A stretch of DNA of 64,000 nt, taken from Callorhinchus milii. Its lineage: Eukaryota. The stretch lies in assembly GCF_018977255.1 (NCBI RefSeq), contig NW_024704742.1:134728001-134792000 (forward strand), given 5' to 3'. Every line of letters starts with the position of its first letter. Position 1 is the stretch's first letter. Shown one piece after another: positions 1 through 64,000 of the stretch. The position numbers and the translations under genes are program-made. The notes under the pieces are model-generated. The model was not told the origin of the DNA. It saw only the letters and a program-made list of their open reading frames with translations, and did not search any database.

Positions 1-270
1 AGAGACCCGGGTTCGATTCCCGGCAGGGTGAAATCTTGGGCAAGTTTCCTTACTCCACACGTCTGATAATAATCCCTCAAGGGAAAAAAAATAAATAAAT
101 TGGTCACTTCAATCCACGACTGTTTGTGGGACATTGCTGTGCGCAATTGGCTGCCGCATTTCGCTCACAAATATACATTCAATTCACTTTACAGTCTATT
201 CTGTGAAGCGCTTTGAGACGTCTAGAAGACATGAACAGTGCTATATCAAATGGAAGGATTATTATTATCA
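1..270 (+). mobile_element. tRNA-derived SINE, short subfamily, clipped by window start
   Basis: B box GGTTCGATTCC, shared body, L2-like tail agcgctttgagacgtc...tatcaaatg, then (TTA)n. Confidence 0.9.
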
Positions 271-832
271 TTAATTTTCTGTTCAGTCCTCTGTCTCTGG
301 CAACCCACCTGCGTGAAGTGCCTTCACAATGCTGAAGGACCTACAGGTGTTGCTGACAGATATAGGATAAAGTAGTACAAGAGTAGAGCATTGTTGCTGG
401 CCAGATTAAATATCCCCTACCCTAAGACACGGTGTATTCAAAGCACTAATTACTATATAGTTTGTTACATGTTTAGCCAGCAATAAGCCAGAATATAACT
501 GCCCAAAGATTTTTGAGGGGGCAGAGGAAAAGGATTTAGTATCAACTGAAAATTTGTATAGGCTGTGTTTGCCTTCTTCTGACTTCTTTTGCATAAGCAC
601 AATATCCAACACAGTATGTGTGCAACTCCACTGATGCATTGACACCTAAGTGACTTCTCCCCAGACTTTGCTGTCTGTGTGATAGATGATTTATCCCGCA
701 CCCCCTTCACGTCTCTTTATGAGGCTGAAGACTTCTAGCTTATCAAAAAATGTTCACTTAATGCCAGTCTTTAATTTTGTCATACATTATATAAACTTTG
801 CAAAATGTTTAGTCAGTTTTTTTTTTGTCCAG

Positions 833-952
833 GAAACCCAAGACTGGAATCCTCATGTTGAACATGGGTGGACCTGAAACGTTAGATGACGTGCACGATT
901 TTTTACTCCGGCTTTTCTTGGACAAAGATCTTATTCCTCTTCCTGCTCAAAG
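833..952 (+). CDS. FECH: Ferrochelatase coding exon (human exon 3 equivalent)
   Basis: ttttgtccAG acceptor and AG|gtaaaa donor; 120 bp; translates (R)[39 protein letters not shown], containing the ferrochelatase LNMGGP motif. Confidence 0.98.
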
Positions 953-1511
953 GTAAAAAAAGAGATTGCACTTGGCTCGCACGCGAGAGGATCTGGGTTG
1001 ATTTTCGGGTGGGGTGAAATCTTAGACAAGTTTCCTTCCTCCACACGCCTCTGTTCACCTAGCAGTAAGTAGGAACCTGGTCGTTAGGTGATTGGCGCAT
1101 CACTTTCCAGGGATAATAATTTTTGATCACTCAAGGGTGTCAGGACTTGAGTTCATGATCCAGACGGATACTTCCAATACAGTGTTGGGGGAGCACTACA
1201 TTGATGGAGATTCCGTCAATTGGAAGAGATGTCAAACTGAAGTCATGTTCAGATGGGCGTTAAAGATCCAGTAACATTTTGAAAGAGAAGTTAATTTTCC
1301 ACAAGTGTCCTGGCCAATAATCCTCCTTGTAACTTAGTCATTCATTCCATAGCTGTTAGTAAAACCCTGCATGTGCAAGTTGGTTGCTGGGTGTGCCGAC
1401 AAATTGTCACTCCCCTTGACAGGTTCCTGTGGAGTGCGCTGAGATGTATTTCAACTTTATAAGTTTGCATCGAGTGCAAGCAAGGATTGTTATTGTGTAT
1501 TATTGTTTCAG

Positions 1512-1660
1512 CAAACTCGCTCCTTTTATTGCAAGACGTCGTACTCCTAAGATTCAGGAACAGTACCACAGGATAGGTGGCGGATCCCCAATTAAAATGT
1601 GGACAGCCGTGCAAGGAGATGGCATGGTGAAACTGCTCGATGAATACTCCCCAGAGACAG
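1512..1660 (+). CDS. FECH: Ferrochelatase exon 4
   Basis: tttcAG / gtattg; 149 bp; [49 protein letters not shown]. Confidence 0.98.
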
Positions 1661-2029
1661 GTATTGTGTCAGTGCCAGATAATGTTGCAATATCACTTGA
1701 TCCAAATCAGGGGCGTGTTAGTAAACTTCCTTATTCATCAGTCCAGACACTCTTCAAGTCATCACTCTAAACCACACCCTCTGGCTCACTCCCAGTGTCC
1801 CTTTGAACTTCCTGCCTGCCCTTCATATTGGTCCTTTAGTTAATTGTCAATTTACTCTTAAAGGCGTATCCAACAAATGCTCTACTGACTGCCGAAAGAT
1901 AGTACAGGAATCACTCAACAGTGTAAACTATTGACTTAAGAGATCTGGTGATGGGTTCCCACATGCACTAGTAGGCAAAGCTGCAGATCAGTTTTTTATA
2001 TTAATTTATAGACTTTGTATGGCTCGTTC

Positions 2030-2510
2030 AGTCCTGTAGCGTACCCACCTCTTAAGCGAGAGGACACGGGTTCGAAACCTTAGGCAAGTTTTCCTACTCA
2101 AATCCCTTCATGCCTTGGCACCTCCCTATCTCTCCGACCTCCTTACTCCCCACCCCACCCACCTGTTGCCGCCACTCGACTGGCTTTGCCCTCTTGCATG
2201 TCGCTCGTGCCCTCTGCTCCACCACTGGTGGACGGACTTTCAGCCACTGTGCCCCAGGCATGAGGGGTGCTATATAAATGCAAGTTTTTTTTTCTATTTA
2301 TCTAGCAGTAAGTAGGAACCTGATTGATAGTCAAAATAAAAATAAAATAATAATAATGTAGTCACGCAATCCACGACTGTTTATTGGATACTGCTTTGTC
2401 CCATTGGCTGCCACGTCGCCCACAAAATACACAGTAAGTCCACTTCACAATATATTCTGTAAAACGCTTTGAGATGACTCTGCAATGTGATGCATGGATT
2501 ATTATTATAA
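2030..2510 (+). mobile_element. tRNA-SINE interrupted by an L2 3' fragment (~2105-2285)
   Basis: SINE head gtcctgtagc..ggttcgaacc, L2-like C-rich piece, then the SINE body resumes at tctagcagtaagtaggaacc. Confidence 0.75.
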
Positions 2511-4714
2511 ATGCAAGTTATAATGAAGTACCACACACACACCCTCCCCCAAGTTGGTACTCGAGTAGTAGACAGTAACTATTTAAGAATAATGGAATGC
2601 GTCACTGAGACATTAAGCACCTTGATAAGGACCACTCTGCAGAGAAATGCACCGTAAACTACAATGTGTCTCTTCCCTTCCAATCAGTGAAAATCAGTGT
2701 CAAGTAGATTCTTGGTTTGAGCTTAATATGCTTTTAAGGGGAGTTAGTAAGGATTTCAAAACAGAACAAAAAATTTTTTTGCAGGGCAATATTGGCAATG
2801 TGTAGTGAATAAACCCACATTTGGAGTTTTTTGGGGGTTTAAAATTTTCTCTTTCTCCTGTTCCTCCCCCAGATATTTCTCAGACCTTAACTCTGCCAAT
2901 ATTTTCCTAATTAGATGGAATCCGCTTTATCTAAAAATGAAGGTTAATGATGGGACTGCAAGTACACAAACCCTACATGGGGCATTATGCATGTGCTAGC
3001 CGAAGACATACAAAGAATATGCGCAAAGGCAAATGAGAAGGAAACTCTTGGAACTGCTTCAGAATTACTTTTTGAAATGATTTAAGAGTAGGTGGAATGT
3101 ACACCTAGATCTCGTTTAGTATTGAGCCCAAGTTAGTGGCACTCTTAGAGACTAGAGAGATCACAATTAAATTAAATCAATATTGTGACATTAGTTTATG
3201 TAGAGTTAATAATTAAAGAACATTCTGAAAATACAAGAGGTAAAATAAGAAATACTGAAACGATAATTGGGCCGAAGAGAAAATGTTAGCATGGTTTAAT
3301 ATCTGAATAAGTTAACAAGTGCTTCTAATTGGCCTAGCTCTAATTTTAAGATTATGAGCTCTAATTTTAAGATTGTATTAAAGGGTACTGCATAACTATG
3401 AAGAATGCTAAGTAAATGCAAATTGTTATGTTGATTACTGGAGATCCGGATTTTAGTTATTTCTGGCTGTTTCTGGTTTCTGTTGTTGATGTAAACTGGC
3501 TTTTCTGGGAACACTGCCAGATAAAAGGAGCTGATGAAGAATCTGTTGTTTGGTTCCTTTCTACCAAATTATCCATTGTGTGTTGAGTTGAAGATAGCAG
3601 CAATTGCCTTGTTTGTAATCAATGGAAGTCTGTCATTGTAACCTACAGCTATGTTCTGTAGTTTGGGTCTTTTTTTTCACAAAAAGGCTGGTGCTCTATT
3701 AATACTTTGTTTCTAGTAGATTTTTTTAATTAGTATGTTCTCCAGCGTGTTGCAAGGTCATGTTCTGACATTGCCTGTTGATGTTCTTTAGATTGAGTTT
3801 TGCAGGATAACCATTGTTTTCAATGTTTGTAGTAAAGCAACAGCATGAACAGATCGCAAGAACACCAAATTGGTTCAGATGAAGAAAGCCCTTCACTCTA
3901 AGCCGATCCCGACTCCTCCGTCCAAAGCATCCATTCTACCACTTCCCCATCAAGCTGGTTTTTCCGCAAAATACAATCAATTCACTTTACAGTATATTCT
4001 GTGAAGTGTTGAACTGTCTCAAAGATGTGATAAGGTGCCATATCAAATGCAAGGATTATTATTATTATTATAATTAATTTTAATGAGTCCAGAGTACTTG
4101 TCCAGGCCTCAATCACCCTTACTGGCAATTTGTCCCAATCGTTGGGTGAACAAAAACTTCCTGGTGTCTATCCTGAAATTGCCCTTTGTAACTCTAAACC
4201 TGTGTTCTCTTGTTCTGCTGTCTTTGTACATCCTAAAGTGCTGTTCCGGTTTACTATTTCAATCCCATTTAGCATTTTAGATACTTCTATCAGGTCCTCT
4301 CTGATACATCGTCTTAAGACCGAAAAACCCTAGCTTGTCTGATTGTTGTTAACATTTGGTTATCTCCAGACTGCGAAGAGTAAAGGGGCCAAGATGGAGC
4401 TTTGTTTGTGGAGGATGGGAAGAGGAAGTTTTAAACTCACAAGTCTGGGTGGCGCATAGATCTCAGTGACATTGCATAGTTCTGACTCGGATAGATAACC
4501 TGAAATGTAACTACTTTGTTTAAAATTCTGAGAATGGGCGAAAGGAGACACACCCTGCTTTTTCTTGTTTAAAGTTGCGACTGTAGTTGGGGGATAACCT
4601 AATACAACCGTCCAGACCAATTTGTTGTTGAATTGTTAAATAAGAGCTTATGTAAGCTTGGTTTAAACACTCTTCTCTTTCGGTTCAAAGTTGAGGGTGA
4701 ATCTTACTAACAAT

Positions 4715-4985
4715 AATATAATACTTACATTTGATATAACCTCATCACGTCGTTAAGACATCTGAAAGCTCTTCACAGAATATATTGTAGAGTGAATTGT
4801 CTGTGCATCTTGTGGGCAAAATGCGGCAGCCAATTGTGCACAGCAGTGTCTTACAAACAGTCAGTTGTGGATCGATTGACCATTTTTAAAAAATATATAT
4901 TTTTTGATGGATTATTAGGTATGTTTCCTTACAGAAAGCAATCGACTAACAACCGAGTTCCTATTTACTGCTAGGTAAACAGAGG
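4715..4985 (-). mobile_element. tRNA-SINE, body and tail
   Basis: Reverse complement of the shared SINE body. Confidence 0.85.
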
Positions 4986-5129
4986 CTGAGTTTTACACCA
5001 GAGCTGAAGCGCATACTGACACAACAGTACAGTGTTTGAGAAAGTGCTTCATTGGTAGGAGGTGTTGTCTTTAGGGTGGGATGTTAAACCGAGGCCTATC
5101 TGTGTCGCCAGCTGGGTCAGGTAAGCGTT

Positions 5130-5400
5130 AAACAACAACAGCAAAATTACATCTATGGAGTGCCTTTCACGTCAGGACCCGAGCATGGGGGAGGGGTGTG
5201 GGGTAAGGGTGAGGGAAGGCAGAGAGGTGGGAGGGCGACTGAAGGCACGATCGAAGAAGGGGGTCTTGAGATCGGCCTTCAAGGAAGCAAGGGAGGAAGT
5301 GAGGTGAAGGGACTGTGGGATGGAGTTCCAGAGTGGGGGCAGAGAGGCTGAAAGCCCGGCCACCGATGGTACGGTGGGTTGGGTGGGTGACATGGAACAG
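5130..5400 (-). mobile_element. L2 3' UTR fragment inserted in a Deu-type SINE
   Basis: Matches the 3' end of the 10830-11540 LINE. Similar fragments at ~7500-7763, 9850-10268, 16180-16510, 21920-22320, 34680-34960, 38990-39313 and 49880-50088. Confidence 0.85.
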
Positions 5401-6908
5401 GCCTGAACGGGCTACAGCCTGCTCCATCCAGAGCTCCAAAGATCCAGAGCTGTTATTTCAAAGAAGAGCTGCCAGTTCTTCTAGTGACTTAGTCAATTCC
5501 TACTGCCTTCCCTCTGTCCTTTGGATGAGACGTTAAAGTACCGTTGGGTCCTATTCAAGATCCCGTTGCATTATATGAAAAGAGAAGGGGCTTTTTCCCA
5601 GTGTCCTGGCCAACAATCCTCCAGGTGATAAAAAAGCTCACTTACTTCATAGCTGTTTGTGGGGCATTGCAAATTAGCAAACTCTTTTGCCTACTAAATA
5701 GTCACTCTAAACAGTAAATTTTGGTAAGTGCTTTGAGATCTCCTCCTGACATGAAAGAAGCAAAAATTATAATTATTAAAATTCACCAAAAGTATGGTTT
5801 ACTCACTAATATATGATGGTCTGTGGGGTGATACGCAGAGAATAGCGGCCCCCATTTGCATATATAATGACCACTATGTGAAGCATTTTGCGGTATTTCA
5901 GCTGAATGAGAAATATATAGAACGCTATTCATAAGCTGTTTTCAAAAGCTTTGAGGGGAGTAAGGACATGAGTCACAAATGTAAGTGAGAGCAAATGCGA
6001 GAGAAGTAAGGGCACTATTTTTACCGCTAGTGTAGTGATCAGTGCGTTTGCCTCGCAAGCGAGAGGATCCAGGTTTGATTCTCGGGCGAGTGAAACCTTA
6101 GGTATGTTTCCTTACTCCACATGCCTCGGTTTACCTCGCAGTAAGTAGGAACCCAGTATTACTCGATTGGTGAATCGGGGTAATAATCCTAAAGAAAAAA
6201 AATGTGGTCACTCAATCCACGACTTTTGTGGGGGTGGGGTGGGGGGAGGAGTTAAGCAAGGTTTCCTTGGCACTTAACCTCCTCCAAGGTGATGTTCTTG
6301 GCAAAGAATGTTGTCGTCAAGTGACTCCTCTGTGGCAGTCTGAGTCTGGTGGATCCACAATACTCCAGGACACTGCTGACTGCAGCCTGGTTCATCGGCA
6401 GAACTTAGAGGAGTGCTTAGCTCCTAATGGGTAGGGTGGTCCTAGCTCGGCAAGCAAATTATGCGGTCTTAGCTAGTTAAGATCCAGCAGTAACAGACAT
6501 TTTAGGGGCTCCAAGCCTTGGTTCTCACCAACCTGCGCCTTATGCTTTCGGTGAGCAGTTGTACCCCCTCCAGAGATGGAGAAAGAGAGAGTGGGTATTC
6601 CATTGCAGTCACGTAAATTTCCGTGTGTAGGTTGCAGAGATGGCAGTCTGTCGGGTTTGGGTGCTCTTAAGCATGGTGATGGGTTTCCGCATGTGTCAGA
6701 CAGGCACCCAGCTGACCAAAAATACCTGTGGGATAAGTTAGCTGTGATTTTCGTAATACTATTGAAGTGCGCAGTATAAATGATTCCTGGGATAGTTAGA
6801 GACTTTTCTGGATAACAATGTGGGACATGATGAGAAATTGGCAAGAAGTGAGGATCCAAATCCTCTTTGACCTCATCTCGTTCCTAAATGCAGGATTCTA
6901 GAGTTTTA

Positions 6909-6922
6909 CCGCCATCTAGTGG
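6909..6922 (-). promoter_or_regulatory. Candidate CTCF site
   Basis: The - strand reads CCACTAGATGGCGG, matching the CTCF core CCASYAGRKGGCR. Confidence 0.5.
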
Positions 6923-7157
6923 TTGTCATTAGAAAGTTTACAGAGCACTCTATATTTTTTCTATATAAAAATGATTTAAAAAATCATTGTATTTGTCATA
7001 GCGTTTTACACGTCTTCATGTGGTCTCAAAGCGCTTCACAGAATATACTGAAGTGAATTGACTGTCATTTTTTGTGGGCGAAATGTGGCAGCCAATTGCG
7101 CACAGCAGTGTCCCACAAACAGTCGTGGATTGAGTGACCAAATTATTTATTTATGTC

Positions 7158-7405
<248 letters not shown>

Positions 7406-8049
7406 GTGTAAGTCTTATTCGCACAGACAGCTGAGAACCATAACATTTTGGGAAAAAATACTCATTTTGAATCCTGTTTTGAGGAGAATAGTGAGGGCCC
7501 ACCATTGCCGGATGAGCTTTCAGCCACTCTGCCCCCACGCTCTGGAATCTCACCCCCAGTTCCTCCACCTCGCTTCCTACCTTGCCTCCTTCAAGATCCA
7601 TTTCAAGACCCTTCTCTTCGACTTTGCCTTCGATCACCCCCCACCATACCCTCCACTCTCCCCGATCTCGATCCCTAGCTCGGGTCTGAAACACAGACTG
7701 TCCAGCGCTTGGGACGTCCTCCTGACATAGAAAGTGCTATACAAATGTAATTTTATTGTTGTTTGATTCCTTTCTACCAAATTATCCATTGTGTGGTGAG
7801 TTGAAGGTAGAAGCAATTGCCTTGTTTGTAATCAATGGAAGTCCATCATTGTAACCTACAACTATGCTCTGTGATGTAGTTTTGGTCCTTTTCATATTTT
7901 TTAAAAAAGCTGGTGCTCTATTAATACTTTGTTTCTAGTAGATTTATTTAATTATACAAATGTGTAAAGAAAACACAATGACTTTGATATCTGCTGCACA
8001 GTAAGTTAGTATAAATACTTGGAACTCATAGTCTAAGCTGACAATCCAT

Positions 8050-8345
8050 TCAGTGATGGAGGGGCTTGTTGGAGCTGCTATCCTTTGGGACATTAAAACC
8101 AAGGTCCCGTCCACCTGTTCAGGTGGATGTTAAAGATCCCGTGGCACTATTCCCCAAAAAAAGTGTTTCTCCTGTTCTCCTGACCAAAATTCCCGCAAAG
8201 AAAATTAGTCATTCACATTATGGCAATTTGTGCAACATTGCTGTGCGTAAACTGACTGCTTCGTACAAAATACATAGTCAGTATAATTTACAGTACATCC
8301 TATAAGACATGCTCCTGACTTGAAAAGTGATACACCGGATGCAAG
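8050..8345 (+). mobile_element. Old Deu-domain SINE (SacSINE1/LF-SINE-like)
   Basis: ttcaggtggatgttaaagatcccgtggcactatt...tcctgaccaa resembles the Deu core as I recall it; other copies at ~1210-1445, 5060-5760, 12855-13040(-), 25230-25500(-), 38440-38620 and 59245-59460. Confidence 0.65.
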
Positions 8346-9063
8346 TTTTATTAGTAAATTACAAATTCTTGATGTTAATACAGTGCCTTTTAATAATAAT
8401 AATAATCCTTGCATTTGATATAGTGCCTTAACAACTGGATTCCTATTACTGCTGGGTAAGCAGAGGTGTGGAATAAGGAAACTTGCCTTAAGTTTCGCCT
8501 CATACGGGAATCCTCTGGCTTGCAAGGCGAGCGCACCAACTATTACACTAAGGGACTCCACAATGACTATGGCTTTATCTAGGAAAGTCTCAAAGTACTT
8601 TATAAAAGTAGTCAATGTGATGTAGCACATACGGATGTTGAAAAAGGTGAGTTCCTCTCAAACAGGGAAAGAAAATGCTGTCTCATCTAACTCTGGAAGT
8701 GGCTTCAATTGTTTTAAACAGTGGTAATTAGTGCATTTTAGTATTTAAAAAAANCATTTATGGGAAATGTTTGTAGTGCATGCAGGCGATAAGGAAACTA
8801 GTTGTGAAATATTTTGACGTTCTCTCCTTTAAGTTGTTGACCATTTTCCGCCCACAACATACACATTCAATTCACTTCACAGTATATCCTGTAAAGCGCT
8901 TTTAGACGTCTTGACAATGTGATGAGGCTCTATATCAAATGCAAGTATTGTTATTAGTATTATTGTTATTGACTGCTAGGTTAAAGGTGTCAACCTGCTA
9001 CTACTTTCTGGCTTGGAGTTGCTGGTTACTGAGCACTCTGTCTATGACAGAAATCAATACTGA

Positions 9064-9279
<216 letters not shown>

Positions 9280-10658
9280 TGAATAATCTTGTAAAGTGGA
9301 TTAATCTGCCAAATACAACCCAAATTTAAGTTTTTATAGCGTCTTTCATATCGGAAGAACATTCCAAGTTGCTTGACAGCCCTGGCTTGGCATACTCGAG
9401 CTTGGGAAGGGACAGGTGGCTGAAGGTACGGTCAAAGAGAGAGGTCATGAGATGGACCTTAAAAGGGGTCAAATGAAAAGCAACCAGTGAAATGTAGAAA
9501 TGCTTCTGTTTTTTGTGAGTGCTGAGTTTTAAATTTGCTAAAGAGGCCAATCACTGATGAGCATTTTCTCTATTGGGGCATAGAGAACCACAGAAATTTG
9601 TGACACAGAAAAAAATCAGATATTGGTAAAAAAAAATTGTATGATTACAAAATGTACCACTTGTTAATGCTGTAACTATTGGATGCAGAAGTAGCAGCAT
9701 TATATACATGCAGATAAATGGTTATTTGGATTTGATTCCGATATCTGAAGCCCAGAATCAATACAGCTTCAGTCATCAACTTGAGGATGGAGGCTTTGGC
9801 CTTCCCAATTACAAAGGATGTGCTGTACCAAGCTTCATGACCCTATCACCCCCACCCTCACATGGTTCCACTAGCTCCCCATCTCCCACATGATAGTTCA
9901 AAGTCCTTGTCTTTATCTTCAAAGCCCTCGCCTTCAAAATCCTCCACAGCCTTGCTCCTCTCTACATCTGTGACCTGCTAACTCTATTTAGACCTATCCA
10001 CTCCCTCAGTGGGCCCCGGACTGCTCCATGACCCCTGCATAGTCTGCATCCCGGAGTCCCTTCATCTTGCTCCCTCCCCAGCCTTCTTCAAGCCCCTCTC
10101 AAGACCCTCTTCTTCGATCTCGCTTTCGGTCACTCTCCTACCCCTATCCTCCCTGCCCTCCAACTCTCCTGATCCCAACCTCCAGCTTGGGTCCAAATCC
10201 ATGACTGTCCAGCGCTTTGGGACAACCTTTCAACATGAAAGGTACTTTACAAATGCAAGTTGTTGTTGATCCAGGGCCACAGTCTTGTGTGTGGATGGAT
10301 CTTCCCAGAGCAGGAGTAATTGGGTTAAAATAATTTTGGTTTCAGTATTGAATCTTCCATTTGGACCATAGATCCTTACCTGAAGTCAGCATTTCCCTCC
10401 CCCCCCCCCCCTTTATTTCTTACTGTGGTAATATTTCTGTTGCCACTTGAGTGTAGTATCCATTTTGAGAAATCAGCTGAGATGTGGACTGCACACAGAT
10501 CTTCAATCTGGTAGCGAAAATATTTAATTACTTTTTTTTCCAGCGGAAACCTGAAGAGTGGTGTATCAGTGATGGAACCTCAAAAGAGATTACCCGCAGA
10601 TTGAAAAGCTGTCCGAGGTAGCACAACCTTCTTTATGATTATTGGCTTTCCTTTGCAG

Positions 10659-10765
10659 GAAGCAGCTTGAATGCAATTTACCGATATTATAGTGGCAGGA
10701 GGACAGCCCCGAAGATGAAATGGAGTACTATTGACAGGTGGCCAACGCATCCATTATTAATTCAG
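10659..10765 (+). CDS. FECH: Ferrochelatase exon 6
   Basis: ctttgcAG / gtactg; 107 bp; GSSLNAIYRYYSGRRTAPKMKWSTIDRWPTHPLLIQ. Confidence 0.97.
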
Positions 10766-10829
10766 GTACTGTTGTTTTGTGGTTGCAGTAGCTTGCTTTC
10801 TCCTCGCTTTTCAGGTTTCCCCTGTGACA

Positions 10830-11540
10830 AGGGCTCTTTCCTCATTCCCCTCCCTCTTCACCCTCTACATGCTCCCCCTTGGTGACATCTTCCGCAGACA
10901 TGGGGTAAATTTCCACATGTATGCAGATGACACCCAACTCTATCTCTCTGCTTCCAGCCTCAACTCCAGGACTACTGGGGTCCTGACTGACTGCCTGTCC
11001 GACATTAAGTCCTGGATGAGGGATAACTTTCTCCAACTGAACGTCAGCAAGACTGAAGCCCTCCTGATTGGCTCACGTCAGCGCCTCCGCACCTCGGGCG
11101 CTGGCAGCATCAGCATCCACGGCTACACACTCAACCTCACTAAGCCAGTCAGGAACCTGGGTGTCTTGTTTGACCCTGAACTGTCCTTTCTCCCCCACAT
11201 ACGCACGATAACCGGCACTGCCTACCACCACCTCTGCAACAGACTCCACCACTGCCTCACCCCTCAGGCTGCTGAAACCCTCACCCACACATTCGTCACA
11301 TCAAGGCTCGATTATGGAAACTCCCTCCTCTCCGGCCTTCCCAATTCTTCCCTTCACAAGCTGCAGATCATCCAAAACTCTTCGATCGTGCCTTCAATCA
11401 CCCTCCCACCTCTCTGCCTTCCCTCACCCCTACCCCACCTCTCCCTCATGCTCGGGTCCTGACCCCTGACTGTCCAGCGCTTTGGGACGTCCTCCTGATG
11501 TGAAAGGCGCTTTATAAATGTAATTTTGTTGTTGTTGTTA
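10830..11540 (+). mobile_element. 5'-truncated L2-clade LINE: RT C-terminus plus 3' UTR
   Basis: ORF 10779-11462 has LFTLYMLPLG..FHMYADDTQLY..LQLNVSKTE..VRNLGVLFDPELSF..SRLDYGNSLL; ends in a (TTG)n tail. Confidence 0.93.
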
Positions 11541-12509
11541 AGTACAATCTCACCATCTAAGAAACTTTGCTGCCTGATCTTTGGGAAGGTTACTGTAGTT
11601 ACCAACTCCTGGGAGCCAGAAAAAATCCGATACTGTCCAGAGTTAATGCAAGAGACATTTTTGGTCTTTTAAAACCAGAGCTCGCTGCTTCCTGTTGCTT
11701 TGACCGACTCGCTGATCCAGATGTTCTTGATGTCTTTGACCAACCCCTTAGCTGAGACCTTGAGTGTGATTCCTGATGCTCTGGAATCGGGTAAGCAGAG
11801 TGCATCCCTCCGGAGAGAGAGCATTCCATTCCAGCTGGGAGCTTCCATGTGTAGGTGGCACGTGTGGAACTCTGTCTGGTTTGGATACTCTTAAGCATGT
11901 TGATGGGTGTCACACCTGGCTGATACCAAAACGTGTGAACTGAAAACTTGATGATGATGATCCTTGCATTTGGGCTGCCTTTCACTTCGGGACAATGTCT
12001 TAAAGCGCTTCATGGCACTGTAGTGACTGTATTGCATTCCTGAAACCTACAGGATTATTTGGTAGTATGTGAATTAATGCCGTGTACACTAGGGCTGCAT
12101 TCATAAAACTATTCCCAAGTCGCGTAACTTTATTTGACTTTGAAGAGTATTTCTATTAACATTATACAAGAAATATCAAGGATGAGATCGAAACTTGTCC
12201 TCCCAGCTATAACTCAAACATTATAGAATCCAACTTGTTACTAAACATTACTAATATTTATGTGTGTTTCCTATTCTGGTGGATTGTACTAAATTTATCA
12301 CTGAATTCGTTCTAATCTGCTTCAAAACGTATTTTTAAAATTGATTTGACTTAATAGCACCTCGTTCAATTTTTCTGTTTTAAACTGGAATGGTAATCCA
12401 GGTTTACTCTTCCCATGCCATGTTATAACTTTCACCTCTCTTCACTTGTCACCTTTCTATTCAATAGTACTGCTTTTCCTCGTAGCTTATCTAAAAATAA
12501 TAATAATCC

Positions 12510-12686
12510 TGGCAAAAAACAAAATACTGTAGATGATAGAAACCTTAAATAAAACCACCAGCAGGTTAGGCAGCCTCTATGAAGAGAGGAAAATGAGTTA
12601 ACGGTTCAGGTCGATGACCTTTTGTAAGAACTCAGTTCTTATGAAAGGTCATCGACCTGAAACTTTAATCCATTTTCCTTTCTCCA
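12510..12686. mobile_element. Penelope-type inverted terminal repeat (palindrome)
   Basis: ttcaggtcgatgaccttttgtaagaact-c-agttcttatgaaaggtcatcgacctgaa, centred on 12633. Confidence 0.65.
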
Positions 12687-13479
12687 TTTATAATAATTTT
12701 GCATTTGACATAGTGACTTTCACATCTGGAAGATATCCCGAACCGCTTTACAGGACTTGCTATAAAGTGGAGTGACTGTAGGTGGATGCAGCCTCGATGG
12801 GCCGAATGGCCTCCTTCTGTGTCGTAACATTCTATGAATCAATTGTATCTAGGGATTTGTTGGCCAGGGCATGAAGAGAAACTCACTTCTCTTTTCATAT
12901 CGTGCCATAGGATCATTAACATCCATTTGAACAGGTAGACAGGACCTTAGTTTAACATCGCTGCTGAGCACTGCATTGGAGAGTGAGTCTAGACTGAGTA
13001 CAAAGGCCTGTTGTGAGGCTTGAACCCACAACCTTCTGACTGAGGCAAGAGCGCTAGTAACTGAGACAGGCTGATTCTTCATTTGCATCTCCTTTTACAT
13101 TACATTTCTTAACCCTCTAATTTTTCTTTGCTTTGGTGACGGAACTAAATGCAGTGCTCCAATGCATGATCAGTGCTCTGTAGAGCCACAACACAAGCCC
13201 TGGAGACTCTTGCTGTACTGTTGTTCTGCTTATATCCCAGCCCTATTTGTTGTATCAATCACTTCACCACATTGTTCTGACATTGAAAGTGATGAGTCTA
13301 CCATCACTCCCAAGGCTCTTATTTATGGCCTCCTCTGCTAAATCAATCCCATTCATGTACACTTATCATGCACATTTGTTTTTCAAGCAAATTGCTCTCC
13401 CTGCTTTAGTGTCATCAGCAAATTAACAAGCTTACATTTGGTATAGTTAAATAGCTCATTAATATAGATTAGAAACAGA

Positions 13480-13830
13480 CATGTCCTGACATATGAGGAA
13501 TGACTGGATAAGCTAGGGCTCTTCAACCTTGAAAAGAGGGTCTCTGAGGGGCCTTAACAAGGTTTATGCAGTATAGAGGATGGAGAAAGATATGGTGAGA
13601 TAGCAGGTCAGGAGGACATGGGTTCAGATGGGTTGAAGACAATTTTCAGAAGGATACCAGGAAATGCAATGGGGTAATTGACAGCTAGAATAGGAAGGCT
13701 TGTCAGGAAGATTGGTAGACGCCAATTGGTAGACGCCAGTAAACTGTACGTCATTTTATAAAAAAAAGTTGGAAGTTGGATTCTGAAAGAGATGAGGTCA
13801 AATGGGCCGACATACTATCTATCCAAACCA
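13480..13830 (+). mobile_element. Degenerate CR1 LINE 3' end
   Basis: tatgaggaatgactggataagctagggctcttcaaccttgaaaagagg encodes the YEERL..LGLF.LEKR-type CR1 ORF2 tail. Similar pieces at ~4100-4330(-), 33810-34065, 39610-39795 and 52100-52655(-). Confidence 0.7.
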
Positions 13831-14632
13831 CTCTTGTGACCATCGGGTTTCACTAAGCAACTCCTCCTACTCTGACATTATTCCATCAGCATTCTCTCTG
13901 GCTTTTATTTCCAACGAATATGCACTTTTGTAGCATCTGTTCAGTGAATCAATTTTTATGTGGGACTTCATCAAATGTCCAAGTATCAGATTTCCCACAA
14001 CCTTTCAGAAAAGACTAAGCTGAGGTTTCTCGAGCAGAACCTTGCTTTCTAAACGAAGTCTGGCTTTTACTGTTTTACTCAGTGAACGGCTGAGGATATT
14101 TCTGGGCATTTCATGGAAATCCACTTACTGGTAATATTAAATTGTTTACCATATCTATCATGTAATTTGTTTTGTTTTGCCCACAAAATACAGTCAATTC
14201 ACCTTACAGTATATTCCTTGAAGCGCTTTGAGACATCTCAATGATGTGATGCGGCATTATATCAAATGCAAGCATTATTATTATTTATTGTCCTTTGCCT
14301 GGCTTTCCATTCTATTATTTTCCTGGCTATCGATGTTGGATGGATGTTGCTGTATGAGGCTGAGTTAGATTTGTTCTCTTTAAATATAGGTGCACACTCC
14401 AGCAAGTCTAATGTTTGGTGTCCTTGGTGACCATAGCTATTGTCCCATAACATACATTATGCTTTTGATGACAATTTAGTGTCATCTTTAAATACTTTTC
14501 AGAATATATTAACATTTTCACTTGTCTTCTGTTATGAATTTCCCTAACAATCTGTCATAGTTTTTTTCACTTCAAACTGATATTATGCTGATCTGTTTTC
14601 ATTAATTTATTTTCATTACATGTATTCATCAG

Positions 14633-15186
14633 TGGAGTCCCATAGTGTAAGTGGTTAGCACGCTCGCCTCGCAAGAGAGAGGACCCAGGTTCAATTCCTG
14701 GGAAGGATGAAAGTTTCGTTACTCCACACACCTCTGGTTACCTAGCAGCAAGTAGAAATCCAGTTGTTTGTCGATTGGTGAATCACTAATCACTTTCCAG
14801 GGTAATACAAACATTAATAACAACAACAACTAAATTACATTTGTATAGCACCTTTCACGTCGGGAGGTTGTCAGTTTGATCATTCAATCTATGACTGTTT
14901 GTTACACTGCTGTGTGCAATTGGCTGCCATGTATTGCCCCCAAAATACACTCAATCCACTTCATAATAATAATAATCCTTGCATTTGATATAGCGCTTTT
15001 CATGTCTTCTCGACGTCTCAAAGTGCTTCACAGCTTCACTGTAAAGTGAATTGATCGTATATTTGTGGGTGAAATGCGGCAATCTATTAATAAAGTCTTA
15101 ATAAAGTCTATTAAGCAATTTGAGACATCTCAATGACATGACAAGATGCTGTGCCAAATGCAAAGATTATATAAGGATTATTATTA
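14633..15186. mobile_element. Nested cluster of SINE copies in both orientations
   Basis: Head ggagtcccatagtgtaagtggttagc at 14634; inverted tails at ~14815-14870 and ~14960-15085; + strand tail ends at 15186. Confidence 0.8.
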
Positions 15187-15332
15187 ACTTCAACACCACT
15201 CAATCAACGGCAGAAGATACTTCTGGCCATTTTTGGAAATCCACTTCCTGGAAATATCAAGCTGTTTGTCATGTCTATCATGTAAAGTGATACTGAACTG
15301 CATTGGTGTTAATGTTTGTCCTTTTTTCGCAG

Positions 15333-15431
15333 TGTGTTGCAGATCATGTATGGCAAGAACTTGATCGATTTCCAGCTGAGAAAAGGGCTGACGTGGTCAT
15401 TTTGTTCTCTGCGCATTCACTACCTATGTCT
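15333..15431 (+). CDS. FECH: Ferrochelatase exon 7
   Basis: ttttcgcAG / gtaagt; 99 bp; [33 protein letters not shown], including the catalytic H263 equivalent. Confidence 0.98.
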
Positions 15432-15781
15432 GTAAGTGGTGACAAACTTTGGTTAAGAAAATAATGACAGTAGGATCAATCTAAAATAAAGGAAGGACAA
15501 CAAATTACATTTGCCTAGCATGTTCCATGTCGGGAGAACGTTCGAAGGTGCTGGATAGTCAGGGATTTGTACCCGAGCTGAGATTTGGAGAATCCTGATA
15601 AACCCTGCTAAACATTTTACCTGCTGAACCCCACCCTCCATCAAGTAAGAACAGACAAAATATTCCCACATTACCAGTAATGGAATAGCATTACTGCGCA
15701 GAGGAAATCTGTTTCCGTTAACAATCTTGCATGTATATCACTTCACCACCTGCTGTCTATAGAAATTATTTGGTGTGTTTG

Positions 15782-16090
15782 TTTTGGTCAGCCAGGTGTC
15801 TGACACATGCGGAAACCCATCACTATGCTTAAGAGTATCCAAACCAGACAGAGTTCCACTTATGTATGCCACCTTTGCTTGGAAGCTTCCCTATGTCTGG
15901 AATGAATAGAACACGTACTCTTTCCCAGGAGAGAAGTATCGTGCTTATCACATTTCAGCACAGACTGGTGATAGCCAAGGCTTGGGACCCCAGTGTATGT
16001 GTATCTTGGGGTAAATTTGGAGTTTAACCAGCTAAAACCAGATAGCTTGCCATTGGGAGCACTGTTAGGTAACACATTCCAGAGGCTGCC
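15782..16090 (-). mobile_element. Unclassified dispersed repeat, one of ~8 copies
   Basis: Core gtctgacacatgcggaaacccatcacyatgcttaagagtatccaaacc recurs through the window. Confidence 0.8.
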
Positions 16091-16284
16091 ATTGTAAGCC
16101 TCTAAGAGTTTCCTCAACTATTAATCAGCAGGGAGGGGTCTGCCCTACACTGATGCGGAGTTAGCTTCACAGCAATCACTTCTATCCCCCAGTGCCTTCG
16201 CCTTGCTTCCTCCCTTTCCTCCTTCAAGGCCGGTCTCAAGACCTTTCTCTTTGACCGTGCCTTCAGCTCCCCTCTCAACTCTCT

Positions 16285-16420
16285 ACCCTCTCCTCGCCCC
16301 CTCCCTTCCTTCCCCTCACCCTGACTCTTTCCCCCCTCCTCGCTCCCTCCCCTCACCCTGACCATTTCCCCCCTCCTCGCTCCCTCCCTTCCCTCCCCTC
16401 ACCCTGACCATTTCCCCCCT
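16285..16420 (+). repeat. About three copies of a C-rich ~40 bp unit inside an L2 3' UTR
   Basis: ccctcaccctgac(c/t)(a/c)tttcccccc repeated three times. Confidence 0.85.
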
Positions 16421-17748
16421 TCTCGGGTCCTGACCCAACTGTCCAGCGCTTTGGGACGTCCTCCTGACGTGAAAGGCGCTCTATAAATGGAATCTTCTTG
16501 TTGTTGTTGTTCTATTTAGCAAAGCCTTATGATGCTGATCAAGCAATTGGTGTTGTGTATATTTGGTACATGGTATTGGTCGGACCTCTGAAACATCCAA
16601 AGCTGTCTTTTGTAAGTCCTCCCACCATGCTGTTTTTCAAATAGCTGATGGTGTTTATACTACAGATATGAGGGTGGGCCCTGGCTCACTCTTGGTTAGG
16701 ATGGAATCTTTAAGGTGTAATGGGCTGGATAAGTTGGAGAGGACACCAACGGTTGTTCTTTGGCACTTTTATGGGGCAATACCCTTTACAGCATGATGTC
16801 ACATAATTGGTTTAGAGTTTCTAAGATTGTATCACTTGTCATTTTTACAATGTATTGTAAAGCCTCTTTCTATATCTGGCTTGTGTGGAAAAAGCCAATC
16901 AATAAACCTGCTTGTGCTGAAAGTTGTACTGCAAATAGGATATTGCCTAAAGCAGAATTGAGATGTCTCCTTCCTATAAAAAATTAGGGAGAAATGTACG
17001 AATATTTTTCTTTTTAATTTTGACTATTGACTCTCCAATCTTGTAAATATTTGGAAGAGGACCATGTAATTGTTCATTTGTATCACGGTGCTTCATTAAC
17101 TTTGAGATTTTTATAGTCTTTGTTGTGTGTTATTGGAATACTTTAGTACATTCTGGTGAATTAATTTGTTACTTAAGATGGATTTGATGTCACTCACTGG
17201 TGACCCAAATGGTATTATTCGTAAAGAACCTAGCAACAGGAGGCCATTCAGTGTGAGCCTGTTTGCCAGTTTTAGTTCATAGCAGATCTTTTAATCCCAT
17301 TTCCATTTGTTTGTCTTCATATCCTTACTTTCCAAGTATCAATCTATCTTGATACCTGGGCAGAGTGAAACCTTAGGCAGGTTTCCTTATTCCACATGTC
17401 TCTGTTTACCCTCAGTAAGTAGGAACCTGGTTGTTAGTCGATTGGCGGATTGCTTTCCGAAGGTAGTAATCCCTCAAAGAAAAATTGGTGACTCAATCCA
17501 CGCACTGTGGGACACTGTTGTGTGCAATTAGCTGCTACATTTCACCCACAAAATCCAGTCGCCCACTTTACAATATGTCCTTTGAAGCACTTTGAAACAT
17601 CTCAACAACATGATAATATGCTATATCAGATTAAAGTATTATTATTAATAATAATATTTATAATTGTTGTCCTTAATACCCTTACTTCCTGAGTATCATT
17701 CTATCTCTTGGACATGTAATATTTTATGGCATCTGGCAAATCTGATGA

Positions 17749-17931
<183 letters not shown>

Positions 17932-18093
17932 TAAGTAGCATTGAGTTAAACAGGGAAGGCATGAAGCAATCATTTTGTGTGTGTCAGCCACAGCATGCTG
18001 GAGGCAGCTAACTCAGCAGTTCTTGCACGGGACATGTGATTCAATCTTGAGGCAGAAAGGTGATCAGAGACTTTAGGTTTACTTGATCTATGT

Positions 18094-18299
18094 CAGGGTG
18101 GTCCAACCCTTTGGCTGCTGAGGGCCAGATGCCCTATTGGAGAAACGTCCGGGGGCTGCATAAACAATGTTTGTGTTTCACTTCTTCTAGAAACATAACA
18201 TAACATTTATGTGTTATGGAGCGAGCGGATAGACCAGATGAAATGGAGAGAGGAGGATGGGCTAAGAGCTGTTGGCTGGCTGCCAGTTGTACCACCCTG
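18094..18299. mobile_element. hAT-like non-autonomous DNA transposon (MITE)
   Basis: TIRs cagggtggtccaac (18094) and gttgtaccaccctg (ending 18299); the same end sequence recurs at 23987-24055. No intact TSD. Confidence 0.65.
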
Positions 18300-18812
18300 T
18301 AACTGTTAATGTGAGACTTTAGTTCTTGCCCGGGTAGTTGCATCGAGCAGCATATAGACTAGGATTGGGTGGTGTAGCGAGGGAGATCAAGCAACTAAAC
18401 AGAGAAGCCTGACACCAGGTTCAGTCTTGAGGCAGAAGCATGTGACGATAAAATCTTAAACAGTATCCAGTATTTGAAGTGAAGCGCACTGCTGAACATC
18501 TGCATTGCGACCAATGATGCCTAGATTCTCAAATTTTAGCTGCAAATAGAAAAGGAACATGATTTCTACATGGAGACATCTTGATGACACCAGGGAGTTG
18601 AGAGCCCAAAACATAGCCAATGAAAAATTGTGCACATCAGTGTGATGTGATTTGGAAAGATTTGGTACCTGAAGCTTAAATTTAAAGCCTATATAAATGG
18701 TGCAGAAATATTGTGCTGCTCTAGTAAGAATGCAGCACCGTAGTTTATTTTGTAATGTGTAATGTAATGTTGAAATGGCCTGGGGAAGGATGCCTATGTT
18801 AACGGTTTGTGA

Positions 18813-19016
<204 letters not shown>

Positions 19017-19560
19017 TGAGGACGTTTTCTGGATGTTTCTTTTTTGGGAGAGAAGGTTTTCTTTATTGAAAAATATGGTTACAAAGCTCACAAATCTGAC
19101 AGGAATTGGAATGTTCATTTTTCCTATTATTGGGTTCGCTTTGCCATGTCTTTTAAATTGTTTTTTTAGGTAGAATTGCATTGTATGCAATGAATAAGAT
19201 TGTTAGAGATAATCAATTGCATTGATGTAAAGACTGTGTCTCCAAAAATGCATCTTGCCCCAATCGCTGTATCCCACAAACAGTCATGGATTTTTGGAAG
19301 GGGTTATTACCCCGGAAAGGGATCCACCAATTGACTAACAACTGGGTTCCTACTTCCCACTAGGTCAACAGAAGTGCGTGGAGTAAAGAAATTTGCCCAA
19401 GGTTTTGCCCCACTCGGGAATCGAACGTGGGTCCTCTCGCTTGCGAGACGAGTGTTTTACCAGTATTTTCCTCCCACCTTCTCCTAAATATTCAACCACA
19501 TTTATCATTTTGTGTATCATCTTATAAACAGGTGGCCGGTAACTTTTTTTTGTGTTTCAG

Positions 19561-19620
19561 TGCGGTGTAGAAAATATTAGGAGAGCAGAGTCACTCAATG
19601 GAAATCAACTTTTTATTAAG
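19561..19620 (+). CDS. FECH: Ferrochelatase exon 10
   Basis: tgtttcAG / gtaatg; 60 bp; CGVENIRRAESLNGNQLFIK. Confidence 0.97.
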
Positions 19621-20412
19621 GTAATGTCTGCTTTGGTTTTCAATAATTTTAACCAGGTTACTACATGCCAATCATATACTGGAATTTCGTATTAATACTC
19701 GATGGCTTTTAATTCCAAGAGGTGTGCCAGGTATTGATGAATTGGGTACTAAGTTGACTTTGTTGTATTTGTATCAAGCCTTTTTTGTGGGGTGGGGGAG
19801 GAAGTGAGAAACTATTTGTATTATTTGGACTGAGATCCAGTAACCTGAATGTTGAAGTGAGAGTTGCTTCACAGTGTGAGCTTCAAGCACAAGAGTTTGC
19901 AGACTTTCCATCCTTAAGTGGAGTCCTGTATTGCAGTGGTTAGAGCACTCACCTCACAAGCGAGAGGTCCTGCGTTCGATACGATACGGTCTCGAAGACC
20001 GATAATGTGATAAGGCGTTATATCAAATGCAATATTATATTATTAAGAGCCACCAAAGTCGAGCCCTTGCATTATGACATCTTGGTCAATTTACAACACA
20101 AATCGCCGAATACAACAGAGATCAGTAACTGGTGACTTTTCTTGCTCAACCCAGGGGTACTGAGGCTGCTCTTGAATGCTAAAGAGGAAGATTAAAATAT
20201 TTGGGTGGGTGGGGCGGGGGTTTAAATGGGAGAAGAGGAGAGAGTAGAAAATGCATTTGCTCTGGGCGAGAGATGCTGCTCACTCAGGATTTTTTTCTTG
20301 GAGGAAAAGCGCAGATATTTTATCAATTGATGTGATGTTTAGAGTGGGAGAAAGGTGGGGGTGGAGAGGTTTTTATGAACTTATGAATTAATTGATATTT
20401 TCTCCATTTTAG

Positions 20413-20547
20413 GCACTAGCAGACCTCGTAAACACTCACCTCAAATCAGCAGCAACTTCTTCCAAGCAGCTGAGTCTACGCTGCCCACTTTGTGTTAACC
20501 CTGTTTGTGGAGAGACCAAAGCCTTCTTTGCTAAGCAGAATCTGTGA
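20413..20547 (+). CDS. FECH: Ferrochelatase last coding exon (exon 11) with stop
   Basis: cattttAG acceptor; [48 protein letters not shown]-x2-C-x4-C [2Fe-2S] ligands (C403/C406/C411 equivalents). Confidence 0.98.
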
Positions 20548-21499
20548 AATGGCTCTTGCCATCAGTTTGTATCTCCTCCATAGGTAACGTGAGCTGACGT
20601 GATCACCAGCTTTGGTCCATTTCCAATATCTTGAGTTGACTTCTTGGTTGAGCTTGAATGCTTATATTTGCCCATTTGTCTCTGAAACTGCTATACCTTT
20701 GTTGCAACGATACTTAACATGGAAACTGCACAGTTTCCCTGTCCAAAACTCTGTTACATTTAATACTATTTGACCGCAAGGACAAGCAACTGCAGCAGAC
20801 ACTAGATAAAACTTGAGTCTGACTTTCTTTATTTTAAAACAAAGCCTAAATATCAACAGTGTTATCACAGCAATTAATTAAGACTTCTGTGAAGTTCATG
20901 AAAGTGAGAGCTCAGCACTGATCCCAAACTCTTGTGTAAAACTAAAGCTTAACAGTGTTATTCATGCACTACTTTTGTTACACAGCTAAGGGTTTTGTTT
21001 TTCTTCCATTATTTTTTTCATCTGACATTTTATTTAGTCAGGGAGAGTAGACTTGATATGACGTGCGTATACACGACTATTAATAAGATGTTTACTTTGA
21101 CAGATACTGACACTTTTGTTTAATATGTACACAATAATAATGAATGTATTTAGGTTTAGCCACAGTGCACTGAACAAATTTAATCACTCCGCTCATGGCT
21201 CGCTAGTAGTTCTGACGCGTTTGCAGGAATTGGTGCTGGGAAAATATTAGCTATTTCCAAAAACACAAATGGGAGGGAGTCTGGCTGGGAATGAAAAGGG
21301 GAATATTTCAAAGGGAATGGAAAACTGCAGTTTCTTAAACTATTGCGGTCAATGAAGGGGTTTGACTGTGTGAAACGGTATTAAGTGCCCAAGAATTACC
21401 TGGGTGAAAGAAGACCCAAAGTCCATCCAGTTCGCCTTCCACTATCCTGGCAGTCGCTTGCTCATGTCGTGTCCCAAACTATATATTGTATCCCAAGAT

Positions 21500-21805
21500 A
21501 ATACTAATATTCCTTGCATTTGATGTAGCGCTTTTCACGTCTTCTAAACGTCTCAAAGCGCTTCACAGAATATACTGTAAAGTGAATTGACTGTATATAT
21601 GTGGGTGAAACGCAGCAGAATTGCGCACAGCAGTGTCCCACAAACAGTCGTGGATTGAAGTGACCAATTTTTTTTTTTTTTCTTGAGGGATTATTATCAG
21701 GCGTGTGGAGTAAGAAAACTAGCCAAAGATTTTGCCCGGTCGGGAATTGAATCCAAGTCTCTCGCTTGTGAGGCGAGTGCTGTAACCACTGAGCTACAGG
21801 ACTCC
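21500..21805 (-). mobile_element. Full-length tRNA-SINE, short subfamily, in the putative FECH 3' UTR
   Basis: Head ggagtcctgtagctcagtgg on the - strand through to the TTA-rich tail. Confidence 0.9.
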
Positions 21806-23456
21806 ATTTCTGTTTTTTCCTTAGCTAATTTGTTCTTGAAAGACTCAACACTTTCTGTCTCAACATAATATGTAGGAGCAGGTTACCTAGGGAGCCAGTT
21901 CCATATGTTTAGTCTTATCCTCACCCTCATTTTCAAGGCCATCAATGGCCTTCCTCCCCTCCTACCTCTCTGACCTGCTGACTCCCTACCAATCTGCCCG
22001 TTCCCTCCATTCAATGGACTCCGACCTGCTCATCTCTCCGCCCGACCCGCCCTACCATCGGTGGCCGGGTTTTCAGCCTCTCTGCCCCCACACTCTGTAA
22101 CTCCATCCCACGGTCCCTTTGCTTCGCTTCCTCCCTTTCCTCCTTCAAGGCCGGTCTCAAGACCCTCCTCTTCGATCGTGCCTTCAGTCGCCCTCCCACC
22201 TCTCTGCCTTCCCTCACCCCTGCCCTACTCCTCCCCCAGGCTCGGGTCCTGACCCCTGACTATCCAGACCTTGGCAGATCTTCTCGACGTGAAAGGAGCT
22301 CCATAAATGTAATTTTGTTGTTCATACTCGCTCACTGAAACAGTTTCCACAGATATGTACTGAATTTATCCCATTCAATCACAATGTCGACGAACACTCC
22401 CAAATTACTGAATTTTGCTCTTAACGTAAGGTGGTAACTTATTTTTAAGAGTTGGAAGACTTGCTTGCATTCACCATTTAAAACACAAGAGTAATGTCTG
22501 TATAATGTCCCATCAGGTTTGATCCGCTCCCTGCTTTCTATATTGGAAATATCTTCCCTCCCCCCTCCGATCCTATTGTACTCTTTTGTGTGAATATATC
22601 TGAGTGTATTTTCTCCCTCTGAGTTTATTTGTAAACAGGATAGTTAGAAGAAGAATTACAACGTGTTGACTTAGCATTGAACCTCCTATACCATTGCTGT
22701 GCCAGACAAGCTGGGTACTTCATCTCTTAACAGTAATTAGTTGTACATGTAACATAGGGCTTATGAAATGGTTGCCTCTTCCTGATCGATTTCAATAAGG
22801 GAAAAGTGTACAAATTCAGCTGTGTTGCATCTAGGAGGTGAAACTAACATTCCAGCATAGATTAGCTAGTGACCAACCTGCTTCTGTTGGTGAGACAGTT
22901 GTGTGATTTGTTTCCTGTCAATGATTCTCACTCTACTCAACAGCTCACCTGAACAAGCTTTTGTATGGACATCAGTTTTGTGAGATAGGGTGACAGCTGC
23001 TGTCTAAACAAATGCCCTGCCTCTTGCTATCTCTTCCAACCGTATCCTCTTGCCCATATGATACCGTCTGTTCTCCTCACATACACACCACACACAAACC
23101 CCGACCCACTAAATGTTCTGTTTGATTCTCTGTTGCACTACTCTGCTCACACTGGTAGCCTGACAACATCCAGGGTCCTGAAGGGTGGCAACTTGGCCAA
23201 GGGACCGGAGGTGCTTGTGGAAGCAACTCCTTCTCGAGGAGAAGCAGAAAGAAAACTTGTCAAACAGACCCACTAATGTGCGGGTGCTAAAAGTGCCTAG
23301 TGGTACATGTTTTTTTTGTTCTGTTATTCTTTGATTATAGGTACACAAATAGAAAGAAGAGCCTTTATTTGTGCCTTATCACATCAAATGTCTCAAAGTG
23401 CTTTACAGTTCTTACTGTTGATGGTAGTGACTATTTTGTAGGTAAATGTTTATGTC

Positions 23457-23462
23457 AATAAA
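23457..23462 (+). terminator. FECH: Candidate FECH polyadenylation signal
   Basis: First canonical AATAAA I found after the stop codon, followed by a TG/T-rich stretch; implies a ~2.9 kb 3' UTR. Confidence 0.5.
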
Positions 23463-26400
23463 TCTGCTTGTGTTTTAAGATGAATTACCCATCCTGGCGT
23501 TTGCTCTCCCTGATGGACCCCATCTTGCTTACCTAATTCTGGGGAGCAGGTTAGCAAGAGCCAAGGTTTGGGAACCCCAGAGTGTGCATTTGGGTTACTA
23601 CTGGAGTCTAACCAGCTAACCGCATGAGAACACTGTCTGGAAACCTCTTTGTGAATCCTTGTTTGCGTAACATTTAAAGCAGTGCAGAATTGAATGGAGA
23701 GCAGATAATTTGAGCGGTGGAGACATAGCTAAATACTAACAACGTTAATCTGGACTTCCATAGTGATAGAAACGTTTTGTCTGAAACCATTGTCTTTTAA
23801 TAAGAAACCAATGAATGTAACTCTTAAAGAATAGATTGAAGATGTATCGCATTATGATACAGATTATTTTTTGTGTGATGCCGAGTGTCTGTGGAATTGA
23901 AAACAATGTATTAAATTCCAGACCTAAATACAGGAACTGTTGACAAGTATAACTCGTCTTTGTCTTATTTCATTAACTGTATAGTTCAGGGTGGTCCAAC
24001 TGCCGGCCCACGGGCCGCATGTGGCCCACGAGCTGATTTCATCTGGCCCACCCGCTCCCTCCATAATGTTATGCTTCTGGAAGGAAAACACAAAATATAA
24101 TAATAACACTTGCAGTTGATGTAGCGCCTTATCGCATCTTCGAGATGTCTCAAAGCACTTCACAGAATATGCTGTAAAGTGATTTGACTGTATAGTTTGT
24201 GGGCTCCCACAACTTCACAAAGAACTGAATCGAACCTTCTACTTCTGTGCTCATTGGGCTAGCTGAAGTGGTCTAGAATTTGAACTAGCAAATTTTCTTC
24301 CCACTGGGCTAGCAAATCCCGAAGCCTTAGCTGCAGAATTGATCGTGTTTAACGAGGAAACGGATAGATACCCGGTACTCAGTAATATGGAGTAAGCGTC
24401 GCAACTGCCATGGTTTAATGAAATGAGGAAGAAAACTTAATCAGCCAACTAGTTGGCTCCAGTTATTTTTATAATCAGCTAGGGAGGGATTGGAAAAGTA
24501 ACTGACAGTATCTGACATGTGGAAACCCATCACCATACTTAAGAGTATTCAAATCAGCCAGAGATCCATATAAGCAGAGTGATCAAAAAGTTGTGATAAC
24601 TACCCTATTATCTAAAATATATACTGTATACATCATTGTTTCTTTAAGACTTTAATTAGACATTGTAAGGGTATCACCAACTCTTTAATCATCCTGTATA
24701 AGCCACTTATATGTGGAATTTTCCCTGTATCTGAAATGGATGTGCACTCTCTCCCTGGAGGGATACATCTGTTTACCTAATTCGTGGATTGTTGGGCACA
24801 GGTTGGCAAGATTTGGGGACCCCAGAGTGTGTGTTGGGGTCACTGCTGGAGGCAGCTAACCACACAACTTGCCATTGAGAATACTGTCTGGGAAGCTTCC
24901 TATTGCTTTTCCATCCTAGCTGTTAGGGCTTTGGCTTGCAGGCTTAACAGGAGGTGAATGGGAGGAACCTCTGCTTCTGGTGACTGGTCTGTCCTTCCCC
25001 TGTGCTGCTCATGAGTGACATTGGTGTGTCAACCACAGTGCTCTGTGGACATGTTTGGCTCAGAAACCACATAAAGTGGGCTTGATTCCAATATTTTGTT
25101 GTGAAGCACATCACCTTGTAACCAGCTTGGCTATTAGGAGACCCCTTTTCCCTGCGCCCCCCCCCCCCCCCCCGAGGTTAATCAGTAATTGGGATTGCTG
25201 ATGGTGGGGGGTAAACTTTGAACGAGGAAAGAATTGTTACAACATCAAGGCATCCTGAAGTGCTATTTAGTCAAGTAGAGTGACTGTTTTTGTGGGCAAA
25301 TGCTGCAGGCAAAAGTCCCTACAAATGCCTACGAGGCTAATGAACTGAAGGAACTTTAATATGAAGGCACTCAACATATAATCTTGGTTTAACGTCTCAT
25401 ATGAAAGATGGCAGCTGTGACATTGCAGTGGAGGCTTCCCCAGGGGCTGCACTGGACTATCAGCCTCGACTACCTGTGAGGACATTGCTCTTGGCTCATT
25501 TGCCCACTGAAGGTTAGCTATGAATTGTGTCATCCTGTATTGGCGTGTTCTGTTTCATCAATCCTATATTAAATGCCATCAAAACTCTTGCACTACAAGT
25601 TCCAAATAGATCCACAAAAAATGAGTCGCACGGGTCAAATTGTAAGAATGTGGTAATCCTGCATACTTTCTGCCAGGGAGGAATAATAATAATAATCCTT
25701 TCATTTGATATAGTGCCTTAACACGTCTTATCATTGAGACTTCTCAAAGCGCTTCACAGAATGTATTGTAAAAAATGGATTGAATGTGTACTGTATTGTG
25801 TATTGACTGCTTGAAACGTGGCAGCCAATTGTGCACAGCAATGTCCCACAAACTATCCTGGAGTGAATGACCAAATTATTTTTATTATTTTTTTGATGGG
25901 CTAAGTTTAGTTGTCCTGTATTCCTCTCTTAGTCAATTTCCTCAAGTACTCCGGGATGCTGTCCAGTATGAAAGCCACTATATAAATGCAAAGTGTAGTC
26001 TTAAGAAAATCTTTTACTGTTTTACCCTCCATTAAATACCACCTATCAGATTTAAAGAGTGTATCAGGGAAAGTGCTTATTGCACTGTATTCAGCTCGTC
26101 TCTATCGAGTTACTCCTAGATTGCTTCTGTCACAGTGGCTGGTAAGTGGGGCACCAGGCTTTAATGGGTTAAACAGCAATTAGGGAGAAGTAATTAATGG
26201 AGGCTTCAGGAATAATGTACTCAAGTACATTACTGCTTATTTTGAAGGTACTTCTTTACCTTGAATAACTCCATTGCTGGAAATCTGCTCCTACGAGTAA
26301 TTTTATTGCAATACGATTATACCTTTATTTATTTCCTTTTATGCCCTCTATTTGTCACGGTGGAGAGAATTAAGTCAGCTCCTTCCTAAATGTCACGTTT

Positions 26401-26679
26401 GCTTAAATGCGCTGTGGACTTATTTTCCTATTTTGCCATCATTGTAGCATTGCGCAGATACCAGCTGTTTTTTGTGTGAATTATGCTGTAACTTAAATGG
26501 CAACTTAAATTATAGTATTTAGACTCTGTGCTAAATTAATAATAATCCTTGCATTTGATTTAGTGCCTTAACAAGCTGTCAAGCTGTCTCAAAGCACTTA
26601 ACAGGATTTACTATAACGTGTAGTGACTGTAATTTGTTTGTAAACCAGCAGCCAATTTTACGCACAGCAAAATATCCCA

Positions 26680-28020
26680 CAACAACAACAACAACTTGGA
26701 TTTATATAGCACCATCCCCCTGGGCAGCGTCTCAGAGCGCTTCACGGTAATGGATCCCGGAACCGAGCCAGGGGGAGGGGGAGGAAGGTGACCAAAGGCA
26801 TGATCGAAAAGAAAGGTCTTCAGCAGAGACCTGAAAATAGGAAGAGTCGAAGGGAGTGAGGAAGGCAGTTCGAGAGCCTCAGGGCATAGTGGCTGAAGGC
26901 ACGGCTGCCGATGGTGGAGAGGAGGACTCGGGAGGACAAGGAGGAGGCCAGAGCCGGAGGAACGAAGGCAACGGGCACTGTTTTAAGAAGAGAGGTCAGA
27001 GAGGTAGGGGGGTCGAGGAGTGGAGGGATTTGAAGACAAGGATTTTGAAGTTGATCCTCTCTGGGACAGGCAGCCAGTGCAGTCTGGCAAGGACTGGAGT
27101 GATCGGGGAGCGGAGTTTGATGCGGGTGAGAATGCGGGCGGCAGTGTTTTGAATGATTTGGATTTGATGGATGGTAGTGGAGGGGAGGCCGGTGAGGAGG
27201 GCGTTAGAATAGTCCAGCTGAGAGGTGACAAAGGCTTAGACATGGGTTTCAGCGGCTTTCGGAGAGAGGTATTGGTGGAGATGGGCGATGCGTTGGAGAT
27301 GGAAGAAGGCAGTGCTGGTGAGGGACCGGATGTGGGGGAGGAAGGATAATTGGGGGTCGAACCTGACGCCGAGGTTGCGTACGGGTTCAGAGTTTTAAGT
27401 GGAGGTCGGGTAGGTGGAGGAGGTGAGAACCGTGAGATTTTAGACATTGACGAGAGCCAAAGAGTATGGTTTCCGTCTTGTCAACGTTTAGCTGAAGGAA
27501 GTTTCTGCTCATCAGCCCCTGAGATCTGATAGGCATGCTGACAGAACATCAGGGGACTGGGGGTCTTAAAGAGAGGTGGAAAAATAGAGTTGGGTGTCAT
27601 CCGCAGACATGTGGAAATGTACCCCATGTCTGTGGATGACATCCCTAAGACGGAGCATTTAGGTCAGAAAGAGGAGAGGGCCAAGAATGGATCCTTGGGG
27701 TACCCGCAGATAACCGGGTGAGAGCCGGAGGAGAAGCCGTTTGTGCAGATGTACTGCTGGCTGTTTGTGAGGTAGGACTCGAACCGGGGCAAGTGTGGTC
27801 CCACTGAGGTGGATGACAGAGGAAAGGCGGTGGAGGAGGATGGCGTGATCGACTGTGTCGAATGCCGCGGAGAGGTCCAGAAGGACAAGGAGGCAGAGGG
27901 AGCCCTGTTCACAAATAGAGGGGATGTCGTTTGTGACTTTCACAAGCACAGTCTCTACTGTGGGCAGGGCGGAAACCGGACTGGAGGGGTTCGAAGAGGG
28001 AGTGGGAGGAGAGGTATGCG
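26680..28020 (-). mobile_element. L2-clade LINE fragment, frameshifted RT plus 3' end
   Basis: ETVLVKVTND..LVLLDLSAAFDTVDHAILL..VPQGSILGPLLF in ORF 27659-28063; broken frames; (TTG)n tail near 26680. Confidence 0.93.
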
Positions 28021-28039
28021 TGAAATTGAAACAAACAGC

Positions 28040-28345
28040 CATGTTAGAGCACTCGTTTTGCAAGCGAGAGACCTGAGTTCAATTCCAGGCAGAGGGCAAA
28101 ACCTTGGGCAAGTTTCCTTACTCCACACAGAGCCTAATAATAATCCCTCCAAAACCAAAAACAATAATAAATTGGTCATTTTCAATCTACGACTGTTTGT
28201 GGGACATTGCTGTGCGCAATTGGCTGCCGCGTTCGCCCACAAATATACAGTCAATTCACTTTACAGTGTGTTCTGTGAAGCGCTTTGGGACGTCCTCCCG
28301 ACGTGAAAAGCGCTACATCAAATGCAAGGATTATTATTATTATTA
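28040..28345 (+). mobile_element. tRNA-SINE, short subfamily
   Basis: Head remnant, body and (TTA)n tail. Confidence 0.9.
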
Positions 28346-31300
28346 TGAAGTGAACAAACAGCAATGAAGTGAACAACCAATTTTATTTGTGGAGTGGAAT
28401 GGGGGGAGTCCCTTCGACTCGCCCTTTTCTTCGCCTCCTTCAAAGTCTACCTCAAGACTTCCTCTGTGAATTCCTGTGAAGCGTTTTGAGATATCCTTCT
28501 GCCGTGATAAGGCGCTATACCAAATGCAAGGATTATTATAAGATCTTTAATATACACCCGAATAGGCAAATAGGACCTTGGTTTAACGTCTCAGCTGAAA
28601 GAGTGCCTGTGCGACAATAACAACCACAAATTGCTTTAAACACAGCCCTTTCAATTTGTGTGTGTTTGTGTGACACTGCTGTGCGCAATTGTCTGCCATG
28701 TTTCACCCACAAAATGTACAGTCAATTCACTTTACATTATATTCTTTGAAGCTCTTTGAGACGTCTCAATGATGTTATAAAGCACTATATCAAATGCAAG
28801 GATTATTATCATTATTATTAACCCATTTGTAACTGACGAAATGTGTGCAGGACTACCAAGTTAGTAAAATTTTGCCCGTGCAACTCATTGTGGATCTATT
28901 TGGGACGTGTAACGCAGGGGGTTTTCGTGGCATGAAATGCATTTAATAGAGGTTTGATGAAACAGAACACATTGATAAAGGATTGCACAAACCATAGCCG
29001 ACCTTCAATGGTCAAATGAACGAACAAGAACAATGTCCTCACACGTAGTCTAGGCTGATAGTGTAGTGTCTGGGGAACTCCAAGACATTATTAATAGTAG
29101 ACCAGCCAACCTGGCTCATTATCAGGTCTAGTGCAGGCAAAATGGGCCAAGTGGCCTTGATTTGTGCTGTATATTTCTATGGTTCTATATAATAATATTA
29201 ATAATAAAATAATAATTCTTGCATTTGACATAGTGCCTTATCACCTCTTTGAGACTCTCAAAGCACCTCACACAATATATTGTAAGGTGGATTGTGGGTG
29301 AAACGCGCCAGTCAATCGCGCACAGCAGCGTATCACAAACACTTGTGGATTGAGTGTATCAAATGTAAAGATAATAATTATAATATAAATTCTACAAAGC
29401 GCTTTGAGCTGTCCTCCCGACGTGAAAGGCGCCGTGTCAAATGTGAGGATCAAAGATGATGTGTTACTATTTTTAATAGCTCCTATGGGCAGATCTAATG
29501 ACTGCAAGACTGCAAATGCATCTTTCCACTTAGCTTGTTTGAAAAATGAGCTGTGCCACATAATTATACATTCCACCGGCAAGTCAAGCCTTTACCGAAA
29601 ATGTGACTCAGTTTACAGGATGCACTTTGTAAGGTGTGTGTTGATGCGTGTGTGTGTGTGTCATCTTTCCTTCTCTTTAACCCTTTCACACTGGAAACGC
29701 AGAGCACATCAATGCAAGCATCTGCAAGAGAAAGATGGGTTAATGTTTTGGCTTGGTAGACAGAGGTCTGAGGATATGTCTGAAATCCCACTGAGTCTCA
29801 GCCGGTTAAAACCATTTTGCATTAAAATTTGAGGCCACGCACAATTCTAGCAAATTCTTACCATTCAGTCGTAATTTAGAAGCTGTTTTTTATAATTATA
29901 ATAATAATAGTAATACTTGCATTTGATATAGCTCCTTATCATGTCGTTGAGACATCACAAAGTGCTTCACAGAATATACCGTAAAGGAGGATTGACTTTT
30001 TTTGTATTTTGTGGGCGAAACGTGGCAGCCAATTGCGCACAGCAGGGTCCCACAAACGGTCTCAACGACGTGATAAGGTGCTATATCAAATGAAAGGATT
30101 ATTATCACATGATGCTTCCCCAAGGGTCTCCAGAGACTCGCACCCTGGCTAGCTTGATTTTCTCGGTTGTCCGGGCAACTGACTAGTGCTTTGCTGGATT
30201 GGCCTGTCGTTCATCTGAAGCATCTACTCTCTTTGCACTTCTGTCAAGTCGAGCTTCTGTAACAAGTAGATTAAAATCCCCAAATTGTATATAAGTGGCC
30301 TTTTGGTCCTAAAAGAAGAAGTGGATAATGGAGTAAGGAAGAGGGCTGCTACACAAAGGATTACTTTGCAGCTTCAAAGAGAAGAAAGGAACTGAGGGAT
30401 TAGTGAGAGTGAACATTAACTTGTGGTCTGCCGAGTTCTGTCCCTTTTAGCTTTACCCAAAGCAAGAGAGTAAGTTTCTCCCAAGAGTATCCGGAAAGTA
30501 GTGTCTAAGATGCCTGGGTCTGTACAAATGATGTTCAAATGAACGACCGTTTTCTCTCCCGATGGATCAAGTGGCCTACCAAACACACCACTTCTTTGGT
30601 GCAGAAAGTTATGTGGAGAGGGAAGGAGGGGTGACAGCCGAGAATTGGATCAATCTGGTGAGTGAGTCATTAATTGCAAGGCATCCGTTTGAGATCATTA
30701 CCAAAATACCTTTTTTTGGATGGGGGGAGGGGGGGGTGGGGTTTGATCAGACAGGTGTCTGACACACGTGGAAACCCATTACTGGGCTTAAGAGAATCCA
30801 AACCAAACTGAGAGTTTCATACATCCCACCTATTCCTGTGCATGCATGGAATACACACTCTCTCCCCACATTCTGCTTACCCAGGTTCAGAGAGTATTAG
30901 GTGCAGGTTGGCAAGAGCCAAGGCTTGGGATCCCCAGAGTGTGCGTTGGGGTACTGCCTAACTGTCTAACCAGCGAACGTCGCATAGCTTGCCATTGATA
31001 TTGTTGTCCGACAAGCTTTCCCGCTGCTTGTCCAGCTAAGATAACCCTACCTATTAGAGCCTTGGCTTGATTCGATTCCCAGGCAGGGAGAAATCTTAGG
31101 CAAGTTTCCTTACTCCACACATTATATTATCCCATCCGGTCAACCACACCTATAGCTATTTCTCGCTTTTCCCTACCAACTCCCTCGCTCAGCAGTCGAT
31201 CTCATCATTGGTAAGAGCTCCAAGACTCTACTCTACATGAAGGTCCCTATATCAATGCAATTTGTTGTTCTCTCTCTGTCTCTCTCTCACTCCCACCATC

Positions 31301-31363
31301 ACCATCTCCCCAACCTCTCGATTAAGAAACAAACTCCAATTCAGTCTGAATGAATAAAAGCAG

Positions 31364-31369
31364 TTTATT
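31364..31369 (-). terminator. ONECUT2: Candidate distal ONECUT2 poly(A) signal
   Basis: TTTATT on + at the edge of a unique-sequence block; U/GU-rich sequence follows on the - strand, then repeats begin. Confidence 0.6.
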
Positions 31370-34300
31370 GGACACTAATTGCAGAATTTACAGCACTACC
31401 ATTTGATGATAGCGAGAATTAAAGTTTTTTTTCAAAGAAATCAAAAAGAAAAATGAAAGACAAAACAAAAATAACAACAAAAAAACAACATAACAGTAGC
31501 ATGATGCAGGAAGAACACCACTGTGTCTAATGGAGGGCGTATTTATTTTCCAAATACCAAGAACAGTGTACGGGACAAGCAACTGAAACTAAACTGGAAA
31601 AAGGACTGGGAACCTTTGCGAAGGCTTTTAAAGTGCCCGGATACGTCAACAGCAACAACGAGGAAAGCTTAAAAACTATGCAATAGTTGAAACATGTAAC
31701 AGATACAGCATGTTGTAACTCGCGTTATACACAGCTACGGATATTGCACAGCAGTCAGGCGCAAATATTAAGCTTAATAAATAATAATAATAATAATAAA
31801 AAAGGACAATCACGCACACGCAAGGAAGAGGAACTTAACTAACAATCAGCAGTGGGGCTTGCAATACAATTCAAGAAGTTTGTGAGTTCACGCTATATCT
31901 TGTAACTACCAATAGTGGGCAAAAGTAAGTCCAATTAAATTATTAATCAGATTGGCTCTGCCTATCCACGTTCTAGAATACTGATCACTGAAATCAGTAG
32001 AATTTTTGCACAAGTTTCAATTCTCCATAATTTTGGGGGGAAAAATCGTAAGGGAAAGCTGCATTATTTTAATTTTTTTGCATAGTCTTTAAGGAACGTA
32101 CGGGCTGACGATAACAGATTGCTGGTGATGTCGTTTGCTGCAGTGTGAACCACAAAGTTAAGTAGAACGGGAAACTCAGTGGTAGCTCGTTGGAAGGCTG
32201 AAAAGATGGAGAGCTCAGAAGTACCATTCACTGGGGACTGACAACTACTGTCCTTGGTCGGCAAAGGTGGCCATGCTTAAACGATACAATACAATTTACA
32301 TTTATACAGCGACTTTCACCTGGCAAGAAAGTCTCAAAGCGCTTGATAGTGCTGGCTGGGCACCTGAGCTGGGGTGGGAGCAGAAGAGGATTGTGGAGGG
32401 AAGAGATGCCCAAAAGGGAGGTCAAAGAAGTATGTCTTGAGACATGCCTTGAAAGAAGGGAGGGGAGGAGCGAGTTGGAGGAACTCTTGGGTGGAATTCT
32501 GGAGAGCGGGTGTAGAATGGCTGAAAACTCACCTGTCAACAATGTGGTCAATAAGCCCAGGGATATGAAGGAGGCTGGTGTTTACTGACCTGACCAGGGT
32601 ATATTGGGAGGAGGGGGTTGATCTGGCCAATCAAAATGTGATTTTTTTTACAAAATAAAACAAACGCAATAAGCAGGCAATTTAGGGGCATTTCAGAATT
32701 AACTTTTGATAATTATCAAAAATGGCGTGGATTGAAACTCCATAAATTTCACCCCATCAAAACAGCTGTAAAAGATTAGATGGAATCACGAAGGCTGTCA
32801 ACGGGACAGAAACAGGCCATTCAGCCCAATTAGTCCAAGCCTGAGTTTATACTCCTCACGAGCCTTCGCCTCTCCTGATCCCCTCTCATACAGCCCTCTA
32901 TTACCTTCTCCCTCAAGTACTGTACAGTATGCCAAAGGTAAGAAATGTCTCAAGCCCTACAATATTACTCTGGAGATTTATTCCCTTGTTATCATCTCCG
33001 AGAAACTATCCAATATGAAGGACGCTAGATAAATACAAGTTGTTGCTGTTGTTAGTGTTGGAGCTGATTTCCTAAAAGCCTCCTATCAGCTAAGAGCATT
33101 AATGTTTTCTTCCCCACCCCCGGGTGACCTCTATGCACTAACTCCCCTTAAACATTTCTTTAGACTCCAATAAAGTCCCCAGTTGGATCAGAATAACCTT
33201 GCCGACCCAATTACATGTAGTATTTATAGATGCAATGAGGATCCCATTTTTAAAATGTTATTTCCACTGTGTGTTTATCTCACTGAATCAGCTGTAACAT
33301 CCATTAGTACTCGAGCATCCTTTAGTGGTTTAGTGGTTCAGACTCATTTTATGGACTACACAGTATTGTGAGTGGGCAGATTGGAGATCAGAAGCTGGGA
33401 TCATTAAGTTGGGACTGAGTGGCAGCTGTAAAGTGAGGGAGTTTTATTAAAGGCAAATTTGCTTTCCACAGCCTGTGGGGATAATAAAACTTTTAAAAGG
33501 GGGTGATCGACAAAACAAGGAAACCTCCATTGTAGAGGCGCATTTATCAAAAGAATTGAATAGCAATAATAATAATAATTGCATTTGATGTAGCGCCTTA
33601 TCACATTGTTGAATGTCTCAAAACCCTTGACAGGATCTGCTGTAAAATGAAATGTGTGTATTTGTAGGAAAACACATTCAAATACCATAAGTGCAGCCAT
33701 GCCAAAGCGATGGATAAACATAATCAATTGTTATTCAGGATAGCTTTGATTTGAGGGGATGGGGCAATGTGCTCTGGCTCTTTCTATGAGTTAATTTCCT
33801 TTAACCCTTTTGGTTTTAAAGACTATGGGGCATTAATGTAAGATAGCTGGCACCAGATCTAATAGGAAGTTTAGGAGGAACTTCTTCATGCAGAGTGTGG
33901 AAGCGGTGTTCAAAGTAAATAGCATCAACGCATTTAAGAGAGTGCATGCATGAAGCAGAAGCGAATAGAGGGAAATAGGAGAGAGGAATGGTATGAAATA
34001 TGAACACCAGCACAAACTATTTGGGCCAAATTGCCTGTTTCAGTTCTGTTTGTAACTATATGTAACTCAACACAACTTGCATTTAAATTTAACACTTCAT
34101 TCTGAGATCATGTGCACAACTGAGATAAATCGTCAGGTATATCCAGCCTTAAGCAAAATCAAACAACACTGGAGAAATTACGGATCACCAACTACCCTGT
34201 GAGGTGCTTTGAGATGTGCTCCTGACCTGAAAGGCGATATGTTAAATGGAAGGATTATTATTATTATCATCACAAGAAATGGAAAAATCAAGCAAAGAAG

Positions 34301-37300
34301 AAGAGGGGATTTGATGTTGAGTAAGAAATAATTGGTGATTGCAAACAGGAATCACTGATAAATGTCCAGCCAATCTATTAGGGCACTGGCTCCCAGGGCT
34401 GAGGACAAGTCAACATCTCCAAGTCTCATTAATAAGGCAGAGAAGCTAATCAATCAGCAACAATGCTTCAAATTACCAGCCTTATCCATTCAATACCTCC
34501 CATTTACCCTACCTTACCTTATCACATGGATATGCATTTAGACATAGTACTCATTTCGTTCAACACAAAAAAGGGTGAATCCATTTGATCCTAAAACCTT
34601 CTGGTCTCAAAAACCAACGCTCAATTCACAGAACTGCTCAGATGTTTTGAAAGAAATCTGGGAGGGGGTACAGAGATCTACAACAACAGCTTGCATTTAT
34701 ATAGCGCTCTTACGAGGGGCAGTGTCTCAAAGCGCTTGACAGTGGCAGAACGCGATACCAAGCTGGGGGGGGGGGAGCGGGGAGGTGACCGTAAGCACAG
34801 TCGAAGAGGGAGGTCTTCATTCCGGATCTAAAAGAGAAGGAGGGGGCAAGATGGAGGGATTGGGGGAGAGAGTTTGGCTTTGGCGTCTGTGGCTGAAAGC
34901 GCGGCCACAGTTGTTGGAGCAGACGGGACAATGGACAAGTAGGAGGCCATTATCAAGGCGTGATGGATCAATGGACAGCCCTTGTATCCTCTATCAAGAG
35001 AGCAGAGACAGCCCTTGTATCCTCAAGCGTTTTCTACAGACCTGAACACAGGTTGTTTACTCCCCTTGCACACCCAACTTTTGTTCAATGTTCTGCCAGT
35101 CCGGGAGAATTCACTGCATAACAAGGACATCACCAGCAATACATATCTTTAAGCAGATTGAGAAGTGCACATGGAAAAGAAAAGTTACAACAAAAAAGAA
35201 ATTCTAGTGATCTCTTCTCTCGAGTTTTACCAAAAGAATGGACTTTTCATTTTCTGAAAATGGGGAATAATCTCTGGGGAATAATCTTGAACATTCATTG
35301 TCTTGAGTTGCCCTCAAGGTACCTGATTGCTCCAGTAATTTGGCTAAATTATTGTATTAAACACAATGTACATGTATGAGAATATGAATCAGCTTATAGC
35401 TATGAGACTTTGCAATCAGACCAAATTCAACATAAAGTCAAAGAAAATGAATTAAAATGAATAACACCAAAACTCTACAGTCAAACCCAGCCACCTTCAA
35501 ACAGCCAGTGATGGTAAACTGATATTTTCTTTTGTCACAGAATCAAGACTTGCAACATTACTGTCAGAAACTGTTCTTCAGATGCATAATTCGCGCAAGC
35601 TGTTAACACTGTCAACTGAATAGACCATCAACTGGGACTGAATGACTGACAGTGCACAGTGAGACACAATGACCTTCAGATGTGGGTTTGTAGTGGGTGG
35701 GGAGGAAATTCTCTGTGGGTCCAAAGCCAATCCCATTCACAAAATGTTCCTGACACCAATCAAGAAGGATTTCTGTTGTCAGAGCTCACAAGGGTTCTGT
35801 GGACCTCAAGAGCACTTTCAAGGTGCTCAGTCCACAGCTTGGTAAACCTATTCCACAGGTACAGCTGACATTAACACTGCACTGAGTGTGGCCTCCCCAC
35901 CTTTACAGCATCACAAAGTGTACATGGTACAACCCAAGACCAGCTGTGAAGGGTGCATTCATTTTGCAATGGGTGGTCTTTAAGAGAAACCCTTGAACAC
36001 TCGACCCGGGATGGTCTCTCTGAAAATAACTGCATTCCCAACCCTTTTTCAAGGCATCCCATTACGCTGTGGCCAGATGTTTGAAGAAGAACGACCGCAA
36101 CTTTAGCTTCTTGGATCTCAGTCCTCAACTTGAAGGCTGGCCAGGTTGGAGAGATGAATGCTTACACACAAATGGGGCACACAAATTATTACATCATTTG
36201 GCAGGTTGCCATGAAATACACCGGTTACAATTTCAAATAAATAATTTTCCTATAAGTTGAAAGGGGGAAAAGCTAAAGCTATTACAGACATTAATCTTCT
36301 CACATCATTTAATACCATAATTACAGTATTAAAGAAACATTCCTTCCTGGCACGACCAACACCTAAATTACCATTTGAGAAACCTGATTGAGGGAGTAAT
36401 ACACTCCTTTCAATTCCCCCCCCCCCCATTTTTTTAAGAAATATAAATGAAGCACTGTGCATCCTCCCCCAAAAAGCTGTGAATTAATTGTGAAACTGCC
36501 ATTTATAAAGGTTTTTATTTGACCCTCATGAATAGCGAGTGCACAAATTATAATTAATGCAATTCAAAAGCAGCAGCTAATGATACCAGGCACCAAGCAA
36601 GCATCCTTATCAGTGAATATCCAGTTAAATCCTGCCCCCGCTGCCCTCCCCCCCCCACCCTCCCCAATATTACATACAATAAGAGCCACACTGCTGAATT
36701 ATGCTTGGGACCTTTTTGCATCTTCTCCCCCATACACAAAAAAAAATGATCACAGTGCTCGTTTTATGAAGGAATGCTCTTTTTTTTAAAACCAAATTTT
36801 CATCCAAATGTAACACCATGGAAAACATTTTAAGATTAAATGAAAATGTGTCTCTGGGAAAATGTACATAAACCGTGCTGCGTTCTGTAGCCATAAACAA
36901 AGACATTAAAGTCTCGGTGACTGAATGCTATCAAGCCATGAGGCAATCATTGACTGTATTACAACACAACAGACTTCACTGGGACATCAGTTTGTAACTC
37001 ATCATCAGATGGAACTTTACATTGATGAAAATGCTTAATTTTTCTTTATTTGAAAAGAGCGTGCAATTCAGACGTTCAAACATTCCGTGATATCGGACAA
37101 TAACAGCAATGATTTTGAAGAGGGACTAGGATTAGATCTCAGAGGAAGTAATAAGCCTAAAACATCATTGTAAAGGTATAACAGCAATTCGCAACTCATG
37201 TCCCCATCATAGGGCAACAGCATCAGTAAATCCTGCTCCTGATGTCACAGCGATACAATTACAATTACTCCGGCTGAGCCCCAAAAAATTTGGTAAACAA

Positions 37301-39354
37301 TTTGTTCATTTGACTTTTCAATCCAACTTGCCATTTTCCAGGCTTTCCGTATTTCATCTTATGAAGACCCTCGTTAAATATGGGGGATTTAACGAAGAGA
37401 CAGATTTTCTTTAGAATCACTGAGTTGCAAGCTAAGAGGCGAGTGGTGATCTACTCTTAACAGCCCTTTACTGCGTTGGAGTTACGTGTTGGAGTTTGAA
37501 AGACTTTCAGAAATACACTGAACAAACACGGAAGAAATGAACCCACAGCAGTTTTTTGGGGTTAGTACTTCATCACTGTTTGCAAAGTAGCTTTATGAGG
37601 AAACATTGCTTACAAAAGATATCAACCCATTACCCTCCCTGTGCGCACACACACACACACACACCCTGCTCACCCTCTCAGGACTGCTAAAGAATTTCTG
37701 CACCTCATTCAAAAACATAACAAGGCAAACAAAATAAAGGATTTAATTCCAAGCATATCACAATACGCTTAAGAATTTGCTCTTTGGTTCTGCTCATTTC
37801 TGTAATTCTACTCAAAAGGCATCCAGCATTAGTTATTTACAGATAATCTGTCCCTGTAGATTTTCTGACTGAAGAACGACACAACACAAGCATTTTGAAG
37901 GGTGAATTAAAAGCCTTTCAGTGCTCAGAGGGTTAAGCGGGTATATAAGTGGTTGTACTTGTGATTAGTTACCACTTGTCATTATCTCAGTAGCATTAGC
38001 AACACAGTGGAGATCTGGCTATAATTTTCCTTGACCACTCTCTGTTGCCAAAACCTCCATTAACAACTGCAGTGACCTTGTGAAAATCTGGCTCCTGCTT
38101 TGTCAAATGTACAGACTGCCATTATTTCGGGCTTTACAATGTACTTTTTGCTGACGGGGTAAGAATGCCAATGTCAGATTGCTTTTAAGGGGGGGGAATA
38201 AATAGTTCTGCTACAACATACACATAGTTACCACACGTTTTAATATATCCAGTGAAGATGTTTGAGATATCTACCTGATGTGAAAGGCACCAAACCAAAT
38301 GAAAGGATTATTATTATTTCTTATTAAAGGCATTGACACAAAGCACCAACACAGGTGGTTGGAGAAGAAACTACAAGATGGGTGGGGGGGGGAAACAAAT
38401 TGCTACAATAAATCAGGCTTATTTGTTTTAAAGATAAGCGGGGAGTTTCTCCTGGTTTCCTGGCCAACATTCCTCCAGATAAAATTGATCATCTGAAGGA
38501 ACTTACAGTTGCCTGTGGGATCTTTTGACAAATTGGCTACTGCATTTGACTACAAAACAGACATCACTACATTTGGTAACAATTCCCTGTGAGTCTTTTT
38601 GAGATGCTATGATGTTGCAAGTCCTACATCGAACGTAAGGTTTACCATTATGTTGGATAAACGAATACATCAATGGAATTTGTAGGAAATTGGATGGGTA
38701 AATTAGATGAGGATCGATCTGTAATTATTAACCATGTTACCTGGTTTAAGTCAAGCAATTAAGCGGTGATCTATCTACAAGTGAAAGGGACAGGTTTTAT
38801 TTGGAAGTAAAAAAAATCCAGATTTTTAGAAAGAAAGTACATGCAAATGAAATTGATTAAGCATTATCTAATGATGAGATACATGTGTTAAAGGAATCTA
38901 TTTGGATTTTGGATGGGTAGTGAGATGGATCAATGTTCTGCTCCTGATTGAAACTAGTGGTTATTAGTAAATACCCTGATTTTAAATCCCACATGCCCTG
39001 GCACCTCCCTACCTTTCCTGACCTGCTTTCTTCCCACTCCACTACCCGCTGCCTCAGCTCGGCTGGCACTGGCCTCCTGCTTGTCCCTCATCCCCTCCTT
39101 TCCATCATCAGCGGCAGTGCTTTCAGCCACTAAGCCGCAAAGCTTTGGAACTCCCTCCCCCAATCCCTCACCTCCTTCCCTTCATGACTTAAGACCTTCC
39201 TCTTCGACTGTGCTTACTGTCACCTCCTCTCTCCCCCTGGCTCAGCGTCACTGTTAGTTTCTCCGAGAGGCTGCCCTGCATGAAAGATGCTATATAAATG
39301 CAAGTTGTTGTTGATTTTCTCAGCTTTAAACTTGATCAGAGCGAACCTAAAGAG

Positions 39355-39585
39355 GATTGATATTTCACGTTATCTTAGCCAGTAAGACCATTCTGTCCTC
39401 AAATGTAAGATTGCGGAGAACTGTGGACAATCCCTGAAAACTGTCTTAATTTAGACATCAGTTTTCTTAAAAAGAACCAGCTTCTGAATTAAGACTGAAT
39501 TTAAGAATTTTTCACAATTTTGATCTTACATTTTAGGACAGGAGAACATGGTCCTTCAGGCTAAGATTAGATGGAATTTCAGGCC
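39355..39585. mobile_element. Long imperfect palindrome, MITE-like
   Basis: Nested inverted pairs atcttagcc/ggctaagat, ctgtcctcaaatgtaagat/atcttacattttaggacag and gtcttaatt/aattaagac. Confidence 0.75.
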
Positions 39586-41069
39586 ACTCTAATGTTGTAA
39601 GGGGCAACGATTAGACAAGCTCGGGCTCTTCAGTCTCGGTAGAAAGTGTCTCAGATTGGACCTTATGGAAGTGTATAACAAAAGGACATAGATTAAGAGT
39701 TGCAAAACTCAATTTCAAGAGAGAAACCGGGAAGTTTTTCTTTACCCAGAGGGTAATTAATGCCTGGAACAGTTTGCAGGGAGGATCTGGTGGAAGCCCC
39801 ATCACCATCACCATGCTTAAGGACTGAGAGTTCCACAAATGGGTGAAAACGTCCATTTCCTGAATCGAACACAGTCAGTTTATGTCTCTCTATGCTGCTT
39901 GGAACGCAACTGGTCACATTGCCACTGCAGTGCACATCAGGTTCCAAGCTGACCTTGTTTTTATTTTAAACTCAGCATGACTCATGTTCCCAAGTTGATC
40001 TCTCCGTGCAGAACTATTTTCCCCAGCTGCTCAGTTGGACATTCAGATCGGCTCCAGTAGATTTAATATCACTTGAACATTACTTGATGTTCTTGATGGC
40101 ACCCACTCTCCCATTGAAGACTTGCCAGAGCCTGTCCTATCTAATGGGTCTATTTAATGTTTACAGTTCTTAGCTAGGTTTATCAGATTAACGGTGGGGA
40201 GGAATGGGAGGGGAGGGAGTGGGGGGAAGAATCTTCAATTTTAATTTGGAAGTTCTTAAAAACAAACCCAACTTCCAAACTGCAGCCTAGTTTAAGATTC
40301 TCCGCCATGGAATGTAAAGCAAGTAGGAATTGCGAGGAACAATTGACACAAATAAATATTATGGGCAGGAAAGTTTCCGTAAAAGTAACGAAAAACATGA
40401 TTATGATGGGATTTCTGTAACAATTTGTTTGTGGTATGAAAGGGAGGTTCAATAAATGAAGACACTCTCCATCAATCAAATACATAATATTGCTTACTTG
40501 GATTTACAAAGAATTATGCTAAAACAAAGACATATAATAGTTAGTATGTTAAACTTAACAAGTGGCACAAGCATATCTATATGGATGGACTAAGGTTGTG
40601 AGAGGTTGGAAGGTTAAAAANTTAGGGCTCTTTTCACATCCTTTAAAATTTTCCCGGTACCTTGGGACATACTCCCGATGTGAAAGGCACTATACAAATG
40701 TAATTTTGTTGCTGTTGTTCTACAATCATTAATTCCTTTAACCCTTAGAAGAATATAACACTGGCATTCTCTGAAACAGTCACAAATTGTTCATTTGAAT
40801 CCCTGTAAGAATAAGATTTAGGCAAAATCCAATCGTGCATCAGTCAATAATAATGAACTCCCTTTCACTCAGTATTGATTAATGCACAACACACATAGCC
40901 TTTGCATCAACTCACATCTCCTATGATGTACTTCACGCCTTTTTTTGTAACAAAATAAACTTTGGGTATAATGCATACAGAGGCCTGAAGTTCCACCTTC
41001 TCTTAGCCTGTGAGCCCATGTGGTCTTAAAGTTGAAGACTGCTCGGATTAACGTGGGAAAAAGATCTTA

Positions 41070-41382
41070 AATAATAATAATAATTCTTACATTTGACCTA
41101 GCGCTTTTCACGTCTTCTAGACGTCTCAAAGCACTTCACAGAATACATTTCAAAGTGAATTGACTGTATATTTGTGGGCAAAACACGCAGCAAATTGCGC
41201 ACAGTAATGTCCCACAAACAGCCGTGGATTGAATTGATCAATTTATTATTGTTTTTTTTTGAGGGATTATTATTAAGCGTGTGGAGTAAGGAAACTTGCC
41301 CAAGGTTTCACCCTGCCGGGAATCGAACCCAGGTCTCTCACTTGCAAAGCAAGTGTTCTAATCAATGAGCTACAAGACTCCA
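41070..41382 (-). mobile_element. Full-length tRNA-SINE inserted inside a MITE
   Basis: Complete head to tail on the - strand. Confidence 0.9.
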
Positions 41383-44300
41383 CTCGATGTTAATTTGGAA
41401 GTTCTTAAGAAGAAACCCAACTTACAAACTGAAACCAAGTTTAAGATTTCTCCTTAAAACTGGGTTACCTGATGTTTGAAGCCTTATGGGCTAAGACCAG
41501 GTGGAATTTCACGCCTCCTGGTACGATCTGAAACATCGACCAGACTTTGGAAAAGAAATTAGAGTAAAGCATTACAGACATTGTTTTTTTTTTGTACACC
41601 GAGTTTACTCTTTTGTCCTATGGAAGAATACGCATAGCTTTTTGGAAGAAAATAAAACAAATGAACACACACACCCACACACACACACAAACATTTGCTG
41701 ACTGTCCATCCTCTGTTCCAGTTCTATGTTACCCTCATCCTCGTCTTTTGGCAAATAAATAGGACAATAATCATCGAAAACAATATCACTGGTCCCTCGA
41801 CCACGTCAAGCGAAAAACATTCTAGTACAAATAATAAAGAGTGAGGAAAAGTTATGCTATAACTGAATAAATTCTGCTTTGGTTCTCAGTAGGAAACATT
41901 GTTTTACTCTTCACTATGACATGTGACTGTTGGAAGCCATTGCAAATGGCAGTGAATAAATTATCGATGTTCAGATTTCTTTAGTTCACACTAAATCAAC
42001 ATATCAACCCCCATTCCCTTCTCCCCCTCCCCCCCGACCCTCCCTTTTCGTTGCGCGCCATCTTTTCCAAGGTATCGAATTCAACTGTGTTTTGCTCTCA
42101 CAGTCCAGTATATACACAAGTGTTTCACAATCTCTAACGAATAGCAGGTTTTTTTCTTTTTCTCATGCATAAATAAAACCATTTTTTTTTAAAAAAAAGG
42201 AAAAAAAAAATCTATTCTCTTAAATTAAAAAACGTTACTCAATAATCACAATGCATCACCTCGCTAATTTTTTTTCACAGCTACATGCATAAAATCATAG
42301 CACTTTTTTTGGCAGTTGCTAACGTTTTCACACTACACTTGAACACAGAACAATTAGTCAATTAGATCTAAGTAGGACAATGTGGAAATAAACACTTTCT
42401 TTTAAAACACTCGCACTCACGCACACACACAAAGGAAAACAAAGACAACGGATTGTTTCTTTAGTATATGAAAACTGTAAACTTTCGGGGGAGGGGGGTC
42501 GTTCCATGAATATCCCCCAAATACCATTAAACATTACAATCCTTCCATAAGCGCACCAGTCACCTATCACATAAATTACAACTTAAAACGTATAAAGCTT
42601 TTTTTTTCATCATCGTCACAGTTACCAAAAAAACGAGTGAATAATTTATTACATATGCTATAATAACATCACCGTAGATACTATCATCTATGAGGTATAT
42701 CTGAGAAAATTCAGTAAAGAGTCTGCACTGCCAACGTTCTCAATCGGTTTTTCTTAAAGCTTTGGTAATTTAAAGAGAGATAAACAGAGAGATCGATCTC
42801 GATAGACAGATATATAAGACAGATAGATTGATAGAAGGTAGGTAGACAGATAGATTAGAAAGAGGAGAAAACTTTGGTATCTTTGTTTAGTTCTTTGCAT
42901 GGTTGCATTGCAAAGCACCAGAGTACAGTGGCTCACTGGCAACATAAGCAGTGGCCTTGTCAAGCTGAGGTATTCACATGAATAAAAAAATGCACAGAGG
43001 TCTAGAGACTGGAAAGAAACACCGCTTTGGTTCAAGCAAGGCACTCGTCCCGTGGTATATCACACTTTGCAAACTAAAGCGTGCATCTCGATTTTTTGGG
43101 GGGGTTTCTTTTGCGGGTGTAAAACACAGGCAACTTGGTGGTCACCCATTCTAAATGTGCACTATTCTTTTCTGCGCGATCAATTTTTTTTTGTCTACGC
43201 TGGCTGCGTTCGGCTTTTACTTTATACAAAGAAAAAAAAAGATATGAACAATCTTACGATCGTACCAAGGAGCTCAAGTCAGTCACGGTGTTAATAGTCT
43301 TTACATGGTGAATTCTCATTTGGAGCAAATAAGCAAAAATGGCCTGAATTAGATTCCGCTACAGATAGATTCTTCTATTACCACTACACTCCTCAATTTA
43401 CAGATTGTTTCACCGGTAAATGGACGAGATAAAATAAAATTTAAGGGAAGAGGTAATGTACCAATTGAGATGCACTGGTGGGTCCAACATATAATAATGT
43501 AATAATAATAATCCTTGCATTTGATATATACAATGGAATACAATACAACATTAGATTTGTATAGCGCCTTTCACGTTGGGAGGAAGTCCCAAGGTGCTGG
43601 ACTGTCAGGGATTTGTAGGCACAGTTAAAGAGGAGAGTATTCAGGTGCAGGCAAAGCAGAGAGATTTAGGCAAGGGGTTCCAGAGGTTAGGAGCATAGTG
43701 ACTGAAATATGGGGGGGGAAGAGGGAAGGATATGTTTCTAGGCAGGCACCTATCTGCAAAGGATGGGCGGCATTGAAAAGCAGGGATTGGAGCAGTATGG
43801 AAAATGCTGCTGCCACACATGTCTCTGTCCATGCCCAGTGAAACAAAAGGATTCTTCCAGAACATTAACTTGGACCTAATTTGTCATTAAGGATGCCCTA
43901 AAATACATCAGAGCTGTGAAATGAGTGTCTTAGGTCCTTTTACACAACTTTAGCAAATTGTAGAGAGAGTGGTAGATAACAACTGAGACACTCTCTCGGT
44001 GAAATTTCTTTTCAGCAAATTCTAAATTAAAATGTTAACGGATTTCCTTTTGGAGGTGGGGGTGGGGGGGAGGGAAAGGGGGTGTAACATTTTATAACAG
44101 ATTTGGGTTTATTTTTTCCCCCGTAAATATTATATCTTAGAATCCTGTTGAGCTCAGTTCAGTTTACTACAATGGAACAAAAAAATCACAAATTACTTTT
44201 TGTCTTGATTCATTGAACGGGCGAGTAGATTAAAAAAATGGTTTCACCCACAAAATATAGAGTCAATTCACTTTATAGTGTATTGTGTGAAGCGCTTTGA

Positions 44301-47300
44301 GACATCTCAAAGATGTGATAAGGCCCTGTATCAAATGCAAGGATTATTAGTTGGTTAGGGTTGGGTTTTTTTCCGTTTGTGTCGCTAACACTGAAAGGCT
44401 TCTCCGCAAACGAAAGAAGCTGTCTAAAGCCACTATAAGGACACAGGGCTAAACTTTGGCAGAAAGCTTATTAAAAGTATAGACACAGAAGGAATTACCT
44501 GCACATTTTAGGAATAAAAGTAACTGCTTTTGATCTTGAAGCCAAGCTTCTGAGTCAGTCCAGCAGTAACAGCACAGAAAAGAATTTGAGAAAGGTTTAG
44601 AATGAGTGCAAGTCGCCATTCGAATCTTTGGGGTATCTTGAGTTGTAGCTGTATCTAAAAACAGTTTATACATGGGCAGGAAGTTAACGCAGACCACGCA
44701 GAGAAAGAAATCTTTGGTATCTTTGGTATCGATTAAATTACAAATGGAAAATTCAGTGAGGTAGCCTCTTTGGTTCTCACTAGAAGTAGAAAGAGCTTTT
44801 TACACACATACACACACACACACACACACACATACTTCAGACCTGGAAGCAGTTAGTTCAGGATTGGATGGTAGGTTGGTTGGGGTTGGGTTTTTTCCGT
44901 CTCTGTCGCTAACGCTAAAAGGCTTCTCCGCAAATGAAAGAAGCTGTCTAAAGCCACTATAAGGACACAGGGCTAAACTTTGGCGGAAAGGTTATCAAAA
45001 ATATTTCCTGTTATGTATTCACTTTCCCGTCAGTACGTGCTATATTGTTCCACATAAAATCATTGCTCGTCCATGTATTATTAATCAGAGCGAAGGATTA
45101 TTTTCCAGTGCTTATTGTGGGATAATTCTTCACCATTGAAAACTGAAAATGAGAAGTTGCAGTGCTTAAAGACCTAACAACCAAACGTTTATCTATCTCC
45201 TGCGAAAATATGGCGATGCATAATTTGCTCATAAGGTGTTTCAAAAGGCAACAGGATGAAACAAGAGAAGTGCTAAACTGTTACCATTTGAAATAATTCT
45301 AGGATATATTTCAATTAATCTTAATATGAGTAACTTATTGGGTATGACTACCTTGTTGATTTGCAATCTGTTGCAAGCAGTGTTTTGTAACTGTTAATAC
45401 TTTAAAATAATTAAATAAAGAGGGTATTAAGGGGTATGGTGAAATGGCGAGAAATTGGGATTAAAAAGATCTGACAAGATCTGAAACTGGTGAAACAGGC
45501 CTGATGGGCTGAATTGCCTCCTCCTGCTCCTCTTTTAATATGTTCCTTAAAGAGTTTCTGCTATATAAAAAAACAAAGTACAAAAAATGGCATAAAATGT
45601 CATAAATAGAGATCATTTGAAAGCACTGCATCTTTCATATTTCATACACATTTATATTATTTGTTATTTTTTTTTAAAAAATCACCTTTTAAATATATAA
45701 GATCACAATAAATATCCTCAAAATAATACTACTAATCAATCAAATCGATCTTTTCTTGGTTTTTTTCCGAACAAACTTGGGTACTTTTTTTNCCCCTCTC
45801 TTTTTCTACTATTTCTTTCTTTAAAAGAAACGCTTAAACAACAACTTTCAGCTCTTAAGAGGGGAGAGAGAAAAAACAGCGTTATAACATCTGTAGGTAC
45901 CATGACAAGCAATGAAGATATTACGCTCAACTGTGCGAACACGTTAACACACGGCGCATTTCTTACAGCTGAGCGTTGGCAGAACAACACCAGCCAGCCA
46001 CACAGAGAGAAAGTTGCTCATTTCACTCCTCCCTGCAGGCAAGAAGCCCTCAAGTTAGTTGGTCCGATGGTGTCTTTTTTTTCACTCGGTTTCTTTGGAA
46101 TATAGCTTTGGTAAAGAAGAAAACTGAAACATTCCTGGATAAAGCTATTGGACTTAAGAAGTACACGAAAAAAAACGGCACAGTCTTTTTGTACTTTAAC
46201 TTTGTGGTGGTGGGGAGGGGGGGAGGTGGGGTGTGGGGAGAAGTTGAGTTGTTGATTTTATTGGGGTTTCCCCCCCCCCCCCCAGTTTGGTTCTTCAAAG
46301 TTGAACTCATCCATGACGTGTGCTCGGGCTCCATGCACAAGATGTGGAATGAATGTTTTGCACAAGAGAACAGAAATAGAAACTCTTAACTAACTCAATG
46401 CAAAGCAAGATGTCTCACACACACACACACTGTCCGTTGCAACAGTGCATTCCAGTTACCATTAAAACATATCTCTTTGTTCTTCCTTTTTCGTTGTTGT
46501 GCTTCGAGTGGAGAATAGACTTTGGTTTTCATAAACTATTGGTGATTTGTTGATTTTTTTTAACAAAGGAAAAGAAAACGCACATAAATAACGATCGCTT
46601 CGAAGCTATCATGAGGGGAATTACGCCAACTTTTAAAAACACGTGTGAAATTAGCCGTACAATACATTTGCAGCTAATTTGGAATATTGCCTGGGTTGCA
46701 AATTGGAATGGATTCGATCGCTTTGGAAACGCTTTTGAAGAAATAAACATTAAGATTCGATTTAAAATAAATTGGGTGCGATATTTGCCCGACGTTAACT
46801 TAACAATTACGACTTCTGGAGGTTGACTGGAAAAAAATAACAGGAACCACAATAATACAAAGGGAAATGTAATGGATTTGCAAACACCCCCATATTTAGT
46901 TGCATTTATCCAGACATGGGGGATGTGTTGCTATCTTTGGTAGAGGTGATGAGTTTGTATCCCAACATCTTGTGCTTGGAGACGATTGGAATTAATTCCT
47001 TCCTTTGGGAATTGCTTAAAACAGGAGGGAATTGGGAAAGCGAGTAGCCAATTTCCCTCCTAACATCGAAAGATAGGTCAATAGTGCGTTGAGCACTCAA
47101 CTGCAGAGAGAGAGAGAGAAAGAGCACTGTATAAAATCTTCGAAGAGATCCACATCTCTTTGAAGTTGACTTTGGTTGAAGCGGAAGAGGTTTTCTGTTG
47201 TTCTGTACAACTTTTCTCAAAAAGAAAACTGCATAGGCACACGTTAAAGACAATATTCAACTTTAAGAGACAGAGAGCGTTGTTGGTCGAAGCAGTAAAT

Positions 47301-49045
47301 AGTCTGTGGCATTGCTTCCTCCTTTTTTTTTCTTTGTTTCAACCCTATATTTTTTTCTCATTTCATACAAAAAAAAACTGCTTCCCCAAAAAACGACTAA
47401 GACATCCATTGAAACACAGTGTGCACGTTGCTTCCTGACGTGCTTTTGTTTCAGTCTTTTTTTGTTGCAGAACAATTTTAGGTGCAGAAAAAAGTTTCTT
47501 TGGTTTCGATTCAATAATAAATAGACAAAAAAAAGTATCTCAAGAGTCTTCGCCGCTGTCTTTCGAGCCTTTGAACACACCAATGAGCGATCTTCAAAGG
47601 GGCTGGGTTCAGTGGTGAATGTGCACATGTGGGGAATATACAATGCTATTTAGATCTGGCTTTTGTAATGGGGGAGAATGAAGGTGGAAAGCTTTTAACC
47701 TTTGTGCTTCCGCACTCAGCACTAGACAGCCTCTTTATACAGACTACCCAATGGTGAGATTGCAGTACTTAACAGATGTTGCCCTAGCATAGAATCTAGC
47801 TGGAGGGAGGAATGCATAGTAACATGGAGCTATTGGAAACAAAACAATATTTACTCTTCCGGGAGCAAATGGCTCTATTCAGTGTGTCATAGCTGTGTTA
47901 CTTACATGTGTTCATGTGAGTGAGTTGGTTGGTTGGTTGGGTGGGTGATGGTTGGGGGGAGATGGTATGTCCTGATGGGATATTGCAAGAGAAGCCAGTT
48001 TTTGGTTACCGAAAGTACAGGAATGTGCTTGAAGGTTTTGTACTTGCATTCTCGCCGCTGTGACTATAAGTGGCTTAACTGCAAGAGAGCAGGGCATGTG
48101 TTACCAGTGACATTCAATGTGTGTCATGTGTCCATCTTAAACAGGTGGCTAAGAAGTGCCTTTGAAGTCTTTTTGTGCTTGCCTGCTCGCCCTAAATACA
48201 TCGCCCACGCCGAGGGCTTCTTTGGTAACGAGCTAGCATGATTGTGTATGTAAATGGTCACTGACAGTCTGGGTTATAAATGGTGTTGAGTCAGTTTATT
48301 CCACCCACCAAAATGGATTTAGTGTAGTGTTGCTGGAAGCTGAGAGGGAAAATGAGCGAAGAAAGCACTCGGTGACATCAGGTGCCCCATTTTCTCATGG
48401 TTTTAGCCTTACATTTTAAAGCTGTGAAGAAATTTCATAAAATGTCTCAATCTGGTCTTACTTTGGTTTTCCTCAGTCGACCGAAACAAAACAGTTTGAA
48501 AATAAGACCAGATTTTGCAAAATTTTGCCCGGCCTTAAGTTTGGAGCCAATAGTCCTAAGTCTAACACCACAAGATATTTTGGAATCCTCTGATGTGACG
48601 TTGATGGATCCCAAAGCAGAGAACTTTGCAGAATATTGCTCAGCAACACAGCTCTCAGTTACTCTGCCTGGCATCATCTGCCAACTTTCCATTAATGAGA
48701 CAGTTTCCCCATTCAGCTAACAGCATTGCTGCCTCCCTACTTCCCACCACCAACAACAATAAACACTTTGGGGGTGGATTTAGATGCAGGACAAGGTGGG
48801 TATTTGGAGTTGAGGTACAGATCAGCCATGGTCTAATAGAATGGCGGAACAGGCTCAAGGGGGATGAATGGACTAGTCCTGTTCCCATGTTCCCAGGACG
48901 GACGGAAAGACACAGTGCTTCTGTACGTGTAACGCATAGATTGTGCTATCGCACTCACCACTGAACCCAGTCTCTTCAAAAGAAAAGGGGAGAAAGATTA
49001 GACGGCTTTGAGTATCGTGCCCAGGTTCTGGAGCACTTTCCTCAA

Positions 49046-49338
49046 TCATGCTTTGGTGCAAGTGCTAGAGGTGGAAGATGAAGCCCCTGGGCTCGAAAGG
49101 GCCTCATCCTGCCACTTGTCTAAGCTTCTTCTCCGGGCGTTCATAAAGAAATTACTGACCGTGCTCAGTTCCAGGCCCAGCTGTTGCGAGATTGTGATCT
49201 GCATCTCCTTGGAAGGGCGTTTGTTTTCCTTGAAAATGGCAAAAAGAGTCCGGCGCTGGAGGTCGGTGAAAACTAGCCTTGCCCTCTTTGGTGTATTGTT
49301 CTTCTCCTTGTTCTGTTCTTGTTCCTTGCGTTTGCACG
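49046..49338 (-). CDS. ONECUT2: One cut homeobox 2, terminal coding exon (homeodomain)
   Basis: C-rich tract plus AG acceptor at 49340-49339; ACKRKEQEQNKEKNNTPKRARLVFTDLQRRTLFAIFKENKRPSKEMQITISQQLGLELSTVSNFFMNARRRSLDKWQDEALSSPGASSSTSSTCTKA-TGA. Atypical F48/M50 ONECUT homeodomain; the DLQ/LFAIF/EMQ residues and tail-to-tail position next to FECH favour ONECUT2. Confidence 0.95.
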
Positions 49339-49507
49339 CTGGAGTGAGGGGAGGGGGTTGGGTGGTGGTGGTGGGGGGTGGGGTGGGTGGGGGGGGGGAG
49401 AAGGAGGCAAAGGAGAGAGAGAGAGAGAGAGATGCTCAGAATCTATTCAATTTCGAATCGCTTCATTCCATACATTAATTCCTCTTCACAACTTATTACC
49501 GAAGTTG

Positions 49508-49875
49508 TGGAGTCCTGTATTGTAGTGGTTAGAGCGCTTGCCTCTCAAACAAGAGGACCCGGGTTCGATTCCCGGGCGGGACAAAACCATCGGCAAGTTT
49601 CCTTACTCCAACCACCTCTGTTTACCTAGCAGGTTGTAGGAACCCGGTTGTTAGTCGATTGGTGGATCACTTTCCGCTGGTAATAATCCCTACAAAAAAA
49701 ATATGGTCATTCAATTCACGCTGGTTGTGGGACACCGCTGTGTGCCTGACATTGGCTGATACATTTCGGCCACACAATACCCAGTCAATCCACTTTACAA
49801 TAGGCGTATCAAAACGCTGTGAAGCATTTCGATACGCCTGATAAGATGCTATATCAAACGCAAGGATTATTATTA
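49508..49875 (+). mobile_element. Full-length tRNA-SINE, long subfamily
   Basis: A box tagtggttagagc, B box ggttcgattcc, internal ctctgtttacctagc segment, (TTA)n tail. Confidence 0.9.
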
Positions 49876-50861
49876 AATCCCCCCTCCCTTCCCACCTTCA
49901 AGGCCTGTCTCAAGATGCTCCTCTTCGTCTGTGCCTTCGGTCACCCTCCTATCCCTAACCTCTTTGCCCTCCATCCCTCCTGATCCCAACCCTCAGCTCG
50001 GGTCCCAAACCATGACTGCCCCGTGCCTTGGGACGTCCTCTCGATATGAAAGGAGTTATACAAATGTAATTTGTTCTTGTTGTTGTTGACAACTTATTAG
50101 AGTGTTGGTCAACAGCTGTTGATTTATCAGTCATTGTCCTTTCCGAATTATCAATGACAAACATTTAATTTCACTAAAGAACTATCCAGCCACTGTTACT
50201 GCAATAATGATTTAATGGCCTGCTCTCTCTGTGCTGTACTTGTAGGGACTATATACAGATAGACACACATATATATAGTGTGCCCTTCATGCGGACAGCA
50301 TCTCGGAGCACTTAACAGTGATGGAGCCTGACCCGAACCAGGGGGAGGTGACTGTAAGCACGGTCAAAGGGGAAGGTCTTCAGTCGTGATCTAAAAGATG
50401 AGGAAGGAGGGGGCAAGGTGCAGGCATTGGGGAAAAGCGTTCTAAAGTGTCGGGGCCCAGTTGCTGAAAGCAACCTCAAGTGAATAGTTTTGCAGTCGGA
50501 TTCAACCCATAAGTGGTATATCTCGTTTTCTCATTTAAATAATGTACCAGCCCGATGTAAATAATATCTTTTACTGATGATATTTTCATCGCCCTGTTGT
50601 GTCTGCTGTCTTTTTCAGATGCTCCTCAACGAGCTATCCGAGGTGCTGAAACAAGATCCGCAATTCAACACAATAGTTTGTTTCTATAGTTTTCCTGCAC
50701 CTTTCTTAAATTGCGTTAACCGGTAAGTACATTTATCTCTCCATGCTGCATATTAAATACAGTGTTTGAGAGGCTTACCCCAAGTGTGGTTACTATTGAT
50801 TTTTAATAAGTTGGAAGAGAAGTAATATTTCACCCAAGGCTATGTGTTGAGGCAGATGTTT

Positions 50862-50877
50862 CCGGTAGATGGCAGTG
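50862..50877 (+). promoter_or_regulatory. Candidate CTCF site
   Basis: CCGGTAGATGGCAGTG, one mismatch to the CTCF core. Confidence 0.4.
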
Positions 50878-50989
50878 TTGTACTTGTTATTCTCGATGGC
50901 AGATACAGTCATGTTATCCCACTGCAGTACTGCCATGGAAACACATTCCACAGACTGCAACCCTCTCCTACGCAGCAATGCTTCGCAGA

Positions 50990-51355
50990 CAATAATAATA
51001 TATAATAGTCCTTGCATTTGATGCAGGAACCTTGTCCCGTCTTCCAGACGTCTCAAAGAATACACTGTAAAGTGAATTGACTGTGTATTTGTGGGCGAAA
51101 CGCGGCAGCCAATTGTGCACAGCAGTGTCTCACAAACAGTCGTGGATTGAGTGACCAATTTATTATCTTTTGCGTATGAAGGAATTATTGCCCCTGGAAA
51201 AGCGATCCGTCAATCGACTAACAACCGGGTTCCTTCTTACTGCAAGGTAAACAGAGGAGTAAGGAAACTTGCCCAACGTTTCGTCCTGCCGGGAATCGAA
51301 CCCAGGTCTGTCACTTGCAAGGCAAATGCTCTAGCCACTGAGCTACAGGACTCCA
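50990..51355 (-). mobile_element. Full-length tRNA-SINE, long subfamily
   Basis: Complete element on the - strand. Confidence 0.9.
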
Positions 51356-53964
51356 CAGGACAGATACTGTGCATAATTATCCAGCAAGGAATCCTGGAGT
51401 ACAGCTTCGCCCACATCCGGTTCCACACTATCTCCAATAATATTAATGCTACCAACTGAGCCAGGCTGACACCTAAATGGTTGATTTATATACAATGCTT
51501 CATTAATATTTTTAAAAAAACTTTGTGCTTAAAACTGGGGGCCAGTTTGAACTTCAAAAAAATCACTTTATCATATCAATTTATCGCTTGAATTCTCTGG
51601 AAATTCCACGCGTAGGTGGGAAGCATGGAATTCTCAGTTTGGTTTGGATACTCTTAAGCACATCGATGGGTTTCCGCTCGTGCCAGACACCCGGCTGACC
51701 AAAATTTTAAAAAAATCATTTGGAAATGCGATCAATATACCAGAAGGATTATATCAGTGGAGATACATTGTGAATGTCAACACATGTTTGCTAATCAAGG
51801 CAATGCAAACATATGTACAAATATAATATATGTACAGATACAAAGATATCTTATCCTCGGGTGTTGAATCAACTTTGCCAGTAAATTTTGTTAATCATGT
51901 AAGTCATTTGACCAAAAGTTATTTATCACATGATTCGATAACAATGTGTAAATATTAGAGGTTATTTATTTTTCTGCCATTGCTGATAATATAATAATAT
52001 TATCCGAGATGCTACCCAGCATGAAGAGTGCTGTATAGATTAAAGTTGTTGTTGTTGAGATACATTGAATGGTAGAGACAAGCAAAATAAAAGGATATTA
52101 GCGGTTCAGGAACAAGGAACAGGAGGAGGCCATTCAGTGCACTGAGCCTGTTCCATCTTTTTATTGGAACATATTAGACCTTTTAATCCCAATGCCCCAC
52201 TCCTTTCACTATTCCTTTTCAGACCTCCATTACTTAAGACTCTATATCTCTTTTAAACACCCCTATTTCGCCCACAAAACATAGTGAATCCACTTTACAA
52301 CATACTCTGTGAAGCGCTTTGAGATGTCTCAATGATATGACAAGGCGCTATATCAAATGCAAGGATTATTATTATTGATTCTGCCTCTACAACTTTCTGG
52401 GGTAGAGCGTTCCACACCTTCACAAGGTGTGATGAAATGCTTCCTGACCTAACTGTCTTGGCTCTGACTTTAAAAGCTAAACCCCCTCGGAACAGTGCCC
52501 GATACCCAGTAAGCAGTCATTTGCTATCTGACCTGTCAATTCCTTTCATTAGTTTAAATGCCTCAATCAAATCACCCCTTAATCACTGCTCTAAGCAAAG
52601 ATAACCTCAGTCTACCAAACCTCTCATCATAGCAACGCCTTTCAACCCAGGTATTATTTCGCCCACAAAATATAATCAATTCACTTTACAGTATATCTTG
52701 TGCAGTGCTTTGAGACGTCCTGAAGACGTGATAAGGCACCAAATCAAATGCAAGGATTATTATTATCATTAATATTAAATGTGGGGACAGTTCTCTGTGT
52801 GGAAGTAAAATATAACTGTCCTTCTGTGGAACCAATCCATTGAAGGGGCGACCCGTGTGGTAGCAAACAAGCATTGCTAACAACCCAAACAAATTATTGC
52901 ATTGGATTGCACAATGACGCTGGGGTTTGCAATGTGGAAACACACCAATTTTGTCCGAACCACTGACAAAGCAGTCGCCCCTCAATTGATTGAACGGGAT
53001 CCATTGGAAATAAGGTCTAAACCCATTTTAAACAAACCGCCTGTGCAAAGTCAACAGAGCAGTATTGCTAGGACAGCTGATAAAGCTGTGGCTCTTGTTT
53101 ATGCTATCAAATTAATTAATTAATCAATCAGTCACATAACTATATGGTTGGGTTGTCAGACGCACTGTCGACCACGCTTCTTGTGTGTGACTGAGCATTT
53201 ACCAACAGCAGCAAAAGCACTGGATTGAGTGAGGGGGGGAAAAATAACTTATTCTGATTTATTCTGATGAATCTTCAGACACACACACAGTATCAGCACA
53301 AACACTCGCACACAACGACCACCACACATTAGCAGAGACAGAACCTGCAATTACCTTGAATACTGTCTCTCAGTGAATCCATTGCAAATTAGTATGTAGT
53401 GGAATAGCAACTTATACAGTTGACCTCATCTCTCCCCCATTGATAAAGCTATTTGCACAATTAACAAGAATGCATTTTGATTGCAAAGTTCTTTTCTCGC
53501 TGCGTTGCATCCGAGCAAAAGTAAGATTAATTCACTGGCATCGGATAATAATTTAACTCAATTGAAATTGCAAACTATATCTAAGAGGGGAGGGCAATTT
53601 GCTGTATTGAGTACAAATGCTGTGTTTGTTATGGTTACATGTGGACTAGAAAGCCGCAAACAGTACGCATTTATTGATATATCTTGTCTTTTGAATGAAC
53701 ATAGTTAATGTCCTCTCCCCATCCTCCATGGTATGTATTTACAACAATAATAATAATAATCCTTGCATTTGATTACAGCGCCTTATCACATCTTTGAGAC
53801 ATCTCAAATCACTTCACAGAATATACTGTAAAGTGAAGTGACTGTATGTTTTGTGGGCAAAATATTATTTTGTGCACTGTGTATGTTATGTGTTTTTGAA
53901 AAGTGTTTGGCCCCAAATTGCATCAAAAAATAAAATACTCCTATTGTGCTTTTTTTTAATTCTA

Positions 53965-54320
53965 TTTTCTAGCTCAGTGGTAGAGCACTAATCTCGCAAG
54001 CAAGAGACTGGGTTCAATTCCAGGCAGGGCTACTCTTTGGGCAAGCCTCGGTTTATCTAGCATTAAGTAGGAACCAGGTTGTTAGTGGATTGATGGATTG
54101 CTTTTCCAGGGGTAATTATTCCTTCAAAAAATAATAATAATAATTTGGTCACTTCAATCCATGATTGTTTGTGGGACACTGCTGTGCCCAATTGGCTGCC
54201 ACGTATCGCTCACAAGATATACAGTTAATTCACTTTATAGTATATTCTGTGAAGAGTCTTGCGACTTCTCAAAGACATAATAAGGTGCTATATCAAATGC
54301 AAGATTATTATTATTATTAT
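53965..54320 (+). mobile_element. tRNA-SINE, long subfamily
   Basis: tagctcagtggtagagc A box through to (TTA)n. Confidence 0.9.
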
Positions 54321-54564
54321 ATATTTAATCCACCCCAATTTACTCCTTTTTTTCCCTTCCGGAGAGTTCAAGATGAGACAATACTTGAAATTTATAATGC
54401 TTTGTTTGTGCGAGTCCATTAAATTATTGTTTCATATATAAACATCACATTTTGGGATAGCCTTAAAGCCACAGCCTTGCATTCTAAGACATGTAATCTC
54501 AAGGATAAGGCCACGATGAATTTCAGGCCTACAGGGCTTAATGTTAAAATAAACCAATACTGTG

Positions 54565-55250
54565 CACATTCACACATACGTATTTTATATACACATACAA
54601 ATGCCCACACACACATGACAATACATGAATGCACATGCACACTATGTAGACAAAACACACATCCACCAGCTATATAAAAATCAATGCACTTGAAAGCATG
54701 CTTCTAAAATACCATATGTACAATCCAATATACACTCCACATATACCTAAATAATGCATGCAATACATAAAACAATGCACACACAATATACACTGTATAC
54801 AGCCATTAATCAGCAGATAATATTTCTACCCAATCTGTACATGATTCAATACACACATGCACACGCATGTACAAAAACAGTAAAATATCACCCACAACAC
54901 AAAAAGAATACACATGCACACACGTACATAAAATACACACATACGTTCAATACCCTCGCATATATAACAATAATAACGACTACAACTTGCATTTATATAG
55001 CGTCATCTCGGAGAGCGTAGTTACATGTATATTGAAGAAAACACATATACGTATAAAATACACATGCACACATACACACATAAAACACTGCATACATAAA
55101 ATGAGGAAACTGGCACAGACGTAAAAATGAAACAATATTTATATGCACAAATTTATACTCAGCAAATAACCAGCACAAATATAGACACGGTACACTATCA
55201 TATATGAATGTAAAATAATACATCAAACATTCCACACATTTATGTACATT
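54565..55250 (+). repeat. Degenerate CA/TA-rich low-complexity tract
   Basis: Many acacatac/atacac units. Confidence 0.7.
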
Positions 55251-57014
55251 AAACAGGACGCTTACGTCCACATTTAAGATACATCAATATGCTGTAATAC
55301 CTTCACATTATTTGTATTGCTAATTCACTCAAAATCTAAATTGTGCAGTAAAAAGAACTCATCGCTCTATTTCTGTCCATCTTCATAAAATTATTAGAAA
55401 TAAAATCACATGGTATATACATACATATAGAGTATGTAAGGTTTACACTACAACAAGTTGTCTTGGTACCGATTACAAAGGCAAAAGTAGATGATTGACT
55501 GAGCTCAAATCTGAGCTGAAAGTGGGAAAGACACACAAACTGGTCTCTCACAAACACATAAACTGATGGGCTGGTCGATCAGTCGACGTTTAAAATCTAA
55601 TGGAGGTTTTTTTTTAGAAAGAGCCATTAGGTTTCTGTATGTAACAACATAAGAACATCGGAATTGCTAGGTGAAACAAGACCAAACTCCATCCAATTTG
55701 CCTTCCACCATCCTGGCAGTCAATAAGCAGGGTTGAGTTGCGTTTTAATGGTTTCACCTTTTTTTAGCAGTGAGAGGTAAAGGGTTAACTGATGCCTGAT
55801 CAATGAGCCTGTAGCCTCCATCCCGTCCATCCCCCCCACACACATAGACACACACACATACCCACCTCCCCTCACCTACCCACACACATAGGCACACATA
55901 TATACACACACACATAAATACATGTCCATCTCCCTGCACACACAGCTCCCTCAGTGTGAAGGCATTATCTAAAAAAAATGATCTACAAATTCTTCAAAAC
56001 AATTTGCAACCAATATTGTGAGGGCATAAGCCAGATTCGAACTATGCCCTTTGAACTCAGCACAAGACAGCTGACAATAACAACAACAAATTGCATTTAT
56101 AAACCCATTAACTCACACAAAGTTCTCCTTGCAAGTTTGATTTTGTTTTCAAGTACTCAGCTCCCCCACTTCCACACAGCCATAGACACAGACAGACACA
56201 CACATACACACACACACACACCACAAACACAGAAGTATTTTGGTTACCAAAAAAAGGGATTACCTGTAGCAAAAGGCACAAAAGGCTTGTGTCAGATTTT
56301 CAAAATAAAATTAAAATCAGTCTTTTGATCGTCTCTGTTTACCTAGCAGTAAGTAGGAACCCGATAGTTAGTGGATTGGCGGATACTTTCCGGGGCTAAT
56401 GATCACTCCCCCCACAAAATATGGTCACGTCTGTTTGTGGGGCATTGCTGTGCATAATTGGTTGCTGCGTTTCACCCACAAATTATACAAATCTACTTGG
56501 CATTATATTCTGTGAAGCGCTTTGAGACATCTCGAAGATATGATGAGGCTCTATATCAAATGCAAGGATTATTATTATTAGAGACACATTAACACAACCT
56601 GTGCCTGAAATAACACAACCTATGTTTGTTCCACGCTGCACAGCTCACGATCTAAATGCTAATCGATCGGATTTTTCTTTTTTTTTATATATAAAAAAAC
56701 TTTCCGATCAATACATTTTAATCATATCACCCAGATTTCATCAGATCGGAGGCAAATATTGATGGGAGATTAGCCGTTCACTGGTCAGGTACATAACGTC
56801 AGACTGCAGCAGATCAGGGAATGATTGACAAGGAGAAGGCAGTTTGACCAATGTACGGTTAGGGCACATTCATTCTGGATTATAAAGCGAAAATAGATGG
56901 GATCCGACTCTTCATCTGAAATGGAATAGGCTCCTGTTCATAATGAATTAGTCGTTATTTAATACAAAGAAGGAAGGAAGACAGAAATCAACATAGGCTT
57001 CAATCTGACACTGA

Positions 57015-57363
57015 TAACAATAATAATAATCATCCTTGAATTTGATATAGCGCAGTATCATGTCATTCAGACGTCTCAAAGCGCTTCACAGAATATATTG
57101 TAAAGTGGATCTTGTGGGCGAAACGCTGCAGCCAATTGCGCACAGCAGTGTCCCACAAACAGTCATGGCCAAACTCTTATTGATTGGAAGGGTTATTACC
57201 CCCTGAAAGCGAACTGCCAATCCACTAACAACCAGGTTCCTACTTACTGCGAGGTAAAAAGAGGAGTAATGAAACGTGCCTAAGGACTTGTCCTGGCAGG
57301 AAATCGAACCCGGGTCCTCTCACTTGCATGGCAAGCGTACTAAGCATTATGCTATGGGACTCC
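57015..57363 (-). mobile_element. tRNA-SINE, long subfamily
   Basis: Complete element on the - strand. Confidence 0.88.
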
Positions 57364-57711
57364 AGAAATACAGTAATGGGAGAAATAGCAAAGGGAATGG
57401 GGCAACAGCAGGTTGATCTAGTGTGGGGGAGTTAGCACCAGCACAGGAGCCCATTCTCTGACTGTTAAACATTCTCTGCTTTAACAAAGGACTTGTGAAA
57501 TCCTGCAGATTACCTGCGTTAACATTTGTTTCGCACACAAAATACAGTCACTTCATTTTACAGTATATCCTGTGAAGCGCTTTGTGATGTCTCAACGATA
57601 TGATGAGGTGCAATATCATATGCAAGGATTATTATTATTATCAATTCAAAATGAACATATTTTACAGTATTTTCACATAGGTGCAAGCAACACAGTCAAC
57701 AAAGATCTGCT

Positions 57712-58020
57712 TTGGAGTCCTGTAGCTCAGTGGTTAGAGCACTCGCTTCTCAAGCGATTTCCGGCATTGTGAAACCTTGGGCAAGTTTCCTTACTCCACG
57801 CGCCTGACAATAATCCCTCAACAAAAAAAAAACCAATAATAAATTGGTCACTTCAATCCACGACTGTTTGTGGGACACTGCTGTGCGCAATTGGCTGCCG
57901 CGTTTCGCCCACACAATATACAGTCAATTCACTTTACAGTATATTCTGTGAAGCGCTTTGAGACGTCTAGAAGACGTGAAAAGCGCTATATCAAACACAA
58001 GGATTATTATTATTATTATT
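57712..58020 (+). mobile_element. tRNA-SINE, short subfamily
   Basis: ggagtcctgtagctcagtggttagagc head; body close to the other copies; (TTA)n. Confidence 0.9.
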
Positions 58021-58699
58021 ATCTGTGTGTGTGTGTAAAAAAAACTGTGATCCACTCGGTTCAGATGCAAACCGAATCCTTTGACGAGGTCACATCTCTG
58101 TCTGTGGCTCTAAATGAGGAGTTTATTTTGATGAGTCTGCCTGTATTTATACAACCCCAGTCTGTATGTGTCTCTCTATGAGTCTCTCTTATTCGTTTGC
58201 ATGTTGCCTAGCCCTCCTCTCTCTTTCTCCCACACCCCCACTCCAGGTATTTATATTTAGCAATGCACAATGTTAATGATTTGCTTCGCTGCGACGGCAG
58301 GCTGGAATTGGCGATTATACGAATCCAATTCGCCTGTGTTGCTTATTTGCTGACCAACCAGAAATCCGGATTGCAAAAAAAAAGGGCATCCCATTAGGAA
58401 TACAAAATGAAAAGTCAATATCAGCTTCTAATTACCTGTAGAGTTAAACAGCAGAGACGAGAAAAAAATCTCAATCTGTCTGTCTGTCTCTCTCTCTCTC
58501 CATCCCTCGTGTTTTGCTATAATGGTAAAAGTGTATAATTACATCACAGCAGCTCAACATGTTCACAATTTTATATTCAAATGACTTGCAGATTACAGTA
58601 ACTAACGACAATATTTACAAATTACATTTGTTTTTGTCCTTGGGACATTCTCCCGACTAGATAAGGCGCTATACAAATGTAATTTGTTTGTTGGGTTTA

Positions 58700-59050
58700 A
58701 AGCAATAATAATAATCATCTTGCATTTGATATAGCGCCTTATCATGTTTTCGAGCCGTCGCAAAATGCTTCACAGAAAATATACTGTAAAGTGGATTGAC
58801 TGTATATTTTGTGGGCGAACCACGGTAGCAGTTTGCACACAGCAGTGTCCCACAAACAGTCGGGAACTGAGTGAGCAAATTATTATTATTCTTCTAAAAA
58901 AAATTTGGGGAAGGATTATTACTCCCAGAAAAGCGATCCACCAATTGACTAACAACCAGATTCCTACACATTGGGTTAAAGAGCTATGTGGAGTAAGGAA
59001 ACTTGTCTAATGTTTTGTCCTGCCCGGGAATTGAACCCAGGTTCTCTCGC
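58700..59050 (-). mobile_element. tRNA-SINE, long subfamily
   Basis: Reverse-complement match to the other copies. Further partial copies near 970, 6025, 6985, 8395, 17355, 19265, 25680, 28660, 29190, 29895, 44240, 52265, 52660, 53745, 56330, 61000, 62045 and 62640. Confidence 0.88.
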
Positions 59051-62000
59051 AAAAGCAACCAACCAATCATCTAACTAACAAACAGGTGAAAGTATTATTT
59101 TCCCCACATAAATGCGCCATTTGCTACACAGCCTGCAAAACAGCAGCAACCATTAAGTGCCGTTGGTAAAATGAACACTCTCTAACGATCAAACCAAGTT
59201 TTCAGATGCATTTGTTCAGAATAAACAGAGAAATAAATAAAGAAGGGAGTTTCTCTCTCGTGGTATCCTGGCCAACAATCTCCCAGATAAAATTGGTCAT
59301 TCGCTCCATGGCTTTTGTGGGGACGTTACTGTGCACAAATTAGCTGCCATGTTTCGCTCACAAAATACCCAGTCAATCCACTTTACAGTAAATTCCTGTA
59401 AAGGGCTTTGTGATGTCTCAACAATGTGATAAGGCAATGTATCAAATGCAAGGATTGTTTGATTATAAATACATGACCTTCTGTCATTGTGCACAGAATC
59501 CTTTAGAAACGTAAAAAAATTCCACGCACAAATCTGGTCTGTGTTTACTGCTCTTTCTACCATTCTTCATGAGACGGATTCCAAGCAAAATCTATCCTCG
59601 ATATCACAAAACATAATGTGGCTTTCTGTCTGAAGCTTGCAGGCAGGATATTTTTTTCACTTGACGTTTTCATTCATTTTCAGCCAAACCCGTGGGTTTG
59701 ACAAGAACCAGGCAAATCAATAATAATTTAGGTACAGTATTTTTTTCGAAAAAATATATATTTGTATTATAATTTTATTGTACTATATTGTGATAAAATT
59801 CATTCAAAATTATATTTTAAACTCAGCATTTTCATTTTCTACGTTTGATGCAAGGAAATCTCGCTCTATTGTCAAACAAATAAATATGAATATTTAGCCA
59901 TTATATTTTATATTTCATGTGAGGTGCTTCGAGACATCAGAACAATGTGATAAGGCGCTATATCAAATGCAAGGACCATTATTATTATTATTAAACTCTC
60001 CCCCCCAAACACAAAATGTTCTCCATCAAATAGCAAAATAGTTATATATATAAATAGTCTGTCTGATTACTGATCAGACCCTATCCCGTACACCCATATA
60101 TATTATCATCAAAAGTCTATGCAAATAAGTCCATATTAATAGGGAAAAATATTTAATAATAATAATAATTCAGATGTGGAACCCAAAAATATGCTGAGGG
60201 TTTTAAGATGGGTAATAATAAGCAAAGAAAAAAATTGTACAACAACACAACAATCTGCTTGTAATATACAGTGCATGATTCATTGCAACTGGGCATATAA
60301 CCTAGAATATTGATCATAACTAATATTTTGGTGTACGCTTATAAAAATATATGACATGCACATATATGGCACAGGATCAATAGCATGTACATGGGACGCT
60401 GCAGTATTTATTCATCATCATTGCAAATAAACAACATTCACCCTGAAATTGATCAAACACAAAATACCCAGTTGCCTCGTTTTACAAGGGAACATAAGTC
60501 TATAGGAATTGCTAGACAAAAAAAAAGAACAAGATCCCTCTAGTTTCCATTCTAACATCCTAGTTGTTGCATGCTATAATAATGGAGATGTTGCTAGCAA
60601 TCAATTCTGTATGGATTAGTCTACAACAGAATGGAATTCTTTGGGAACCTTAGATCCAAAGTTGCCTGGTTCTTCCAAGCCGTACAACACTTACTGTATC
60701 TCATGTCTCAAATTACTTACATACTGTATCCCCAAATATTTTTCCCCCCAAAATAAAATACCCCAAATAAAATTGGTCAATCATTTCAAGGTTGACTGTG
60801 AAATCCTGTTTAACATTTGAGACGTGAAAAGGCAAGATACCAAATGTAAGTATTGATATTACACAATCTTTATTATGTTGTATAGACTATATTTTAACAT
60901 AATATCATAAATTATGCTCAATCAATGTTATATGCAGCCTGATCTGTTATACTTTGAGATATGGTATGTGTTACACCCGGACTACCGATAATTGCATTAT
61001 AATAATATAATAATAATCATAATCCTTGGATTTGATATAGCGCCTTATCACGTCTTCTAGACATCCCAAAGTCCTTCACAGAATATATTGTAAAATGTAT
61101 TACATGATAATAATCCTCGCATTTGATATAGTGCCTTATCAAGTATTCGAGACATCTCAAAGTGCTTCACAGAATACACTGTAAAGTGGATTGACTGCGT
61201 ATTTTGTGGGCGAAACGCGGCAGCCAATTACTCACAGCAACATCCCACAGTCGTGGATTGAGTGACCAAATTATTATTATTATTATTATAAAATATTTTT
61301 TCTGAATTGACTTGCACATTAACAAATTTATCAATCGACTGATGTAAAGTGAACTGCATAAAGTGTGACAACTGCAACGATGCGTTTCTGAAACGGAACG
61401 GTTCGCTGAAAAGGACACTTAAAAAGGTGTCTCAAAGCAGAGCTGGTTACTGTGCTGTGTTCTGTAGTGCTGCTTTCACTGTTTACACGTATATAGATGT
61501 TCAACCTACACTCACGCACTCACTCACACACTCTCTCTCTCATGTTATCTTTCCAACAATAACAAATCGAGTGGCGATGAGGTATGTTTCTTTTTCAGGC
61601 CCCCAAAAAATAGAACAGCACAGAGTAAATCTGTGCAGAAGCCTTTGTAAAAGGTGTGGTTTCCTTAAAGGGAAAGGGTGGATCAATACTATCGATTATA
61701 GAGGCTTTCCCTATTCCTCTTCTACTGTATCAAGTGAGCGTGTCAGCTGATCAGAAGCTCACCTCTTTACATGCTCTGTATAGAGCTTGCGACCATTGCA
61801 AATCGGTGTTAGCAAATCGTTAAAGCATCGCAAAATAGGACGATAGCAGTCCTCAATCTCACAGCCAAGTTTTTGTGATAAGACTTTGTGATCAGGGGAG
61901 AGTGGGGGGGAGATGGAAAATAAACCATTTATCTGGACTGGGTGGCTGGGATACATATTAATGCAACAAGATATTAAAGATGTCAGATATTAAATTGTAT

Positions 62001-64000
62001 ATTTAACACACAATTTAATGTATATACTTTGTATAACAATAATACGTTCGCCCACAAAATGTACAGTCAATTCACTTTACAATATATTCTGTGAAGCGCT
62101 TTGAAACATCTCGAAGACCTAATAAGACGCTGTATCAAATGCAAGGATTATTATTATTATTAAAGCATTAAAGCAACAGCTACAAAGGGAATTGATAAGC
62201 GTCTGAAAACATGAATAATCTCAAACACAGTCACCAAAAACACTTTGATTTTTAATACGATATAAATAGGCTCAGCTCAAAATTAAACCCATGTGTATTA
62301 AAATATGTTGAGGCAGAGGGATATTTTATATAACATATTATCACTTATGCTTGATTTTGACATGGGTGAGGATGGTATTTAAATAATAGATTTTTTAATA
62401 TAATTTATATTTATATATAAATATATAAACACTGTAATCATATACATATATTATACCCACGCACATATTATGACAGTGTTGTTGAGGAAATCAGCCTTGT
62501 CTTTGCTAATCACTCTAATGCCCTGTTACAAATTTGAAGAAGAAAATGCAAAAGCATTTAGCACATTTACAGAATCCCAGAATTTTACAGCGCAGAAGGA
62601 GGCCACTCAGCCTCGCTTGCCTGTGTTTGCAATGTGTATGCAATAATAATAATCATCCTTGCGTTTGATATAGCACCTTATCGTGTCTTCGAGACGCCTC
62701 AAAGCGCCGCTCAGAATTTACGGAGTGACTGTGTATCTTTTGTGGGCGAAAGAGAACCATCTTGGATTTTTGTAAGAGAACGACCACGACAATAAATTGC
62801 ATTTAAATAGAGCCTTTCAGGTCAGGGTCTGTCTAGTCCCACTGCCCTGCAGTTTCCCTCCCTCCTTGTCTCTGATAAAACCCCCTGTGACTGAGCGTGT
62901 GTGCGTTTGTGTGTGTGTGAATAGATCTTTTTGTCAAATATTTGTCCAATTTCTTATTTCTTAAGGGTGTTGTTGGCTTGATCCTTGACCTTTTTTTTTA
63001 AAAAAGGGACATGGTTTGCCAACGAGATGTCTTTCCACAACCACGATTTTCGGCACTTGGGACCTCCTTCCCAGATGCGAAAGGCGCTTTACAAATATAA
63101 TTTGGTCGTTATTTGTTGCTGAGAGACAAATGTGCACAAAATCCTGGGATCCCAGTCTGGGTCAACCATATATTCCTCTGTATGGCCTTCTCTGGTTTTA
63201 GTGTTGCCCCACAGCAAAGCAAACCAAGTCAAACACAGAGTTAGTTAAACCTATGCCTCATGTCAAATCGCACTGGGCTTTCTTTCTGCTTAAAATAAGA
63301 CAATTCGAATATATTATTTTAAAATAGGATCAGTTGTATTAAATACCATCCTCACGCTCGTCACAATCAACTAATATGGAGAGGTATACATTTATTTTTT
63401 TACTCACAATATTTACATACACACATATGTATAATTCACCCACATTGCATGGGACAGAGCCTCAAATTGTGTTGTTTCTCTCTAAAATACATACACACTA
63501 ATGCTCTGTTTTCTTCTTGCTTTCACTTCACTCAATTATATTATGTATAAAATTATTATTAATAATAATAATAATAATTCTTGCATTTGATAACATAGGG
63601 CCTTAATCACGCAGTGGATAGTCTCAAAGCGCTTCACATGATATAATAATTAGACAAAATATATTATTTTATAATACTATATATGATTTCATTTTTAAAT
63701 ATATCATTTTAAAAATAAAATAAATAACGGGTTCTTTCTTTGCTGTTTTCTAATGTATTGTTTTTAAAACCTATACATATATATATCCTGATTCTTGTTT
63801 GTTAAATGTAGTAGAAATAGATTTATTGCAAAAAAAACGTTTAATATGTATATTTGTAGTTAAAATATAGTGTGCGTTGTAGGTCGAAGAAACGGAGTTG
63901 TAAGAGAATCAGATCCGATTCTACATTAGATCCTAAATACTAAAATCTTTACAACACGAACACAGAGGAATCGCCAACACACGACACAGTGTAAGGAAAT

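What the first reader, a model, noticed from the sequence alone, without database searches (positions are those of the whole stretch)
41877..48467. Extreme cluster of miR-9 seed sites in the ONECUT2 3' UTR
Seen: CTTTGGT on + (ACCAAAG in the mRNA, complementary to miR-9-5p nt 2-8) occurs at least 13 times in ~6.6 kb. Sites: 41877, 42760, 42872, 43025, 44711, 44720, 46106, 46520, 46934, 47170, 47497, 48219 and 48461. Five are full 8mers, including a tandem pair TCTTTGGTATCTTTGGT at 44711-44727. More occur at 37781 and inside the CDS (49051, 49285). A uniform-base expectation is under one site. Known: ONECUT2 is a miR-9 target in mammals. Inference: multi-site repression, or sponge-like behaviour, dates to the jawed-vertebrate ancestor.
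Basis: partly seen in the sequence, partly recalled or inferred. Interest (0 to 1): 0.7.

Follow-up and report, generated by a model that had tools for sequence, protein, structure and literature searches.

The report
Ancient microRNA cassette in Onecut tails
Downstream of this elephant-shark ONECUT2 gene lie 14 matches to the brain microRNA miR-9, as already known for mammals, and the core of the cluster (with let-7 and miR-124 matches) is shared almost letter for letter by all three Onecut genes, so this likely microRNA brake probably predates the genome doublings at the origin of vertebrates.

Summary
There are 14 miR-9 seed matches (not 13; six are 8mers, not five) on the ONECUT2 sense strand in 41877-48467, none on the other strand; shuffles give 0.84 (max 4 of 1000). 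The gene is ONECUT2 of the elephant shark, the genome encodes the matching miR-9, and contigs of a probably-RNA run cover parts of the region. The cluster itself is known: human and mouse OC2 carry 13-14 conserved sites with reporter, CLIP and knockout support. Repression is better supported than sponging. New here: ONECUT1 and ONECUT3 of the same genome share two collinear blocks with it (miR-9 + let-7, a tandem miR-9 site, an identical 25-mer holding miR-124 + miR-9, a second let-7 site), found nowhere else in 991 Mb. I found no paper describing it in ten searches; key papers were unavailable. The scan earlier noted a miR-218 cluster in ONECUT2 of another cartilaginous fish, not this miR-9 cluster or the cassette. 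Binding in the shark is untested.

The parts
49046..49338 (-). ONECUT2 last coding exon (homeodomain to stop); exon 1 lies about 23 kb further on, beyond the window (G000:C1:134800186-134801388)
   Evidence: a contig of run X2 stops fitting at 49341 with 25 letters left over, where a spliced mRNA would stop fitting
31364..49045 (-). Inferred 3' UTR, about 17.7 kb; holds 7 8mer, 8 7mer-m8, 2 7mer-A1 and 9 6mer miR-9 matches
   Evidence: counts; end inferred from the poly(A) motif shared with ONECUT3; length not shown by raw reads
46106..48467 (-). Proximal group of seven miR-9 sites (48461, 48220, 47498, 47170, 46935, 46520, 46106), interleaved with five miR-218 seed matches; no BLAST-detectable counterpart in the paralogues
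44704..44785 (-). Block 1 of the pan-Onecut cassette: miR-9 8mer (44767-44774), let-7 8mer (44757-44764), tandem miR-9 8mers (44720-44727, 44711-44718)
   Evidence: BLAST E about 9e-15 to both paralogues; alignment A1; 20-mer found only in the three Onecut genes; mouse primer flank
43025..43049 (-). Block 2 core: 25 bases identical in all three Onecut genes, holding a miR-124 7mer-m8 (43038-43044) and a miR-9 7mer-m8 (43025-43031)
   Evidence: also exact in unnamed vertebrate contig L025
42872..42972 (-). Block 2 tail: let-7 7mer-A1 (42966-42972, all three genes), miR-29 7mer-m8 (42914-42920) and miR-9 site 42872 (both shared with ONECUT1 only)
   Evidence: the miR-29 seed is recalled, not taken from this genome
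41877..42766 (-). Two distal miR-9 7mer-m8 sites (42760, 41877)
37781..37788 (-). Isolated miR-9 8mer in the inferred distal UTR; that stretch as a whole is not enriched (1 seen, 0.98 expected)
31347..31396 (-). Putative terminal poly(A) region (AATAAA 31364-31369), similar to the ONECUT3 region 7.8 kb after its stop
   Evidence: BLAST 78% over 51 nt, E 6e-4; not found in the 19.6 kb fetched for ONECUT1
49046..49066 (-). Last seven codons with a miR-9 7mer-m8 just before the stop; synonymous bases identical in all three paralogues
   Evidence: 6 of 6 same-residue codons identical versus 8 of 57 in the homeodomain part

Best explanation
The 14 words are seed matches for miR-9 downstream of the ONECUT2 stop codon, and they likely let miR-9-loaded Argonaute destabilise and translationally silence the mRNA, switching this early-neuron transcription factor off as miR-9 rises. 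Shown here: enrichment, strand bias, gene identity, miR-9/let-7/miR-124 genes with matching seeds in the same genome, and two blocks shared by ONECUT1, 2 and 3. Inferred: that all sites lie on one mature mRNA; that the shark sites are bound; that the shared blocks descend from the single Onecut gene that preceded the first vertebrate genome duplication (three paralogues from two rounds must include a pair split at the first round); and that ONECUT2 later added sites around that core and spread it apart (the blocks are 222-223 nt apart in ONECUT1 and 3, 1743 nt in ONECUT2). Many sites would make the transcript respond to low miR-9 levels; let-7, miR-124 and miR-29 sites would add further inputs.
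For: 14 versus 0.84 expected, 0 on the opposite strand. The base facing miRNA position 9 is A or T in 15 of 15 sites of the inferred UTR versus 2 of 8 matches elsewhere in the window, Fisher P 3e-4 (the A/U preference at this position is recalled). Three mir-9 loci in G000, all with seed CTTTGGT; let-7, miR-124 and miR-218 seeds read from G000 loci. ONECUT1 has 8 sites in 5 kb (0.65 expected) and ONECUT3 5 in 7.85 kb (0.69 expected). After masking repeats, 2 of 3 OC2-OC3 hits, 2 of the 3 OC2-OC1 hits with E<1e-4 (8 hits in all) and 2 of 2 OC3-OC1 hits contain miR-9 sites; all five invariant runs of 6 or more bases in the two alignments contain a miR-9, let-7 or miR-124 match. The 24-mer (2 mismatches allowed) and 20-mer (1 allowed) occur only in the three Onecut genes, reversed controls 0. 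An ONECUT1-type UTR from another, unnamed vertebrate keeps the whole cassette. Unique contigs of run X2 cover sites 48461, 47498, 46935, 43025 and 42872. Literature: reporters for human OC1/2/3 UTRs and the strongest PAR-CLIP signal on a tandem pair with seeds 2 nt apart (PMC10914762, passages); a mouse reporter fragment starting at the block-1 flank is repressed and rescued by mutation (PMC10913399, passages); Onecut1/2/3 rise in miR-9-2 knockout retina (PMC13060328, passages); site number tracks birth order (bioRxiv 10.64898/2026.10.02.755877, section 10).
Against: No binding, reporter or expression test in any cartilaginous fish. Run X2 is only guessed to be RNA; contigs give no strand and none spans the region. 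Five AATAAA hexamers inside or near the cluster (48295, 46257, 44108, 42645, 41242) could give shorter isoforms. Three conserved pairs are closer (gaps of 1, 2 and 6 nt) than the 8-60 nt cooperative range (PMC5101187 section 14), so they may not be bound together. Sites are no more accessible than anagram 7-mers (P 0.32). One study found full-length human OC2 mRNA resistant to miR-9 in prostate cancer cells (PMC10356556, passages). Seeds explain only 14 of the 25 invariant bases of block 2. No human, lamprey or amphioxus sequence could be aligned, and I built no tree; the ohnologue status rests on literature passages and recall.
Confidence: 0.8

Rival explanations
1. The UTR acts mainly as a sponge (ceRNA) that binds miR-9 without being silenced and so frees other miR-9 targets.
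For: PMC10356556 (first part and passages) reports resistance of full-length human OC2 mRNA to miR-9 and effects of the overexpressed UTR alone. Closely spaced sites need 2-5 times fewer copies to compete (PMC5101187). 26 six-base cores in the inferred UTR.
Against: Competing sites must reach about 10-40% of a miRNA's target pool, and derepression with paired sites needed about 7e4 transcript copies per cell (PMC5101187); a transcription-factor mRNA is far rarer (recalled). Loss of miR-9-2 raises Onecut in vivo. No structural shielding of the sites predicted. The RNA is a linear, translated mRNA.
Confidence: 0.12
2. The paralogue-shared blocks are conserved for something else (an RNA-binding-protein site, an RNA structure or a DNA enhancer) and only contain the seeds.
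For: Invariance extends beyond the seeds: 25 identical bases with 14 in seeds; weak shared hairpins are possible.
Against: All five invariant runs centre on seed matches; strand bias 14:0; consensus folds are weak (-2.4 and -4.9 kcal/mol) with a two-sided change in 1 of 12 and 0 of 8 pairs.
Confidence: 0.06
3. The cluster is a by-product of composition, repeats or local duplication.
For: The region holds SINE-like pieces, microsatellites and a 128-bp tandem duplication; the interval was picked after seeing the sites.
Against: 0 of 1000 shuffles; survives genome-wide correction; no 7mer-m8 site lies in a repeat-like interval or in the duplication, which carries only two 6mers; repeated in both paralogues.
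Confidence: 0.01

Closest known systems
miR-9 target cluster of mammalian ONECUT2 (human 13 conserved + 13 non-conserved sites in a 14,575-nt UTR, PMC10356556; mouse 14 conserved, PMC10913399 and bioRxiv 10.64898/2026.10.02.755877; passages read)
   Same: Orthologous gene; 14-15 7mer-m8/8mer sites; very long UTR; a tandem pair with seeds 2 nt apart as described for human sites 7+8 (PMC10914762); a mouse primer flank matches 16 of 18 bases beside site 44767.
   Different: Cartilaginous fish, beyond the human, chicken, frog and 'fish' named in the preprint; inferred UTR about 17.7 kb; function untested; site-by-site orthology not aligned except for that one flank.
miR-9 targeting of all three ONECUT genes (OC1, OC2, OC3 top TargetScan targets; PMC10914762, passages)
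   Same: All three shark paralogues are enriched for miR-9 sites.
   Different: The passages I read treat each gene's sites separately; none says that the sites are homologous between paralogues or come with shared let-7 and miR-124 sites.
Neighbourhood and seed-overlap miRNA co-targeting (PMC9650897, passages)
   Same: Deeply conserved, closely spaced sites for the same and different miRNAs; several seed-start spacings here (37, 42, 47, 52, 59 nt) fall in the 15-100 nt synergistic range.
   Different: Three conserved pairs have seed starts only 9-13 nt apart, between the two described classes; conservation here is across ancient paralogues rather than human to coelacanth.
miRNA sponges / ceRNA (OC2 UTR as ceRNA, PMC10356556; CDR1as recalled)
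   Same: Many seed matches for one miRNA on one RNA.
   Different: Linear coding mRNA with about 15 strong sites; knockout data show it is itself repressed; abundance unknown.
Duplicated conserved non-coding elements shared by vertebrate ohnologues (recalled; no paper read)
   Same: Short non-coding blocks shared by paralogous developmental regulators on different chromosomes.
   Different: These lie in the 3' UTR and consist of miRNA seed matches rather than enhancer sequence.

Membership tests
Canonical miR-9 target 3' UTR | 7mer/8mer matches to miR-9-5p nt 2-8 on the sense strand above chance | tested here: met
   14 vs 0.84, 0 of 1000 shuffles, 0 antisense
Canonical miR-9 target 3' UTR | The miRNA is encoded in the organism with that seed | tested here: met
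   three RF00237 loci over cut-off, seed read from them
Canonical miR-9 target 3' UTR | Sites lie in the mature mRNA downstream of the stop | tested here: inconclusive
   unique contigs of probably-RNA run X2 cover 5 of the 14 sites among the 8 pieces listed, and one ends at the splice acceptor; no strand, no spanning contig
Canonical miR-9 target 3' UTR | Sites conserved in evolution | tested here: met
   3 of 14 sites shared by all three paralogues, 5 of 14 with ONECUT1; cassette kept in L025; one mouse flank. The other 9 sites not tested across species
Canonical miR-9 target 3' UTR | Seed-dependent repression and Argonaute binding | not testable with these tools
   shown for mammalian orthologues in papers, not for the shark
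ONECUT2 orthologue | CUT plus homeodomain protein with OC2 identity and ST8SIA3-ONECUT2-FECH neighbourhood | tested here: met
   the human gene order is recalled
miRNA sponge / ceRNA | Site supply comparable to the miRNA's total target pool | not testable with these tools
   no abundance data; threshold from PMC5101187 makes it unlikely
miRNA sponge / ceRNA | Transcript escapes silencing, e.g. by structure | tested here: inconclusive
   site accessibility equals anagram controls, P 0.32; weak consensus folds
Target-directed miRNA degradation trigger | Seed match plus extensive, conserved 3' pairing | tested here: not met
   only site 44626 has a 9-nt 3' helix (nt 13-21, offset +9); 71 of 5000 background draws reach it, and it is absent from the matching paralogue stretches
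Duplicated conserved non-coding element from the vertebrate genome duplications | Collinear non-repeat blocks shared only among paralogous loci | tested here: met
Duplicated conserved non-coding element from the vertebrate genome duplications | Host genes are ohnologues of the two duplication rounds | tested here: inconclusive
   three genes on three contigs; one Onecut in amphioxus, Ciona and fly, three in mouse and human (PMC10515288 table); onecut genes beside duplicated myo5 genes (PMC6372264); no tree built

The most novel reading that the evidence does not exclude
All vertebrate Onecut genes inherit one roughly 300-400-nt microRNA cassette (miR-9/let-7, tandem miR-9, miR-124/miR-9, let-7, miR-29, miR-9) fixed before the first genome duplication. 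It is the ancestral timer input that shuts off early-neuron identity, and its 1-6-nt site gaps were kept for over 500 million years because they impose either-or occupancy, or a tighter-than-textbook co-binding, by different microRNAs.
Probability: 0.4. Interest if true: 0.68.

Novelty: new member of a known kind. Interest (0 to 1): 0.45.

Why it matters
The site cluster is a known property of ONECUT2, here extended to a chimaera. The shared cassette matters more: it would date the miR-9/let-7/miR-124 control of Onecut, central to current models of neuronal birth-order timing, to the vertebrate stem. It also points to about 110 bases, out of a 15-18 kb UTR, as the part to mutate when deciding between repression and sponging, and gives natural, long-selected examples of very closely spaced sites for testing Argonaute spacing rules.

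Tried and rejected
No RNA holder listed: none of the 12 runs was on record as RNA. Parts without cover: at 98% likeness X2 had no depth in 7 of 30 bins, including 44415-45437 with block 1, and sister run X9 showed depth in 9 of 30 bins with only short repeat-like pieces listed; neither is used as evidence. X2 contigs also cover 33001-39317 and one has 1466 letters left beyond 33001, but contigs cannot show a transcript end. X1 looked flat in depth and may be DNA. A first accessibility test looked positive (P 0.005) but vanished with composition-matched controls (P 0.32). My first null for the 9-nt 3' helix included the site itself and was redone. ONECUT1 UTR positions were 142 nt off and were corrected. 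TGGTAAC (P 7e-4) and the miR-9-3p match AGCTTTA (P 8e-3) do not survive testing of all 7-mers. Conserved structure in the blocks: weak. Literature: 10 searches; none listed a paper on paralogue-shared Onecut UTR sites, and six cassette words were in 0 papers. ONECUT was in 0 of the LncLOOM supplement files searched, file 5 unsearchable (PMC7798263). Madelaine 2017 and Denzler 2014 were not held; Luxenhofer 2014 seen only as a citation; a guessed id returned an unrelated paper. Figures and the preprint's supplements (Fig. S6, cross-species sites) could not be seen and may bear on novelty.
Full report
Observation. The listed sites are real, and there is one more: 14 CTTTGGT on + in 41877-48467 (14 of 22 in the window), six of them 8mers, and no ACCAAAG on + in that interval. 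Dinucleotide shuffles give 0.84 on average and never more than 4 in 1000; both flanks are at background; the word is the most over-represented non-microsatellite 7-mer under three Markov orders. The excess survives correction for all windows of the genome (1.4e-7) and for all 7-mers as well (0.002). No site falls in a repeat-like interval.

The gene. The minus-strand exon 49338-49046 encodes a homeodomain with the residues of human ONECUT2 rather than HNF6 at the three positions where they differ inside the homeodomain core, although HNF6 scored slightly higher overall. Exon 1 lies about 23 kb beyond, and its protein is 100% identical to the UniRef Callorhinchus milii ONECUT2 entry. A sialyltransferase exon lies upstream and FECH converges downstream, the human order as I recall it. 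The genome has three Onecut genes: this one, an HNF6/ONECUT1-type gene on C26 and one on C21 that I call ONECUT3 from recalled residues. It encodes three mir-9 hairpins with seed CTTTGGT, plus let-7, mir-124 and mir-218.

Is it in the mRNA? Not proven. Run X2, guessed to be RNA, has a 534-base contig that fits 48833-49341 and leaves 25 letters over. Exon 1 and the intron both end in CAG, so a spliced mRNA would stop fitting at exactly 49341; I did not see the loose letters. Other unique X2 contigs cover five of the sites. A 51-nt poly(A)-signal region at 31347-31396 resembles the one 7.8 kb after the ONECUT3 stop (E 6e-4), suggesting a UTR of about 17.7 kb, against 14,575 nt in human (PMC10356556). 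Five internal AATAAA could give shorter forms.

Signs of selection as miRNA sites. The base opposite miRNA position 9 is A or T in 15 of 15 sites versus 2 of 8 matches elsewhere in the window. ONECUT1 (8 sites in 5 kb) and ONECUT3 (5 in 7.85 kb) are enriched too. The sites are not more accessible than anagrams, and extended 3' pairing is absent except at one unconserved site.

After repeat masking, the strong similarities among the three UTRs are two collinear blocks. Block 1 (44704-44785) has a miR-9 8mer, a let-7 8mer two bases later, and a miR-9 8mer that is a tandem pair in ONECUT1 and 2. Block 2 has 25 bases identical in all three genes with a miR-124 and a miR-9 match six bases apart, then a let-7 7mer-A1; ONECUT1 and 2 also share a miR-29 match and another miR-9 site. 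All five invariant runs of six or more bases hold a seed match. The 24-mer and 20-mer occur only at these three loci in 991 Mb. The blocks are 222-223 nt apart in ONECUT1 and 3 and 1743 nt in ONECUT2. The one metagenome hit, L025, is an ONECUT1-type UTR of another vertebrate, 80-83% identical to the shark's over two long stretches, with the whole cassette and ONECUT1-specific variants, which argues against recent gene conversion. A published mouse OC2 reporter primer matches the window once, 16 of 18 bases, abutting site 44767 (0.21 matches expected at up to 3 mismatches); that fragment carries three miR-9 sites and was repressed. The human tandem with seeds 2 nt apart is the strongest PAR-CLIP site in OC2 (PMC10914762) and matches the geometry at 44712-44727, though I could not see its sequence. 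Amphioxus, Ciona and fly have one Onecut and mammals three (PMC10515288); onecut genes sit beside myo5 genes traced to the two duplications (PMC6372264). Three copies from two rounds must include a pair split at the first, so the cassette is inferred to predate it. I built no tree and had no cyclostome sequence.

Mechanism. Most likely graded repression: reporters, CLIP and a knockout support it in mammals, and a 2026 preprint links site number to neuronal birth order, citing conservation in human, chicken, frog and fish. Several spacings (37-59 nt) fit cooperative binding (PMC9650897; PMC5101187), but three conserved pairs have gaps of 1, 2 and 6 nt, which those papers expect to hinder double occupancy; why they persist is open. 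Sponging is claimed from overexpression in cancer lines (PMC10356556) but needs site numbers near 10-40% of the target pool (PMC5101187). Conserved structure is weak.

Novelty. The miR-9 cluster in ONECUT2 is known; this is a new, older member. I found no description of the paralogue-shared cassette in ten searches, but Madelaine 2017 was not held, figures and preprint supplements were not visible, and TargetScan users could have seen it. Earlier scan notes gave a miR-218 cluster in another cartilaginous fish, nothing like block 1, and the same species name. Verdict: real, mostly known, with one testable evolutionary addition; interest 0.45.

Noticed in passing
window 46498-48180 (-): Five miR-218 7mer-m8 matches in the first 2.6 kb of the UTR (5 vs 0.70 expected over 8.2 kb, 0 of 300 shuffles; seed read from this genome's mir-218). 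An earlier scan note reports a similar cluster in another cartilaginous fish.
   Followed up: partly
window 49046-49066 (-), L004, L006: The last codons of all three Onecut genes keep identical synonymous bases (6 of 6 vs 8 of 57); the stretch holds a miR-9 match before the stop and a 7-mer that fits the miR-430/302-type seed (recalled). Nucleotide-level constraint of unknown cause.
   Followed up: partly
window 44626-44655 (-): A miR-9 7mer-A1 site with a perfect 9-nt match to miR-9 nt 13-21 upstream (duplex -20.3 kcal/mol); 1.4% of background draws reach this, and it is not in the paralogues.
   Followed up: partly
window 44878-45004 and 44353-44480: A 128-bp direct duplication (91% identical) on either side of block 1, each copy with a miR-9 6mer; a second, 64-bp duplication lies near 41390-41450 and 40240-40300.
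   Followed up: no
window 48220 and 47498 vs L004 and L006: Two proximal 8mers share 12-13 identical bases with the first site of ONECUT3 and of ONECUT1 respectively; possibly further ancestral sites below BLAST detection.
   Followed up: no
window 1420-20610 (+): FECH exons, convergent with ONECUT2; its stop is near 20610, about 11 kb from the inferred ONECUT2 end.
   Followed up: partly
G000:C1 and C21: Two of the three mir-9 loci lie on the same contigs as ONECUT2 and ONECUT3; the C21 copy has a one-base change at mature position 10.
   Followed up: no
window 41100-41370, 43500-43760, 44230-44350: SINE-like insertions inside the inferred UTR; one sits between blocks 1 and 2 and contributes to their wider spacing in ONECUT2.
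   Followed up: partly
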